In this document: positions 1 to 64,000 of the stretch, piece after piece
Layout: each line of letters starts with the position of its first letter
Position numbering within the stretch: the stretch's first letter is position 1
NCBI GenBank assembly: GCA_009780315.1
Contig: WRAH01000009.1
Coordinates: 13,516 to 77,515 of the forward strand
DNA from: Defluviitaleaceae bacterium
GTDB taxonomy: Bacteria > Bacillota > Clostridia > Lachnospirales > WQUN01
Direction: 5' to 3'
DNA: 64,000 nucleotides
Made by a program: the position numbers and the translations under genes
The notes under the pieces: model-generated
What the model was told of the DNA's origin: nothing
The model's input: only the letters and a program-made list of their open reading frames with translations
The model's database searches: none

Positions 1-138
1 AATGGCTTCAAAAATTTCTCTAGGCATATCGTGACCCATTATTTTTGCAACCTCAATCATCCCTGCAAGGGACAGTGTTTCCGTGTCTAGCAGTGTTCCG
101 TCCATGTCGAATATGACAAGTTTTGGTTTAATCATCAT
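1..138 (-). CDS. HAD-superfamily hydrolase, N-terminal fragment (gene runs off the left edge)
   Basis: Reverse translation of 138..1 gives MMIKPKLVIFDMDGTLLDTETLSLAGMIEVAKIMGHDMPREIFEAI. DMDGT is HAD motif I (DxDxT). It is absent from the ORF track because it is truncated by the window edge. Confidence 0.6.
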   Translation of the reverse strand, partial: MMIKPKLVIFDMDGTLLDTETLSLAGMIEVAKIMGHDMPREIFEAI

Positions 139-265
139 AAAAAATCCCCTTTTTTAATATCATACCAATATGATATCACATATTTGCTGATTATGCTTCC
201 AAAAAATGCCCAAATGTGCTATCCTTAGTTACCTAAAGAAAATGTCACCCTGGGGAGATGATTTT

Positions 266-2506
266 ATGATAAAAACCACAATGCATGAACTTACACAAAT
301 CGTAAATGGCGAACATGCCGACCCGCATCATGTGTTGGGAATGCATGACATTACATCTGAACAAGATGAGTATACGGTGGTGAGAGTATTCAACCCATCG
401 GCGGCAAAAGTGGAGGTTTTTAATCCAAAAAAGCTAAAAGAACGCTACACAATGGAACTTGAGCATAAAATGGGCTTTTTTATAGCAGTACTGCCACGTC
501 AAAAGCATTTTCGCTACAAACTAGCATTTACAGGACATGACGGCAATGTATGGGAATCATGGGATGCATACAGTTTTGCGCCTGCCATTTCTGAAATGGA
601 CTTACACCTTTTTGGACAAGGTACTCACTATGAAATTTATAATAAACTTGGCGCAACCCCTATGAAAATTGACGGAATAGACGGTGTGCTTTTTGGTGTA
701 TGGGCCCCCAATGCCAAACGCATAAGTGTTGTTGGGGATTTTAATGATTGGAATGGATTACGCAATCCAATGCGTACATTAGGAAATTCTGGTGTGTGGG
801 AACTTTTTATTCCAGGGCTAAAAAATTATGACAGATATAAATTTGAAATTTCGTCACACACAGGCGGATTTTTTCATAAATCTGACCCCTATGCTTTTTT
901 TGCAGAGCTTCGCCCTGAAACAGCCTCTATGGTTTTTGACATCAAAAATTATAAGTGGGAAGATAGTCAGTGGATTAAAAACCGCACAAAAAAAGACCCT
1001 CTTGATGGGCCTGTAAATATTTATGAGTTCCATGCGGGCAGTTGGCGCAAAGTGGCAGAAGACGGATGGCGTTTTATGAGCTGGCCAGAAATAACCAAGG
1101 AACTTATCCCTTATGTAAAAGACATGGGCTATACCCATATAGAGCTTATGCCCGTGACAGAATACCCCTTTGACGGCTCATGGGGTTATCAAGTGACAGG
1201 CTACTATGCCGCAACCAGCCGTTATGGCAATCCGTTGGAACTTAAAGCATTTATTGATGCCTGTCATCAAAATAATATTGGTGTCATTATGGACTGGGTA
1301 CCTGCCCACTTTCCTAAAGATGCCCATGGATTAGCATGGTTTGACGGCTCAAAATTGTATGAGCATGAAGACCCACGTCAAGGGGAACATCCCGACTGGG
1401 GAACATTGATTTTTAACTATGGACGCAATGAAGTTAAAAATTTCCTCATTGCTAATGCACTTTTTTGGATAAATGAATACCATATTGACGGCTTGCGTGT
1501 AGATGCAGTAGCTTCTATGCTATACCTAGACTATGGTAAACAATTTGGGCAATGGGTACCTAATGAATACGGCGGGCGTGAAAATTTTGAAGCCGTAGAA
1601 TTTATGAAGCATATGAATTCTATTCTGTTTGGCAAACACCCACATGTCATGATGATTGCAGAAGAATCTACCGCTTGGACAGGTGTAACCCGCCCTGCAA
1701 AATATGATGGGCTGGGTTTTAGCTTAAAATGGAATATGGGCTGGATGAATGACTTTTTAGAATATATGAGTAAGGACAGTGTTTACCGCAAACATCACCA
1801 TCACAACTTAACATTCAGTATGGTTTATGCGTACTCTGAAAAATATATTTTAGTGCTTTCTCATGACGAAGTTGTCCATGGCAAAGGTTCTCTTGTCAAT
1901 AAAATGCCTGGAGACACTTGGCAGAAGATGGCGAATCTTCGTGTTGCCTTTGGTTATATGATGGGACACCCTGGCAAAAAATTACTATTTATGGGGGGAG
2001 AGTTTGCTCAGTTTGATGAGTGGAGCGAGGAACGTACACTAGACTGGTTCTTGTTGGACGAATATGAACATCATCGCCAAATGAAAGCTTTTGTCAAGGA
2101 CATTAACCATCTTTATTTGAAGGAAAAAGCTTTATGGCAAAAAGATTTTGATAGTGAAGGATTCCAGTGGATTAGTTGTCAAGATGCCGAGCGCAGTATT
2201 ATTTCATTCTATCGCGTATCAGAAACACGCCGCCGCTCAAAAGCAGACCAAGAAGCCAAAGGTTCAACTTTTGAATATTTAGTTTTCATATGTAATTTTA
2301 CACCATACCCCCATTTAGATTATCGCACCGGTCTACCTGCCCTTGGTAGGTATGTAGAGATTTTAAACAGCGATGATGAAAAGTATGGCGGAAGTGGAAT
2401 AATCAATTCTGGCAATTTAATAGCAGAAGAACATCTTTGCGATGGCAGAGCGTACAGTGTATCCATTCAACTACCACCCCTTGGAGTTGTTATTCTAAAG
2501 GGATAA
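266..2506 (+). CDS. glgB: 1,4-alpha-glucan branching enzyme
   Basis: Track ORF 206..2506. The translation carries GH13 branching-enzyme blocks (DGLRVDAVASMLY, MIAEESTAW, LSHDEVVHGKGS). A GGGGAG SD lies 8 nt before ATG 266, so 266 is preferred over 206. Confidence 0.95.
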   Translation: MIKTTMHELTQIVNGEHADPHHVLGMHDITSEQDEYTVVRVFNPSAAKVEVFNPKKLKERYTMELEHKMGFFIAVLPRQKHFRYKLAFTGHDGNVWESWDAYSFAPAISEMDLHLFGQGTHYEIYNKLGATPMKIDGIDGVLFGVWAPNAKRISVVGDFNDWNGLRNPMRTLGNSGVWELFIPGLKNYDRYKFEISSHTGGFFHKSDPYAFFAELRPETASMVFDIKNYKWEDSQWIKNRTKKDPLDGPVNIYEFHAGSWRKVAEDGWRFMSWPEITKELIPYVKDMGYTHIELMPVTEYPFDGSWGYQVTGYYAATSRYGNPLELKAFIDACHQNNIGVIMDWVPAHFPKDAHGLAWFDGSKLYEHEDPRQGEHPDWGTLIFNYGRNEVKNFLIANALFWINEYHIDGLRVDAVASMLYLDYGKQFGQWVPNEYGGRENFEAVEFMKHMNSILFGKHPHVMMIAEESTAWTGVTRPAKYDGLGFSLKWNMGWMNDFLEYMSKDSVYRKHHHHNLTFSMVYAYSEKYILVLSHDEVVHGKGSLVNKMPGDTWQKMANLRVAFGYMMGHPGKKLLFMGGEFAQFDEWSEERTLDWFLLDEYEHHRQMKAFVKDINHLYLKEKALWQKDFDSEGFQWISCQDAERSIISFYRVSETRRRSKADQEAKGSTFEYLVFICNFTPYPHLDYRTGLPALGRYVEILNSDDEKYGGSGIINSGNLIAEEHLCDGRAYSVSIQLPPLGVVILKG

Positions 2507-2512
2507 AATAAT

Positions 2513-2553
2513 AAAAAAATCCACATATTCAGTATGATTATGTGGATTTTTTT
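2513..2553. terminator. Bidirectional intrinsic terminator between convergent glgB and the small Cys-rich gene
   Basis: Hairpin arms atccacata (2519-2527) and tatgtggat (2539-2547), flanked by an A-run on the left and a T-run on the right. Confidence 0.7.
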
Positions 2554-2554
2554 A

Positions 2555-2755
2555 TTATCTGTACAACGTATCTATTTTGACTATGCGCCTTGTTTCCGTC
2601 TCATTGAATTGACGCTCTTTTTCAAGCGCAGGTGTATCCGAGTCAATTTTTACAACGATACAGTCTTCACATTGTCCAAGGTCATCAATATTGATAGTGC
2701 CTAAAATACATTTATAAGCCTTATTATAAATACACTGTTCATATGCGCAATTCAT
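2555..2755 (-). CDS. Small cysteine-rich protein (DUF1540-like C-x4-C-x7-C plus CxxC pattern), function unknown
   Basis: Track ORF 2555..2764. The GTG at 2764 sits inside the SD GAGGTG, so ATG 2755 (MNCAYEQCIYNKAYKC...) is the likely start. The gene is divergent from the XRE gene. Confidence 0.5.
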   Translation of the reverse strand: MNCAYEQCIYNKAYKCILGTINIDDLGQCEDCIVVKIDSDTPALEKERQFNETETRRIVKIDTLYR

Positions 2756-2820
2756 CGCTATCACCTCATATGATTATATTACTTAATAATAGTATAATCA
2801 ATCAAGTAAATTGTCAATAA

Positions 2821-2846
2821 TGTATACATCTATTAAAGTGTATACA
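2821..2846. promoter_or_regulatory. Twin 8-bp palindromes TGTATACA (candidate XRE operator pair)
   Basis: TGTATACA occurs at 2821-2828 and again at 2839-2846, 18 bp centre to centre. The second copy abuts the SD (caGGTGG) of the XRE gene. Confidence 0.45.
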
Positions 2847-2856
2847 GGTGGTTAAA

Positions 2857-3063
2857 ATGAAAAATCAAATTATATTAGCACTAAAGGATGTACTTGAATC
2901 AAAGAATATCACACGATATGAACTTGCAAAGCGAACAGGTACACATTACCCGATTATTGATAAATACTACAAAAATAAAGTCGTAAGATACGACAGCGAA
3001 ATACTTTTGAGAATATGTATTGCACTAGATTGTGAAATTGGAGATATCATTAAAATAATTTAA
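2857..3063 (+). CDS. XRE/Cro-C1 family helix-turn-helix transcriptional regulator
   Basis: Track ORF 2848..3063. The ATG at 2857 follows the GGTGG SD. ITRYELAKRTGTHYPIIDKYYKN...LLRICIALDCEIGDII fits a short HTH_XRE protein. Confidence 0.8.
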   Translation: MKNQIILALKDVLESKNITRYELAKRTGTHYPIIDKYYKNKVVRYDSEILLRICIALDCEIGDIIKII

Positions 3064-3098
3064 GCCACGCATTGATGATAAAAATTTTTGCGTGGCTT
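3062..3098 (+). terminator. Hairpin after the XRE gene (weak terminator)
   Basis: Arms aagccacgc (3062-3070) and gcgtggctt (3090-3098). The downstream T-run is poor. The hairpin overlaps the spurious N-terminal extension of track ORF 3072. Confidence 0.4.
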
Positions 3099-3197
3099 AA
3101 ATTATTTTATTTGCAATGTATATTTTCTTACGCAGATTGCAAGACTAATGGTAGTGTATTCCACTTTACTATTTTATTTAGAAAGGAGCATTTAACC

Positions 3198-3386
3198 ATG
3201 AACAATAACGGACTTAAACAATCAGAACTAAACTGGATTCGCGAAGTTGTTTCTGCGCACAACATGTCTTCAAGCAAACTGAATGCCTATGCAGAGCAAG
3301 TGCAAGACCCACAAATCAAGCAAATGTTCGCCAAGGCTTCTACACAAGCAAAGCAAGCAGCACAAAATCTACTACAAATGCTATAA
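3198..3386 (+). CDS. Small helical spore-coat (CotF-like) protein
   Basis: An in-frame ATG at 3198 is preceded by AAAGGAGC. The product is MNNNGLKQSELNWIREVVSAHNMSSSKLNAYAEQVQDPQIKQMF.... It is paired with the CotF-family gene 14 nt downstream. Confidence 0.55.
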   Translation: MNNNGLKQSELNWIREVVSAHNMSSSKLNAYAEQVQDPQIKQMFAKASTQAKQAAQNLLQML

Positions 3387-3399
3387 GGAGGTTTTAACT

Positions 3400-3651
3400 A
3401 TGATGCAAGAAAAAGATATTGTTTTAGATGTACTTGGCGGCGTTAAAGCCAGCCTTACAGGTTATGCCACATTCATTAGCGAAACCGCTAACCCAAATCT
3501 TCGCCAAACCTTTCAACAAATGCGTGATGGTGATGAAAAGTTCCAATATGACCTATACAAAATAGCCGCGCAAAAAGGCTACTACGCAACATCACCCAAT
3601 GCAACACCACAAGATATGAGCAGTGTAAAATCATCCCTTACTTCATTCTAA
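3400..3651 (+). CDS. Spore coat protein, CotF family
   Basis: ATG 3400 follows AAGGAGG. The block MMQEKDIVLDVLGGVKASLTGYATFISETANPNLRQTFQQMRDGD matches the Coat_F pattern (D.L...K.....Y......E..NP.LR). Confidence 0.7.
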   Translation: MMQEKDIVLDVLGGVKASLTGYATFISETANPNLRQTFQQMRDGDEKFQYDLYKIAAQKGYYATSPNATPQDMSSVKSSLTSF

Positions 3652-3698
3652 ATCAGTGTTAAAAAATTTTGCAAAGTTTTGTGCTGGTTAAACAGCAC

Positions 3699-3740
3699 AA
3701 AAAACCTCCTGTCGCAAGTCAAGCGATAGGAGGTTTTTTG
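3699..3740. terminator. Bidirectional terminator between the cotF-like gene and the histidine kinase gene
   Basis: cctcct (3705-3710) pairs with aggagg (3729-3734). An A-run lies on the left and a T-run on the right. A second small hairpin gtgctgg/cagcac sits at 3681-3698. Confidence 0.7.
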
Positions 3741-3768
3741 TATGGTATATCCATGGGCATTTTTTTAA

Positions 3769-5148
3769 TTAAACTTTGCAGTCATTCAAAATAATATTAA
3801 ATTTTGCCCCTGTTTCTGTATTTTCTGCAATAATGCTGCCATTCAGTTTTTCTACTATATCTTTGCTTATGGCAAGACCTAAACCGCTATTGCCGTTTTC
3901 ACCCTTGTAAAAGCGTTTGAAGATATAGGGTAAATCTGTTTCTTTTATGCCTTTACCATCATCGGCAATAGTGATTTTTATTTTGCCATCTTCAATTACA
4001 TATGAAATGTCTATACGCGTATGCCCATGGCGTGTGCAGTTTGTCAAAATATTATCTATGGCACGTTGTAATTTTTCTTCATCCGCTTTTATTTCTATAT
4101 CTTCATTAGGGAAGTGTGGGATGATTGCCTTGCCGTCTTTGTCAGCTAAAATTTTTACCCGTCCAATGGAATCGTATAACATATTTTTTAGATTAAATGT
4201 GGTGAATTTTAATGCGTCAAGCCCACTGTCCATACGAGAAATATATAGAAGTTGATTGACGAGGTTTTCCATCCGTTCGCTTTCAGCCAAGATTATTTTT
4301 GTAGCCTCATCCTTGCCTATAACATCCGCCGCAATGGCTTCTGTGTATCCTTGGATAGACATTAGCGGGGTGCGTAACTCATGGGATACATTTTGAAAAA
4401 ATTGCTTCTGATTATTTTCATACTCGTCTAATTTGTTTGACATGTTGTTCATGCTTTGGGCTAGGTTGTGAAATTCTTTATATTTAAAGTTGGATATTTT
4501 TTCACCAAATTTTCCCTGACCAACGGATTCTGCATAATTACATAAACGCAAAACTGCATTTTGTACTTGGGTTGAAACCACAATGGATAAGATAATACTT
4601 GTGATACTAGAAATCACCAGTAAATACATCAGCGTCATGTTTACACTTGCCACAAACAACATGGCAGATGTAATATCCGTATAAAAAATAAAAGTGAAGG
4701 GCATATCACCAATGGGCGCAACCTCTATCCCTTGCAAATAAAAAACATTACCCCTATCAACATCAGGGACACGCACCATGGCTTCATTTTCAAATTCATG
4801 ACGGTGTGATACAAAATAGGAGGCAAGCAACATCACTTGTGTGATATCTCCATGATTGAGGTGTTGAGGATTAGGGAAAATGATTTCATTGTAGGCGTTT
4901 AAGATAATACTGTCAGAGTTCATCATCAGTTGACGGCGCACAGGACGGGCATGTTCCCAATGGGGCAGAAGATTATCAGAAGAAATATTTTCAACTTCAA
5001 TCATGCCGCGGGAAAGTTCTCTGCGGGCTTCTTCACTAATAAAATTGCCTGTGAGGGTATTAAACAAAAAGTATATCACTAGAAATGTAATAAATATCGC
5101 ACCTGTAAAGTTGCGTATCAATATGGTTTTAAAACTTCTCTTTTTCAT
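3769..5148 (-). CDS. Sensor histidine kinase (two TM segments, HisKA + HATPase_c)
   Basis: H-box FFQNVSHELRTPL, N box DNILTNCTRH, G boxes DDGKGI and GLGLAI. An N-terminal TM segment and a second TM segment flank an extracytoplasmic loop. Confidence 0.92.
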   Translation of the reverse strand: MKKRSFKTILIRNFTGAIFITFLVIYFLFNTLTGNFISEEARRELSRGMIEVENISSDNLLPHWEHARPVRRQLMMNSDSIILNAYNEIIFPNPQHLNHGDITQVMLLASYFVSHRHEFENEAMVRVPDVDRGNVFYLQGIEVAPIGDMPFTFIFYTDITSAMLFVASVNMTLMYLLVISSITSIILSIVVSTQVQNAVLRLCNYAESVGQGKFGEKISNFKYKEFHNLAQSMNNMSNKLDEYENNQKQFFQNVSHELRTPLMSIQGYTEAIAADVIGKDEATKIILAESERMENLVNQLLYISRMDSGLDALKFTTFNLKNMLYDSIGRVKILADKDGKAIIPHFPNEDIEIKADEEKLQRAIDNILTNCTRHGHTRIDISYVIEDGKIKITIADDGKGIKETDLPYIFKRFYKGENGNSGLGLAISKDIVEKLNGSIIAENTETGAKFNIILNDCKV

Positions 5149-5150
5149 CA

Positions 5151-5867
5151 CTATACACCCTCTTTTTTTACACCCAGCTTAAAGCCAAAGCCCCATACTG
5201 TGTCTATGGACAGTTTACTACCCGCTTCACTCAGTTTGCGCCGCAGACGTTTGACTGTATCGTCTGTAGCGCGGGTTTCTACAATACTGTCATAACCCCA
5301 AATTGTATTTAGCAGCTCTTGACGGGCAATGGCTTTGCCTTGGTTTTCTATCATGTATGCCAGTAGTTTAAATTCTGTTTTGGTGAGGTTTAACATTTTA
5401 TCTTGGGCATATGCCGTCAGCATATTGGGCATGATTTTTATATCTTCAAATATGATTTCATCTGCTTGTGCCGTTTTGGGTGCGTTATTGTTTTGGGCAT
5501 CCATTGCAGCCCTGCGAAACATGGCTTTGACACGCATGGTTAACTTCATTGGGCTAAAGGGTTTTGTAAAATAATCGTCACTGCCCAACGCCAGCCCACT
5601 TACATAATCATCTTCTGTGTCTTTTGCTGTCAGCATGATAATGGGCACGGCAGAAATTTCTCTCAATTTTGTACATATGATAAACCCACTATTTCCTGGC
5701 ATCATCACATCCAGAATCACCAGGTCACAGGGGGCATTTTTAAATGCATCAAAAAGCAAGTCACCTGTAGCAAATGCATGTACACAAAAACCCTCTTTTT
5801 CCAAGAAGGCTTTAACAAGATTGCGGATATTTATTTCATCATCTGCAATATAGATTATTTTTTCCAT
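5151..5867 (-). CDS. OmpR/PhoB-family response regulator
   Basis: Receiver domain (ADDE, LDVMMPG, TKPF) plus winged helix (LTKTEFKLLAYM, VWGFGFKL). Its stop overlaps the kinase start. Confidence 0.93.
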   Translation of the reverse strand: MEKIIYIADDEINIRNLVKAFLEKEGFCVHAFATGDLLFDAFKNAPCDLVILDVMMPGNSGFIICTKLREISAVPIIMLTAKDTEDDYVSGLALGSDDYFTKPFSPMKLTMRVKAMFRRAAMDAQNNNAPKTAQADEIIFEDIKIMPNMLTAYAQDKMLNLTKTEFKLLAYMIENQGKAIARQELLNTIWGYDSIVETRATDDTVKRLRRKLSEAGSKLSIDTVWGFGFKLGVKKEGV

Positions 5868-6022
5868 AAAAGTCCCCTACTTTAACTATAATATAGATTA
5901 TCATATCACAGTTTATCCTCAAAAGTGTATATTTACATGGTTTGCTTCAAAGTTGCCACAATTCTTCGGTGATTTTTCCGCAAATGAAACAGTATTATAG
6001 TGAAAGAAACGAGGTGTCTGGC

Positions 6023-6391
6023 ATGAAAAAAATATATATTGCTGAAGACGAGAAACATATCCGCTCATTGATTAAAACATTTTTAACCCATTTTGATTAT
6101 GAAGTAGAGGCGTTTGAAAATGGTGATTTGTTGCTTGATGCTTTTGATAAAAGCCCTGCGGACATGGTTATCTTAGATGTAATGATGCCTGGTTCTTGTG
6201 GGTTTTCCATCTGCCGCAAGATTCGGCAGGGCAGTGATGTGCCTGTTATCATGCTGACCGCACGAGACAGCCATGAAGACTATACCGAAGGGCTTAACGC
6301 AGGCACAGATGACTATTTGGTTAAACCCTTTAGCCCTCAAACATTGATAAAACGTATGGACGAAATATTTACAAGGAGGTCTTTTGTATGA
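6023..6391 (+). CDS. Stand-alone receiver-domain protein (response regulator lacking an output domain)
   Basis: The product MKKIYIAEDEKHIRSLIKTF...LDVMMPGSCG...LVKPFSP ends right after the receiver domain. Its stop overlaps the ATG of the adaptor gene (ATGA at 6388-6391). The track ORF begins at 5942, but ATG 6023 has an upstream GAGGTG. Confidence 0.8.
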   Translation: MKKIYIAEDEKHIRSLIKTFLTHFDYEVEAFENGDLLLDAFDKSPADMVILDVMMPGSCGFSICRKIRQGSDVPVIMLTARDSHEDYTEGLNAGTDDYLVKPFSPQTLIKRMDEIFTRRSFV

Positions 6392-8490
6392 ATAAGCGCA
6401 AATTAGTTATATTGGGTATCACTGTGGCAACAGTGGCCGCCATTGGCGGTGGGGTGGTTTACGCCGGACCCTTTGGCAATAACACTGGCAACTCGGCACA
6501 GGTTCAGGATATTTTAAATCAGGAGGTTGCCATAGAGCGCACTGACCTTTCCCAAGTTTTTTCTACTTCAGGAATCGTTCGCAGTGCAGACACACAATAT
6601 GTATTTTCTTCCCACAGCCGCCCTGTGCGGGAAATTCTTGTTTCTGTTGGAGACACAGTGCAAGCAGGTGATGTATTGGCGGTTCTAGATATGTCCAATG
6701 TAGAAAACGACATTGCACAAACAGAACTTAATTTGATAAACGCCCAAAGAAATGCCGCTGATGAACAGCGCAACAATGCTAACAGCGTAACCAATGCCAG
6801 AACATCTGTAGATTCTGCCGTTATTTCATTAGAGCGTCAAAATTTAAATCTGGCAAATGCTGAACATGAACTTGAAACTGCTCAAGCAGACGCAAATACG
6901 CCTTTTGACACAACCCTCCACGACCGCGCCATTGCAGATGCAGAAATCAATGTAGAACGCCGCCGTGCAGACGTGGAGGAAGCCCAAAGGGATTTACTTA
7001 CAGCCCCAACAGACTTTGACGACCACCATCATATACACACGATAAACGAAGCACAAATTACCCTTGACCGCCGCCTTGCAGACCTTGCAGAAGCAGAGGA
7101 ACAATTAGATGAAGAAGTCCGTGCCAGAAATGAGCCATTTGACCCAATCAATTTTCAAATCGCCATCACTGATGCGGAGCGCAACTTAGAACGCCGCCGC
7201 GCAGATGAATCTACAGCCCATCAAAATTTATCCATTGCATGGAATACTTATGTCAGTGCTTTACCTGCACAACAAAGCCAAGCGCGGACACAATTAGACA
7301 CAGCACAAGTGCAGGTAGACAATGCCCGCCGTGCAGTAGAAGACGCAGAATTTGCCCTCACCCGCGCACGTGATGATTTAACCCGTGCCAGAAACAATCA
7401 CAATGATAATCAATCAGACATACGGGAAACAGCCATCACCACTGCCGAACGTCATTTTAACAATGCACAAAATGCCGCAGATGATGCCCAACGAACCCTA
7501 GACCGTGCCATTGCCGACCTAGACCGCGCCATCAATGACGCTAACCGTGCCAATAGTGACGCAGAATCTAACGCAGACACGCGCTTAACCACAGCCATCA
7601 ACCATTACAATGACGCTGTACGCGTCCTCGAACGGGCAATCAATGACAAGTACCGCGCCATGGATGATAGTGCCACCACCAATGAAAACCGCTTAAACAA
7701 CGCCCAAAGAAGCTTAGATGACAGCCAAAATCAACGACAATCCGCAGAAAATAGTTTACGCTCTGCCCAAGAAGGTTTAAACCAAGCGGCAAGCAGACCC
7801 AACCCATCCAGCACCAATGTTGAAATACAGGAACTTAATTTAGACAGGCTAAATACCTCGTTAACAGAAGGTATTATCCTTGCCCCTGGGTCTGGCGTGA
7901 TTACAGAAATTAACGCGTCTGTAGGCGCAACCACAAGCGGTGTGCTGTTCATTATCGAAGATGTGAATAATTTATATGTATCTGCCAATGTGCGGGAACA
8001 CAGCCTTGGTAGCCTTGAAATTGGACAGCAAGCCTTTGTAACGACAGAAGTAACAGGACGGCAGGAATATGGCGCAGAACTCACGTTTATTTCCCCCCGT
8101 TCCGTTTCTCCCCAAGGGTCTACCAGTGTAGAATTTGAAATCCACGCCGCCATGAATGACAGCGATACGAATGTACGCATTGGCATGAATGCTTTTATCA
8201 ATGTCATTTTAAATTCCAGCGACGAAGTTTATGCCGTGCCAATCAATGCAGTCGTATCCACAGAGCGGGGCAGTTTCATAGCCATTCGTGATGAAGATGG
8301 AGAAGTCAGTCAAATTCCAGTAGAGGTGGGCATCAGCACATCCACCCATGTTGCCATAAACTCACCCCTTATATATGAAGGCATGATGATTCTTGCCCGC
8401 CCTGCCCTAGCCGCAGCCGAGCTTGGAGGCAACCGTTCGGCAACAAGCGGAATGCCCATGGGTATTCCTGCAATGGGAGGTAGACCATAA
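6388..8490 (+). CDS. HlyD/MacA-family efflux adaptor with an unusually long coiled-coil hairpin
   Basis: 700 aa. Order of parts: N-terminal TM anchor, lipoyl/barrel-sandwich start (VSVGDTVQAGDVLAVLD), about 400 aa of heptad-like D/E/R/A/N-rich helix, then a beta-barrel and membrane-proximal C-terminus. Confidence 0.85.
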   Translation: MNKRKLVILGITVATVAAIGGGVVYAGPFGNNTGNSAQVQDILNQEVAIERTDLSQVFSTSGIVRSADTQYVFSSHSRPVREILVSVGDTVQAGDVLAVLDMSNVENDIAQTELNLINAQRNAADEQRNNANSVTNARTSVDSAVISLERQNLNLANAEHELETAQADANTPFDTTLHDRAIADAEINVERRRADVEEAQRDLLTAPTDFDDHHHIHTINEAQITLDRRLADLAEAEEQLDEEVRARNEPFDPINFQIAITDAERNLERRRADESTAHQNLSIAWNTYVSALPAQQSQARTQLDTAQVQVDNARRAVEDAEFALTRARDDLTRARNNHNDNQSDIRETAITTAERHFNNAQNAADDAQRTLDRAIADLDRAINDANRANSDAESNADTRLTTAINHYNDAVRVLERAINDKYRAMDDSATTNENRLNNAQRSLDDSQNQRQSAENSLRSAQEGLNQAASRPNPSSTNVEIQELNLDRLNTSLTEGIILAPGSGVITEINASVGATTSGVLFIIEDVNNLYVSANVREHSLGSLEIGQQAFVTTEVTGRQEYGAELTFISPRSVSPQGSTSVEFEIHAAMNDSDTNVRIGMNAFINVILNSSDEVYAVPINAVVSTERGSFIAIRDEDGEVSQIPVEVGISTSTHVAINSPLIYEGMMILARPALAAAELGGNRSATSGMPMGIPAMGGRP

Positions 8491-9170
8491 TGCTTGAACT
8501 TAATAATATTGTAAAAAAATACTTCATAGGCGAACCGAACGAATTAACCGTATTAAAGGGGCTTAACTTGAAAATAAACGAGGGGGAATTTGTAGCCATT
8601 GTAGGACAGTCTGGTTCTGGAAAAAGTACCCTTATGAATATTATGGGCGCGCTAGACCGCCCAACAGAGGGGGGATATTCCCTAGATGGTGTAGATGTTT
8701 CATCTATGGGTGACGGACAGCTTTCAGAAATTCGTAATCAAAAAATCGGATTTGTCTTTCAAACCTTTAATTTGATACCACGGACTACAGCCCTTTCAAA
8801 TGTACAGTTGCCCCTATTTTACATGGGTGTTCCCAAGAAACTACGGGTTGCCAAAGCCAAAGAGTTATTAAAGCTTGTAGAAATGGACGAGCGCATGAAC
8901 CATCTCCCCAGTGAACTTTCAGGAGGGCAAAAGCAACGGGTAGCCATTGCACGCGCCCTTGTAAATGACCCATCCATTATTTTAGCAGACGAACCCACAG
9001 GGGCATTGGACACAAGCACAGGTAATCTTGTGATGGATATTTTTCTAAAAATCAATCGGGAACAAAAAAAGACCGTCATACTCATTACCCACAACGAAGA
9101 ACTTGCCGCCCAAACCCAAAGGGTTATCACCATCAGAGACGGCGAAATCATTTCAGACAAAGTAGCATAA
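8490..9170 (+). CDS. MacB-type ABC transporter ATP-binding protein
   Basis: Walker [10 protein letters not shown], signature [15 protein letters not shown], Walker [12 protein letters not shown]. Its start overlaps the adaptor stop. Confidence 0.95.
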
Positions 9171-9183
9171 AGGACGTGCGATT

Positions 9184-10482
9184 ATGATTTGGGAAAATAT
9201 CCAACTTTCTTTTACATCACTTTTATCCAATAAAATGCGCGCCCTGCTCACCATGCTTGGTATCATCATAGGCATTATGTCCATCATCACGATTGTCATT
9301 ATTGGCGATGCCATGAGTGCATCTGTCACAGACGAACTGGCTGGTTTGGGTGCAGACAATATCACCGTGAGTGTACAAGAAAGAGGACGTACAAGCAGTG
9401 GCATGGGGGGTATGGGCATGGGGGGTGGCGGTGCAAGACAAACTGCCGCACTAACAGGGCGTACACCCCTAAGCGAAGACTTACTGTCTGACACCATGGT
9501 TGCAGACATGTTGGCATTCTTTCCAGAGGATATCCAAGGGGTATCTATCACACATGCCCTTGGTAATGCAGAAGTTCGGGACATGGACAGGACTGCGAAT
9601 ATTTCCATTTCAGGGGTAAACCCTGATTATACCTTTGCCAATAGTGTAGAGTTAATCAGCGGACGGTGGATAACCACCGAAGATTTAGAAGCTAATGCAA
9701 TGACAGCCGTGGTGTCAGACCGTCTTGTGTCCCAAATGTTCCCCCAAGGCACTCATCCAATAGGACAGCAAGTGCGGGTTTTCATGCCGTCTTCCATTGA
9801 AATTTATACGATAGTAGGCGTATACCGCCATGTGGAAAATGCCTTCATGGGTATGATGATGGCGGCAGATGAAATCCCTACAAATTTCTACATTCCACTC
9901 ACCACTGCACGCCATGGACTGCTTGAACGCAACTATACAAACATGACCGTCATAGGCGCGCCTGACACAGATATCAATGTACTCACATCTGCCTTGCAAA
10001 TGTATTTTGACATGGTTTACATCTCCAATGAATTTTGGCAGGTTCATGTGTCTAATATGACATCTATGCTAGACATGATTACCAGCACATTAGACACTAT
10101 TTCTATTGCCATCGCATTCATTGCAGGTATTTCCCTATTGGTTGGCGGGATAGGTGTCATGAATATCATGTTAGTTTCTGTTACCGAGCGCACAAGGGAA
10201 ATTGGCACACGTAAGGCACTAGGGGCAAAAAATTTCCATATTCGATTCCAGTTTGTCATGGAGTCTTTAATCGTTGCATCTATTGGCGGTATCATTGGAA
10301 TGGTGCTGGGCATATTCCTTGGCGGTGCCATTGCAAGTATCTTTGGCGCACCAATGGTTCTGTCCCCTGTCGTGCTGATAGGTAGTATGCTGTTCTCTAT
10401 GGCAATTGGTGTTTTCTTTGGTCTGTACCCTGCAAATAAAGCGGCAAAGCTAGACCCTATTGAAGCTTTGCGCTATGAGTAG
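9184..10482 (+). CDS. MacB/FtsX-family ABC transporter permease
   Basis: 432 aa. N-terminal TM segment, a large extracytoplasmic domain, and a C-terminal FtsX block (TERTREIGTRKALGAK). Confidence 0.9.
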   Translation: MIWENIQLSFTSLLSNKMRALLTMLGIIIGIMSIITIVIIGDAMSASVTDELAGLGADNITVSVQERGRTSSGMGGMGMGGGGARQTAALTGRTPLSEDLLSDTMVADMLAFFPEDIQGVSITHALGNAEVRDMDRTANISISGVNPDYTFANSVELISGRWITTEDLEANAMTAVVSDRLVSQMFPQGTHPIGQQVRVFMPSSIEIYTIVGVYRHVENAFMGMMMAADEIPTNFYIPLTTARHGLLERNYTNMTVIGAPDTDINVLTSALQMYFDMVYISNEFWQVHVSNMTSMLDMITSTLDTISIAIAFIAGISLLVGGIGVMNIMLVSVTERTREIGTRKALGAKNFHIRFQFVMESLIVASIGGIIGMVLGIFLGGAIASIFGAPMVLSPVVLIGSMLFSMAIGVFFGLYPANKAAKLDPIEALRYE

Positions 10483-10526
10483 TACAATAGACAGGAATTT
10501 AAGAATAAAACAAAGGTGGAATTACC

Positions 10527-11561
10527 ATGAACAACAAGAAAAAGAAGAAAAACACCCCTCAAGTACCAGACAGAAGATGGATGTGGCTAGGCATTGCAAC
10601 CATTGCAACGGCTATCATTGCCGCAATCACTGTAGGTCTTGTATTGTGGAATGAACATGTGCCAAACCCAACAGTGGCATCCTTTCGCGGTGCAGACATT
10701 AACGCCGCAGATGTAGAACCCCGCCTGCAAGAAGCGGAAGGCCGTGCGTGGGCAAACTTTGACGGTGAGAGTATGGTTATTGAAGACACCATTCGTCAAG
10801 AAGCCGTGCGTCTTGTGGCAATGGATATGCTTATAGCAGACTATGCCGCCCAAAATGGCATTGCCCTTTCTCCAGAGCATCTTCAAGGCATCACGCAAGA
10901 AATTAACGACATGATAGCCAATGCAGGAGGGCTTGCCAACTGGAATCAAGACATGCAAGCACATGGTTTCCGCAATCGTCAGCAAGTAGAAGCGGCTTTT
11001 CAAAACCAAGACTTGATGATGCATGTGATAAGTACAATCATGGACAGCCCAGAACTTTTTGCAGAATTTGAACCATTTATGGAGGAAGTAGAAGAAGTTG
11101 AGGAGGTTGAGGAATACATTGTTGCCGCAACACATATTTTAGCCGCTTTTGATAACTTTGACTCGGAAGAAGTCGCCCACATATACGCAGAGGAGCTTTT
11201 GCAAAGAGCCTTGGATGGTGAAGACTTTAACATGCTGGTTGCTGAATATGGTCAAGACCCAGGCATGATTGGCAGCCCAGAAGGTTATACCTTTGTAGAA
11301 GGCGCAATGGTGCCAGAATTTTACGAAGCCACAAGAGCCCTTGAAATGGGCGGTATCAGCGGATTAGTAAGAAGTGACTTTGGTTATCACATTATCATGC
11401 GGGTTGAACCGAATCTTGACGATGTTATGCGTCCATGGGGTTCTGAAGCACCTACCCTAGAAGACAGAATGTGGAGGGCAATCACTACAGGTTTTGAAGC
11501 AAAACTAATAGATTCAGACATTACTTTCCGCCCTGCATTATCAAATATTGAAGTGGATTAG
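10527..11561 (+). CDS. Membrane-anchored parvulin-type peptidyl-prolyl isomerase (PrsA-like)
   Basis: N-terminal K-rich segment plus TM anchor, and a PPIC rotamase core (ATHILAAF...GYTFVEGAMVPEF...SDFGYHIIMRVE). Confidence 0.8.
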   Translation: MNNKKKKKNTPQVPDRRWMWLGIATIATAIIAAITVGLVLWNEHVPNPTVASFRGADINAADVEPRLQEAEGRAWANFDGESMVIEDTIRQEAVRLVAMDMLIADYAAQNGIALSPEHLQGITQEINDMIANAGGLANWNQDMQAHGFRNRQQVEAAFQNQDLMMHVISTIMDSPELFAEFEPFMEEVEEVEEVEEYIVAATHILAAFDNFDSEEVAHIYAEELLQRALDGEDFNMLVAEYGQDPGMIGSPEGYTFVEGAMVPEFYEATRALEMGGISGLVRSDFGYHIIMRVEPNLDDVMRPWGSEAPTLEDRMWRAITTGFEAKLIDSDITFRPALSNIEVD

Positions 11562-11661
11562 ATAAAAATCTGCTTTAATTGTTTTTAGCGTGAATGGCTT
11601 GTAGCATTCAACCCAAAACCCTCTTGCAAATGGCAAAGGAATTATAAGGAGCGTATAACAA

Positions 11662-13101
11662 ATGAAGCAATTTATAAGAAAATCAATGGCATTATTACTG
11701 GTTTTAATTATGGCAGGAACTCATGTAGTTGTCGCAAACACCGCTCTAGAAACCCAAAGTTTTGAACTTAGTCCTATCCGAGTGACTATGGAAGCCCTTG
11801 GTGGAGAAGTAGAGTGGGACACAACAGACAGGAGCATTCTAATTACCTTATTAGATAATACATTCATACTTTTTGCAGATAGCCAAAACGCTTATGTAAA
11901 CAATGAAACTGTTACATTGCAGAATGCTATATTGATAGAAAACGGAATATCATACATGAATCCAGATGACTTTCTTTATATGCTTATGCGGGCATTTGAC
12001 TTGGAGATAGAAAGTCACCTAAGCGGCACTATGCTTGAAGCACATCTTCTTGCACCAATGCTTATGGAACTGTTTTCTGTCCCTGGCATGGTAGTTGCCA
12101 TCGTCGATTCACATGAAACGTTCACTTGGATACAGGGTTTTGGTTATGCAGATACCACGCAGGGTATTCCAGTGGAAGAGGATACAGTCTTTGGGATAGC
12201 TTCTATTTCTAAACCATTCACCGCTCTTGCAGTCATGCAACTTGTAGAGAGCGGTATTATAGACTTAGATATACCCATTGTGGAGTATCTTCCTGATTTT
12301 CATATGCAGCCATCCCCTACATTAGTTGGTGATTATAGAAATATAACTGCAAGAATGCTGCTTACGCATACATCAGGTCTTTCTGTGCAATTTCACCTCT
12401 CTAGTATTTTTGACTATGACTATTTTTCACTGGATGAACACAGCCCTGAATTTCTTAACTTATTTTTAGATAATTTGGCACAATATTATATGGAAAATCT
12501 CGAAGGTGAAGTTTATAGTTATAGTAACAATGGATACATTCTGCTGGGCATTTTGGTCGCCGCAATGACGGGAGATGACAATTTCTTTGATGATTTTGTA
12601 CGCTATACGGATGAGCATATTTTTGCACCCGCAGGGATGACCCGCTCCAGCTTCATCCTTGACGATAGTTTAATGCCATATCTGGCTAGACCATATGATG
12701 GTGCTGATACACCCGATGAGTATATATTTCCTAATGGTTTGCCCACAGGTTCAATGGTTTCTACAGCTTATGACATGGCGCGCTTTATGCATATAGTACT
12801 TGACGATGACGGAAAACTAATTGCACCCGGCACTATAAGGCTAATGATGCAACCCCATGATTTTGATTTTTCTAACGTAGGTATAGAGTATGGTCTAGGA
12901 TTTGCACGCTTTACAACCGAAGACGGATTTGTAGCCATTGGTCATAATGGACAGTGGCATCATTATAATGCGTATATGCTCTTTGACGTAGATAGCGGGC
13001 TAGGCGTTTTTGTTGCAAACAATAGCACTACGGGTTTAGAAGCTTCAAACTTTATGGCTTTTGTACTGTTGCAAATTGCCATAATAGAACAAGGCATATA
13101 A
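11662..13101 (+). CDS. Secreted serine hydrolase (beta-lactamase / class C family) with a copper-amine-oxidase-like N-terminal domain
   Basis: Signal peptide, a Cu_amine_oxidN1-like stretch (MEALGGEVEWDTTDRSILITL), the SxxK motif ASISKPF, and YSN (YSYSNNGY). Confidence 0.85.
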   Translation: MKQFIRKSMALLLVLIMAGTHVVVANTALETQSFELSPIRVTMEALGGEVEWDTTDRSILITLLDNTFILFADSQNAYVNNETVTLQNAILIENGISYMNPDDFLYMLMRAFDLEIESHLSGTMLEAHLLAPMLMELFSVPGMVVAIVDSHETFTWIQGFGYADTTQGIPVEEDTVFGIASISKPFTALAVMQLVESGIIDLDIPIVEYLPDFHMQPSPTLVGDYRNITARMLLTHTSGLSVQFHLSSIFDYDYFSLDEHSPEFLNLFLDNLAQYYMENLEGEVYSYSNNGYILLGILVAAMTGDDNFFDDFVRYTDEHIFAPAGMTRSSFILDDSLMPYLARPYDGADTPDEYIFPNGLPTGSMVSTAYDMARFMHIVLDDDGKLIAPGTIRLMMQPHDFDFSNVGIEYGLGFARFTTEDGFVAIGHNGQWHHYNAYMLFDVDSGLGVFVANNSTTGLEASNFMAFVLLQIAIIEQGI

Positions 13102-13157
13102 CCATAGTCATTTTTTCTCTTTTAACGAATAATAGTTAATCCTCATGACAAATTTAA

Positions 13158-13189
13158 AAGCCACAATTTCTATATAGAAATTGTGGCTT
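13158..13189. terminator. Terminator hairpin shared by the convergent hydrolase gene and ppdK
   Basis: Perfect hairpin aagccacaatttc-tata-tagaaattgtggctt. The T-rich flank is on the minus-strand side. Confidence 0.7.
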
Positions 13190-13222
13190 AATTATTACAA
13201 AAAGTACGCTCTAGCCTAAAAA

Positions 13223-15853
13223 TTAGTCAAACTTTTCACCTGCAAGTGCAGCTTGTGCAGCCGATAATCTAGCAATTGGCACACGGAATGGTGAACAAGA
13301 AACATAATCTAAGCCAACTTTGGCGCAAAATTCAATGCTGCTTGGGTCGCCGCCGTGTTCTCCACAAATACCAATTTTCAGGTCTTTTCTTGCTTTACGG
13401 CCTTTTTCAACGGCAATTTTCATCAGAGAGCCTACACCAGTTTGGTCAAGTCTTGCAAATGGGTCACCTTCATAGATGTTTGCATCAATATAATCTTTAA
13501 GAATGCGTCCTGCGTCATCACGAGAGATACCGTAGGTCATCTGGGTCAGGTCATTTGTACCAAAGGAGAAGAACTCTGCTTCACCAGCAATATCATCTGC
13601 AATGAGACATGCCCGTGGAATTTCAATCATTGTGCCAATAGAGTAATCCAAGGTTACGCCAGCGGCTTTAATGAGTTCGTCTGCCTTATTTTTAATCACT
13701 TCTTTTACATAGCGGGTTTCTTTTAAATCACCAACCAATGGAATCATCAGTTCTGGTTTAATGTCAAATCCCTTTGATTTTTTAACTTCCAAGGCTGATT
13801 CAATGATTGCCTGTGCTTGCATTTGTGCAATTTCTGGATAAGAAACTGACAGGCGGCAACCACGGTGTCCCATCATTGGGTTAAGCTCATGAAGAGAATC
13901 TGCTACATCTCTTACTTCTTTCACCGTTTTGCCCATGTCTTTTGCCAATGATTCAAAATCAGCGTCACTGGTTGGCATGAACTCGTGAAGTGGTGGGTCA
14001 AGTAAGCGAATGGTCACAGGTCGGCCTTCCATGACTTCATAAATGCCTGTAAAGTCTTTCTTTTGGAATGGCAACAGTTCAGCAAGAGCGGCGCGACGTT
14101 CTTCTTCTGTGTCAGAAAGAATCATCTTACGCATTTTGCCTATTCTGTCTGGTTCAAAGAACATATGCTCTGTACGGGTTAGACCAATACCTTCTGCGCC
14201 AAACTCAAGTGCTTTAAGGGCATCTTTTGGAGAGTCTGCATTGGTGCGTACACTGAGTTTATTGGGGACAGCTTCAAGCCAGCTCATGAAAGTGCCAAAG
14301 TTTCCGCTAATTTCAGCTTCAACTGTAGGAATGTCACCTTTATAGATTTTTCCTGTTGAACCATCAAGGGAAATGTAATCGCCCTCTTTAATGGTTTCAC
14401 CGCCAAGTGTGAAGTTCTTTTTACCAAATTTAATAGCTTCGCAACCAGATACACAACATGTACCCATGCCGCGGGCAACTACTGCCGCATGGCTGGTCAT
14501 TCCGCCGCGGGCAGTTAAGATACCTTTGGAAACTTCCATACCCATAATATCATCTGGAGATGTTTCAAGGCGCACAAGGATAACGCGCTCGTTACGCTCA
14601 TGGAAAGCCACAGCAGCGTCTGCGGCGGTAAAGTATACTTTACCTGCGGCAGCACCTGGGGAAGCAGGAAGGGCTGAACCAATAACTTGACCTGCTTTAA
14701 GGGCAGCTTGGTCAAACATAGGGTGAAGTAATTGGTCAAGAGAACGTGGATCTACCTGACGGATAGCTTCTTCCTTGGTAACGATACCTTCATTCACAAG
14801 GTCAACAGCAAGTTGTAAAGCGGCTTGTGCCGTACATTTACCATTTCTTGTTTGCAGGATAAAGAGTTTGCCATTTTCAATGGTAAATTCCATGTCTTGC
14901 ATATATTTATAGTGTTTTTCAAGTTTTTTAGCAATATCCAAAAACTCTTTAAAGCAAGCAGGAGAATCCTTTTCAAGCTCCATAAAGTCTTTTGGTGTAC
15001 GCGTTCCAGCTACAACGTCTTCGCCTTGCGCGTTCATTAGATATTCGCCATAAATTTTATTTTGACCACTGGATGGGTCACGGGTAAATACTACACCTGT
15101 GCCAGATGTGTCGCCCAAGTTTCCGTAAACCATTTCTTGTACGTTGACGGCTGTACCCCATTCGTAGGGAATGTCATGCATACGGCGGTAGATAAATGCA
15201 CGCTCGTTATCCCATGATTGGAATACTGCGGTGATTGCACCGTAAAGTTGCTCTTTCGCGCTGGTTGGGAAGTCTGTACCTTGGTCATCCCGATAGATTT
15301 TTTTGAAAATATCAACGATGGCTTTCCAGTCGTCAGCGGTCATGTTTTCATCTGAAGCATAACCTTTTTTCTCTTTATAATCATCAATGGCATGTTCAAA
15401 ACTATGCTTGCTTACGCCAATAACAACATCTGCAAACATCATAATGAAACGGCGGTATGAATCATATGCAAAGCGGTCGCCTGCGGCTTTTGCAAGCCCT
15501 GCGGCTACTTCATCATTGATACCCAAGTTAAGCACGGTATCCATCATACCTGGCATAGAAGCCCGCGCGCCTGAACGCACACTTACAAGCAGTGGGTTGG
15601 ACACATCACCAAATTTTTTGCCGCTTCCAGCTTCTAATTGTGTAATACAATCGTCAATTTGACTTTTAATATCATCAGACATCACTTTGCCTGATGAATT
15701 GTAAAGTGTACAAGCTTCTGTCGTAACAATAAACCCATTGGGTACAGGAATGCCCATATTGGTCATTTCTGCAAGGTTTGCACCTTTTCCGCCAAGGAGG
15801 TTACGCATGGTTGAGTTACCTTCCTTGAACATATATACATATTTATGACCCAT
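13223..15853 (-). CDS. ppdK: Pyruvate, phosphate dikinase
   Basis: 876 aa. Phospho-His loop GGMTSHAAVVARGMG and PEP-utiliser C-terminal block FFSFGTNDLTQM. Confidence 0.97.
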   Translation of the reverse strand: MGHKYVYMFKEGNSTMRNLLGGKGANLAEMTNMGIPVPNGFIVTTEACTLYNSSGKVMSDDIKSQIDDCITQLEAGSGKKFGDVSNPLLVSVRSGARASMPGMMDTVLNLGINDEVAAGLAKAAGDRFAYDSYRRFIMMFADVVIGVSKHSFEHAIDDYKEKKGYASDENMTADDWKAIVDIFKKIYRDDQGTDFPTSAKEQLYGAITAVFQSWDNERAFIYRRMHDIPYEWGTAVNVQEMVYGNLGDTSGTGVVFTRDPSSGQNKIYGEYLMNAQGEDVVAGTRTPKDFMELEKDSPACFKEFLDIAKKLEKHYKYMQDMEFTIENGKLFILQTRNGKCTAQAALQLAVDLVNEGIVTKEEAIRQVDPRSLDQLLHPMFDQAALKAGQVIGSALPASPGAAAGKVYFTAADAAVAFHERNERVILVRLETSPDDIMGMEVSKGILTARGGMTSHAAVVARGMGTCCVSGCEAIKFGKKNFTLGGETIKEGDYISLDGSTGKIYKGDIPTVEAEISGNFGTFMSWLEAVPNKLSVRTNADSPKDALKALEFGAEGIGLTRTEHMFFEPDRIGKMRKMILSDTEEERRAALAELLPFQKKDFTGIYEVMEGRPVTIRLLDPPLHEFMPTSDADFESLAKDMGKTVKEVRDVADSLHELNPMMGHRGCRLSVSYPEIAQMQAQAIIESALEVKKSKGFDIKPELMIPLVGDLKETRYVKEVIKNKADELIKAAGVTLDYSIGTMIEIPRACLIADDIAGEAEFFSFGTNDLTQMTYGISRDDAGRILKDYIDANIYEGDPFARLDQTGVGSLMKIAVEKGRKARKDLKIGICGEHGGDPSSIEFCAKVGLDYVSCSPFRVPIARLSAAQAALAGEKFD

Positions 15854-15868
15854 AGTTTTTAGGCTCCC

Positions 15869-16246
15869 TTATTTAAGCGTAACTTTCGCGCCGATTTCAG
15901 CAAGTTTTTTAACGATTTCATCAGCTTCAGCTTTGGGCACTGCTTCACGCATTACTTTGGGTGCGTTGTCTACCATATCTTTTGCTTCTTTTAAGCCAAG
16001 TCCTGTGATTTCACGCACAACTTTAATGACTTTAATTTTTTCTGAACCAACTTCTGTAAGTTCTACATCAAAGTCTGTTTTTTCTTCTGCTGCTTCGCCG
16101 CCGCCTGCTGCTGGACCAGCCATAACCATACCCGCTGCTGCGCTTACGCCAAATTCTTCTTCTGCTGCTTTTACAAGGTCGTTGAGTTCAAGAACTGAAA
16201 GTTCCTTCACTGCATCAATAATTTCTTGAATTGATAATTTTGCCAT
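15869..16246 (-). CDS. rplL: 50S ribosomal protein L7/L12
   Basis: The product [34 protein letters not shown]...[13 protein letters not shown] is a typical L7/L12. Confidence 0.97.
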
Positions 16247-16257
16247 TTTATAATCTC

Positions 16258-16767
16258 CTATTCTGATTTAGCTTTTTCTTCAGCCACAGCGTTAATCACG
16301 CGGGCAAAGCTGGATAATGGTGACTTGAATGAACCAAGTAGTTTGGAAATAAGCACATCTTTTGATGGAATATCTGCGATGGCTTTGGTTTTAGCGGCAT
16401 CGTAAATTTCGCCCTCAATTGCACTGGCTTTAAACTCCAAGTTAGGCATACCTTTAAGTTGCTTGGAAATTGCCGCCGCCGCCGCTGTTGCGTCATCATA
16501 TGAAAACGCTACTGCTGTTGGGCCTGCCAAATACGTCTTCAAACCTTCAAATGCTGTGCCTTCAATTGCAAAGTTTATCATTGAGTTTTTATAAACTTTG
16601 TAATCAATACCGCCAACTTTACGCATAGACTTACGCAAGGTTGTGTCTTGCTCTACAGTTAGACCGCGGGCATCTACAAGCACTACAGACTTTGTACGCT
16701 CTAACTTTTCGCGTATTTCATCGACCACGGCATGTTTTGCTTTACGATTCTTCTCCAGATTCGTCAT
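16258..16767 (-). CDS. rplJ: 50S ribosomal protein L10
   Basis: ATG 16767 ([22 protein letters not shown]) follows AAAAGGAGGTG. The track ORF extends to 16827 through leader sequence. Confidence 0.95.
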
Positions 16768-16827
16768 CTTTGCACCTCCTTTTAATGGGGGCTTTGTTCC
16801 CGCTCCCACAACATTGCGCAATTGCAC

Positions 16828-16980
16828 AATGGGTGGAAATTGAAGACAATATAAAAGCCCCAGACTAAGTGACCATAGTCTCGGGCTAAAATAGGCATCA
16901 TTGCATAAAGCACAATTTTATAAACACGAGCCTCGGCAGGATTTACGCACAGAAAATGCACCTGCTGTCTATGGCTTTGC
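16828..16980 (-). promoter_or_regulatory. Probable ribosomal protein L10 leader (autoregulatory 5' UTR)
   Basis: A roughly 150-nt structured 5' UTR lies between a sigma-A-type promoter and the rplJ SD. It includes the hairpin agcccgagact...agtctggggct followed by TTTTAT (plus-strand coordinates 16856-16887), as expected for the L10-leader attenuator. The Rfam motif was not verified. Confidence 0.5.
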
Positions 16981-16981
16981 C

Positions 16982-17010
16982 AGTATATACTATGTCTTAG
17001 AAAATGTCAA
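16982..17010 (-). promoter_or_regulatory. Sigma-A-type promoter of rplJ-rplL(-ppdK)
   Basis: Minus strand reads TTGACA (17010-17005), a 17-nt spacer, then TATACT (16987-16982). Confidence 0.65.
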
Positions 17011-17018
17011 GAAATATA

Positions 17019-17060
17019 TAAAAAACCCGTGTATGAAAGGGGGACTAACACACACGGGTG
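17019..17060 (-). terminator. Intrinsic terminator of the giant adhesin gene
   Basis: Minus strand reads acccgtgtgtg...cacacgggt followed by TTTTTT. Confidence 0.75.
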
Positions 17061-17070
17061 GCCTTAAAGA

Positions 17071-20000
17071 CTAAGCGATATCCGAACGCTTAATCTTACG
17101 TATATAGGTTACGGCAAACCCTGCCAGAATCAGGGCAGCCAATAAACCAGCTAATAATAGTGGAATGGTGCTGGTGATACCTGTTTGCGGCATCAGTGAC
17201 ATTACTGCGGCTACAGGCACGGGGACAGATGAAGGCATTGCCGCCGCTAGTGGAACATTATCTTCGTCAAATATCCACGTTTCTTCATCCTCATTCCATT
17301 CCCATGCGCCTTGTGGTATTCCAGTATCGTCAAATTCTACCCACATGCCGTCGTCATTGTTTACAACTTCATTGCCTACAACAGATGGAGTTGGTGGTTC
17401 TGGGCGGGTTGGAATGGTTGGACGGAATCCTCCGTCTAAATTACCGCCCCCTCCGCCTAAAATCGGCGGGCTGGTTGGTGGCGTGACATTAGGCGGTATA
17501 TTAGGTTCGCCTATGATTCCAGTAGAGCTGTTTCCCCATACTGCAAAGTAGTTTGTATCATTACTTGGCATGGCTACACTTGGAGTAACGACTGCACTTG
17601 GAGGCAATACAGAACCTACTACAAGTACTGATGTGTCTGTTGCCCAACCTAAGAAGTCATAAGTTGCGACAGTTCCCTCGTTCCAAATTAGTGCTGTACC
17701 TGCTTCTACAAGGGTAATACCTGTTGGTGTTTGCCCGACTGGTACAAAACTTGGCGGGAAGTTGCCCACGGTCAAGTTAAATGAAAGGGGTACACCTACA
17801 TGGGTGCCATTGCCCCAAAGTGCAGTGTATACAACTGCATCATTCGGCATAGTGAAGCTATGCCCTACTCCACGCACAGGTACGGCGGTAAAGTCGTTGA
17901 TGTTTGTGCCTATGGCAGGCAAGTCGCTTCCCCGTACCCATCCCATAAACATGAAGCCTTCAGGGGCTATACCCTCGTCTAGGGTTACTGTCGAACCTAG
18001 TACAGTTGCTCCACTTTCGGTCTGGTCTACATGAGGGCCAATATTGTCTGGCAAGTTATTGATAAAAAGATTGTAGTTTAATGGTTTACCAACAATCACA
18101 CCATTGCCCCAAAGTGCAGTGTAGGTTATCACTTCGTTTGGCATAGTGAAACTGCGTGTCGGGTACACTGTTCCTGTAAAATCATTGATATCAGAACCTA
18201 GTGCAGGAAGTACATCTCCCCGTACCCAGCCCATGAAAATGAAATCAACGGGATGGATACCCTCCTCAAGATTTACGTGAGTACCCACTATAACGCCTTC
18301 ACTTTTGGTTTGGTTTACGTGGGGGTCAATAGTATTTGGCAGGTTGTTGATAATAAGGTTATAATCTGTTGGCACGCCCACGAATGTACCGTCACCCCAA
18401 ATGGCAGTGTAGGTCAAATCTTCGTTTGGCATGATGAAATGGCGTGTTGGATAATACACTGTTCCTGCAAAACTGCTCAAGTCAGAACCTAATGCAGGTA
18501 ATGTTGCACCCCGTACCCAGCCCATAAATACAAAGTTGGTTGGGGCTGTGCCTTCTGCTAAGATGACATCAACACCGACTGCCACACTGCCTGTTGCTGT
18601 TTGACCAACATGTGGCCCAATGTTGTTTGGCAGATTATCAATGGTTAAGTTATCGTTGATTGGCACACCTACATAAGTGCCGTCACCCCAAATAGCGGTG
18701 TACGTGATGGCTTCATTTGGCATGGTGAAAGTACGTGTTGGGTAGTACACTGTTCCTGCAAAACTACTCAAGTCAGAACCTAATGCAGGCAGTGTTGCAC
18801 CCCTTACCCATCCCATAAATACAAAGTCAGCTGGGGCTGTACCTTCTGCTAAGGTGATATCCGTGCTTACAACCACACTGCCTGTTGCTGTTTGACCAAC
18901 ATGTGGCCCAATATTGTTTGGCAGATTGTTAATGGTTAAATTATCATTGGTTGGCAGACCTACATAAGTGCCGTCGCCCCAAATGGCGGTGTAAGTTAAT
19001 GATTCATTTGGCATGGTGAAGGTACGTGTTAGATATATCGTTCCTGCAAAACTACTCAAGTCAGAACCTAATGCAGGCAGTGTTGCACCCCTTACCCATC
19101 CCATAAATACAAAGTTGATTGGGTTTGTGCCTTGTACCAAAGTGATTGTATCCCCTGCATTCATTATTCCGCTTGGGGTTTGCCCTGATGGTATGCCTAT
19201 GGCATTTGGCAAATTATTGATTGTTAAGTTAAATGTGTCTGGTGTAAATATCCAATATCCTGTAAATGCAACGTCATGGTTTGGCATGATGAATGGTGAG
19301 CTTGTAATGGTTGCATTGCTCCATCCACTAAACGTCCATGTGCCTTGCACGCCGACTGTATTTGTATTAGATGTAGTGATTGGTGACGCGGCAATGACTA
19401 CGCCTGTTGTGCCGGCATTTAAAGTGGTTAGTGCTGGTGGCATACCAGTAACCACGGCTGGCTCTACCCCTGTGACTGTATAGGTCACGTCAAATGTGTC
19501 TGGTGTAAATGTCCAGTAACCTGTAAACGCAACATTGTTGTTTGGCATGGTAAATGGTGAACTGGATACGGTTGCATTAAACCAGCCGCTGAATGTCCAT
19601 GCACCTTGGACACCTGCCCCATTGGTGGTAGATGTGGTGGTTGGGCTTGGGGCGATAACCACGCCTGTTGTCCCTGCCGCTACTGATGTTGACGCAGCTG
19701 GCATGTTGGCAACTACAGACGGTTCAATGCCTGTAACTGTGTAGGTCACGTTAAATTGCGCAGGGGTAAATGTCCATGTGCCTGTAAAAGTTACATTACT
19801 GTTTGGCATGGTAAATGGTGATGTGGTTATGGTTGGGTGATTCCAACCATCAAATGTCCATGTGCCCATTACACCTGCGGCATTGGTGAGTGATGTGGTT
19901 GTTGGATAGGGTGCTATGGTTAAACCTGCTGTACCTGCGGTGGTGGGTGTTGCCGCTGGCGGCATATTGTTTTCAATCGCAGGTCTAACACCTATCACTT

Positions 20001-22872
20001 CATAATTGATACTAAACACAGCAGGGGTGAATGTCCAATAGCCTGTAAACTCAACATGATTATTTGGCATAATAAATGGTGAGCTTATGATGGTTGTATG
20101 ATTCCAACCGCTAAATACCCATCCGCCTTCTACACCCAAGGCATTTATTGTTGATGTGGTTGTAGGATTTGGCGCAATCAGCATACCTATTGTGCCGGCG
20201 GCAAATGGTGTTGATGCTGACGGCATGTTGGCAACTACAGGCGGTTCAATGCCTGTGACTGTGTAGGTCACGTTAAATTGTGCTGGGATAAATGTCCAAT
20301 AGCCTGTAAAGGCTACATGATTATTGGGCATGGTAAATGGTGATGTAGTGATGGTTGCATGACTCCATCCACTAAATGTCCATGTGCCTTGGGTACCTGC
20401 GGCATTGGTGGTGGATGTGGTGGTTGGTTCTGGGGCTATGGTTAAGCCTGTTGTACCTGCGTCTACTGGTGTTGACCCAGTTGGCATGTTGGCAACCACA
20501 GGAGGTTCAACTCCTGTAACTGTATAAGTCACGTTAAATTGTGCTGGAGTAAATGTCCAATATCCTGTAAAGGCTACATGATTATTGGGCATGGTAAATG
20601 GTGATGTGGTGATGGTTGCATGATTCCATCCACTAAATGTCCATGTGCCTTGGGTACCTGCGGCATTGGTGGTGGATGTGGTGGTTGGTTCTGGGGCTAT
20701 GGTTAAACCTGTTGTACCTGCGTCTACTGGTGTTGACCCAGTTGGCATGTTGGTAACCACAGGAGGTTCAGCACCTGTAACTGTATAAGTCACGCTAAAT
20801 TGTGCTGGGGTAAATGTCCAATATCCTGTAAAATGCACAGCATTATTGGGCATAGAAAATGGTGATGTGGTGATGGTTGGATGATTCCAGCCGTTAAATG
20901 TCCATGTGCCTTGGACACCTGCGGCATTGGTGGTAGATGGAGTGGTTGGTATTGGTGCAATATCTACACTTGTGGTAGGCATTACATATGTTGTTGGCGG
21001 CATACCGTTGACTACATCAGGTGTAATGCCTGTAACTGTATAAGTTACATCAAGTGGAAGTGCCGGCGAACTAGTTGTAACATTAAATGTGCTAACCGCT
21101 GAATCTAAGTGGTTAACATTATTTGCCCTATGGTACATTTCAACTGTATAAGTTGTACCATCTGTTAAGCCTGTAAAATTAAGACTGATATCCCAGTCTC
21201 TAACGACTGCACCAGTAGCGGAGTTGATTAGACGGTATTGTGTTGTCCAGCCTGTACCGGGCGAACCTGTCCAAGCATTTAATGGCGTTGGTGCATTTGC
21301 AGCTGTAATAGTAAACATATTTTCGCCTACTACATTTTCTGCTGCACCAGAAGGCGCATTTGTCTCCCTTGCTATAATAGTAACTGTAATATCTGGTATT
21401 GATATGCCAACTGCCGGCGGAGCTGGTGTACCTGCACTTGATATAACAGTACCTTGACGCGTAGCAGGAATATTCAAGGTCACAGTATGTGTCCCGACAC
21501 CAAGATTTCTTGAATTTGGAGTAATATTAAAATTTCTTTGGGGAACAGCATTATTCAAAGCCGTACCAGGTGGATTAATTGAACCAATATTAAAGCCAGC
21601 AAAAGGGCCAGTAATAGTAGGGTTACTAAAACTTATTGATGATGCAGAAACGCCATTCTCTCTTGTTAAAGTTACAGATGCTGATGGGATACTTTGTCCC
21701 CATACACGTGTACCAAAATCAACATGAGATATATTAGCACTTAAAGTCGGTGGAATTGCTGACGCAACTGAAAAAGTCAAATCTCCCAAATTTCTTGTGG
21801 GGTGTCCAGGTGTAATGAGGTTATTTGTAATCGTTTGTCCGATAAAATGATGATTTGCTGGAAAACCTGGTGTTATTGTTGTCGTGTATCCAGTTCGAAC
21901 CCCTAATATAGGGGGGATGGCTGGAGGGTAAAATCTTTGTTGGGAAGTACCCACTAAAAAACCAGTTACATCCGACAAACTTATGCCTCCTGGATTAACT
22001 AATGTTGCGCCTACAGGAGTACTCCTTGCAACATGCGAACCTGGATAATTTAAAAATTGGTTCATAGCCAGCTCAGTTGCTCCACCCAAACTTCCTGTAT
22101 AACCAAAATTTGGAAAAATATAAGTTTCAATAACTATGGTTTCTGTGCGTGTCGGCCATATATAATGTCTGCCAGTACCCGTTGACATTGAAGAAAATTG
22201 CGGTGTAAACCCCATGAAAATTCTAACACTAAAATCATGTACAAAATCATCACTTGCTGTTGCACCATTTGCAATGGTTGCACGTACGATGACAGTACCC
22301 ATATCAAAAGCATGGAGTTCATTGTCTACAAGCACTGCGCCAGTCGCGCCAGGGTCTGAAATGCTCCAAGTAATGCTTTGGTTTGTGGCGTTGCTTGGGT
22401 ATACATCACCAGTTAAGTACAATGGAATGCCTATATTTGTTTCCGTTGGCAGGTTGTGCAGTGTTGCCACAGGAACAAAGTCTAGGGCTGGCAATTGGGG
22501 TAGTACAGGCGCAATGTCAACCAGATTATCTTTGCATCCGCAATGATTGTCTTCGTCACACTCGCATTCTGCACATTCACAGTCAGTTTCTTCTTCTCCT
22601 TCAATGTCTTCTTCTGTTTCAGATTCTTCCGTTTCGGCTTCCTCTGTTTCATCCTCTGTTTCTTCGTCAATGTCAGTTTCTTCATCTTCTTCTACATCAT
22701 TATCATCCGTATAGTCATCATAAATGCTGCTTGATACATAATCGCTTTCATCATATTCCGGCGGCAAAGCGTCTACGGGCAATGCGGCAAAAACCAGAAT
22801 AAACACAAGCAAAATGCACATTACCTTTTGAATGAACATCCGCCCTTGATAATTTAATATGCTGTTTAACAT
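17071..22872 (-). CDS. Giant wall-anchored repeat adhesin: signal peptide, acidic Cys-containing tract, Big_2-like domain, 7 + 6 Listeria/Bacteroides-type (Flg_new-like) repeats, C-terminal sorting signal
   Basis: Track ORF 17071..22917 (TTG start). ATG 22872 or ATG 22839 (MFIQKVMCILLVFILVFAALPVDA) are likelier starts. The repeat signature is GTWTFSGW...FTMPNN.V.FTGYWTF. The C-terminus reads LMPQTG, then a hydrophobic stretch, then RKIKR. Confidence 0.9.
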   Translation of the reverse strand: MLNSILNYQGRMFIQKVMCILLVFILVFAALPVDALPPEYDESDYVSSSIYDDYTDDNDVEEDEETDIDEETEDETEEAETEESETEEDIEGEEETDCECAECECDEDNHCGCKDNLVDIAPVLPQLPALDFVPVATLHNLPTETNIGIPLYLTGDVYPSNATNQSITWSISDPGATGAVLVDNELHAFDMGTVIVRATIANGATASDDFVHDFSVRIFMGFTPQFSSMSTGTGRHYIWPTRTETIVIETYIFPNFGYTGSLGGATELAMNQFLNYPGSHVARSTPVGATLVNPGGISLSDVTGFLVGTSQQRFYPPAIPPILGVRTGYTTTITPGFPANHHFIGQTITNNLITPGHPTRNLGDLTFSVASAIPPTLSANISHVDFGTRVWGQSIPSASVTLTRENGVSASSISFSNPTITGPFAGFNIGSINPPGTALNNAVPQRNFNITPNSRNLGVGTHTVTLNIPATRQGTVISSAGTPAPPAVGISIPDITVTIIARETNAPSGAAENVVGENMFTITAANAPTPLNAWTGSPGTGWTTQYRLINSATGAVVRDWDISLNFTGLTDGTTYTVEMYHRANNVNHLDSAVSTFNVTTSSPALPLDVTYTVTGITPDVVNGMPPTTYVMPTTSVDIAPIPTTPSTTNAAGVQGTWTFNGWNHPTITTSPFSMPNNAVHFTGYWTFTPAQFSVTYTVTGAEPPVVTNMPTGSTPVDAGTTGLTIAPEPTTTSTTNAAGTQGTWTFSGWNHATITTSPFTMPNNHVAFTGYWTFTPAQFNVTYTVTGVEPPVVANMPTGSTPVDAGTTGLTIAPEPTTTSTTNAAGTQGTWTFSGWSHATITTSPFTMPNNHVAFTGYWTFIPAQFNVTYTVTGIEPPVVANMPSASTPFAAGTIGMLIAPNPTTTSTINALGVEGGWVFSGWNHTTIISSPFIMPNNHVEFTGYWTFTPAVFSINYEVIGVRPAIENNMPPAATPTTAGTAGLTIAPYPTTTSLTNAAGVMGTWTFDGWNHPTITTSPFTMPNSNVTFTGTWTFTPAQFNVTYTVTGIEPSVVANMPAASTSVAAGTTGVVIAPSPTTTSTTNGAGVQGAWTFSGWFNATVSSSPFTMPNNNVAFTGYWTFTPDTFDVTYTVTGVEPAVVTGMPPALTTLNAGTTGVVIAASPITTSNTNTVGVQGTWTFSGWSNATITSSPFIMPNHDVAFTGYWIFTPDTFNLTINNLPNAIGIPSGQTPSGIMNAGDTITLVQGTNPINFVFMGWVRGATLPALGSDLSSFAGTIYLTRTFTMPNESLTYTAIWGDGTYVGLPTNDNLTINNLPNNIGPHVGQTATGSVVVSTDITLAEGTAPADFVFMGWVRGATLPALGSDLSSFAGTVYYPTRTFTMPNEAITYTAIWGDGTYVGVPINDNLTIDNLPNNIGPHVGQTATGSVAVGVDVILAEGTAPTNFVFMGWVRGATLPALGSDLSSFAGTVYYPTRHFIMPNEDLTYTAIWGDGTFVGVPTDYNLIINNLPNTIDPHVNQTKSEGVIVGTHVNLEEGIHPVDFIFMGWVRGDVLPALGSDINDFTGTVYPTRSFTMPNEVITYTALWGNGVIVGKPLNYNLFINNLPDNIGPHVDQTESGATVLGSTVTLDEGIAPEGFMFMGWVRGSDLPAIGTNINDFTAVPVRGVGHSFTMPNDAVVYTALWGNGTHVGVPLSFNLTVGNFPPSFVPVGQTPTGITLVEAGTALIWNEGTVATYDFLGWATDTSVLVVGSVLPPSAVVTPSVAMPSNDTNYFAVWGNSSTGIIGEPNIPPNVTPPTSPPILGGGGGNLDGGFRPTIPTRPEPPTPSVVGNEVVNNDDGMWVEFDDTGIPQGAWEWNEDEETWIFDEDNVPLAAAMPSSVPVPVAAVMSLMPQTGITSTIPLLLAGLLAALILAGFAVTYIRKIKRSDIA
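17515..19233 (-). repeat. Six in-frame tandem coding repeats of about 291 bp (97 aa)
   Basis: The units begin (F/D/Y)NL(T/I/F)INNLPNNIGPHVGQT and end TFTMPNE..TYTAIWGDGTYVG. The measured period is 291 bp (acataagtg at 18671 and at 18962). Confidence 0.9.
19234..21054 (-). repeat. Seven in-frame tandem coding repeats of 261 bp (87 aa)
   Basis: tgctgg recurs at 20281, 20542 and 20803, exactly 261 bp apart. The two units starting at 20281 and 20542 are near-identical at the DNA level. Confidence 0.92.
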
Positions 22873-23206
22873 ACAGAGAATACCCCCTAGGTTTAATTTT
22901 TTATTTTTCTCTTGCAAATCTTAAAATCCTATAAATCTTGGTTAAGGGCCCTCATGAACCAAAAATAAAATAGGCTATGTATAGAAGACCACAGGGGTCA
23001 CGAATACGTTACATACGTTTTTTAAAAAATTTATAAAAAATTTTATCATGCCCTAAAAAACGACACCAAATGTCCCGTTGCGGGCAATCATACAAAAACT
23101 TTATTTGAAGGTGAATAATATGGCATAAGTATATACACTTCAAATAAAAAGGGAAATGACCAATATGTAGCAATTTAATTTTTCCTTGTCTAAAAACAAG
23201 GCGAAA

Positions 23207-23241
23207 ATAAAAAAGCCATCTCTACGAAGATGGCTTTTTTG
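23207..23241 (-). terminator. Intrinsic terminator after the sigma-fusion gene
   Basis: Hairpin aagccatct-ctacg-aagatggctt with flanking A and T runs. A second hairpin ccttgt/acaagg sits at 23185-23200. Confidence 0.75.
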
Positions 23242-23262
23242 CAAAGTTTTGTTTCGCTTGAT

Positions 23263-24429
23263 TTAAGGCACATCCACTACAGATGGCATACCCACTATTC
23301 CTGTTTCTCTATTGCCCCATACGGCAATATAAACAATATCACTGTTGGGCATGAGTTCAAGGGGGGTGACTATTGCGTCCGCAGGTATTGGCTCGCCTAC
23401 CACCAGCCCTTTTGTACTGCTTACCCAGCCTAAAAAATCATAACCTGCAACCATGCCAGGGTCTAATAAAAATGTGTCTGATTCAATGGTTTCCACTGGC
23501 AAAGCTTCTGTCACTATCTCTATCGGGAGTATATTTTCTACATAGGCTGGTGTGTTGTTTTCAGGCGGTGGTATTTCAATATCTTCTTCTTGTACATACA
23601 ATATCGACAGTTCATCTTCTGATACGGCTATAACTGTATCTTGTATAGGCACAGGTGCAATATATACTGTGGTGTCATACAGGCTACTCAATGCCAACCC
23701 TCCTGCAAGCAAAGCGGTAACTGCTACACCACCGGCTATACTGGCAGTTCTTACAAAGTGTAGTCTTCTTATAACGCTTGTAAAAGCAAGGGTTGCCACG
23801 CCTAACTGGGTTGCGGCAAACACTTCTTCTTCCTTGAAAAATAGCTTTGAAACAGAAACAAACGGAAGAACCACCACTGGCAAATGTTTTCTGTCTTTTT
23901 CAATTTTCTTTTTCATGCTTTTGCGGGCATCATGCATGGCTTTTCGCACACTGGCTGAACTACTGCCTTGATAGTCTGCTATTTCATTCGTATCCATGCC
24001 TTGATAATAATATAAATAAATCACTTCACGTTGTTTGTCTGGCAGTGAATTGACAAGCTTTAGCATGTCCTTTTGCAATTCCTTGTTGGCGACATATGCC
24101 TCGGGCAGAAAATCCTCGTCAGCGTCTTGCATATCTTCAGGCACTTCGTTGGTTTGTAATGCAAACTTTTGATTTTTATTCAGTTTAGTACGGCATACTC
24201 TAACGGTTATTGTACCAATCCATGCTTTAAGCTTAGTATCATCTTTCAAATTTTTAATGTTTTTAAACACCTTTATAAAAACATCCTGCAAGACATCATT
24301 GGCATCTGATTCATTGTTGCAAAGTTTGGCGGCTATAAATAAAACATACCGCCAGTATGTATCATATATAACACGAAAAGCCTCCTCATCCCCATTTTTT
24401 GCTTTTTCGATGACTTCCCGTATCACCAT
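23263..24429 (-). CDS. ECF-type sigma-70 family factor fused to a TM helix and an extracytoplasmic Listeria/Bacteroides-type repeat domain
   Basis: ATG 24429 follows AAAGGTGTG. Region 2 is DVLQDVFIKVF and region 4 is REVIYLYYYQGMDTNEIADYQGSSSASVRKAMHDARK. The TM helix is IAGGVAVTALLAGGLALSSL. The C-terminal block is YDFLGWVSS...MPNSDIVYIAVWGN. Confidence 0.85.
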   Translation of the reverse strand: MVIREVIEKAKNGDEEAFRVIYDTYWRYVLFIAAKLCNNESDANDVLQDVFIKVFKNIKNLKDDTKLKAWIGTITVRVCRTKLNKNQKFALQTNEVPEDMQDADEDFLPEAYVANKELQKDMLKLVNSLPDKQREVIYLYYYQGMDTNEIADYQGSSSASVRKAMHDARKSMKKKIEKDRKHLPVVVLPFVSVSKLFFKEEEVFAATQLGVATLAFTSVIRRLHFVRTASIAGGVAVTALLAGGLALSSLYDTTVYIAPVPIQDTVIAVSEDELSILYVQEEDIEIPPPENNTPAYVENILPIEIVTEALPVETIESDTFLLDPGMVAGYDFLGWVSSTKGLVVGEPIPADAIVTPLELMPNSDIVYIAVWGNRETGIVGMPSVVDVP

Positions 24430-24447
24430 TATCACACCTTTCAAGCC

Positions 24448-24477
24448 ATTATATGACCAACCACTAGAAATTGTCAA
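24448..24477 (-). promoter_or_regulatory. Sigma-A-type promoter of the sigma-fusion gene
   Basis: Minus strand reads TTGACA (24477-24472), an 18-nt spacer, then TATAAT (24453-24448). Confidence 0.6.
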
Positions 24478-24510
24478 TATATCTGCAAAATGTTATAATT
24501 ACCCAATTCA

Positions 24511-25290
24511 TCATGACCCTGTAGACTGATATTTTTTAAGCCCCAATTTAAAACATGCATAACATGGCAAAAGAAAAAGTAATGACATTACAGGGGCAAT
24601 TCCATGAAAAATGCCAGCTTCTTCACGCCCCAATAAAAATAATAAGGGATAGTATTGAATCAGCGCAAGGGGAACAATAAAAGTCAAAAATTTCAATATG
24701 CCATCACCATATACGGAAAAAGGTAATCTTCCATGTTCTTGGGCACCATGGGTGAGAAGATTCATAAATTCCAACCCTTCCAGTGTGAAAAATGACAATG
24801 CCGCATACAGCACTTGCAAGCCAAAAAATAATAAGCCGCCGCAAATGATCATCAATGCAAGGGTAATCACCCTAGGCAAAGTCCAGTCTATACTACTGCT
24901 TGGAATAACATAAATAAAAACCAATATGGCTTGAAGAAGCCGCCCCAAGCGGGAAAAGTCCATTTGTGATGCCAGTACTTGAAAAATAACATTGCGGGGG
25001 CGCACCAAAGCTCTATCAAAACCCCCATTGCCAATAAGATTAGGAAACTGGTCAAAACCACGTGCAATCAGCTCGCTGATAGAAAACGCAGACATGATGA
25101 TTGCAAAACAAAGCAATACTTCTTCATGGGTAAAGCCCCCAACAGAGTCAAAGCGGGCAAACATAAAATTGATACTCAGCAAAGTCACAAAGGCCACTAG
25201 AAACTGCCCAAGGGTTGTAAAAAAGAAAGAGGACTTAAACTGCATTTGACTTTTAAGGTGTATTGAAAAATATTTTATATACAAGCTCAT
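24511..25290 (-). CDS. ABC-2 family transporter permease (DUF990-type)
   Basis: 259-aa polytopic membrane protein, the third gene of an ATPase + two-permease trio. Confidence 0.75.
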   Translation of the reverse strand: MSLYIKYFSIHLKSQMQFKSSFFFTTLGQFLVAFVTLLSINFMFARFDSVGGFTHEEVLLCFAIIMSAFSISELIARGFDQFPNLIGNGGFDRALVRPRNVIFQVLASQMDFSRLGRLLQAILVFIYVIPSSSIDWTLPRVITLALMIICGGLLFFGLQVLYAALSFFTLEGLEFMNLLTHGAQEHGRLPFSVYGDGILKFLTFIVPLALIQYYPLLFLLGREEAGIFHGIAPVMSLLFLLPCYACFKLGLKKYQSTGS

Positions 25291-25293
25291 GTT

Positions 25294-26097
25294 TTAACCT
25301 CCTTGAACCACCACGCGCTTTAAAGCACGAGACATAAAAAATCGTCCTGCCAATAACATAAACAAAAGCCAAAAAATTTGCAAAAGCATACTCTGCACCA
25401 AATCCGCACCTGTTAAGTAGCCGCTAAAAATAAGCAATGGTGTATTTTTCATGGCCCCAAATGGCGAAAACTCTATCATAGTGCGTAAAGTGTCGGGAAA
25501 AAATGGAATGGGAATATAACTACCCATCAGAAAATCTGCGGCAATGCCTACAACAATACGTATCCCTTTGCTGTTCATGGTGTAAAAAGTTGAAATGTAA
25601 ATGAGCATAGAAAATGCAACCACCACACTTAAACTTAAAATTAAACTAATGATAAAAAGCACCACTGTTATAAAACTTGAAGGCAAAACCAGACGAAAAG
25701 CCACCGGTAAAATGAGTGCAATCACTAAAAGAGGCACAGCACGAAGTACTGTACGGGCGATGCGGTTTGCAGAAATCGTGGTAAACCACCGCCCATATAC
25801 ATCCATGGGGCGAACCAAATCATAAGCCACACCGCCGCTTTCTATTGATTCAAAAATGCTATTTTCCCAAAACCATATAAAAAGCAAAGCCATAAATGCC
25901 TGTTGCATCCAAATGTAAGCAACGGTCTGCTGAAATGTCATTGGAAACCCAGTGGGATTTTCACGGTAAAAAGCGGCAAAACCCAAAATAGTCATAAGCC
26001 CCCACCCAAACTGCGTCACTAATCCAGCCAAAGCCGCCGCACGATATTGTAGGGAATTGGTAAAACGTATTCTAAAAAGTGCCGCAAAGGGCTTCAT
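25294..26097 (-). CDS. ABC-2 family transporter permease (DUF990-type)
   Basis: 267-aa polytopic membrane protein. Its start overlaps the ATPase stop by 4 nt. Confidence 0.75.
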   Translation of the reverse strand: MKPFAALFRIRFTNSLQYRAAALAGLVTQFGWGLMTILGFAAFYRENPTGFPMTFQQTVAYIWMQQAFMALLFIWFWENSIFESIESGGVAYDLVRPMDVYGRWFTTISANRIARTVLRAVPLLVIALILPVAFRLVLPSSFITVVLFIISLILSLSVVVAFSMLIYISTFYTMNSKGIRIVVGIAADFLMGSYIPIPFFPDTLRTMIEFSPFGAMKNTPLLIFSGYLTGADLVQSMLLQIFWLLFMLLAGRFFMSRALKRVVVQGG

Positions 26098-26894
26098 ATT
26101 TTAAGCTCCTTATACAGTGCGGCAACCGCTTCCTCTGCATTGTCACCATCAGTATTTGCACGGGATTTTAGCTCTGCTAAACTTCCGTCTAAAAGCACTT
26201 GCCCTCTTCCTATAAGAATAATGCGCTCGGTCAAAGCTTCAATATCTTGCATGTCATGAGTGGTAAGGATAACTGTCGTTTTACGCTCGACATTCAGTTG
26301 TTTAATAAATTGGCGCACGGCTATTTTAGACACAGCGTCCAGCCCAATCGTTGGCTCGTCTAGGAATAGAATTTTTGGGTTGTGTAACAAGCTTGCCACA
26401 ATTTCACAACGCATTCTTTGCCCTAAACTTAAACTTCTGGCTGGAGTTTTTAAAATTTCCCCCAGTTCCAAAATTTCTGTAAGTTCTTTTAAATTTTTTG
26501 AATATACAGTTTGCGGGGTTTTATAAATATCGCGGATAAGTTCAAAGCTGTCTATGACAGGCACATCCCACCACAATTGACTGCGCTGACCAAACACTAC
26601 CCCAATATCACGCACATGGGCTATTCTTTGCCGCCATGGGGTGCGCCCATTGATACTACAATCGCCATCGTCAGGCGTTAGGATTCCGCACATTATTTTT
26701 ATGGTTGTACTTTTTCCTGCCCCATTTGGCCCTATATACCCCACCATTTCACCATCGTTGACAGTAAAGCTGACATTATGCAGTGCATGAATCAGCTCAT
26801 ATTCCCGAGAAAATAACGCCTTAAACGCATTGGCAAACCCTGCCTGACGCTTTGACACTTTAAATGTTTTAGTGATGTTTTGTAACGTAATCAA
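26094..26894 (-). CDS. ABC transporter ATP-binding protein
   Basis: Walker A GPNGAGKST, signature LSLGQRMRCEI, Walker B LFLDEPTIGLD. Confidence 0.93.
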   Translation of the reverse strand: MITLQNITKTFKVSKRQAGFANAFKALFSREYELIHALHNVSFTVNDGEMVGYIGPNGAGKSTTIKIMCGILTPDDGDCSINGRTPWRQRIAHVRDIGVVFGQRSQLWWDVPVIDSFELIRDIYKTPQTVYSKNLKELTEILELGEILKTPARSLSLGQRMRCEIVASLLHNPKILFLDEPTIGLDAVSKIAVRQFIKQLNVERKTTVILTTHDMQDIEALTERIILIGRGQVLLDGSLAELKSRANTDGDNAEEAVAALYKELKI

Positions 26895-26986
26895 AATACC
26901 CTCCTTTTTTCAATGGGTCTCTGTTTTTAGGTCAAATAAACCCGAAGGCAACAGCCCCCGGGTTTAAACATGTGCTACAGTGTTGT

Positions 26987-27238
26987 TTATAATCCTGCAA
27001 GTTTCATCATTTCTTGTATCGCTTCCTTAGAAACTTTACGCCCATGAAATTCGATTAAATCATCAGCAGAGCCTGTGAATGTACATGCAGGTTCATATTT
27101 CTTAAGTATAATTTTGTCAGAATCCACAAAGACCTCTAATGCATCCCTGTCATTGATATGCATTGTCCTTCTCAACTCGCAAGGTAAAACCACACGCCCA
27201 AGCTCATCTACACGTCTTACAACACCTGTTGCTTTCAT
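26987..27238 (-). CDS. abrB: Transition-state regulator AbrB
   Basis: MKATGVVRRVDELGRVVLPCELRRTMHINDRDALEVFVDSDKIILKKY is a canonical SpoVT/AbrB swapped-hairpin N-domain. Confidence 0.9.
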   Translation of the reverse strand: MKATGVVRRVDELGRVVLPCELRRTMHINDRDALEVFVDSDKIILKKYEPACTFTGSADDLIEFHGRKVSKEAIQEMMKLAGL

Positions 27239-27314
27239 AAATATGCACTCCTTTTAAGATAATAGCTTACCACATTTATTCAATTTTGCCTGTTCCAGCA
27301 ATTGTGGTGGTGAT

Positions 27315-27342
27315 AGTATACCATACTTGTCAATATATGCAA
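27315..27342 (-). promoter_or_regulatory. Candidate sigma-A promoter of abrB
   Basis: Minus strand reads TTGCAT, a 16-nt spacer, then TATACT. Confidence 0.4.
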
Positions 27343-27437
27343 GTATTAAATGAAAGAAATTATTTCCTGTCGAAATGAATGCATGAAAGCTTTTGTGAAT
27401 AAGCTATATTAACAGTGAAAATCAGGAGGTACATATC

Positions 27438-28022
27438 TTGCTTAACAAACTTTGGGGCGGAATGATTTTGCTATCTATCGTGGTGGCTTTATTTACAGGA
27501 AATATTCCTGCACTCACCAATGCGGCAATAGAATCTGCAAGAGAAGCCATTACACTAAGCATTACAATGCTTGGGATTTTAGCCATGTGGACGGGGCTTA
27601 TGACCGTGGCAGAAAAGGCAGGGCTTATTGGTGCATTGGCACGGCGGTCACGCCCCCTACTTCGGTGGTTGTTTCCTGACCTTGGAAAAAATCACCCTGC
27701 ACACGAGCCTATTGCAACCAATTTCATTGCCAATATTTTAGGGCTTGGATGGGCAGCAACCCCTAGCGGATTAAAAGCAATGAAGGTCATGCAGGAGGAA
27801 AACCCTAAAAAAGATACGGCTACGCGCTCTATGCGCATGTTTATGGTTATCAATATGTCCAGCTTACAGCTTGTGACTATTAGTGTGGTAGCTTATCGTA
27901 TGCAATATAATTCTATTAACCCGTCAGAAATCATTGGCCCTGGGCTTGTTGTGACGGCAATTACTACTGTTGTAGCTGTTGCCTTCTGCAAAATACTAGA
28001 TAAGTTTGATAGGAAGGACTGA
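27438..28022 (+). CDS. spmA: Spore maturation protein A (nucleoside-recognition / Gate domain)
   Basis: TTG start 8 nt after AGGAGG. 194-aa membrane protein paired with an spmB-like gene. Confidence 0.8.
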   Translation: MLNKLWGGMILLSIVVALFTGNIPALTNAAIESAREAITLSITMLGILAMWTGLMTVAEKAGLIGALARRSRPLLRWLFPDLGKNHPAHEPIATNFIANILGLGWAATPSGLKAMKVMQEENPKKDTATRSMRMFMVINMSSLQLVTISVVAYRMQYNSINPSEIIGPGLVVTAITTVVAVAFCKILDKFDRKD

Positions 28023-28030
28023 ATACGCCT

Positions 28031-28561
28031 ATGAATTGGATGCTTTTTTTATCTGACATGATTATTCCTATCACATTTGCAGGGATTCTTATGTATGCAT
28101 TTAGCAGAAAAGTTCCCGTTTATGACCATTTTGTTACCGGTGCAAAAGAAGGCTTTTTTACCGTTTTACATATTGCACCAACCATTGTTGGCTTACTTAT
28201 CTCCGTGGGAATGCTTAGGGCAAGCGGTGCATTTGACTTACTTGGCGGACTTATTGCACCACTGACTGACCGTATCGGATATCCAGCAGAAACCGTACCC
28301 CTTACCCTCATGAGGTTAGTATCATCATCTGCCTCCACAGGTTTGCTTTTGGATATATTTGAAAACTATGGGCCTGATTCATTTATTGGACGCTTTACAT
28401 CCATTATGATGAGCAGTACCGAGACAGTTTTTTACACCATGAGCATTTACTTTATGAGCGTAAAGGTTACAAAAACACGCTTTACACTAGCAGGGGCGTT
28501 GCTTGCCAATTTTACAGGGGTTATGCTTAGTCTCATGATTACCAGATATCTCTATCCATAA
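28031..28561 (+). CDS. spmB: Spore maturation protein B
   Basis: 176-aa membrane protein immediately after spmA, the typical SpmA/SpmB pair. Confidence 0.8.
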   Translation: MNWMLFLSDMIIPITFAGILMYAFSRKVPVYDHFVTGAKEGFFTVLHIAPTIVGLLISVGMLRASGAFDLLGGLIAPLTDRIGYPAETVPLTLMRLVSSSASTGLLLDIFENYGPDSFIGRFTSIMMSSTETVFYTMSIYFMSVKVTKTRFTLAGALLANFTGVMLSLMITRYLYP

Positions 28562-29735
28562 AATTATGTTCGTCTGGGGTAGGTGCTTCAAGTTTTTTCA
28601 CTTCACGGAATGCAATATACTCATCCAATAAATCTTTGAAAATTGCCACAATAGGAATTGCCATAAGCATTCCCAGTACACCAAAATATGCACCGCCAAC
28701 GGTTACACTAATGATAATAAGAATTGGACTTAGTGAAAACGAACCGCCCATGAGCTTTGGCTGAATAACATTGCCGTCAATTTGCTGAATAATAAACATC
28801 ACAACGGCGGCAATGGCGGCAATCCCCAAGCCTTGGGTAAATGCCACGACAATGACAGCAATTGCCGTACCCAAGATAGAGCCAAAGTACGGAATATAAT
28901 TTAATATCCCCAAAATCAACCCTAAAACCAAGAAATAGGGCGAGCCAAATAACGCCAATACTACCATCATAATTGTGCCTAGAATCAAACCGTCAATGGT
29001 TTGTGTATAGATATATTGATGGAAGTTAAAATTTAATTTTTTTGCATACTTTACAATGATTCCACTGGTACGGTCCGTAAAAGCGGCATTGACAAATCTA
29101 CCTGCAAACGCTTTAAGTTTATCTTTTTCAAGTAAGAAATAAATAGACGCGATGATTGAAATAATGAGTTGGAAAACAGCAAAGGCGGCACTGCCAAAGC
29201 CCGTAATAATTTGCCCAAGCAATGCTTCAAAATTAAAACCTTGAATGAAGTCGTAAATAAATTCATTCACTACAGTAATAAGCCCTTCTTCATCAATATC
29301 AGGCACAAACTCAGGCAAATCCCAGCCATCTACAATCAATAACCATTCGCGGAAAGTTGCTTCAAAATCTGGTATCGCTTCAACCAAATCCATGATACTT
29401 TCATAAATTGCAGGTACGATTATGTTAATTAAAATAGCAAAAACAATCACAACCAGCACAGCCGTTGTGACAACGGACAACCCGCGGCTTATTTTTTGCA
29501 CCACTATGTTATTTATCTTTAAGTAAAGCCGTTGAATAAAGGAACATGGCAAATTTAAAATATATGCAATAATCGCACCCAGCACAAATGGCGCAATAAC
29601 ACCCATAAAATGATTCAGTGCTTCTGAAAAAAAAGCAACCTCAGAAATTAGCCGAAACGCAACAATTAACCCCACACCTAAAATAAGATAAGGTATCATT
29701 GAGCGCATCATTCGTGATTTTAAAAACTTGTTCAC
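28539..29735 (-). CDS. AI-2E family transporter (PerM/YtvI-like)
   Basis: 398 aa, about 8 TM segments. GTG start 7 nt after GAGGAG. Its 3' end overlaps spmB by 23 bp. Confidence 0.8.
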   Translation of the reverse strand: MNKFLKSRMMRSMIPYLILGVGLIVAFRLISEVAFFSEALNHFMGVIAPFVLGAIIAYILNLPCSFIQRLYLKINNIVVQKISRGLSVVTTAVLVVIVFAILINIIVPAIYESIMDLVEAIPDFEATFREWLLIVDGWDLPEFVPDIDEEGLITVVNEFIYDFIQGFNFEALLGQIITGFGSAAFAVFQLIISIIASIYFLLEKDKLKAFAGRFVNAAFTDRTSGIIVKYAKKLNFNFHQYIYTQTIDGLILGTIMMVVLALFGSPYFLVLGLILGILNYIPYFGSILGTAIAVIVVAFTQGLGIAAIAAVVMFIIQQIDGNVIQPKLMGGSFSLSPILIIISVTVGGAYFGVLGMLMAIPIVAIFKDLLDEYIAFREVKKLEAPTPDEHNFMDRDIW

Positions 29736-29874
29736 AAAACAACTCCTCAGTTACATAGTACTTATAATATTACCACAATTTTCATCTGCAATCAAAATAA
29801 CATTTGAAAAATACTTATAATCATGTCATAATGCGTTGGTCAAATTGATATAAAACGTATGTGAGGACTACATT

Positions 29875-30933
29875 ATGCTTAAAAATATTCCAATCCGTAA
29901 AATGTTCGTGGCATTTTCTATTACTTTAATTGCTATACTGGCAGTGGCAGGAGGTGCTTATGCTGGAATGCGTGCATTATTTAATCCGCCGCCGCCAACA
30001 GTTGGCAATTATATTACATTAAGACCGCTCCCACCCAGTACAGGGCTTGACGGCAATATTAGTCTGGGAAATACAAACCCTAGTGATGGTGATTCTTATT
30101 ATGAACATCCACCAGAAGTACTTACAAGAGTTCCGCGGCGGCATCCATATTTCTTTACCCTTTTAATTTTTGCAACAGATACTGGCAACAATGTAGACGC
30201 AATGATGGTTGCTTCCTTTGATGCCCGGGAAAATGAAATCAATGTCATTAGCATTCCTCGGGACATACGGGTGGACTCAACCCGTGGCGTAGGACGGCGT
30301 AAGCCTGTGGCTTCATATTCCGCAGGACGCGGCGGCGGACGAGGACATGAAGGGGGCGTTGCTCAATTAAAGAGAGAACTTTCAACCTTAATTGGTTTTG
30401 AACCAGATTTTTATGTACATGTTGATTATAGAGCTTTTGAGCGTTTGATTGATGCGGTGGGCGGCGTAGAAATTGATGTACCCCGCCGTATGTTTTATGT
30501 CCAAGGGGGTGCTGTGGATATCAATATCCCCGCAGGTTTACAAGTCATGGATGGACGCACCGCTTCACACTTTGCCCGTTATCGCCATTCGATTACTGAC
30601 TATGGACGTATGGAAAACCAACAGGCAATTCTTACTGCCCTATATCAAGAAATGCTTTCCCCCAGTATGATTTTGCAACTGCCAGAACTTATCCGCATTT
30701 ATCAAGAAAATGTAAACACCGATATGTCTTTTCAAGATATGCTATGGTTTGTAAACCACCTCAGTCATATGGACATGAGCGGGCTTTCAACCTATACATT
30801 GCCTACCAGTCATACAGTACGGCAAGGTTGGTATGAAATGCCTGATAGTGCAGGTATTCTTGAGCTTATTAACCGCACAATTAACCCTCTTGCTATTGAT
30901 ATTACCCCAGAAATGGTGCGTCATATACAATGA
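29875..30933 (+). CDS. LCP (LytR-CpsA-Psr) family cell-wall glycopolymer transferase
   Basis: N-terminal TM anchor and an LCP core (NVISIPRDIRVD...VGGVEIDVP...RYRH). Confidence 0.85.
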   Translation: MLKNIPIRKMFVAFSITLIAILAVAGGAYAGMRALFNPPPPTVGNYITLRPLPPSTGLDGNISLGNTNPSDGDSYYEHPPEVLTRVPRRHPYFFTLLIFATDTGNNVDAMMVASFDARENEINVISIPRDIRVDSTRGVGRRKPVASYSAGRGGGRGHEGGVAQLKRELSTLIGFEPDFYVHVDYRAFERLIDAVGGVEIDVPRRMFYVQGGAVDINIPAGLQVMDGRTASHFARYRHSITDYGRMENQQAILTALYQEMLSPSMILQLPELIRIYQENVNTDMSFQDMLWFVNHLSHMDMSGLSTYTLPTSHTVRQGWYEMPDSAGILELINRTINPLAIDITPEMVRHIQ

Positions 30934-32897
30934 CAAACACAATACGTATACATGAACTTGTAGCAAAGCTTACGGCTGCCAATCGTGCGTACTACCAAGA
31001 AAACCGCGAAATCATGACCGACTTGGAGTATGATACCCTCTATGATGAACTGGTTGAACTAGAAAAATCCAGCGGAATACAATTGGCAGGCAGTCCAACA
31101 CGAAAAGTAGGCTATGAAATCGTAAGTGGGTTAGCTAAAGTCCCACACACTACCCCCATGCTTTCCCTTGATAAAACAAAAAGCCCTGAAACTTTGGAGA
31201 CATTTTTAGATGACCAAGTCGGGCTTTTATCATGGAAACTTGACGGGTTAACCATTATTTTAAAATATGAAAATGGTGAATTAAAACAAGCCTTAACCCG
31301 CGGAAATGGCAATGTAGGTGAAGATGTAACCCACAATGCACGTTTTTTTTCTAATGTACCCCTAACTGTGCCTTATAAAGGGATTTTTGATTTACGCGGA
31401 GAAGCAGTGATTACATTATCCGATTTTGAAGCCATTAACGAAAACGCAGAATATAAAAACCCACGCAACCTATGTAGTGGAGCTGTTCGTCAACTCAATA
31501 ACGAAATTACAGCGTCCAGACGGGTTCTTTTTTATGCCTTTGGCACACGCAGCACATCAGACAATACAAAGTCTGCCCAATTAGAATGGCTGTCTTCCCA
31601 AGGTTTTGACATTGTTCCATATGAAATGGTAACAGGGCAAAATGTAACAGAAGCCATAGCACGTTTTAAAGAAAAAATCCCCACTGCCCCATGGGCAACA
31701 GATGGGCTGGTTTTAACATATAACGATATTGCCTACAGCGAATCCCTTGGCGCAACGTCTAAATTTCCACGGGACAGTATCGCCTTTAAGTGGGCAGACG
31801 AATTGGCTGAAACCACATTGCTCACCATAGAATGGAATACTTCACGCACAGGCCGTATAAACCCTGTGGCAATTTTCGAGCCTGTAGACATTGAAGGCTC
31901 ACAAGTAAGCCAAGCCAGCGTACACAATGTAAGTATCTTGCGTGAACTTGAACTATGCCCAAACGACCGCATTACGGTTTACAAAGCCAATATGATAATC
32001 CCGCAAGTTGCTGAAAATTTAAGCCAAAAAGATAACACGCCCCGAGAAGTGATGATTCCCACTGCATGTCAAGCATGTGGGGGAGCAACAGAAATCATAG
32101 GCGACCCAGAGGTTTTATACTGCACAAACCCCGCATGTGATGCACAGCAAATACGCGCCCTCTCCCACTTTGTAAGCCGTGATGCTTTAAATATTGCAGG
32201 GCTTTCTGAACAAACATTGGAAAAATTCGTGACCCAAGGTATCGTCACCAATTATATGAGCCTATTTGATTTACAAACCCATGAAGATACTATTTTACAA
32301 ATGGAAGGCTTCGGGCAAAAGTCTTACGAAAAATTAACAACTGCCATTGAAACTGCCAAAGATATACCACTACCCAACTTCATTTATGCACTGGGCATAC
32401 GTCATGTCGGTTTGTCCAATGCAAAGTTATTATGTAAATATGTAAAATATGATGCGATGAAAATTTTGGAAATGTGCAAAGATGAAAATTATCAAGAATT
32501 GCTGGTTGAAATCAAAGGCTATGGAGATGCAATCGCCAATAGTCTACACCAGTATTTCATTGTAGAAAAAAATGAAGCCCTATATAAACACGCCCTTTCT
32601 ATTTTGCGTATACAGTTTCCAGAAGAAAATCCTGCCGAACAACCTTTGGTTGACCTATCTTTCGTCATTACAGGTGATGTTACCCAATTTAAAAACCGTA
32701 AAACCCTATCCGACTTTATAGAAACCCATGGTGGGCGCACCACAGGCACAGTCACCGCAAAAACTTCCTATCTTATCAATAACGACATCACATCAACCAC
32801 AGGCAAAAATAAAAAGGCCACCCAACTGGGCGTGCCTGTAATAACCGAGGATGATTTTCTTAAACTTATAGCAATAAGGCAATCAGAGGTACAGTAA
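30930..32897 (+). CDS. ligA: NAD-dependent DNA ligase
   Basis: KxDG adenylation site (WKLDGLTII), Zn finger CQACGG...CTNPAC, HhH region and a C-terminal BRCT domain (FVITGDV). Confidence 0.97.
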   Translation: MTNTIRIHELVAKLTAANRAYYQENREIMTDLEYDTLYDELVELEKSSGIQLAGSPTRKVGYEIVSGLAKVPHTTPMLSLDKTKSPETLETFLDDQVGLLSWKLDGLTIILKYENGELKQALTRGNGNVGEDVTHNARFFSNVPLTVPYKGIFDLRGEAVITLSDFEAINENAEYKNPRNLCSGAVRQLNNEITASRRVLFYAFGTRSTSDNTKSAQLEWLSSQGFDIVPYEMVTGQNVTEAIARFKEKIPTAPWATDGLVLTYNDIAYSESLGATSKFPRDSIAFKWADELAETTLLTIEWNTSRTGRINPVAIFEPVDIEGSQVSQASVHNVSILRELELCPNDRITVYKANMIIPQVAENLSQKDNTPREVMIPTACQACGGATEIIGDPEVLYCTNPACDAQQIRALSHFVSRDALNIAGLSEQTLEKFVTQGIVTNYMSLFDLQTHEDTILQMEGFGQKSYEKLTTAIETAKDIPLPNFIYALGIRHVGLSNAKLLCKYVKYDAMKILEMCKDENYQELLVEIKGYGDAIANSLHQYFIVEKNEALYKHALSILRIQFPEENPAEQPLVDLSFVITGDVTQFKNRKTLSDFIETHGGRTTGTVTAKTSYLINNDITSTTGKNKKATQLGVPVITEDDFLKLIAIRQSEVQ

Positions 32898-33789
32898 TTG
32901 CGCATAAAATCGTTGGCACAACTACAAATTTAGCGGCGGCAACACTATCCCCGCCAAACTGGTCTGCAAAAATAGCAGTAGAAGCCGCAGGGGGCATTGC
33001 CATGAGTGTAACAATCACACTAAGCATCAGTGGATTAGGCACAAACCATCGGAGTATAAACAAAGCCGCTAAGGGAATGACCACCAGTTTTATTACCGTA
33101 GGCGGTAAAATTTTTATATCTGTAAAAGAGTCCCGCAATCTTTGCTTTGCTAACATCCCGCCAATAAGCACCATGGAAAGAGGTGTGGTCATATTGCTCA
33201 CCAAGGCAATGCCGCCTTCAAGGGGTGCAGGCAATCTCAACCCTGTCAAAAACAATACAAAACCAATCAACGTTACAGGAATAGCAGGACTATTTTTCAT
33301 CACTTGTAAAATCCGAATTTCTTTTGGGCCTCCTGAAAACATACGTACACCTACTGTAAATGACAAAATAGTAAAAGAAGCCGCCGCCATGGATACATAA
33401 ATTAACCCTTCAGGCCCAAAAACAGCCATAACCACAGGGATTCCAATAAACCCAACATTGCTGAAAGCACAGCCAAACTGCCAAGATTCCTTAATGCCAT
33501 CAGGCATTTTCATAAGCTTTGCAACCCCAAGACCTAAATATCCGCCTGCTATGTAAAGCACACCGGTAATCACAAAAGAAGCCAAAGATTCAATCATAAG
33601 CTCCCGAGAAAAAGGTTGCATTAACGCGATAAAAACAGTGCAGGGCATGGCTACACGCATTAAAATCACCGTCATACCGCCCATATGTTCATCGTTAATA
33701 AGCCGCTGTCTGCGGCACACAAAACCCAATACTATACAAACTGCAAGGGCAGTTAGGCTATTTGTAAATGTAAGAAATAATCCGTCCAT
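32866..33789 (-). CDS. AEC (auxin efflux carrier) family transporter
   Basis: 307-aa polytopic membrane protein with an AEC-like two-half topology. Confidence 0.75.
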   Translation of the reverse strand: MDGLFLTFTNSLTALAVCIVLGFVCRRQRLINDEHMGGMTVILMRVAMPCTVFIALMQPFSRELMIESLASFVITGVLYIAGGYLGLGVAKLMKMPDGIKESWQFGCAFSNVGFIGIPVVMAVFGPEGLIYVSMAAASFTILSFTVGVRMFSGGPKEIRILQVMKNSPAIPVTLIGFVLFLTGLRLPAPLEGGIALVSNMTTPLSMVLIGGMLAKQRLRDSFTDIKILPPTVIKLVVIPLAALFILRWFVPNPLMLSVIVTLMAMPPAASTAIFADQFGGDSVAAAKFVVVPTILCAITVPLIALLL

Positions 33790-33804
33790 ATCTATACATT
33801 AACA

Positions 33805-33846
33805 CAAAAAACGCCTTATCACAATCATGATAAGGCGTTTTTTTGT
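33805..33846 (-). terminator. Intrinsic terminator after groEL
   Basis: Hairpin aacgccttatc...gataaggcgtt with A and T runs on both sides. Confidence 0.75.
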
Positions 33847-33934
33847 CTTTTTCTTTAATATATGGCTTCGAGACGTTAACTAAAAACCTAATATGCAATT
33901 ACAGCGGTTATAGCCGCAGTACCGCAAGGGCTGG

Positions 33935-35572
<1,638 letters not shown>

Positions 35573-35584
35573 CTACCTCCAGAA

Positions 35585-35881
<297 letters not shown>

Positions 35882-35907
35882 TTAGGAAATAAGTTTACTA
35901 TGTTTTA

Positions 35908-35934
35908 TTAGCACTCTCGTCAATTGAGTGCTAA
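35908..35934 (-). promoter_or_regulatory. CIRCE operator (HrcA binding site)
   Basis: Perfect TTAGCACTC-N9-GAGTGCTAA between the promoter and the groES SD. Confidence 0.95.
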
Positions 35935-35937
35935 TAC

Positions 35938-35966
35938 AGTTTAATCTTGGACGCAGTCTTATGCAA
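35938..35966 (-). promoter_or_regulatory. Sigma-A-type groESL promoter
   Basis: Minus strand reads TTGCAT, a 17-nt spacer, then TAAACT, directly upstream of CIRCE. Confidence 0.65.
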
Positions 35967-36195
35967 TGGCTGAAATCATATAAATATCCATATATTTCAC
36001 CATATTTAACTAATTTCATTGGAAATTTATTCGTTTTTTGCGTTTAGCTTTAATTTGGTAAATATTATGCGTGTTTTCAGTGTAATGATATGAAAAAGTT
36101 TGCATTAGGGCTTGATTTATGACAAAATCTAAGCATATGGTCATCATGGGTTTAATATGTTATATAGAATGGAAATACTGGATATTGAAACTGAA

Positions 36196-37650
36196 ATGGA
36201 GTTGAAGTGCTTGAAGTTAAGTGAACTACTTAAAAATATCCCCCACGAAATGATACAAGGGGATGACTGCGAAATTTTGACGGCTGAAATTGATTCCCGC
36301 AAAGTCAAGTCTAAGACATTATTTATATGTCAACAAGGGCTGACTGTAGATGGGCATGACTATATTCAAGGGGCTGTTCAAAAAGGTGCTTCGGCAATTT
36401 TAATAGAAAACAAATCCGTCCCATTACCAGCTGATGTGGCTGTTGTATATGTAGAAAATACCCGTAAAGCAACTGCGTATTTGGCGGCTAATTTACATGG
36501 TAATCCTGCCAAAAAGCTTCGCTTAATCGGCGCAACAGGAACCAACGGTAAAACCAGCGTCACTTGTTTTATTGAAGAAATTTTGCGTCAATGCGGACGC
36601 AAAACAGGACTGATTGGCACAAATGGCGCACGTATTGGGGAAAAGCCGCTGGATATTTCCTTTTTAACCTCAACTACCCCCGACCAGTTAGAACTTCATG
36701 CTATTTTTGCCCAAATGCTTTCTGAAGGTGTACAAGATGTGGTTATGGAAGTATCTTCTCATGCATTGGCACTTTACAAAATGGAAGGGCTTACTTTTGA
36801 TGTAAGCGTTTTTACAAACTTGACCCAAGACCATCTTGATTTTCATGGCACAATGGAAAACTATCGTCTAGCCAAAGCCGCACTTTTTACACAAAGTCAA
36901 TTTGCCGTGGTCAATGCAGATGATGAATCTACCTCCACCATGCTTGCACACCATGGAGATGACCCATTTACCACTTATGGCATAGATAACCCAGCAAACC
37001 TACAGGCAATACATATCAAATATGAGCCAATGGGCATTATCTTTGACCTTGCCGAAAAACAATACACCTTACCGATAAAAGGAAAGTTTAATATCTATAA
37101 CACTTTAGCCGCCATTGGCACTGCCCAAGCATTAGGGCTTGATGAAAATGCCATTTGCAAAGCGGTGTCTCAACTCACAGGCGTACCTGGAAGGATTCAG
37201 TCTGTGCCAAATAACCGTGGATTGAATGTTTTTGTAGATTATGCCCATTCTCCTGACGGGCTGGTGAATATTATTTCCTCTGTCCGTGAATTTACAACAG
37301 GGCGCGTCATTACGTTATTTGGCTGTGGAGGCGACCGTGATACATTAAAACGCCCAATCATGGGGCGTATTGCTGGGGAAATGTCAGACTTTTGCATACT
37401 TACATCAGATAACCCCCGCACAGAAAACCCTATGGAAATCCTTAAACAAGTAGAAGAAGGCATAAGAGAAGTTTCTACCCATTATATATCCATAGAAAAC
37501 CGCCGTGATGCCATTTTCAGCGGAATAAAAATGTTAAGCCATGGAGATTCACTTATTATCGCAGGCAAAGGGCATGAGGACTATCAAATCATCGGCACAA
37601 AAACTTTTCATTTCAGCGATTACGAAGTAGCATTGGAGGCTTTATCGTGA
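36196..37650 (+). CDS. murE: UDP-N-acetylmuramoyl-L-alanyl-D-glutamate--2,6-diaminopimelate ligase
   Basis: GATGTNGKTS P-loop and the DNPR motif (TSDNPRTENP), which indicates meso-DAP specificity. The start is uncertain: ATG 36157, ATG 36196, or TTG 36211 after a GGAG. Confidence 0.93.
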   Translation: MELKCLKLSELLKNIPHEMIQGDDCEILTAEIDSRKVKSKTLFICQQGLTVDGHDYIQGAVQKGASAILIENKSVPLPADVAVVYVENTRKATAYLAANLHGNPAKKLRLIGATGTNGKTSVTCFIEEILRQCGRKTGLIGTNGARIGEKPLDISFLTSTTPDQLELHAIFAQMLSEGVQDVVMEVSSHALALYKMEGLTFDVSVFTNLTQDHLDFHGTMENYRLAKAALFTQSQFAVVNADDESTSTMLAHHGDDPFTTYGIDNPANLQAIHIKYEPMGIIFDLAEKQYTLPIKGKFNIYNTLAAIGTAQALGLDENAICKAVSQLTGVPGRIQSVPNNRGLNVFVDYAHSPDGLVNIISSVREFTTGRVITLFGCGGDRDTLKRPIMGRIAGEMSDFCILTSDNPRTENPMEILKQVEEGIREVSTHYISIENRRDAIFSGIKMLSHGDSLIIAGKGHEDYQIIGTKTFHFSDYEVALEALS

Positions 37651-39008
37651 ATCTTAGTATAAAGGAAATTGTAAAGGCAGTGGGCGGTAGGTTATTAGGC
37701 GAGTCTGAAGCAATGATTACCAGTATATCCACCGACACACGAAAATTTGCGCCCAATGCATTATTTGTGCCTATTGCAGGAGAAGTATTTGACGGGCATG
37801 ACTTTATTCAACAGGCAAAAGACAATGGTGCGGTTTGCGCTTTGACAGAAAAGAAAAACGCTGTAGATGAGGGGATTCCGCTCATTTATGTACAGTCAAC
37901 CCGCCGTGCCTTAATGGACTTGGCAGGATACTACCGCCAAAAGCATGACATCACTGTTGTTGCAGTCACAGGCAGTGCCGGCAAAACCACAACAAAAGAC
38001 ATGATGTATCATATCTTAGCACGTAAGTATAAAACAAAAAAAACCATGGGTAATTTTAATAATGATATCGGTCTGCCTCTATCTATATTTCAACTGGAAT
38101 CAGATGATGAGGTATTAGTGCTTGAAATGGGTATGAACCATGCCAATGAAATTCATGAACTCAGTCTCATAGGTGCGCCAGACATTGCTGTAATTACCCA
38201 TATAGGCGATGCCCATATAGAAAATTTTGAAAACCGTGAGGGCATTCTTCACGCAAAATTAGAAATCGTTGACGGATTAAAGCCCAATGGCAAAGTTGTA
38301 CTCAATGGTGATGATATTCTGCTTACAGGGGAAATTGCCAAGGATAAAGTAAAACATTTTGATGCGCTTTATCCCCATTCAGAAAACATCATACAAGCTG
38401 AACCTATGGGTCTACAAGGAAGCCGTTGTCATTTTAGATGGCGGGATAAAGATTTATTTGTTGATGTGCATATGCCTGGCACACATATGGTGATGAACGC
38501 TTTACTTGCCGCCGTTGTAGGCTTGGAAATGGGCGTTTCTCCAGAAGAAATTACAAAGGGCTTTGAAGATTTTGAGCCGCCGAAAGGACGGCTAACTGTT
38601 GCACACACACACCATATGACCATTATCAGTGATGTGTACAATTCCAATCCCGCCGCTGTGCGTGAAGGCATTAAAGTGTTGCAAAAGGAAAAAAATGAGC
38701 ATAATCGTACAGTCGCCATTCTTGGAGATATTGGGGAGCTTGGTCATGTTGCAGTCCCACGGCACTATGAATTAGGAGTGTTTGCGGCAGAAAGCGGCAT
38801 TGACTTATTGATTGCCATTGGTGAATTGTCATGTAATATGTATGAAGGGTTTATAAAATCCACAGCCAAAGACAAAGCCGTCTACTTTGAAACCGTATCA
38901 GAATTTTTGACCCATTGGAAGGATTTATTAAAACCCAATGATGTGGTGCTTATCAAAGCTTCCCGAAGCATGACGTTTGAAAATATTACGAATGCACTTA
39001 CGAAATAG
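37647..39008 (+). CDS. murF: UDP-N-acetylmuramoyl-tripeptide--D-alanyl-D-alanine ligase
   Basis: VTGSAGKTTTKD P-loop. Its start overlaps the murE stop. Confidence 0.95.
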   Translation: MNLSIKEIVKAVGGRLLGESEAMITSISTDTRKFAPNALFVPIAGEVFDGHDFIQQAKDNGAVCALTEKKNAVDEGIPLIYVQSTRRALMDLAGYYRQKHDITVVAVTGSAGKTTTKDMMYHILARKYKTKKTMGNFNNDIGLPLSIFQLESDDEVLVLEMGMNHANEIHELSLIGAPDIAVITHIGDAHIENFENREGILHAKLEIVDGLKPNGKVVLNGDDILLTGEIAKDKVKHFDALYPHSENIIQAEPMGLQGSRCHFRWRDKDLFVDVHMPGTHMVMNALLAAVVGLEMGVSPEEITKGFEDFEPPKGRLTVAHTHHMTIISDVYNSNPAAVREGIKVLQKEKNEHNRTVAILGDIGELGHVAVPRHYELGVFAAESGIDLLIAIGELSCNMYEGFIKSTAKDKAVYFETVSEFLTHWKDLLKPNDVVLIKASRSMTFENITNALTK

Positions 39009-39020
39009 GAGTGAACTTTT

Positions 39021-39980
39021 ATGAACACAGCCATATACGCAGTGCTTATTGCCTTTGTCGCCAATATTGCACTTACCCCAATGCTTATTCCATCATTGGT
39101 TAAGCTAAAATTCGGGCAATTTGTGCGGGATGACGGGCCTAAGTCACACATGAAAAAGGCGAAAACACCCACAATGGGTGGGATTATGATTATCATTAGT
39201 TTTTTGCTTGCATCACTCATTTTCATGCGCGGCAATCCAGAAGCAATGGCAATTATTATCACCACTGTGGCATTTGGGTTTGTGGGCTTTTTAGATGATT
39301 TTATCAAAATCACAAAGAAGCGCAGCATGGGGCTTCGTGCATGGCAAAAGCTTACATGCCAGCTGGCTATTTCTATTGGATTTGTCTTGTTTTGGCGTAC
39401 TTTACCTGCATACTCTACAGAATTGCTTATCCCATTCTTTCCTGAACTCACCTTTAATCTAGGCTTTTTGTATCCTGTGTTTGTGATTTTTATTTTTTTA
39501 GGCACAACAAATGGTGCAAACCTTACAGATGGACTTGACGGACTTGCAGCAGGTGTAACCGCACTGATTGCTTGCTTTTTTATGTTTGCCGCATGGATTA
39601 TGGACTCGGCAACCCTTCCTGTGGCAGGGGCAGCCGTGGGCGCACTTTTAGGCTTTTTGTTGTTTAACTCCCACCCTGCGAAGGTATTTATGGGGGATAC
39701 AGGTTCGCTGGCGTTAGGGGGATTTGTGGCATCTATTGCATTGATTTTGCAAATGCCCTTATTCCTTGTTATTGTGGCAATTATTTATGTTATTGAATCC
39801 CTTTCCGTAATTATTCAAGTGGTATATTTCAAAATGACACGTCAAAGATTTTTCAAAATGGCACCTATTCACCATGCTTTTGAGCTTTCTGGTTGGGCAG
39901 AAACTAAAGTTGTGGCGTTTTTCTATATTGTTACAACCATGGCGGCTTTACTTGGATATTTAGCCATACGGGGGTTTTAA
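39021..39980 (+). CDS. mraY: Phospho-N-acetylmuramoyl-pentapeptide transferase
   Basis: Blocks DDFIKI, NLTDGLDGLA and MGDTGSLALGG. Confidence 0.97.
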   Translation: MNTAIYAVLIAFVANIALTPMLIPSLVKLKFGQFVRDDGPKSHMKKAKTPTMGGIMIIISFLLASLIFMRGNPEAMAIIITTVAFGFVGFLDDFIKITKKRSMGLRAWQKLTCQLAISIGFVLFWRTLPAYSTELLIPFFPELTFNLGFLYPVFVIFIFLGTTNGANLTDGLDGLAAGVTALIACFFMFAAWIMDSATLPVAGAAVGALLGFLLFNSHPAKVFMGDTGSLALGGFVASIALILQMPLFLVIVAIIYVIESLSVIIQVVYFKMTRQRFFKMAPIHHAFELSGWAETKVVAFFYIVTTMAALLGYLAIRGF

Positions 39981-39981
39981 A

Positions 39982-41298
39982 GTGAATTATTTTTCTGGTA
40001 AGAAAATTTTAGTATGCGGCATGGCAAAAAGCGGTCAATCGGCGGCTTTATTATTGTGTCAATTGGGTGCGGAAGTTACCGCGTCAGATACAAATGTAGA
40101 TATTTCATGGGATTACGACCCAGCAGTGTATAAAATCCAATGCCGTTTAGGCGAAGACCCGATTCGTTTTATAGAAGCATTTGACCTTATTATCATAAGC
40201 CCCGGCATAAGTGTATATGCACCCTTTGTAAAAAAAGCCAATGAACTAAATATTCCTGTATGGGGGGAGGCAGAGCTTGCATACCGTTTATGCCCCTGCC
40301 CCATGATTGCCATTACAGGAACTAACGGAAAAACCACTGTCACAACACTGGTTGGTGAAATTTTATTGCGTCATAATGCAGGCACGGTGGTTGCGGGCAA
40401 CATTGGCATACCCCTGACCAGCCTTGTTTCAATACTTTCTAAGGAAAATATGGTGGTTGCTGAAATATCAAGTTTTCAACTTGAAACCATTTCTGCCTTT
40501 CGTCCAAGTATCAGTGCAGTTTTAAATATGACACCAGACCATTTAGACCGTCACGGCACAATGGAAAATTATATCGCCGCAAAGGCAAGAATTTTTGAAA
40601 ATCAAAGACAAGATGACATGACTGTGTTAAACTATGACAATATCATTACACGGGCAATGCAACCTATTGGACGTAGAATATATTTCAGTATGAATGAACA
40701 GCCAGAGGGCGGCGTATATTTAAAGGACGGACAAATTTTTTCTCATGAACAGGGCGTAAACATTTTGCCCATATCTGAAACCCGTGTCATGCCTGAAAAT
40801 GCCCTTGCGGCAACTGCACTGGCATTATGCGCAGGAGTTGCACCAGAGATAATTGCCGATGTTTTAAGCAATTTTAAAGGTGTGGAACACCGCTTAGAAC
40901 TGATTGCAACCATCCATGGGGTGGATTACTACAACGACTCAAAAGCCACCAATGTAGATGCGGCAATAAAGGCATTAACATCTTTTGACCATCCTGTTGT
41001 TCTTATTGCAGGAGGCTATGATAAAAATACAGACTTTACCCCATGGGTGGAGCTTTTTAAAGAAAAGGTTTCTCATTTAATTTTAATGGGAGACACAGCA
41101 ACCCAAATTGCAAAAACTTGTGAAGCCGTTGGGTTTTCCAATTATGAAAGCGTCGAGGATTTACAAGATGCAGTAAAGCGTGCAAAGGCACTAGCCACTG
41201 CCACAGTGCTTCTTTCCCCAGCCTGTGCGGCTTGGGGTATGTTTAAAAATTTTGAAGTGCGGGGTAACTTATTTAAAAAGTATGTGCAAGGAGGTTAA
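39982..41298 (+). CDS. murD: UDP-N-acetylmuramoylalanine--D-glutamate ligase
   Basis: GTG start and the ITGTNGKTTV P-loop. Confidence 0.95.
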   Translation: MNYFSGKKILVCGMAKSGQSAALLLCQLGAEVTASDTNVDISWDYDPAVYKIQCRLGEDPIRFIEAFDLIIISPGISVYAPFVKKANELNIPVWGEAELAYRLCPCPMIAITGTNGKTTVTTLVGEILLRHNAGTVVAGNIGIPLTSLVSILSKENMVVAEISSFQLETISAFRPSISAVLNMTPDHLDRHGTMENYIAAKARIFENQRQDDMTVLNYDNIITRAMQPIGRRIYFSMNEQPEGGVYLKDGQIFSHEQGVNILPISETRVMPENALAATALALCAGVAPEIIADVLSNFKGVEHRLELIATIHGVDYYNDSKATNVDAAIKALTSFDHPVVLIAGGYDKNTDFTPWVELFKEKVSHLILMGDTATQIAKTCEAVGFSNYESVEDLQDAVKRAKALATATVLLSPACAAWGMFKNFEVRGNLFKKYVQGG

Positions 41299-41301
41299 TC
41301 A

Positions 41302-42606
41302 TTGGAAAGATATAGAGACGAAGTATATGATAATGAACCGCGTCAACGTACAGCAAAAGCCCGTAGCCGAGACAATAAACGGTCGGCTGTTGCCGCAGTC
41401 AGGCAAAATATTCACATTGGTTCTGTAGATATTACACTTTACTTAGTGGTGACTATTTTAGTACTTATTGGTGTTGTTATGGTTTTTTCGGCATCCTACA
41501 TAATGGCTGCAAACCGCACTGTTTTTGATAATGATATGTTTTTCTTCTTACGCCGCAATGGTATTTTTGCTATTGTAGGTTTTATCATTATGAACCTTTT
41601 AGCCAGTGTAAGTTATGAGTATATTCGCCCTTTTGTATTCTTGATTTACATGATTGCTGTTGGAATGCTTATAGCCGTTATGATTATAGGTGTTGCCAGT
41701 GGTGGTGCGGTGCGGTGGCTTCCCTTTCCAATCATTGACCGTTTCCAGCCTTCCGAAGTGTCTAAGGCGGCTTTGATTTTCATACTTGCCTATCTTATCG
41801 AGCAATATCCAAATGCCTTGCGCACGTGGAAGGGCTTATTTACTTATGCGGGCATTGTTACCGTTACTGTTGCCCTTGTATTGTATGGTGGGTTTAGTAC
41901 TGCGCTGATTATAGCCGCAGTGGGTTTTGGTATGATTTTTATTGCAAGCCCTCACTTTTGGCGGTTTATTATTGCTGGCGGGGGCATTGTTGTTGCCGTT
42001 GTTAGTTTTCTTTGGATTGATGCGACATGGATGGGCGGCTTCCGTGGACGACGCTTTACCATTTGGCAGGACCCATTTTCTGACCCCACAGGCATGGGGT
42101 TTCAAATCATACAATCCCTTTATGCCGTTGCAAGCGGCGGTTGGTTTGGAGTAGGCATTGGGCAAAGCCGTCAATCTTCTTTTATTCCAGAACCTCACAA
42201 TGATATTATTTTTGCCATCATTGTTGAAGAACTTGGTTTTATTGGCGCAGGTTTGATTCTTGTCCTTTTTGGAATATTTATTTGGCGGGGTATTTTAATT
42301 GCCCTTCGGGCACGTGATACGTTTAGCTCAATGATTGCCATTGGTATTGTTTTTGCTATTGGATTTCAGACGATTATCAATGTTGCCGTTGTGACGAACA
42401 GCATTCCAAATACGGGTGTTACTTTGCCCTTTATTAGCTATGGCGGTACTTCACTGATTGTAAGTATGGCTTTGGCGGGGATTTTATTAAATATATCCCG
42501 TTATAGTAAGGACAGTACTGCTGTAAGTGAATCTGCGTCTCGTCATGGGCGTACAAAACCAAAGCGGAAACGAAACCGTCAACAAGAACTGACGGACAGC
42601 GACTAA
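41302..42606 (+). CDS. ftsW: SEDS-family peptidoglycan glycosyltransferase (FtsW/SpoVE)
   Basis: Blocks PSEVSKAALIF and NTGVTLPFISYGGTSL. It has a basic C-terminal tail. Confidence 0.9.
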   Translation: MERYRDEVYDNEPRQRTAKARSRDNKRSAVAAVRQNIHIGSVDITLYLVVTILVLIGVVMVFSASYIMAANRTVFDNDMFFFLRRNGIFAIVGFIIMNLLASVSYEYIRPFVFLIYMIAVGMLIAVMIIGVASGGAVRWLPFPIIDRFQPSEVSKAALIFILAYLIEQYPNALRTWKGLFTYAGIVTVTVALVLYGGFSTALIIAAVGFGMIFIASPHFWRFIIAGGGIVVAVVSFLWIDATWMGGFRGRRFTIWQDPFSDPTGMGFQIIQSLYAVASGGWFGVGIGQSRQSSFIPEPHNDIIFAIIVEELGFIGAGLILVLFGIFIWRGILIALRARDTFSSMIAIGIVFAIGFQTIINVAVVTNSIPNTGVTLPFISYGGTSLIVSMALAGILLNISRYSKDSTAVSESASRHGRTKPKRKRNRQQELTDSD

Positions 42607-42624
42607 ATACAAGGAGGACATCCA

Positions 42625-43734
42625 ATGCGTTATACAAAATTTAAGGATATTTCCCTATCCCTTCTGGGCATGGGTGCAATGCGCTTACCTCAAGAGGGTG
42701 AAGGCTGGGGTTTGCCTATTATCCACGACCAAGCCGAAGCATTGATTGACTACTGCATGGCACAGGGTATCAATTATTATGACACTGCGTATATTTACCA
42801 TAATGGTGAATCTGAAGTGTTTTTGGGCAAAACCTTATCAAAATATCCACGGGATAGCTACTATGTGGCAGACAAATATAATCTGCCTGCCAATGCAGAT
42901 TACAAAGCCCAATTTGAAGAACAATTAGAACGCTTGCAAATGGACTATATTGACTTTTATCTGTTGCACGGCATATCTGATGATAAAGTAGACGAATTTC
43001 TGACCAATGGCTGTATCGAGTATTTTATTGAGCAAAAAAACAAAGGCAAAATCAAGTATCTTGGTTTCTCTCTTCATGCAACGCCGCCTGTTTTGCCAAA
43101 GATAACCGCCCGATACGACTTTGATTTTGCTATGATTCAGCTCAATTACTTAGATTGGCACTATGGGCCAGCAAAGGAACTTTATAATCATTTAAGAGAA
43201 AAGAACATTGCCATCATGGTTATGGAACCTGTCCATGGGGGGTTACTTGCCAAGCTGAATAATGACGAATGTGAAACCATGCTGAAAAATGCTGAACCTA
43301 ATAGAACCATTGCCTCTTGGGCAATACGTTTTGTAGCAGACTTGCCTGATATTACTGTTATTTTAAGCGGCATGTCTACTATAGAACAAGCCAAAGATAA
43401 TATCACGATCATCAATGAGAACACGCCCCTGTCTGAAAGTGATAAGGCACTTATCTTTGATGTGAGTACAAAGCTTACAAAGTCTATTGCAGTCACTTGT
43501 ACATCTTGTAAATACTGTGTCAATGACTGTCCCCAACAATTAGATATTCCAACATTGCTAGGTGTTTATAACGAATATAAAACCAGCGGTGTTTGGCGTT
43601 TGGGGCGTTTAAAAGGGTTGCCTGAAGACAAACAACCCAAAGGTTGTACCCATTGCGGCATATGTAAACCGCTTTGCCCGCAAAACATAGATATTCCTGA
43701 ATGTATGCAGGATATGGAAAAAGCCATGGAATAG
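42625..43734 (+). CDS. Aldo/keto reductase with a C-terminal 2x[4Fe-4S] ferredoxin-like domain
   Basis: AKR N-terminal region (GINYYDTAYIYHNGESE) plus CTSCKYCVNDCP and CTHCGICKPLCP. Confidence 0.85.
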   Translation: MRYTKFKDISLSLLGMGAMRLPQEGEGWGLPIIHDQAEALIDYCMAQGINYYDTAYIYHNGESEVFLGKTLSKYPRDSYYVADKYNLPANADYKAQFEEQLERLQMDYIDFYLLHGISDDKVDEFLTNGCIEYFIEQKNKGKIKYLGFSLHATPPVLPKITARYDFDFAMIQLNYLDWHYGPAKELYNHLREKNIAIMVMEPVHGGLLAKLNNDECETMLKNAEPNRTIASWAIRFVADLPDITVILSGMSTIEQAKDNITIINENTPLSESDKALIFDVSTKLTKSIAVTCTSCKYCVNDCPQQLDIPTLLGVYNEYKTSGVWRLGRLKGLPEDKQPKGCTHCGICKPLCPQNIDIPECMQDMEKAME

Positions 43735-44009
43735 AACTATTTTTTTGCATATTGGATTCTTATTTTGACGGATTTCATTATCCGTCAACTACATATAAAA
43801 ACTTCATTTTCAAGTCATCCATGTAGCAATGAATGTAAAATCATTGGGCTGATATTTTATTGGTGATAATCACTATGATATCCCATTAACAAGAATAGAA
43901 ATTATGTTATTTGCAATTAAAATATTGACAATAAAACAGTATGATGTCAAAATAAATAAACTTAATGCCCTATTGATGGTCTTTATTTATGAAGGGAGAT
44001 ATGTGTATC

Positions 44010-45734
44010 ATGAAAAACTTGTTTTTGGTTTCGGCATTGTTTATGTTTGTTTTTGCTTTTGCAGCTTGCGGCCGTAATGAGGATGCGCCCCCGCAACAAT
44101 CGAGTGAAAACTTAATACTTTCGCCTGACAACCCTGTGGAAATTAGCATGTTAATTGTCACCAACCAAGTAGAACCTGCACCAAATAACAGAATGGCTGC
44201 TTTGATGGCGGAGCGTTTGGGCGTTACCATCAATTACGAAATTGTAACCCCTGAAATGCAGGCAGAAAGACTCAGTGTTTTGATTGCCGGCGGTGGAGTC
44301 GGACTGCCCGATATACTCGCCACCACTGAAATCGAGCCGCGTTTAACCGAGGCTGGAGCAAAACTGCGCTTAGATGACTTTTTAGACAGCGGAAGATGGC
44401 CAAATATTTATGAGCATATCGCACCCTACAGACGCAGATTGTCTTGGACAGGGGGAGACGCATCCCCAGGGTTTTACACCATTCCAAATTATAATCGCTT
44501 CTATGGCGACCCGCCAATTTTAGGGGGCACTCACTTTGGTTCAGGATTCTTTATTCAAAAGCGTGTGCTTGAATGGCATGACTTCCCCGATTTAACAGAC
44601 ATGACCCTTGAAAGGTATTTCCAGCTTATTGAGGAATTTTTAATTGCCAATCCATACACGCCTGAAGGATTACCGCATATCGGTTTTACCTTCCCTGCAT
44701 TTCCTGGACGTGAATGGGGCATGACAAACCCACCTATGTTCCTTGCAGGGCATCCCAACAACGGCGGTGTGCTTGTACATGACGGTATTGCAACCATTTA
44801 TGCAGACACAGAATATAGCCGCAGATATTTTCAATTTTTAAATGAAATGTTTAACCGAAATTCTGAATTTCCAGGACATGTGGTTTTGGTTGACCCTGAA
44901 GCCGCCACCCAATCCCAAGATATGTACTTTGCAAACATTGCAAGCGGACGGGTGTTGGGTATGCACGACCAGCGTTGGGGTTTTAGTACCCCTCATGATT
45001 CATTGATTGCAGCAGGGCAGTTTGACCGTACTTTTGTAGCCACCATGCCCACCTTTGATGGACGCGCACCTTGGTATGCAGACAGAGATGTATTAAACAT
45101 TCACCAAGGCTTTGCCATTTCATCAACAGTATCACAAGAACGTGCAGAGTTATTACTCACCTTCATTGATACCATCTTGTCTGAAGAATGGCAAATACTG
45201 CTTTCATGGGGAGAAGAAGGTATTGATTACCATGTTGGCGCAGACGGAATTTTCTATCGTACACCCCAGCAAAGACTAGACTATGATAATACAACTTGGC
45301 AACAAAACAATCGTCTTATGGCATTCTTTGACACAATGCCAAAGCGTCAAGGTACACTTTCTTGCGGCAATGCATTTGCACCAGGTGACCAACCTTTAGA
45401 GTTTATGGAATCCTTGAGTGATTATCACAGATGGTTCTTGGAACAATACAACAAATATACTTGGCGTGACTTTGTCAATGACCCGCCGCCAAACCCTGTA
45501 TATTATCCTGCTTGGCAAATTTCAGTCGGTGCAGGTACACCAGCAAATATCGCGTCTAGTGAACTAGAAGCGGCGGCATTGATTCACCTTCCCCAGATAA
45601 TCATGGCTGGGCCTCATGATTTTGACGCACTGTGGGCGGCATATGTAGAACACATTGGAAGAATAGATGTAGCCGCATTCGAGAATGCAATGACCGCAGG
45701 TATTCAGGAGCGCATTGCTTTGTGGGGTCAATAA
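44010..45734 (+). CDS. ABC sugar-transporter extracellular solute-binding lipoprotein (LplA-like, large)
   Basis: ATG 44010 follows GGGAG. Lipobox VFAFAAC-G. The track ORF starts at 43989. Confidence 0.85.
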   Translation: MKNLFLVSALFMFVFAFAACGRNEDAPPQQSSENLILSPDNPVEISMLIVTNQVEPAPNNRMAALMAERLGVTINYEIVTPEMQAERLSVLIAGGGVGLPDILATTEIEPRLTEAGAKLRLDDFLDSGRWPNIYEHIAPYRRRLSWTGGDASPGFYTIPNYNRFYGDPPILGGTHFGSGFFIQKRVLEWHDFPDLTDMTLERYFQLIEEFLIANPYTPEGLPHIGFTFPAFPGREWGMTNPPMFLAGHPNNGGVLVHDGIATIYADTEYSRRYFQFLNEMFNRNSEFPGHVVLVDPEAATQSQDMYFANIASGRVLGMHDQRWGFSTPHDSLIAAGQFDRTFVATMPTFDGRAPWYADRDVLNIHQGFAISSTVSQERAELLLTFIDTILSEEWQILLSWGEEGIDYHVGADGIFYRTPQQRLDYDNTTWQQNNRLMAFFDTMPKRQGTLSCGNAFAPGDQPLEFMESLSDYHRWFLEQYNKYTWRDFVNDPPPNPVYYPAWQISVGAGTPANIASSELEAAALIHLPQIIMAGPHDFDALWAAYVEHIGRIDVAAFENAMTAGIQERIALWGQ

Positions 45735-45747
45735 ACCAAAACCATCA

Positions 45748-45781
45748 ATCAGGCATCTCATGAAAAAGATGCCTGATTTTT
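45748..45781 (+). terminator. Intra-operon hairpin plus T-run between the binding-protein and permease genes
   Basis: atcaggcatct-catgaaaa-agatgcctgat followed by TTTT. This is the typical partial terminator that lets the SBP message accumulate. Confidence 0.6.
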
Positions 45782-45805
45782 ACCTTTTCATATTGGGGGT
45801 ATTTT

Positions 45806-46795
45806 ATGACTGCAATCAAAAGCAGGTTTTCCCGAAAATCCCGAAAACCCAGTTTTGGCAGGATAGTATGGATGCAACGCACATTGTTGCTTATGAGCAT
45901 TCCGTTTTTGCTGTACAGGCTTCTGTTTTCATATGTACCCTTGATTGGGTGGGCTATTGCTTTTCAAGATTTTCGGCCGCGCATAGGTGTTACACCTTTG
46001 CAATCCTTGAGAACCAATGAATTTATCGGGCTTGATAACTTTCGCGTATTGTTAGATACGGACACTGTTTTAGGTGCAAGATTTGTTCAGTCTATCATAA
46101 ACACATTTGGGCAAGCCTTATTAACCCAAATAGTCGGTTTTATTTGTGCCATTGTTCTATCGCTTATGTTGAATGAGGTGCGTCAAAACGGTATTAAAAA
46201 AGTTATACAAAATATTTTATACCTGCCCCATTTCCTTAGTTGGGTTATTGTGGCAAGTTTGGCTTCGGTTGCGTTGGCACTGCCTGCGTCTGGAGGGATA
46301 ATCAACGAGTTTTTATTATGGACGCGCATTATCAGCGAGCCAATACACTTTCTTGCGAACCCAAGTTATTTCTGGGGCATTGTTGCAGGCACACATCTTT
46401 GGCGGAATCTTGGCTGGAACACCATTATTTACTTGGCGGCCATGACCGCTGTTGACCCTAGCCTTTATGAAGCCGCTTCTATTGACGGTGCAAGCCGTTA
46501 TCGTAAAATGTGGCATATTACCTTGTCGTCTATCAAGCCTACTATTGTCATTTTAATGATTATGAATGTTGGCTGGCTGTTGACTTCGGGCTTTGAAATC
46601 CAATGGTTTCTTGGGCATGGGGTGAATATTCCCCGTTCAGAAAACATTGATATATTTATATTTCGCTATGGCATTCAAATGGGCAATTTTGGTTTAGCAA
46701 CGGCCTCGGGCATTCTTCGGACGGGTATTAGTATCACATTGCTTTCGATTGTTAATTTTATCGCCGGCCGCTTAGGCAGTGAAAAGTTATTTTAA
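45806..46795 (+). CDS. ABC sugar transporter permease (LplB-like)
   Basis: EAA loop EAASIDGASRYRKMWHITL. About 6 TM segments. Confidence 0.9.
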   Translation: MTAIKSRFSRKSRKPSFGRIVWMQRTLLLMSIPFLLYRLLFSYVPLIGWAIAFQDFRPRIGVTPLQSLRTNEFIGLDNFRVLLDTDTVLGARFVQSIINTFGQALLTQIVGFICAIVLSLMLNEVRQNGIKKVIQNILYLPHFLSWVIVASLASVALALPASGGIINEFLLWTRIISEPIHFLANPSYFWGIVAGTHLWRNLGWNTIIYLAAMTAVDPSLYEAASIDGASRYRKMWHITLSSIKPTIVILMIMNVGWLLTSGFEIQWFLGHGVNIPRSENIDIFIFRYGIQMGNFGLATASGILRTGISITLLSIVNFIAGRLGSEKLF

Positions 46796-46807
46796 GGGAG
46801 GCTGGTT

Positions 46808-47746
46808 ATGATAAAATCATTAGAAGGAAAACAAAAAACCCGCAAAAAGCCTTTACGGTTAGAGCCTATCATTTTTCATACGATAAACTATATTTTGCTT
46901 GCTGTGCTGTGTATTGTCATGCTTTATCCCATGCTTAACCAACTTGCCATTTCCTTTAATGATGGATTAGACGCAGTAAGGGGTGGTATTCGTATTTTCC
47001 CCCGTGTGCCTACTTTAGAAAACTACCGTGTGGTTTTTGCCACCCACACCATGTTTAATGCTTTCCTCATGTCGGTCTACAGAACCATTGTTACAGTAGT
47101 ACTAAATATTGTGATTACGTCTATGTTGGCATATGTTCTTAGCCGTCCCGAATTTGTTTTTAGGAAATTCATTACCATTGTATTTGTGCTGACCATGTAC
47201 TTTGACCCAGGGCTTATTCCCAACTTTATACTGATTCAAAGTTTAGGGCTTATGAATTCATTTCATGTATATTGGATTCCTAACTTGATTGCCGCTTTTA
47301 ATTTGATTATTATTCGCACCTATATTCGGGGCATTCCTGAATCTTTTATTGAGTCGGCACGATTAGACGGTGCAGGTGATTTTCGTATTTATTGGCAAGT
47401 TATCATGCCCCTTTGTAAGCCGACCTTGGCAACCATTGCTTTGTTTGTGGCAGTTGGTTCTTGGAACGCTTGGTTTGATAACTTCTTGTTTAATGCGGCG
47501 CGTCAAGACCTTTCCGTTTTGCAATTTGAGCTGATGCGTCTCCTTGCCGCCGCTACAGGAGTGGGGGCAGCAGGACAGGGGCAAGCAGGGCAAGCGGCGG
47601 CGGCAGGTTTAGGGGTAGCCCAAGTTTCACCTTTGACCATACGCGCCGCAGTGACGATTGTAGCGGCTGTGCCTATTTTATGCGTTTATCCCTTCTTACA
47701 GCGATATTTTGTACATGGCGTTCAATTAGGCGGTGTGAAAGGATAG
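46808..47746 (+). CDS. ABC sugar transporter permease (LplC-like)
   Basis: EAA loop ESARLDGAGDFRIYWQVIMP. It has an A/G/Q-rich insert near the C-terminus. Confidence 0.9.
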   Translation: MIKSLEGKQKTRKKPLRLEPIIFHTINYILLAVLCIVMLYPMLNQLAISFNDGLDAVRGGIRIFPRVPTLENYRVVFATHTMFNAFLMSVYRTIVTVVLNIVITSMLAYVLSRPEFVFRKFITIVFVLTMYFDPGLIPNFILIQSLGLMNSFHVYWIPNLIAAFNLIIIRTYIRGIPESFIESARLDGAGDFRIYWQVIMPLCKPTLATIALFVAVGSWNAWFDNFLFNAARQDLSVLQFELMRLLAAATGVGAAGQGQAGQAAAAGLGVAQVSPLTIRAAVTIVAAVPILCVYPFLQRYFVHGVQLGGVKG

Positions 47747-47764
47747 CGGGATATAAAACCACAC

Positions 47765-47810
47765 AAAAAAAGAAGCAGACATCTTCTGTGATGTACTGCT
47801 TCTTTTTTTG
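47765..47810. terminator. Bidirectional terminator between the convergent sugar-ABC operon and the tandem-AbrB gene
   Basis: agaagcag (47771-47778) pairs with ctgcttct (47796-47803). An A-run lies on the left and a T-run on the right. Confidence 0.75.
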
Positions 47811-47814
47811 GTTG

Positions 47815-48114
47815 TTACAATGGTTTTTTTATTATTAAGATGTCTTCCAAGAGATAGAAGGCAATCTTGTCTTGCTCTTTCCAGTTTTGATGATTCCGTA
47901 GTTCAAAATCTAACGCTATCCTGCCCAACTCGTCAATTTCACTAATGAAATAATCAGAGCTTGGTTCGCCTTCCAAGGGTTTCAGGATGATAATGGGTTC
48001 TAATGGCATGAGAACAATCTGCATACCTTGTTCAAAATTCAATTTTGTCCTTAGACTTTGAGGCACGACTAACCTTCCTAAATCGTCAATGCCTCGGGTA
48101 CCGTAGTTTTCCAT
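47815..48114 (-). CDS. Single-chain tandem SpoVT/AbrB-fold protein (two swapped-hairpin repeats)
   Basis: ATG 48114 is 8 nt after AAAGGTGG. Repeat 1 is TRGIDDLGRLVVPQSLRTKLNFEQGMQIVLMPLEPIIILKP. Repeat 2 is ISEIDELGRIALDFELRNHQNWKEQDKIAFYLLEDILIIKKP. Confidence 0.7.
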   Translation of the reverse strand: MENYGTRGIDDLGRLVVPQSLRTKLNFEQGMQIVLMPLEPIIILKPLEGEPSSDYFISEIDELGRIALDFELRNHQNWKEQDKIAFYLLEDILIIKKPL

Positions 48115-48290
48115 GAGTCTTTCCACCTTTATGTTATAAGCTGGAAATAAAATAACCTCACAAAGACGGCACCATCACACACATGTACATGCTTGAAATA
48201 TATAAACTCAAGCGTGGCCTTCCCATGGCACACACAGCAAATTTATTGGACGAATAAAATACACGATGTCTACACCTAAAGGGGGAATGC

Positions 48291-48320
48291 TTGTAAAAAG
48301 CGGGGGAAATGGTGTATAAT
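48291..48320 (+). promoter_or_regulatory. Sigma-A-type promoter of the candidate sRNA
   Basis: TTGTAA (48291-48296), an 18-nt spacer, then TATAAT (48315-48320). No plus-strand CDS follows. Confidence 0.5.
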
Positions 48321-48326
48321 CGGTTT

Positions 48327-48429
48327 GCCGCGGTGGCAGGAGTTAACCTGTTCATAATGTGTGATGGCTGACTGCCCATCCTCGTGTGAGTTGATGATGG
48401 TTCGAGCATCATCGCCCCGCGGCTTTTTT
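48327..48429 (+). ncRNA. Candidate structured small RNA (about 100 nt, four-way-junction / cloverleaf-like), family unknown
   Basis: The 5' GCCGCGG(T)GGC pairs with the 3' GCCCCGCGGC and is followed by TTTTTT. Three internal hairpins are seen at 48337-48350, at 48363-48380 (GATGG/CCATC), and at 48393-48413 (GATGATG / loop GTTCGAG / CATCATC). Confidence 0.45.
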
Positions 48430-48458
48430 ACTTTCCGCACACATAGTATATAGTAAAC

Positions 48459-48490
48459 CTTCCGCTTTGGGAAGTGTTTTTTTATTTTTC
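48459..48490 (+). terminator. Second plus-strand hairpin plus long T-run (back-up terminator)
   Basis: cttcc-gctttg-ggaag followed by tgtttttttattttt. It overlaps the stop codon of the convergent ECF gene. Confidence 0.4.
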
Positions 48491-50878
48491 CTCGACTAAT
48501 CCATATTTGATTTTGATTCTGTCGAGTTTTTCCAACATTGGGCGGGATATGATGAGTAGAAAAAAGACTGTCGCCACAGCGTGAATGATATCAAATGGAA
48601 AACCCATGATGTATGACATCAAAAACATTTCTATTGTAGGGTTGGGTTGCCACATGAGTACACTGGCAGGGTTCATGATACCGCCATAGATTATCAAAGT
48701 GGCTAAACCACCAAAAATGGCAAGAGGAATAGGGCTGGATTGCAGTAATTTTTTGTGAAATAATATCCCTGCAAGGAAGCCTATCATACCAAAGGCAAAC
48801 ATTTGCCAAGGTGTCCACGGGCCTTGACCAAAAAACATATTACTTACAAACGCAGTCACCGCACCCACTAAAAATCCTGATTCCCCGCCAAAGGCCACCC
48901 CTGCAATGATGACAATAGCAATCACAGGCTTAAATTGGGGCAACATAAAAAATGCAGACCTGCCTGCAACAGCCAATGCACAAAGTACTGCAATGACTAC
49001 AATTTCACGGGCTTGGGGCTTTCGGCTTTCAAAAATCATCATAAAGGGAATCATGGTTTGCAAGATAATGAGCATGGAAATAAAGTAAAATCTACGGTCG
49101 TCAAAAAAATATATGCCTGCATAAATGGTGATGGGGATAGACAGCAAAATTAAAGCGGCTGCCAGCATGGTACGTTTTGGCAACGGAGGTTTGGGTGGAT
49201 TGCTGGGGGGGATATATTGGGTTTCATTGTTTACATATGGTTTTGCAGGAGTATCATCAGGGGGATTAGATTTCGTGGTTGTTGTCAGTTTCCCTCCCAG
49301 GGCAGTGATGATATCTTGGGGGGTTACGGCTTCGGGCAAGACTTGACGCGCCATACGATTAGCCCCTGTGGTATAAAAGCTATTTCCGCTAAAAAATGCC
49401 TTGGGGGTGTTTTCAGCCACAATATCACCGTCAAAAAATAATGCACAACGGGTTGCATATTCTGCACAAAATTCTATGTCATGGCTTACCATAATAATTG
49501 CCGTGCCGTCTTGTGCCAACTTTTGCAGGATACCTGCAAATATTGCCTTGTATTCTGCGTCCAACCCTTTGGTTGGCTCGTCCAGCAACAGGATTTTGGG
49601 CTGGAGCAATAATACTTTTGCCAGTGCCGCCCGTTGTTGCTCTCCCCCTGACAGGTCATACGGGTGACTGTCCAGTAAGTTTTCTAAGCGGCATAACTTT
49701 ATCATTTGGGTAAATGCTGCTTCTTTTTTTGCAGGCAATACTTCCTGCAAGTCTTCCCGCAAAGTTTTTGCTACAAATAATGTTTGGGGGTTTTGGGGCA
49801 AAGCATAAACAGGCTCATGGGTATGTATTTTTCCACGGTATGGTGAATAAAGCCCTAATATGAGGGACAGGGTTGTGGTTTTGCCTGTGCCGTTTCCGCC
49901 TAAAATGGCTGTAATTTCACCATAGTTGGCTTGAAAGTTTAGCCCTTTCACCACATCAGGGAGGTTCTTTTCATATTTGAACCATAGGTCTTTTACCGTC
50001 ACAGCCCTTTTGCCTGTAGTCATTGGAGGGGGTGCGGTGGATGTTTGAATGATTTTTTGGGTGTTAAGCCAGTCTGCGCCCTCTCGTACCGTGATTGGGC
50101 ATTGGTCTTTTCCATCACAAGCCGCCCATACACGCATGGGGGTTGGCATGGCTAGAAACATGCTGTGGGCTTTGGTACGCAAGATTGTACCTATTTCAGC
50201 AGGTGTGCCATGGGCTATCATTTGCCCTTTTTCCATTACGATGACTCTGGTAGAAAGGGAAAGCACTTCCTCCAGCCGATGTTCTGTTAAAATAACCGTT
50301 GTGCCTAGTTCGCGGTTTATTTTGCCTATCATCCCTAGAAACTCCCCTGCGGCAATAGGGTCTAACTGGCTGGTTGGCTCGTCTAAAATAAGCACAGAGG
50401 GTTGCAATGCCATAATAGACGCAAGGGCTAAAATTTGCTTTTGTCCACCAGACAATTCTGTTACAGATTTGTGAAACCAAGATTGTATGCCAAAAAAACT
50501 GGCTGTTTCTGCAACACGCAAGCGGATTTCTGGGGTTTTCATGCCTAGGCTTTCCAGCCCAAAAGCAAGCTCATGCCAGACCTTGTCCGTCACTATTTGA
50601 TTTTCCGGGGATTGAAATACGAAACCAATTTTTGCAGCCCCATCCCTTGGGGATAATTCCTCCAGAGGGGTATTTTCAAAAAATATTCTGCCTGTTTTCA
50701 CCCCATGGGGTGTAGCCGATGGCTTGATATGCCTCAGTAAAGTTGTTTTTCCACAGCCTGACGACCCGCAAACCGTTATAAACTCCCCGCTTTTTATGGT
50801 CAAATTGACATTCAGCAAGGCAGGGTGTGGGCGGGTTGGATATGAAAATGTTAGGTTCTCGATTTTATACGTTTCCAT
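48482..50878 (-). CDS. ECF transporter fusion protein: ATPase (EcfA-like) + ATPase (EcfA'-like) + C-terminal S-component-like membrane domain
   Basis: ATG 50878 follows AGAGGA. There are two complete ABC cassettes (GSSGCGKTT / LSGGQKQILAL / LILDEPTSQLD and GGNGTGKTT / LSGGEQQRAAL / LLLDEPTKGLD). A P/T/N-rich linker follows, and then about 6 TM helices. Confidence 0.88.
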   Translation of the reverse strand: METYKIENLTFSYPTRPHPALLNVNLTIKSGEFITVCGSSGCGKTTLLRHIKPSATPHGVKTGRIFFENTPLEELSPRDGAAKIGFVFQSPENQIVTDKVWHELAFGLESLGMKTPEIRLRVAETASFFGIQSWFHKSVTELSGGQKQILALASIMALQPSVLILDEPTSQLDPIAAGEFLGMIGKINRELGTTVILTEHRLEEVLSLSTRVIVMEKGQMIAHGTPAEIGTILRTKAHSMFLAMPTPMRVWAACDGKDQCPITVREGADWLNTQKIIQTSTAPPPMTTGKRAVTVKDLWFKYEKNLPDVVKGLNFQANYGEITAILGGNGTGKTTTLSLILGLYSPYRGKIHTHEPVYALPQNPQTLFVAKTLREDLQEVLPAKKEAAFTQMIKLCRLENLLDSHPYDLSGGEQQRAALAKVLLLQPKILLLDEPTKGLDAEYKAIFAGILQKLAQDGTAIIMVSHDIEFCAEYATRCALFFDGDIVAENTPKAFFSGNSFYTTGANRMARQVLPEAVTPQDIITALGGKLTTTTKSNPPDDTPAKPYVNNETQYIPPSNPPKPPLPKRTMLAAALILLSIPITIYAGIYFFDDRRFYFISMLIILQTMIPFMMIFESRKPQAREIVVIAVLCALAVAGRSAFFMLPQFKPVIAIVIIAGVAFGGESGFLVGAVTAFVSNMFFGQGPWTPWQMFAFGMIGFLAGILFHKKLLQSSPIPLAIFGGLATLIIYGGIMNPASVLMWQPNPTIEMFLMSYIMGFPFDIIHAVATVFFLLIISRPMLEKLDRIKIKYGLVEEK

Positions 50879-51744
50879 ATTAAATCCTCTTTTACATTGA
50901 CGATTAAGGGAAATGCGCAAAGCATAAAATGGACAATAAATAACACAACCATTAGCCCTTCATGGGTGTAAAAATGCCTAATGGTGGGAAAATATCTAAA
51001 GCGGTACACCTCAAAAACCCCACCTGTGATGATTGCAATAAGGCAAATTAAAATATAAATCAGCCCATATATATCACGGCTGGTGAAGCGGAAAATGGAA
51101 AATGCTGTGCGCTTGGGTAAACCATACCCCCGCCCTTTCATACTGTCTGCTGTCTCAATGGCGTTTTCCAGTGACCATGTAACCATGATGGATAAAATGC
51201 GCATACCATGCCGCGCCCGCTGAAAGACATTTCCCCTGGAAACATCCCGCCCAATGCATTTTTGTGCATTTGCCACAATTTTAATTTGGGCGCGAAACCG
51301 AGGAACAGCCCGCAACGACATGGAAAGTATCAACGAAAGGGCGGGAACTACCCGCCCAAGCAAATAAATCAATTTATCACTGGTCATGACTGCATTAAAG
51401 CATGAAAACCACACAATAACGGTGACAATCACCACTGCTGCCGCAATACCAAACATGGTTGACTCAAGAGTAAGTGGGTTTCCATTGGGCAAATGGGCTA
51501 AAATCGTACTGCCTTGGTGGTTAAAAAGCGGGTTCATGCCTGCGGCAACAATCATCATTGGCAACATAAAAATACCCATCCGTAAGGCTTTTTTTCCATA
51601 TAAATACAAGGCATAGACCATTGCACACAGCATAGAAATGCCTAAATTCACAGGATGCATGAAAAACATAGCCAGTCCAATAACTGCCGCAAAATAAAGT
51701 ATATTCACCAGAGGATGAAAGCTTGAAAATACGTCACATTCCAT
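50851..51744 (-). CDS. ecfT: ECF transporter transmembrane (T) component, CbiQ family
   Basis: 297-aa polytopic protein with the coupling-helix region ARHGMRILSIMVTWSLENAIETADSMKGRGY. It overlaps the ATPase gene start. Confidence 0.85.
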   Translation of the reverse strand: MECDVFSSFHPLVNILYFAAVIGLAMFFMHPVNLGISMLCAMVYALYLYGKKALRMGIFMLPMMIVAAGMNPLFNHQGSTILAHLPNGNPLTLESTMFGIAAAVVIVTVIVWFSCFNAVMTSDKLIYLLGRVVPALSLILSMSLRAVPRFRAQIKIVANAQKCIGRDVSRGNVFQRARHGMRILSIMVTWSLENAIETADSMKGRGYGLPKRTAFSIFRFTSRDIYGLIYILICLIAIITGGVFEVYRFRYFPTIRHFYTHEGLMVVLFIVHFMLCAFPLIVNVKEDLIWKRIKSRT

Positions 51745-51747
51745 GGT

Positions 51748-52557
51748 TTATTCTACCTGTTCTGCGCCTATATCACGTCCAAGGTCTACGGTATAAAGCC
51801 ACTCTACAATATCCCCTTCGCTTAAAAGATATTGAGACGACCCAAAATTGGGAAACCAGCCATTCACCCGATATTTCCAGCCAGAAAGAGGGCCTACATC
51901 ATATTCATACAAATTATTGATGGCTTCTATATACGCTGTATTAAAAGCAGGCGTAAACCGTGCCGCCATGTGTATACCTTCCTGTCTCGTTTCCCGCTGT
52001 AATATATCAAATACACTTTCCCCTTCCCAAGCCAATACTTGCCTTGGGTGCAAAATCCAGCCGTCTTCTGGTACAAGTTCGTGTTTGTCTCTGTGCAATA
52101 AATGCATATTATCCAAAATCGTATGGGCGCGCACAGATAAAGTCACGTAAAATGAACCATCATCTACAACAACATAGGCTGGCTCAACCTCAACAGGGAT
52201 GATTATTTCGGGCGTTTCTTCAAAAGTTTCTTCATCTTCAATTATTTCAAGGCTGGCTATATATTCGTATTCGTTTTGTGAGGGTTCATCCTGTAGAGTG
52301 TCATCCTGTGTTTCCGCTTCGGCAACGAGGGTTTCTACTTCTAATGGTAGAAACTCCGTAATCCCTTCGGAATGATATAAGTCGGGAATTGTGACGGGGG
52401 TTGCCATTGTTTCAAGGGGAGAGGATTCTGCCAGTTCTGGTGCTGGTGCATTTGTACTATGCACCCCACCCCAAAACCATGCAGTCACCAGCAAGGCAAC
52501 AATGACAACACCGCCTACAATTTTAGGCACAATATTAGTTTTCATAAGCTTCTTCAA
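51748..52557 (-). CDS. Membrane-anchored DUF4430-domain protein (transcobalamin beta-domain-like)
   Basis: N-terminal TM anchor, an acidic linker, and a C-terminal DUF4430 signature LSGWKYRVNGWFPNFGSSQYLLSEGDIVEWLYT. Confidence 0.8.
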   Translation of the reverse strand: MKKLMKTNIVPKIVGGVVIVALLVTAWFWGGVHSTNAPAPELAESSPLETMATPVTIPDLYHSEGITEFLPLEVETLVAEAETQDDTLQDEPSQNEYEYIASLEIIEDEETFEETPEIIIPVEVEPAYVVVDDGSFYVTLSVRAHTILDNMHLLHRDKHELVPEDGWILHPRQVLAWEGESVFDILQRETRQEGIHMAARFTPAFNTAYIEAINNLYEYDVGPLSGWKYRVNGWFPNFGSSQYLLSEGDIVEWLYTVDLGRDIGAEQVE

Positions 52558-53521
52558 ACATATCGCTCATGTCATATAGCCATGTCATGCCATTGACAAG
52601 TCGCCAGTATGCAACCAGTGCATAAGCCCCTTGTTCTGTTGACATAGGGTCTATCATGTCATCTGAATTTGAGCGTCTAAACCCGCCGCTTTCTTCATCA
52701 AACCATTGTAATAGCCATTGTACATAAACCAAAGCTTCTTCTGCAAAGTCTTCCCCAAGGGCAGTGAGTGCCACAATCATTTGGGCAGTGCTTTCAGGGT
52801 CAGAAAAAGTTTGCCTGCGAAGCCAGTCAAGGGCAAGGTCAACTGCCATGCGCACTTCTGCGTTATCGTCATAATACTGCGCCAATGCTTGAACAACCAT
52901 GGACGTTGTGTCTATTTCCAGCCGACCGAAAGCCCATGTACCTGTTGGATTTTGAGATGCTAAAATCCAGTCTATAAAGTCCATGCTATCCCTTTCATGC
53001 GGTATTGCGTTTAGTGCAATCAGTGCGAAAGCGTCTGCGTTTATGGTCATGTTCAAGGCATGGCGTTCATCCACTGAAACAAATGTACTGTACACTGCCG
53101 TCAAATCCCGCCCGTTAAAGTCGGCCGCATTAAATCCAACAGAACCCAGTGCCAGTGCCAGCCGTTGAAAATCCGTCCAACGGCGCATTCCGCTTGGGAA
53201 AGTTCCCGCAGATGGCGGATGTTGGATGTTATGCCCTTCCCTAGTTAGCCTATCCACTTCCAAAAGCATACGTTCCACATCCGTAAGCCAACCTTGTACC
53301 CAAGCATCATCAGCAGTCACCCGCCCTGCACGTGCAAGGGCAAGTACAGCCCATTCCCCGCCGACAGAGCCGACAAGGGGATGGGGTGTCACTGAGTCAT
53401 AAATCCAGTCAAGGGAACGATACATTGCCGTTTCCCAATCGGGTATAGTATCTTCTGCTTGAACAGCTACAGGAACAATGAGCATGGTCAAAATCAATAA
53501 AAACGCTGTAAATTTACCCAT
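52535..53521 (-). CDS. Secreted alpha/alpha-barrel protein (prenyltransferase / squalene-oxidase repeat; transcobalamin alpha-domain-like)
   Basis: Signal peptide ...VAVQA-ED. Repeated helical-hairpin motifs (GGEWAVLALARAG, SQNPTGTWAF, DTTSMVVQALAQ, AQMIVALTALG, MSTEQGAYALVAYWR). Confidence 0.8.
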   Translation of the reverse strand: MGKFTAFLLILTMLIVPVAVQAEDTIPDWETAMYRSLDWIYDSVTPHPLVGSVGGEWAVLALARAGRVTADDAWVQGWLTDVERMLLEVDRLTREGHNIQHPPSAGTFPSGMRRWTDFQRLALALGSVGFNAADFNGRDLTAVYSTFVSVDERHALNMTINADAFALIALNAIPHERDSMDFIDWILASQNPTGTWAFGRLEIDTTSMVVQALAQYYDDNAEVRMAVDLALDWLRRQTFSDPESTAQMIVALTALGEDFAEEALVYVQWLLQWFDEESGGFRRSNSDDMIDPMSTEQGAYALVAYWRLVNGMTWLYDMSDMFEEAYEN

Positions 53522-53550
53522 GAATACCTCCTAATAATTTGTCTAACCTA

Positions 53551-56500
53551 TTATACCAGACTTTCCAGTGTTTCTTCTACCTTTGCACGGGTAATTCCAT
53601 TGTCTACATGCTGAATTTCGACAAAATCAAACCCGCCAAACTGTGCAAAGTTATTTAAAAGTATGGCAAAATGTTCGCTTGTCATATAAAGGTCTGGGCC
53701 AAAAGTGCCGTCACCAAAGCCATTGACAATACCATGATGTCTTGCCCATGCAATGGCTTGATAGTGAACATGTGATGTTTGTACATCTGTAAAAGCAGCA
53801 GGGGTACTAACGATTGGCGAGCCTTCAAATGCCCAAAGGATTGCAACAATCATTGCCCGTGTCATGATTTCATATGCATACAATGTTTCTTCTAACACAT
53901 CATTAGGATGTTCAACCGCTTCAATTTCGTCAGCGTCTTCACCAATATAGTCCACAAAGAATAATGAAAAATGCGTGGTTGAGAAAGTCATAAATCCCCT
54001 GTGATACAGTGAATCTTCCATGACGCTAATATTGCCGTCATCATCAAGATGGAACACTTTAAGCAAGTGATGATTAGAAAAACCTATCGGCAGTGTATAG
54101 GGTATGGTAATGGTAATAGTCCCTTCAAAATAGCGGATATATTCACCATCAATCATGATTGAAAGTGCGATAATAACATTATCACCCACAATTTCTCTTT
54201 GGACTGGGCTTAGATTATGATAGGCTACCATTTCTACAATAAGTCTTACTGTTGTATCATCATTTAATCCATATGCCAATCCTGCCAAAGTATCCACATC
54301 TAAGACGATAACCGAAATATAAGATTGAAGGGTTAATATCATTTCATTTGCTATAAGGGCATTGATTGATTCCATAATTAAATTTATCTCAATACTGACG
54401 GCTTCCTCTGTGTGGGTTACATGGATAATAATATTTTCTGCGGCTTCTGTTAAAGCTTCTGCAATGACTGAATCAATCAATGCAGGACTGACTTCCACCA
54501 CAGCTATGCCATCCACAACATCCGCTTCAATTTCTACATTGACGGAAGGTACATTCGGCACAGGCATAACAACAGGAGGTACAGGGACTAAAGGTGTTGC
54601 GTCAGACCCAGTCACATCACCACCGCCAATATCATCACCAAGTTCACGGGTATATAACCACGCTACAGTATCCCCATCGCGCACGGGGATAGATATTGCA
54701 CCTGCCTGTGGAAATGCACCGTTGATACTCACCATCCAACCAGACCCAGGGCCATGGTCAAATTCCGAAAGTCCTTCAATACGATATACATATCCGCCGC
54801 TACTGCCTATATTCAGTCCTGTTCTGTGAAGGAAACTATAAGCGGTTTCATTTGCATTGAGCGTAAGCGTATCATGAAAGAACGTGCGGTTTCCATGGGG
54901 GTCACGTACACTAATGGTTGCCGTACCAAGGGTTGGAGGGGTTTCACCACCCCCGCCACCGCCCCCACCGCCAGAAAGGTTTGGGGTGCTAACAGAAGGC
55001 AGGAGTTGGAGGGTTCTTGCCATACTTGCATCGTTCATACTATATAGTGTATCCATGCCATTGATAAAACGGTAGTACGCCACAAGGGCATAAGCGCCTT
55101 GTTCTGTAGACATTTGGTTAACAACACCACCGCCTGTCATGCCTTCCCAATACCATTCGGCACTTCTAAAGCCACCTGTTGCAGTGTCAAAATACCCCAG
55201 CAATCCAATGACATATGCAGACGGATTGTGTCCAGCTCCAGTGAGGGCAACAATCATTTGGGCATAATTTTCTGGGCCTGATAAAAATTGACCAGGTGTT
55301 ATCCAGCTGACTGCATTATTCACTGCTGTATTCACGGCACTATGACTGCGGAAAGGGGCAAGTGCTTGAATTGCCATTGACGTATGGTCAAAATCCCCCC
55401 AATCAGCACTCCATGGTGAAGGCCAAGAACCATCGGGTAATTGCTCTGCCAAAATTGCATCAATATATTGCTGTGTATTGATACTATAATTGCCAGCGTT
55501 TATGGCAAGCAATGCAAAAATATCCCCATTCAGCGGATTGTCCCCTGGACGGTTTGCAAATGCCGCCGTTAAGTCATGTCCTGAAAAATTTGATGCGTCT
55601 ATCCCCAAGGACGTTAGCGCAAGTGTAATACGCGCAAAATCTGTCAATGAAGTGCTGGATGCAAGGGGAAGCGCAGATGTTAGATTGGATATATACATGT
55701 CATACCATATATCATCATCAATACCTGCCCTAGCCAGTGATAGTACAGCCCATTCGCTAGAAATTCCAGGGTTAGGCGTATCTAACCGTAACCAACGCAA
55801 TGCATCATACATCATGGTTTGCCAGCGGGGTGCAGATGCTAATGGTATCAACCCATTGATTGATGCTGTCAGCCTTATGCGAACAGGGTCAACCACTGCT
55901 TGTGTTGCGTCTAAGGGTAATGAAAGTGCTTCATTGAGTGAGGTTTGCATTTCTGCCCAACTTGTAGGCGTGTAATTTGTCCTATTCCTTTGTTGCGCTT
56001 CTGCAATGGCTTCATTCAGTGCAACCCTAAAAGGCGGCAAAATAGATACAAGCCCATCTTTTGCAGCCAGCAACACTGCCAGTGCATTGTCAACATCAAT
56101 TTGTGTAGCACTTGCATTGATTACAACACTTTCAGCACTTGTTAATGCTGTCATAAACACGACCCAACTTGCTGGGGTGTATAGTGCAAATGAAAGAAGT
56201 CTCCCTTCAGTAATGGCCGCTTGTAGTGTTGAAAATCTGACTACAGTTAAATCAGGCTGCCATACCCATGTTTCACCTGCAACATCTGCATTAGGTACAG
56301 CAATAAGTCCCGCAGATGTAAATACACGATTTCCTTGAGGGTTTCCAATAGTGCCAGTCCCTACATTTGCCCAATACCCAGTATAGTATGGGTGACTGGG
56401 AATGGCAGGGAGATTAGCATTGATTTTAAACTCAAAATCAGTACCAAGTGTGATTTCACGCAAGGCAGTGGTATCTTGGAACGCATTTGCCATGGTTGGT

Positions 56501-58596
56501 TGCAATACGTTTGCAATAAAAACAGTGGAGGATGTGTTCCAACCTGATAAATTTACACGTTCTAAGCGGTTTGCATTTTGGAAGATAGCATTCATATTGG
56601 TTGCGCGGCGTATATCCCAACCTGATAAATCTAAACTTTGCAGACTTCTTGCGTCTGTAAACATATTGTTCATCAGAAGATTGGCAGTGATATTTCCACC
56701 CACATCCCAGCCTGACAAGTTCAATGATTCTAACGCCCATGTGTTAGCAAATGTACTTGCAAAGTTGGTGACACGGCTTACATCCCAGCTTGATAAATCT
56801 AAGCTTGTTAAGCTTCGGGCATTGCCAAATGTCATGCTCATGGTGGTTACATTACGTGTATCCCATTGGGCTATATTTAAGTCTGACAATGCCCATGTAT
56901 TGGAAAACGTACTGCTTAAATTGGTGACATTGCTTACATTCCAACCAGACAAATTTAAACTAGTCAAACTTTGGGCATTTGAAAAAGTTAAAGACAATGT
57001 ATTCACACTGCTTGTATCCCAATTGGCAATATCAAGACTGGTTAAGCTGTGTGCGCCAGAAAACATTGACCCTAAAGTTGTAACATTGCTTGTATTCCAA
57101 TGGCTCATACCTTGAATACTTACCAAGTTTGGATTTGTCGCAAACATATTTGCCATGGTCGTTACATTGGAAGTGTTCAGATATTGTAAACCCTCTATGG
57201 TTCTAACATTTGACAAACTACTAAACAAATGTTGGACAGAGTTGGACGAACCAACGGTAAGGGGGGCTTCAACAATAACACTGGTAATATTCATGCGGTG
57301 TGCGTGCCATGGAATGCTTGCATTTGCAGCAGTAGAACCTGCAACAATGCCACCGCCAATGACTAATCTGCCATCATTATATAACCGCCACGGTGCGCCG
57401 CCAGCAACTGAAAATGTGCCGGAATGAACAACACCTACAGAAATAAATCTGACATTAAACCTTTGCATGGCAATGTTGTTGCCAAACACAGTAACCGTTG
57501 CATTATATATTCCCACAGGAAGTCCGCTGTTGGGTGTTACAGTAAATAAATCATTCCCTCCTGCGGCAATGGCTGAAAGGGTTGATACATTTATTGTAAA
57601 AGCACTGGCATGTGTGCCAGAAAGTGCAATGGTAAGCCCACTTGTAGCCCTAGAACTTGTATTAGACACAGTAACATCAAGGGGGCTATCGGATGAAAAT
57701 ACATACAAATCAGTCACCGACAGCGCGATTTCTGCTGGTTCAGGTAAAACACCTGTTTCCAGTGCTGAAAGGGCGGCAAAGATTTCTCCAGTGGTTGCCA
57801 CAGGATTTATAATCACATCCAGTGCATGTTGGAATGCAGGCGCACTTACACCAGGTAAAAATAATGCACGAATCAAAGCATCTTTGCTTTCATGCACATA
57901 AATAGACGGCCCAAACCATGGGTCTACCGATAGCCCAAGACAAGTGCCTATGATTGAAAACATCCAACGCACAACATCTCCGTCACTTAATACCTCAACA
58001 CCTGCGCCAACATTACCAATGTTATGATTGACGGCAAACATCCAGCCTGACAAAAAGTTCATACCAAAATCATTTGACCCTATAGACCCATTTGGGTTAG
58101 GGTTAGGATTCCACATGGAAGCCATTGCATTTGCATTTATGCCATCCATGATAACCTGCGGTGGATTTGCAATGTCTGGAAATAACCCATGAATCCTAGT
58201 GATACCAGCAGCCCCGCCCTCATGTGTAAGACCATGTGCCGCCAGCACTTGCATTGTGGGCACCATTGCATTTGAACCTATAGGCACACGCACTTGTGTA
58301 GGTTCTACATAAAATCCATGACCTAAAGTAAAACCTTCAATGCTGACATAAACCGTAATATATTCCGTTGCCAGTGGAGCAACAATAACTTCTACCGCAG
58401 GGGGGCTTGCTATTTCAATGTCAACATCTACATTAAAATCATTATCGTTATTTTCATACTCCACTTCATATACATCTGCAAACAAAGATGTATTCGGCAA
58501 AAGACCAAATGCCATAACGAACGCAACAAGCAATGCAAGTATCCGCGTTTTTTTATTTTTGTTTATCAAAACAAACATCCTTTCTTTCATTGACAT
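53551..58596 (-). CDS. 1681-aa SLH-anchored surface protein. Domain order: signal peptide, DUF4430, Ig-like, about 10 BspA-type 26-residue LRRs, helical (FIVAR-like) modules, alpha/alpha barrel, poly-Gly linker, DUF4430, unknown domain, SLH
   Basis: Motifs in order: GWMFAVNHNIGNVGAGVEVLSDGDVVRWMFS; LTSLDLSSWDVSRVTNFASTF repeats; SSEWAVLSLARAG...MSTEQGAYALVAYYRF; GGGGGGGGG; SGWMVSINGAFPQAGAISIPVRDGDTVAWLYT; and a C-terminal FTDVQTSHVHYQAIAWARHHGIVNGFGDGTFGPD (SLH). Confidence 0.9.
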   Translation of the reverse strand: MSMKERMFVLINKNKKTRILALLVAFVMAFGLLPNTSLFADVYEVEYENNDNDFNVDVDIEIASPPAVEVIVAPLATEYITVYVSIEGFTLGHGFYVEPTQVRVPIGSNAMVPTMQVLAAHGLTHEGGAAGITRIHGLFPDIANPPQVIMDGINANAMASMWNPNPNPNGSIGSNDFGMNFLSGWMFAVNHNIGNVGAGVEVLSDGDVVRWMFSIIGTCLGLSVDPWFGPSIYVHESKDALIRALFLPGVSAPAFQHALDVIINPVATTGEIFAALSALETGVLPEPAEIALSVTDLYVFSSDSPLDVTVSNTSSRATSGLTIALSGTHASAFTINVSTLSAIAAGGNDLFTVTPNSGLPVGIYNATVTVFGNNIAMQRFNVRFISVGVVHSGTFSVAGGAPWRLYNDGRLVIGGGIVAGSTAANASIPWHAHRMNITSVIVEAPLTVGSSNSVQHLFSSLSNVRTIEGLQYLNTSNVTTMANMFATNPNLVSIQGMSHWNTSNVTTLGSMFSGAHSLTSLDIANWDTSSVNTLSLTFSNAQSLTSLNLSGWNVSNVTNLSSTFSNTWALSDLNIAQWDTRNVTTMSMTFGNARSLTSLDLSSWDVSRVTNFASTFANTWALESLNLSGWDVGGNITANLLMNNMFTDARSLQSLDLSGWDIRRATNMNAIFQNANRLERVNLSGWNTSSTVFIANVLQPTMANAFQDTTALREITLGTDFEFKINANLPAIPSHPYYTGYWANVGTGTIGNPQGNRVFTSAGLIAVPNADVAGETWVWQPDLTVVRFSTLQAAITEGRLLSFALYTPASWVVFMTALTSAESVVINASATQIDVDNALAVLLAAKDGLVSILPPFRVALNEAIAEAQQRNRTNYTPTSWAEMQTSLNEALSLPLDATQAVVDPVRIRLTASINGLIPLASAPRWQTMMYDALRWLRLDTPNPGISSEWAVLSLARAGIDDDIWYDMYISNLTSALPLASSTSLTDFARITLALTSLGIDASNFSGHDLTAAFANRPGDNPLNGDIFALLAINAGNYSINTQQYIDAILAEQLPDGSWPSPWSADWGDFDHTSMAIQALAPFRSHSAVNTAVNNAVSWITPGQFLSGPENYAQMIVALTGAGHNPSAYVIGLLGYFDTATGGFRSAEWYWEGMTGGGVVNQMSTEQGAYALVAYYRFINGMDTLYSMNDASMARTLQLLPSVSTPNLSGGGGGGGGGETPPTLGTATISVRDPHGNRTFFHDTLTLNANETAYSFLHRTGLNIGSSGGYVYRIEGLSEFDHGPGSGWMVSINGAFPQAGAISIPVRDGDTVAWLYTRELGDDIGGGDVTGSDATPLVPVPPVVMPVPNVPSVNVEIEADVVDGIAVVEVSPALIDSVIAEALTEAAENIIIHVTHTEEAVSIEINLIMESINALIANEMILTLQSYISVIVLDVDTLAGLAYGLNDDTTVRLIVEMVAYHNLSPVQREIVGDNVIIALSIMIDGEYIRYFEGTITITIPYTLPIGFSNHHLLKVFHLDDDGNISVMEDSLYHRGFMTFSTTHFSLFFVDYIGEDADEIEAVEHPNDVLEETLYAYEIMTRAMIVAILWAFEGSPIVSTPAAFTDVQTSHVHYQAIAWARHHGIVNGFGDGTFGPDLYMTSEHFAILLNNFAQFGGFDFVEIQHVDNGITRAKVEETLESLV
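56430..57180 (-). repeat. About 10 in-frame 75-78-bp coding repeats (BspA-type / DUF285-type 26-residue leucine-rich repeats)
   Basis: Recurring pattern ...W(D/N)(V/T)S.V(T)(N/T)...(M/T)F....L.SL(D/N)LS.W... Confidence 0.85.
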
Positions 58597-58701
58597 GGGG
58601 TTTTATCTCAAACCCCGCCGCTACTTTGATTTTTTTAGATTTTTTTACTATGCTATCCAATGCCAAGCACCCCTCCTTTTCATGAAAAATCCCTGAGAAT
58701 C

Positions 58702-58736
58702 AAAAAAACACGCTCCGTTTATGTAACGGAACGTGT
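58702..58736 (-). terminator. Riboswitch expression-platform terminator
   Basis: Minus strand reads ACACGTTCCGTT-ACAT-AAACGGAGCGTGT followed by TTTTTTT. Its 5' arm can alternatively pair with GAACGGAGCAATGTGT at the aptamer 3' end, which would form an antiterminator. Confidence 0.75.
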
Positions 58737-58779
58737 CCTAATAACAAGGTTAAAATACCCTTTTAAAATAAAACACATT

Positions 58780-58935
58780 GCTCCGTTCGGGGAAGCCATG
58801 TAGTGCCGCAACGTATCTGACTTATCAATAGCGGCAAATTGCCGCATCGCATCACAGTGACCCGCTCGCAGGGAATCTCACCCTATTCCGCTCCAAATAT
58901 TTATAAATACTAAAAATATCTTGGCAGCAGCACCA
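58780..58935 (-). promoter_or_regulatory. Probable cobalamin (B12) riboswitch, short or atypical variant
   Basis: The minus strand shows the conserved blocks in canonical order: GGTGAGATTCC (L4-type loop closed by AGGG/CCCT), GGTCACTGTGA, and a B12-box-like AAGTCAGATAC. In addition, 5' GGTGCTGC pairs with GCGGCACT just after the B12 box. A terminator lies downstream. No covariance-model search was run. Confidence 0.6.
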
Positions 58936-58954
58936 TCTATTATGTTGTAACTTT

Positions 58955-58983
58955 AGTTTACATCACCCTACAAAAATTTGCAA
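58955..58983 (-). promoter_or_regulatory. Sigma-A-type promoter of the riboswitch-led operon
   Basis: Minus strand reads TTGCAA (58983-58978), a 17-nt spacer, then TAAACT (58960-58955). It lies immediately after the stop of the upstream M23 gene. Confidence 0.5.
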
Positions 58984-58990
58984 TATTCAT

Positions 58991-60202
58991 TTACCTAAAA
59001 TATTGCATTGGGTCAACCGGCACATTATTACGACGAATTTCAAAGTGAATATGCGGGCCTGTAGACATTCCTGTCGAGCCTACATCAGCAATATGCTGAC
59101 CACGTGTTACCGCTTGCCCTGTCACTACACGATTGACAGAATTATGGGCATATAAGGTACTATACCCATTACCATGGTCGATAATAACTGTCAGACCAAA
59201 TCCACTACTCCACCCTGCAAAACGTACATATCCGTCTGCGGCGGCAACAAGGCGTGTCCCTGTAGGAGCCCCTACGTCAATACCTTGATGCATTCTGTTT
59301 ACACCAAGTATAGGGTGTCTACGCATACCAAAGGGGCTGGAAATGCGGCTATGGGTTGGTATTGGCCAGGCAAACTGTCCGTTAAAATTATTAAGCCGTT
59401 CTAAGTTGGCATTGTGTGCCTCACGGCTGCGCTGTGCGGCAAGTGCCGCCGCTTCGTTTTGATACCTAGCCCGATAAATACCATACTGGTCATCCAGTAA
59501 ACGTCTATCATAGTCTAACACTGCAATCACTGCCGCTAACCGTTCTGCATCTTCAGACAGGGCGTAAAGCCATACTTCCCGCTCTTCAAGTGCCGCTTGC
59601 AGTTCAACTTGTGTTGCTTCTTCTAAAAATCTTAAATCATGAAGCATGTTTTCTTCCCGAAACAATGCGTCTGCATTGGCAATAATTTGCTCTTCTGCGT
59701 CTTCAATTCGTGTAATCATATCACGGTCAAACTGAGCCACTGTTTGCACGATTTCCATTCGCGCAAAAAAATCACTAATACTTGTTGCGTCAAAAAGCAC
59801 TTCCAGCCAACCTGTTGGCCCTTGCATGTACATGGCCCTTAAACGCGCACGGAATACTTCATATTGCAAGTCGCGCTCTTCATGGGCTAATGCTAAAGCA
59901 TGATATGTTTCTTCTCTTCTGGATTCTGTCATCACCAGTGACATTTCAATGCTTTCAAGCCGCTCTGCCGCATCCATAAAACGCTGGTCTAGCACTTGCA
60001 TTTCTGCCACAAGTTCAGACATCTCATGTTCTGTTCCTGCAAGTAAGTTTTGGTTTTCGCTTAACTCACGCCTGACAGCGTCCCGTTGTGCTTCAATTTC
60101 ACGAAGCTGCTCACGTGTTTGCTGGGTTGCGCCAACTGTTAATACAGAAATAAGGGATAATATCACTGCAAGTATGATTAAAACCATTGATTTCTTTTTC
60201 AT
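58991..60202 (-). CDS. M23-family metallopeptidase with an N-terminal coiled coil (EnvC-like architecture, catalytic residues intact)
   Basis: Signal or anchor segment, a roughly 250-aa coiled coil, HQGIDVGAPTGT (HxxxD) and GPHIHFEIR (HxH). Confidence 0.88.
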   Translation of the reverse strand: MKKKSMVLIILAVILSLISVLTVGATQQTREQLREIEAQRDAVRRELSENQNLLAGTEHEMSELVAEMQVLDQRFMDAAERLESIEMSLVMTESRREETYHALALAHEERDLQYEVFRARLRAMYMQGPTGWLEVLFDATSISDFFARMEIVQTVAQFDRDMITRIEDAEEQIIANADALFREENMLHDLRFLEEATQVELQAALEEREVWLYALSEDAERLAAVIAVLDYDRRLLDDQYGIYRARYQNEAAALAAQRSREAHNANLERLNNFNGQFAWPIPTHSRISSPFGMRRHPILGVNRMHQGIDVGAPTGTRLVAAADGYVRFAGWSSGFGLTVIIDHGNGYSTLYAHNSVNRVVTGQAVTRGQHIADVGSTGMSTGPHIHFEIRRNNVPVDPMQYFR

Positions 60203-60215
60203 GCCTTAGCACCAC

Positions 60216-61919
60216 CTATAAAATTTCAATGCCAAAAATACGTTGCCCACGTGTACCGACGACTATCATGTTGCCAAAAATGGCAGGTGAAGCTTCCACA
60301 TTTGAGCCTAGATTTATTGTGTACAAAACTTCCCCTGTTGTGCCTTGAATCAAATGCATAACACCGCCAGAATCACTGACAATGATATAACTTGTACCAT
60401 CCTCTGTATACACTGCCACAGGGGAACTCCATCCCCAGCGCGGCATAATATTTTCCCAAACAATTTCTCCTGTAGTGCGGTTAAAAGCAGTAAGCGCACC
60501 ACTTCCGCCGCGCCCAATCACCATTGCTGTCCAAAAAATCACAAGGTCATCAATATCATGCTGTCCAATCACCGGCGTTGCGGTTACACCGCCATTCACC
60601 GCTGTATTATACACGCAACGATAGGAATATTCCCAAATAACTTCACCATTTGATGCATTTAATTTACGAATAAATGCAGACCCACCATGTCCTTGTAAAT
60701 CAACCTGTGTGGCAGTGTATAAATAAAGCTGTTGGGTAGCTTCACTCCATTCCAACACAATTGTACTATCTGTATCATCACCTGCATTAAATGCCCACAC
60801 AGGTTCAAGGGTTCTTAAATCTAAACACTGAATCATACCACTATTGTCGGCAAAAAATAAATAATGTCCAAAACCTGTTGGAGAGTTTTCAATGCCTAAT
60901 CGCCGTCCTGTTTGATGCCAATAGCGGGAAATCACAGGGTCGATAGCAATACTTGGGGTGGTTCTGTCAAAGTGTGTATTTAGCAAAATGCTGTATAGAA
61001 CCCCATTTTCGCCAGCTAAAATCATCCTATCATTCACAGAATCAAAAAGCGGGTTACTATCAAAAGCCCCCCAACGGCGCGGTGCAATACTTTCCATCCC
61101 GTTGATAAAAAACATCTCCGAACTATCAATTAACGAAAAAATATAATAGCCAAAACGATTGCCTGCTTGGTCCCCCTGCCCTACATATAAAATAGGGTAT
61201 CCCCGTGGGTCAATGGTGATTCCACCTTTAATGGGTACACCAACGCGAAGTGTATCGCGGGTAGGTTCGCCTGTAAATAAGTCAAAAAAATATACATTGC
61301 CATCCAATGCACCTTGAATAACCTCTACCAGATTAGGGTTGTCACGATGCTGTGGGTAAATATTCATAAGCTGTTGAATTTCAAAATCCCACTGAACAAT
61401 TGCTGGCTGTCCTGTCCAACCAACACCTGTCCAACGTCCTAAACTTCCTATATTTAAACTGTATCGTTGCGCTAATCTTTGCTCTGTTACATCAACCGTT
61501 CCCCATGCAGCACTATTGCGAAAATTGTTTCCGCGAAAGGTGGTAATGCCCGCCAATGCCGCATATGTATCAGGCATTCCAAAATGAATAGGATATAGTG
61601 AACCTTCAATCCTTGAATCAAAACTAAACCCTCTGACATTTGCAGGGTCTGTTTCAGGTGTGCTATGGGGGTGAAATAACGCCCATGGAGGTGGTGTTGG
61701 CTCTGGCGTGGGTTCTGGAGTAGGTATTGGCTCCGGCGTAGGGGTGGGATTTGGCGTAGGCATAGGAGTGGGTTCAGGCAAAGTATCCACCGTTGTTGCC
61801 AATACCACATCCCCCATTTCTTCAACATCACTTCTAAAATATAAAAAATAAACGCCGCCTGCCGCAATAGCCACCACAGCCAAAATTCCTACCATACTAA
61901 AAACTGTTCCTAAACGCAT
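60216..61919 (-). CDS. Membrane-anchored PQQ-like (BamB-like) beta-propeller repeat protein
   Basis: N-terminal TM anchor and a PT/PE-rich linker (PTPMPTPNPTPTPEPIPTPEPTPEPTPPP). Repeated motifs of the type G.V.W (NASNGEVIWEY, NRTTGEIVWEN, QGTTGEVLYTI). Confidence 0.8.
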   Translation of the reverse strand: MRLGTVFSMVGILAVVAIAAGGVYFLYFRSDVEEMGDVVLATTVDTLPEPTPMPTPNPTPTPEPIPTPEPTPEPTPPPWALFHPHSTPETDPANVRGFSFDSRIEGSLYPIHFGMPDTYAALAGITTFRGNNFRNSAAWGTVDVTEQRLAQRYSLNIGSLGRWTGVGWTGQPAIVQWDFEIQQLMNIYPQHRDNPNLVEVIQGALDGNVYFFDLFTGEPTRDTLRVGVPIKGGITIDPRGYPILYVGQGDQAGNRFGYYIFSLIDSSEMFFINGMESIAPRRWGAFDSNPLFDSVNDRMILAGENGVLYSILLNTHFDRTTPSIAIDPVISRYWHQTGRRLGIENSPTGFGHYLFFADNSGMIQCLDLRTLEPVWAFNAGDDTDSTIVLEWSEATQQLYLYTATQVDLQGHGGSAFIRKLNASNGEVIWEYSYRCVYNTAVNGGVTATPVIGQHDIDDLVIFWTAMVIGRGGSGALTAFNRTTGEIVWENIMPRWGWSSPVAVYTEDGTSYIIVSDSGGVMHLIQGTTGEVLYTINLGSNVEASPAIFGNMIVVGTRGQRIFGIEIL

Positions 61920-61950
61920 GATTTAAGTCCTCCATCCAAAATGTAAAAGG

Positions 61951-63120
61951 TTAATTTCCTTCAAAAAAGAAATTTATTGGATTTACAGGTTTGCCATTGA
62001 CATGTACTTCATAATGAAGGTGCGGAGTAGAGGCACGCCCTGTACTTCCAACATAAGCAATAACATCGCCTCGTGATACTTCTTGCCCAACATATACTAA
62101 ATTGACAGTATTGTGGGCGTATAGTGTAACAATGCCTATCCCATGGTCGATAAAAACAACATTGCCAAACCCATTGCGCCAACCAACATAAGTGACTATG
62201 CCACCTCCGCCTGCCATAATAGGCGTACCTGTAGGTGCAGGAACATCTACACCATAATGATGTCGGATACTTCCATCAAATGGGTCATTGCGAAAACCAA
62301 AAGGCGATGTAATCACTCCGCCTTTGATAGGAAAAAGCGTTGGAAAGTTGCGCAAATAAATATCAATGCTTTCCAAATGACTTTCAATACTGTCATGTAA
62401 TATCCGCTGTACGTACAATTCATCATTGAGTATGGCAATGCGGTGAATGACCGTCTCAAGAGAAATTTCACTATGTTCAATTAGACTCATTAGCCCAGCT
62501 GCAACAATAGGTTCACTTGTGTGAAGTTCAATTAAAGCATATTGTGCGGCTTCAAGGGCTGGCAGTATATCTTCAACGCCAGGGATAAAGGTGCGGGTTC
62601 TAAGCCGTGCAATTGTTTCTTGACGCGTTGATTCAAGATTGTCAAGCATATTTTCAAGATAGTTTATATGCGCCCAAATATCACCTAATTCATATTGCTG
62701 ACGTAATAATTGATGATTAACTTCCTGCTGTGCCAGTGCTTGTTCTTCGTTTAGCTGTTCACTAAGTTCTGCAACGGTACCCAGAAGTTCGGCTTCTTCT
62801 TGTGCAAATACCATTTGAAATTCATCAAATGCATCCCTAGCTTCACTGAGTTCCTCATAAAATTGACTGATGACATGAACAAAATAATGACTTCTCAAAA
62901 ATAATCCAGCAATCGTAAGCACTATCACAAAAATAGCAATGGCTATACCATGAAATACTGTACGTGGCATACGTAAACTTTTAACCGACTCAACTGCATT
63001 AGAGGGAACTATCATAATTGAAATATATTTCATCTGTTTATGAGAGTTTTTATTGATGAGTTCACTAGCCTTTTTTATCGCCGGACGCGATGCTTGGGAT
63101 TTTTTCCAAAATTGCACCAC
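61951..63120 (-). CDS. M23-family metallopeptidase with a TM anchor and coiled coil
   Basis: TM segment FHGIAIAIFVIVLTIAGLF, a coiled coil, HYGVDVPAPTGT and TPHLHYEVH. Confidence 0.88.
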   Translation of the reverse strand: MVQFWKKSQASRPAIKKASELINKNSHKQMKYISIMIVPSNAVESVKSLRMPRTVFHGIAIAIFVIVLTIAGLFLRSHYFVHVISQFYEELSEARDAFDEFQMVFAQEEAELLGTVAELSEQLNEEQALAQQEVNHQLLRQQYELGDIWAHINYLENMLDNLESTRQETIARLRTRTFIPGVEDILPALEAAQYALIELHTSEPIVAAGLMSLIEHSEISLETVIHRIAILNDELYVQRILHDSIESHLESIDIYLRNFPTLFPIKGGVITSPFGFRNDPFDGSIRHHYGVDVPAPTGTPIMAGGGGIVTYVGWRNGFGNVVFIDHGIGIVTLYAHNTVNLVYVGQEVSRGDVIAYVGSTGRASTPHLHYEVHVNGKPVNPINFFFEGN

Positions 63121-63169
63121 GCACCTCCTTTATTTCAACAGAAGTTTTGTCTTTATGTATTACTTACCA

Positions 63170-63198
63170 AATATAACATGTTGACAACAATTTTTCAA
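63170..63198 (-). promoter_or_regulatory. Sigma-A-type promoter of the M23 / propeller / M23 cluster
   Basis: Minus strand reads TTGAAA, a 17-nt spacer, then TATATT. Confidence 0.55.
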
Positions 63199-63253
63199 GC
63201 AAAAGTTACATAATTATTACAAAAATATTAAAAACCGCTTTTTATCGCAGCTT

Positions 63254-64000
63254 TCATACAATTTCTATTTTATTGATAAACTTCTTCACAACACGATTCA
63301 TATTATTTACGATGACATCACCTGTAATGCGTAAGTTCTTTTTTTCACTTGCTTTATTAAGCTGCTCAATTTGTTTATACACTGCGTCAAGATTTTCTGT
63401 TCCACTTGCAAAAACCTGCTGTAAAATTTGCATTGCCCTTGCATAACCTTCTTCAATCATATATTGAATGGAATCATCTGTCATGCAAATAGAACTTGAA
63501 ATGATTTTATTGTCGGAAAAATTCATTTTAATCACTTTATTATCCAACAACTCATTTTCAAAAATATAATCATGCTCATCAAAGTAAATGCAAATGATAT
63601 AATCAATAGGGTGTTGTAAAATTGGTTGAATAGGAATGTTGTCCACTATTGCCCCATCATAAAAATACTCACCGTCAATTAAAACACTTGCGTTAAAGAC
63701 AGGCATAGCAATACTGGCTTGAAGATATGGCTCTATGTCTTGGGGCGGCACTTTTCCAATGTCTACATAGATGAGTTTTCTTTTTTTAATACTTACCAGT
63801 GGAATATAGCATGTATTTGATATTGCCGAACTGCTTGCAGCTATTTTTCTTACGGCTTGTTGCATAAAATCGCTTTTTAATATAGAGGTTGCCCATTTTT
63901 TCACATTGCCGCCACTTACAGAACTCCAAATTTCAATACCTTTTTCCATTGCATTTGTAAGAAATACATATGTATTTAAAGCCCCTACCGAAGCCGAGCT
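63254..64000 (-). CDS. Patatin-like phospholipase (partial; N-terminus lies beyond the right edge)
   Basis: The frame stays open upstream of the track ATG (63949) to the window end (…SSASVGALNTYVFLTNA-MEKG), which gives the nucleophile-elbow-like SASVG. The catalytic Asp motif is YFYDGAIVDNIP. Confidence 0.65.
   Translation of the reverse strand, partial: SSASVGALNTYVFLTNAMEKGIEIWSSVSGGNVKKWATSILKSDFMQQAVRKIAASSSAISNTCYIPLVSIKKRKLIYVDIGKVPPQDIEPYLQASIAMPVFNASVLIDGEYFYDGAIVDNIPIQPILQHPIDYIICIYFDEHDYIFENELLDNKVIKMNFSDNKIISSSICMTDDSIQYMIEEGYARAMQILQQVFASGTENLDAVYKQIEQLNKASEKKNLRITGDVIVNNMNRVVKKFINKIEIV

Follow-up and report, generated by a model that had tools for sequence, protein, structure and literature searches.

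Organisation of the operon and role of the giant protein

The stretch of 64,000 nucleotides analysed here (the window) contains, with a probability of roughly 60%, an operon for the scavenging and import of corrinoids (the vitamin B12 family) in a Defluviitaleaceae-like Gram-positive bacterium of the termite-gut type, in which old paralogous binders are proposed to act in a tiered hand-off. The operon builds three extracytoplasmic binder units from the two domain types of animal transcobalamin, an alpha/alpha-toroid barrel and a beta domain of the DUF4430/SLBB type. The first is a giant SLH-bearing wall protein, which contains one complete barrel-linker-DUF4430 module and a solo DUF4430 domain at its far end, the second is a secreted stand-alone barrel, and the third is a DUF4430 domain held at the membrane via an N-terminal transmembrane (TM) helix and a long acidic linker. 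The leader RNA is followed on the minus strand by the genes for the giant, the 328-aa barrel, the 269-aa TM-DUF4430 protein, EcfT and an EcfA-EcfA'-S fusion, and the three binder genes lie exactly where the earlier note had placed them:

58780..58935, minus strand: aptamer of the leader RNA, a divergent member of the cobalamin riboswitch clan (match to Rfam AdoCbl RF01482, conservation, covariation)
58697..58739, minus strand: intrinsic terminator (expression platform), a 15-bp stem followed by a U run, conserved in the leader alignment
53551..58596, minus strand: giant surface protein, 1681 aa, signal peptide aa 1-40 (hydrophobic N-terminus)
57928..58368, minus strand: N-terminal solo DUF4430 (beta) of the giant, aa 77-223 (Pfam DUF4430; local HMM aa 104-223)
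56497..57738, minus strand: Ig-like (choice-of-anchor D) region and DUF285/PARCEL leucine-rich-type repeats of the giant, aa 287-700 (Pfam DUF285, E = 1.5e-41; NCBIfam PARCEL repeat, E = 2.5e-45, and choice_anch_D, E = 0.0018)
55837..56259, minus strand: two FIVAR-like helical repeats of the giant, aa 780-920 (Pfam FIVAR, E = 1.9e-5, below the cut-off), also found by BLAST in related giants
55021..55839, minus strand: alpha/alpha-toroid barrel (alpha domain of the fused module), giant aa 920-1192 (BLASTP, AF2, Foldseek)
54619..54933, minus strand: DUF4430 (beta domain of the fused module), giant aa 1222-1326 (Pfam, E = 4.9e-19; BLASTP, AF2, Foldseek)
53917..54579, minus strand: conserved domain 'Cdom', giant aa 1340-1560, lying between DUF4430 and SLH in most related giants, with no Pfam match at E values up to 10
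53554..53889, minus strand: SLH (cell-wall anchoring) region, giant aa 1570-1681 (Pfam SLH, 35 bits; cut-off 20.8)
52535..53521, minus strand: 328-aa secreted stand-alone barrel (split alpha), signal peptide aa 1-22 (ending in VQA, followed by ED), without SLH
51748..52557, minus strand: 269-aa membrane-tethered DUF4430 protein (split beta; Pfam DUF4430, BLASTP, TM segment)
50851..51744, minus strand: EcfT, the transmembrane coupling subunit, 297 aa, with multiple TM segments
48482..50920, minus strand: EcfA-EcfA'-S fusion, 812 aa, two ABC ATPase domains and a C-terminal S-component

The order of the five genes is kept across dozens of termite-gut contigs. According to the proposed mechanism, the divergent cobalamin-type riboswitch and its terminator would most likely turn the operon off at plentiful corrinoid. 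The giant would catch corrinoid at the wall or beyond, from where it would move to a membrane-proximal clamp consisting of the separate barrel and the tethered DUF4430 domain; the clamp would then pass it to the S-component for uptake powered by ATP hydrolysis. Such a relay from the wall-anchored giant via the secreted barrel and the membrane-tethered DUF4430 to the ECF importer is plausible, both in that a hand-off may take place and in its presumed direction. A search of the window for B12-dependent or B12-salvage genes yielded none.

The 269-aa protein consists of a TM segment (about aa 10-32), an acidic linker of about 95 residues (aa 36-128) and the DUF4430 domain (aa 131-266, nt 51760-52167), and the start of its gene overlaps the end of the 328-aa gene. 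The earlier note had suggested a two-tier arrangement, with one binder distal on the wall and one proximal at the membrane. A layered arrangement fits the different anchors, which are an SLH region for the giant, a TM helix plus linker for the 269-aa protein and a signal peptide alone for the 328-aa protein, but the picture needs amending because the split barrel itself bears SLH in most relatives. Since only one full SLH motif was recognised in the giant by Pfam (aa 1602-1641), its wall anchoring is also not certain. The orthologues of the 328-aa protein are 60-72% identical to it; those with 60-67% identity are mostly of about 547 aa with SLH repeats, which the copy in the window has lost.

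Instead of feeding the importer, the binders of the giant might represent an extracellular corrinoid reservoir, a means of sequestration against competitors or part of an adhesin, leaving uptake to the split pair only. This is unlikely but keeps an appreciable chance: stand-alone fused barrel-DUF4430-SLH relatives with the same leader RNA occur outside ECF operons, the PARCEL/DUF285 repeats of the giant are typical of surface or adhesion proteins, and the giants are mosaics with a dispensable barrel, which in other loci derives from at least two further lineages or is lacking (DUF4430-only giants in 16 of 41 loci). Moreover, a preprint on a Bacteroides surface B12 binder (bioRxiv 10.1101/2025.07.01.662609) proposes a reservoir role. 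However, in most loci the gene for the giant opens the very transcription unit that the riboswitch controls, for which a shared pathway is the simplest explanation. A reservoir role and an uptake role of the giant are compatible, and neither excludes the other.

Leader RNA, ECF importer and ligand

The leader RNA shares with the cobalamin riboswitch clan (Rfam CL00101: Cobalamin, AdoCbl, AdoCbl-variant) its core signatures (GGAAUAGGGUGAGAUUCCCUGCGAGCGGGUCACUGUGA ... AUAAGUCAGAUACG), a P1 stem (UGGUGCUGC / GCGGCACUA), a P13-like hairpin and the terminator platform. It differs in an altered J6/3 region, with GGGUCACUGU in place of CCCGCCACUGU, in an optional extra hairpin that separates the 5' strand of P1 from the core, and in its scores of 18-31 bits against a gathering score of 50, which was not reached by the leader in the window or in 10 related loci. 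The window leader itself scored 18.3 bits with AdoCbl RF01482, while two homologous leaders matched the full model with 26.1 bits (L069, E = 0.0041) and 31 bits (L014, E = 2.9e-4). The core is about 80-84% identical across at least 36 unique loci, and covariation extends to P1: the 25 pairs were 97% paired, 13 of them with compensatory changes, and none of 500 shuffles came as high. An antiterminator may also form, in which the 5' arm of the terminator would base-pair with the P13 region on its 3' side instead. The same leader RNA is borne by stand-alone fused barrel-DUF4430-SLH relatives located outside ECF operons. Because the leader is a divergent member of the cobalamin clan, a corrinoid is the most likely substrate.

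The best PDB sequence match of the 297-aa protein is EcfT (5d3m_D, E = 1.6e-9), and no Pfam or NCBIfam match was found for it. The 812-aa fusion matched Pfam ABC_tran twice, ECF-ribofla_trS and ECF_trnsprt as well as NCBIfam ECF_ATPase_1/2. Its S-component (about aa 590-812, nt 48485-49153) has CbrT (6fnp_A) as the best solved match over the full length (E = 1e-9), and it also reached 38 bits with the NCBIfam model ECF_S_folT_fam, which is below the cut-off. It resembles the folate-family model about as well as CbrT, and its predicted specificity is not decisive. CbrT belongs to the ECF-type B12 importer ECF-CbrT of Lactobacillus delbrueckii (PMC5997447, PDB 6FNP), which also provides the best match for the EcfT protein. 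As a group II system, ECF-CbrT uses a shared ECF module and has no extracytoplasmic binder proteins, whereas the S-component in the window is fused to both ATPases and encoded in a dedicated operon.

The same machinery might instead transport haem or another tetrapyrrole. In Lactobacillus sakei, experiments tied an ECF operon whose transcobalamin-like alpha and beta proteins are separate to the uptake of haem, and the S-component of that operon is reported to be devoid of cobalamin-binding residues (bioRxiv 10.1101/864751); the indecisive specificity of the S-component in the window leaves room for the same ligand. We nevertheless regard haem or another tetrapyrrole as an improbable ligand, since the cobalamin riboswitch clan is the only RNA family group that the leader matches, CbrT comes closest among the solved S-components, and the fused module resembles B12 carriers in its fold.

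Paralogy and history of the fused and split modules

The barrel and DUF4430 modules of the giant are true paralogues of the split proteins, as the earlier note had proposed. BLASTP aligned the giant barrel (aa 923-1189) with aa 27-320 of the 328-aa protein at 39% identity and 55% positives (E = 3e-50), and the second DUF4430 domain (aa 1268-1328) with the C-terminus of the 269-aa protein (aa 208-268) at 46% identity (E = 1e-13), while the N-terminal DUF4430 (aa 176-221) showed 34% identity to the 269-aa protein (E = 7e-7). Pfam likewise recognised DUF4430 twice in the giant and once in the 269-aa protein. When Smith-Waterman scores were compared with those of 300 shuffles, we obtained z values of 69.7 for the barrel pair, 23.2 and 11.8 for the second and first giant DUF4430 against the 269-aa protein and 6.8 for the two giant domains against each other, with none of the 300 shuffles reaching the observed score in any pair. 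The N-terminal DUF4430 indeed has no adjacent barrel, and it is itself conserved, falling into a clade of 17 N-terminal DUF4430 domains.

The further proposal of the earlier note, a local gene fission or fusion between the neighbouring genes, was not supported, because the barrel and DUF4430 trees place the copies in separate lineages. In the barrel trees, the split barrel fell inside a clade of same-operon split orthologues with 100% bootstrap support, and the giant barrel grouped with stand-alone barrel-DUF4430-SLH proteins (63-84%) and was separated from the split-barrel lineage by a bipartition with 96-99% support. All 57 split DUF4430 domains formed one clade in the DUF4430 tree (76% support), and the giant's DUF4430 also grouped with the stand-alone barrel-DUF4430-SLH proteins. 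Because both parts of the giant's module group with stand-alone fused proteins, the module must have been inherited in its fused form. Fused and split copies are both present in 22 of the 41 related termite-gut loci in which the upstream gene is visible, which argues for a maintained state rather than a recent event. By these trees, the copies are old paralogues of different lineages that were retained together. A recent event at the locus, in which the fused module and the adjacent split genes derived from each other, would account for the adjacency of genes with the same domain types and 39-46% identity; the family does undergo fusion and fission, as in P0071, and the giant reading frame even continues without a stop into the split barrel in four loci (L039, L063, L070 and L076). 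Still, the tree topology and the identities of the split barrel to its orthologues, compared with just 39-43% to the giant barrel, make such an origin very improbable.

P0071 is a natural fusion of a B-type barrel with a D-type DUF4430. Its barrel shares 50% identity with the 328-aa protein and its DUF4430 shares 55% with the 269-aa protein (E = 7e-53). Such a Rosetta-stone fusion implies that the split 328-aa and 269-aa proteins work as one unit and argues for a clamp, in which the two would form a heterodimer; the beta part of the P0071 model is of low confidence.

Transcobalamin-like fold of the binder modules

In the fused module, a Gly-rich linker (aa 1193-1221) joins the barrel to the second DUF4430. 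Its AF2 model had a pLDDT of 85.8 (mostly above 90 in the barrel) and a pTM of 0.76, and a Foldseek comparison with the PDB placed full-length structures of transcobalamin, haptocorrin and intrinsic factor in all of the first 15 ranks, with E values from 2e-9 to 4e-7 over about 450 aligned columns. A sequence profile also reached haptocorrin (4kki, E = 0.0066). These matches bear out the earlier view of the barrel and DUF4430 as a transcobalamin-like alpha-beta pair. Superposition of the modelled alpha and beta domains on holo-transcobalamin gave a TM score of just 0.43-0.49 and an rmsd of 9-10 Å, so a closed clamp is only a candidate arrangement. The animal carriers follow the same plan of an alpha6/alpha6 barrel, a flexible linker and a DUF4430 beta domain, but they differ from the fused module in sequence (11-15% identity) and in the orientation of the domains in their holo structures, and the bacterial modules sit within wall- or membrane-anchored proteins. 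The giant barrel matched no Pfam family, including the eukaryotic cobalamin-binding family. Animals likewise use paralogous cobalamin carriers in succession.

That the barrels are enzymes of the terpene cyclase or prenyltransferase type is extremely improbable despite a profile match to squalene-hopene cyclase repeats (E = 7e-9 over about 60 residues), a weak Pfam Prenyltrans match and a relative named 'terpene cyclase/mutase family protein' (P0103), since the barrel proteins carry signal peptides for secretion, their DxDD-type motif has degenerated (to EIDTT in the 328-aa protein and DFDHT in the giant), the barrels are consistently paired with DUF4430 and ECF genes, and the whole-module fold matches B12 carriers by 5-6 orders of magnitude better in E-value than terpene cyclases, which appear only at about 1e-3.

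Comparison with described systems

This kind of system has been described before, by Burroughs et al. (2007) and in a study of L. sakei lsa1836-1840, and because it was already predicted in 2007, the window provides a well-resolved new example rather than a new principle. Burroughs, Balaji, Iyer and Aravind (PMC1796856) predicted that surface proteins with SLBB and toroid domains, encoded in CbiO/CbiQ operons, scavenge B12. In these secreted or surface proteins the transcobalamin-type beta-grasp domain (SLBB, equivalent to DUF4430) frequently shares a chain with an alpha/alpha toroid, which may precede or follow it, and occurs together with FIVAR and further surface domains; the operon frequently contains another, paralogous SLBB gene, and neighbouring genes code for a CbiO-like ATPase and for a membrane protein resembling CbiQ. 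The window agrees on every point. It goes beyond that description in that one operon encodes a whole alpha-beta module in fused form as well as an alpha protein and a membrane-tethered beta protein on their own, and in the SLH anchoring, the lineage structure of the paralogues and the leader RNA.

Among the relatives of this operon type, only the L. sakei operon has been studied by experiment, and it was tied to haem uptake rather than B12; Verplaetse et al. (bioRxiv 10.1101/864751) proposed that its transcobalamin-like alpha and beta proteins join as a heterodimer to capture the ligand on behalf of the S-component. Matched by description, lsa1836-1840 corresponds to the 328-aa, 269-aa, EcfT and EcfAA'S genes of the window, but it has no giant with a fused copy and is reported to differ in the separateness of its S gene and in experiments pointing to haem. 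The BtuG, BtuH and BtuJ surface B12 binders of Bacteroides are reported likewise to place several binders upstream of a membrane transporter, by analogy only, since their folds (beta-propeller and DUF4465 proteins) are unrelated to those in the window. The Isd haem relay of Staphylococcus, with several surface binders upstream of a membrane transporter, is again only an analogy, as its NEAT domains have an unrelated fold.

Fused and split copies of the same two-module protein

The earlier note had placed three ORFs in the window and described one two-module binder as being present both fused, within a giant surface protein, and split over two smaller genes. The three ORFs were recovered where they had been claimed, all on the minus strand; they and the parts of the giant are listed below.

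Operon proteins and domain make-up of the giant
53551–58596, minus strand: ORF of the giant, 1681 aa
Giant, N-terminus ahead of the solo DUF4430, minus strand: signal peptide (hydrophobic N-terminus)
Giant, aa 77–223, minus strand: solo DUF4430 (Pfam; BLASTP against the 269-aa protein)
Giant, between the solo DUF4430 and the DUF285/PARCEL repeats: Ig-like stretch
Giant, after the Ig-like stretch: DUF285/PARCEL repeats (Pfam E 1.5e-41; NCBIfam E 2.5e-45)
Giant, between the DUF285/PARCEL repeats and the barrel: FIVAR-like repeats (Pfam)
Giant, aa 920–1192: barrel (BLASTP against the 328-aa protein; AlphaFold2 and Foldseek)
Giant, between the barrel and the second DUF4430: glycine-rich linker
Giant, aa 1222–1326: second DUF4430 (Pfam; BLASTP against the 269-aa protein)
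Giant, aa 1340–1560 (53917–54579, minus strand), between the second DUF4430 and SLH: conserved domain of about 220 aa, no family assignment
Giant, C-terminal, aa 1602–1641: SLH motif (Pfam, 35 bits)
52535–53521, minus strand: ORF of the barrel-only protein, 328 aa
51748–52557, minus strand: ORF of the membrane-anchored DUF4430 protein, 269 aa

The Pfam family DUF4430 (PF14478) matched the giant in two stretches (E 4.9e-19) and the 269-aa protein in one (E 6.2e-13), and hydrophobic N-termini were present on all three proteins. The 328-aa protein consists of a signal peptide and the barrel and nothing else. In the 269-aa protein, an acidic linker of about 95 residues connects a hydrophobic anchor at the N-terminus to DUF4430. 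At the C-terminus of the giant, a single SLH motif scored above the Pfam cut-off within a region of about 110 aa; SLH-anchored wall proteins usually carry three SLH motifs at one terminus. The preceding stretch (aa 1340–1560) had no Pfam match at E values up to 10, and a domain of this type is kept in most of the related giants, including those devoid of SLH.

Both halves of the fused module proved to be paralogous to the split proteins, as had been proposed. BLASTP aligned aa 923–1189 of the giant with aa 27–320 of the 328-aa protein at 39% identity (E 3e-50), and aa 1268–1328 with the C-terminus of the 269-aa protein (aa 208–268) at 46% identity (E 1e-13). The extra N-terminal DUF4430 of the giant was likewise recovered as a solo domain, recognized by one of the two Pfam stretches and by the similarity of aa 176–221 to the 269-aa protein (34% identity, E 7e-7). 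When Smith-Waterman scores were compared to those of 300 shuffles, z values of 69.7 for the two barrels, 23.2 for the second DUF4430 and the 269-aa protein and 11.8 for the first DUF4430 and the 269-aa protein were obtained, and none of the 300 shuffles reached the observed score in any of these three comparisons, which places the observed scores far above the shuffled controls.

Predicted fold of the fused module

For residues 915–1330 of the giant, an alignment of 76 relatives served as input to AlphaFold2, and the resulting model had a mean pLDDT of 85.8 and a pTM of 0.76. In a Foldseek search with this predicted model, the 15 best PDB matches were full-length transcobalamin, haptocorrin and intrinsic factor, the B12 carriers of animals (E 2e-9 to 4e-7), with alignments of about 450 columns, and terpene cyclases came next in the list at about 1e-3. 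The predicted chain thus contains an alpha6/alpha6 barrel, a linker and a beta domain in the carrier fold. Taken separately, its halves reached Foldseek TM-scores of 0.67 with the alpha domain of intrinsic factor and 0.64 with the beta domain of transcobalamin, and the DUF4430 structure 3u7z of Ruminococcus gnavus matched its half with a TM-score of 0.63. Over the whole chain, model and holo carriers gave TM-scores of 0.43–0.49 and an rmsd of 9–10 Å, indicating that the closed, ligand-bound arrangement of the domains is not reproduced by the model. At the sequence level, Prenyltrans (13.9 bits) was the only Pfam family matching either barrel at E values up to 10, and a sequence profile reached haptocorrin marginally (E 0.0066). 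Judged by the model, the fused module resembles an animal B12 carrier in its fold and predicted working but is not a member of that family in its sequence. The notion of a binder occurring both fused and split is thus upheld for the modules as well as for their transcobalamin-like nature. A role of the barrels as class II terpene cyclases or prenyltransferases was rejected, as the DxDD-type positions read EIDTT in the 328-aa protein and DFDHT in the giant, both proteins carry signal peptides, and the cyclase fold matches rank far below the B12 carriers.

Related loci and conservation of the operon

Relatives of the 328-aa protein number in the hundreds. Those nearest to it, found in termite-gut metagenomes and in MAGs of Defluviitaleaceae, share 60–67% identity with it; their usual length of about 547 aa results from C-terminal SLH repeats that are absent from the window copy. 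In the closest relatives (P0002–P0029), this SLH region comprises about 220 aa. The 328-aa gene stops just past the barrel, and its end overlaps the start of the DUF4430 gene, suggesting a clean loss of the anchor.

While a single-protein search of genome contigs yielded two Defluviitaleaceae MAG loci only, contig look-ups and a metagenome scan with alignment provided a survey set of 90 loci. Domain survey of these revealed a conserved unit consisting of the giant, the barrel protein (usually with SLH), the TM-anchored DUF4430 protein, EcfT and an EcfA-EcfA'-S fusion. Once the loci had been dereplicated, 41 of them showed which gene precedes the split pair. This gene coded for a giant with barrel and DUF4430 in 22 of them (15 complete, 4 cut by the contig end and 3 continuing without a stop into the split barrel) and for a giant with DUF4430 only in another 16, 5 of which were truncated and may therefore hide a barrel; the giant was absent from 2 loci and too truncated to be classified in 1. 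These counts indicate that the co-occurrence of fused and split forms is a recurrent and maintained state of the family rather than a peculiarity of the window. The N-terminal solo DUF4430 was also found in many of the related giants. One related giant of about 2840 aa (L056:191–8710) contains two consecutive barrel-DUF4430 modules in addition to an N-terminal DUF4430. Giant frames running into the downstream split barrel without a stop were observed at L039:3497–10975, L063:7037–10951, L076:7346–10861 and in L070, and these may be real fusions or effects of assembly or sequencing.

Origin of the two copies

The relationships of the modules were analyzed by bootstrapped neighbour-joining trees with Kimura-corrected distances. 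In the barrel tree, a clade with 100% support united the split barrel of the window with its counterparts from this operon in other loci. The barrel of the giant joined those of stand-alone barrel-DUF4430-SLH proteins (P0121–P0124) and of the giants of two related loci (L048 and L069) with a support of 63–84%; these stand-alone proteins have about 656 aa and are 42–44% identical over 96% of the fused module. A bipartition supported by 96–99% separated 30 of the 33 giant barrels from 68 of the 75 split barrels, and most other giants, including that of L004, contain a barrel of another lineage, represented by a 100% clade of 14 sequences with P0103. In the DUF4430 tree, all 57 split membrane-anchored domains formed one clade (76%) and 17 N-terminal domains of giants a separate one (60%), and the post-barrel DUF4430 of the window showed weak grouping with its counterparts in these stand-alone fused proteins. 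Both trees suggest that the fused module was inherited already fused, from a lineage other than that of the neighbouring split genes. A fission or fusion between the neighbouring genes of the window, as suggested in the earlier note, conflicts with the position of the split barrel in the 100% operon clade and of the giant barrels across the 96–99% split. As far as the trees tell, gain or loss of such modules has occurred repeatedly among giants.

In P0071 (L091:4526–6022), a stand-alone secreted protein of 498 aa, a split-type barrel and a split-type DUF4430 are naturally fused. The barrel shares 50% identity with the 328-aa protein over the full length, and the DUF4430 shares 55% with residues 117–269 of the 269-aa protein (E 7e-53). 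By Rosetta-stone logic, no better evidence than this fusion is available for a joint action of the split proteins as one clamp, and the overlapping stop and start and the invariable adjacency of the split genes would fit a stoichiometric complex. A structure search with the AlphaFold model of P0071 again listed the B12 carriers first; the barrel of this model is confident, and its DUF4430 part, with a pLDDT of 35–55, is too poor to inform on the interface. The P0071 gene is located outside any ECF operon.

The ECF importer and comparison with known systems

Directly downstream of the split pair follow the genes of a dedicated, group I-like ECF importer, with EcfT (297 aa; 50851–51744, minus strand), two ATPase domains and the S-component encoded together. 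The EcfT homologue matched no Pfam or NCBIfam model and was identified only via PDB sequence matches, with EcfT 5d3m_D as best solved relative (E 1.6e-9). The 812-aa protein (48482–50920, minus strand) comprises two ABC ATPase domains (two ABC_tran matches; NCBIfam ECF_ATPase_1/2) and a C-terminal S-component with both PF07155 and PF12822 above the Pfam cut-offs. The EcfA-EcfA'-S triple fusion is kept in the related loci at a size of about 820–1030 aa.

The SLBB superfamily was defined by Burroughs et al. (2007), who reported bacterial transcobalamin-like SLBB domains in secreted or surface proteins, often fused in either order to an alpha/alpha toroid and additionally to FIVAR and other surface domains; their operons often code for another, paralogous SLBB protein along with an ATPase resembling CbiO and a membrane protein resembling CbiQ (PMC1796856). 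B12 scavenging was predicted for such proteins, and the B12 carriers of animals were suggested to be acquired from Gram-positive bacteria (PMC1796856). The window resembles these systems in its transcobalamin-clade DUF4430 (PF14478), the hydrophobic N-termini, the barrel adjoining DUF4430 and Pfam matches to surface domains (FIVAR and SLH), and their operons in the EcfT and EcfAA'S genes directly downstream and the 269-aa protein as paralogous SLBB protein. The same arrangement with EcfT, EcfAA'S and a second SLBB protein is kept in related loci. That separate alpha and beta proteins may form a heterodimer supplying an ECF S-component was proposed in a study on L. sakei (bioRxiv 10.1101/864751); going by its description, the lsa1836–1840 operon of this species also combines a separate exported barrel and DUF4430 with ECF S, AA' and T. 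Further papers joining transcobalamin-like proteins to ECF transporters were not found in a full-text search, and mentions of DUF4430 in the literature are scarce. In the light of these two studies, the window operon is an unusually complete new example of a type that is known, yet experimentally almost untouched. New here are the retention of fused and split copies together as what are, by their sequences, distinct old lineages, the natural fusion of the split pair, the mapping of the operon family in termite-gut Defluviitaleaceae and the identification of a conserved cobalamin-type leader RNA.

A conserved leader RNA

The leader is located upstream of the giant gene and comprises the following parts.

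Leader RNA of the operon
58697–58935, minus strand: leader RNA with terminator (AdoCbl-like match, conservation, covariation)
58780–58935, minus strand: leader aptamer (full-length match to the AdoCbl model, 18.3 bits)
58697–58739, minus strand: terminator 3' of the aptamer, 15 bp and U run (58739–58705)

At gathering score, Rfam reported no riboswitch near the window operon or in 10 related loci, and the score of the window leader with the cobalamin-clan model AdoCbl (18.3 bits) compares to a gathering score of 50. Higher scores over the whole model were obtained for the leaders of L069 (6190–6333; 26.1 bits, E 0.0041) and L014 (1779–1923; 31 bits, E 2.9e-4), which are devoid of an optional extra hairpin and also show weaker overlapping matches to other cobalamin-clan families. 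The leader is the most conserved DNA of the locus: about 125 nt of it are about 80–84% identical in 36 or more distinct relatives (nhmmer), the proteins of which are only 40–65% identical. It always precedes the first gene of the unit, in one copy per operon, and the same leader was found upstream of the stand-alone fused barrel-DUF4430-SLH genes.

The consensus retains the cobalamin-riboswitch signatures GGUGAGAAUCC, CACUGU and AAGUCAG. RNAalifold predicted a fold of 25 pairs, which are 97% paired across the sequences and include 13 with compensatory changes; none of 500 shuffles scored as high, and slid controls reached 4–7. The closing P1 helix was missing from this output because MAFFT had misaligned its 5' strand, and was located sequence by sequence instead, showing extensive covariation. 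With the cobalamin riboswitches (Rfam clan CL00101), the leader shares the conserved core, the closing P1, a P13-like hairpin, covariation and the place upstream of probably B12-related genes. We read it as a putative, divergent representative of this clan below the Rfam threshold and as a candidate off switch.

Likely ligand

The closest solved structure to the S domain is CbrT (6fnp_A; E 1e-9 over the full length, next S-component 0.013), the S-component of the vitamin B12 transporter ECF-CbrT (PMC5997447). This closeness is indecisive for specificity, since a similar score is obtained with the NCBIfam model of folate-family S-components (38 bits, below the cut-off of 60). Taken together, the riboswitch-like leader, the fold shared with transcobalamin and the similarity of the S domain to CbrT point to a corrinoid as the most likely substrate, to which we assign a probability of roughly 70%. 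The main counter-evidence favours haem as ligand, because experiments have addressed a single operon of this type, L. sakei lsa1836–1840, and connected it with the uptake of haem (bioRxiv 10.1101/864751). Elsewhere in the window, no B12-related genes were found, but a dcw cluster, sugar ABC permeases and M23 peptidases instead.

Probable layered anchoring and proposed mechanism

The three proteins differ in their anchors: the long body of the giant is rich in repeats and bears a C-terminal SLH motif, the barrel protein is free in the window and SLH-anchored in most relatives, and the DUF4430 of the 269-aa protein sits on a flexible acidic tether at the membrane. These anchors fit the layered arrangement suggested previously. 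The local fission or fusion origin, also suggested there, is rejected on the trees. In the proposed mechanism, the closed module and the solo beta domain of the giant would capture the ligand at the cell surface, the ligand would then pass to a clamp of separate barrel plus tethered DUF4430 and from there reach the S-component, to be imported at the expense of ATP. We infer the hand-off steps between giant, clamp and S-component throughout. Alternatively, the giant might represent a reservoir or a competitor-excluding sink.

More speculatively, and in our view rather improbably as a whole, the operon would constitute a multi-tier corrinoid relay across the Gram-positive wall, which employs only transcobalamin-like paralogues, a split clamp and an unmodelled riboswitch subclass. 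In such a relay, the solo beta domain and the closed alpha-beta module on the long wall-anchored protein may pass the ligand on, and the clamp may be deliberately split into a free alpha and a membrane-tethered beta part, which could open to load the ECF S-component. The altered core of the cobalamin-riboswitch subclass might select a particular cobamide.

The capture of scarce B12-type cofactors outside the cell by Gram-positive bacteria is poorly understood, and ECF transporters are generally described as operating without soluble binding proteins. With dozens of termite-gut relatives, the operon family offers a well-defined test set consisting of a fused transcobalamin-like module, a naturally split clamp, the P0071 fusion, a dedicated ECF module and a corrinoid-type leader. 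This renders corrinoid binding by bacterial kin of the animal carriers, the hand-off to the S-component and the ligand of the divergent riboswitch testable, and the system bears on the 2007 proposal of a Gram-positive origin of the animal B12 carriers.

Other features of the window

Directly upstream of the leader RNA, two M23 peptidase genes surround a gene for a PQQ-like beta-propeller (58991–63120, minus strand); the first peptidase contains a PcsB-type coiled coil, and no link between these genes and the operon is evident in the window. A ribosomal protein L10 leader (RF00557; 16842–16992, minus strand; 59 bits) is the sole Rfam match of the window at gathering threshold. A 1948-aa ORF with SHIRT domains (17071–22917, minus strand; Pfam E 9e-40) presumably codes for another surface protein.
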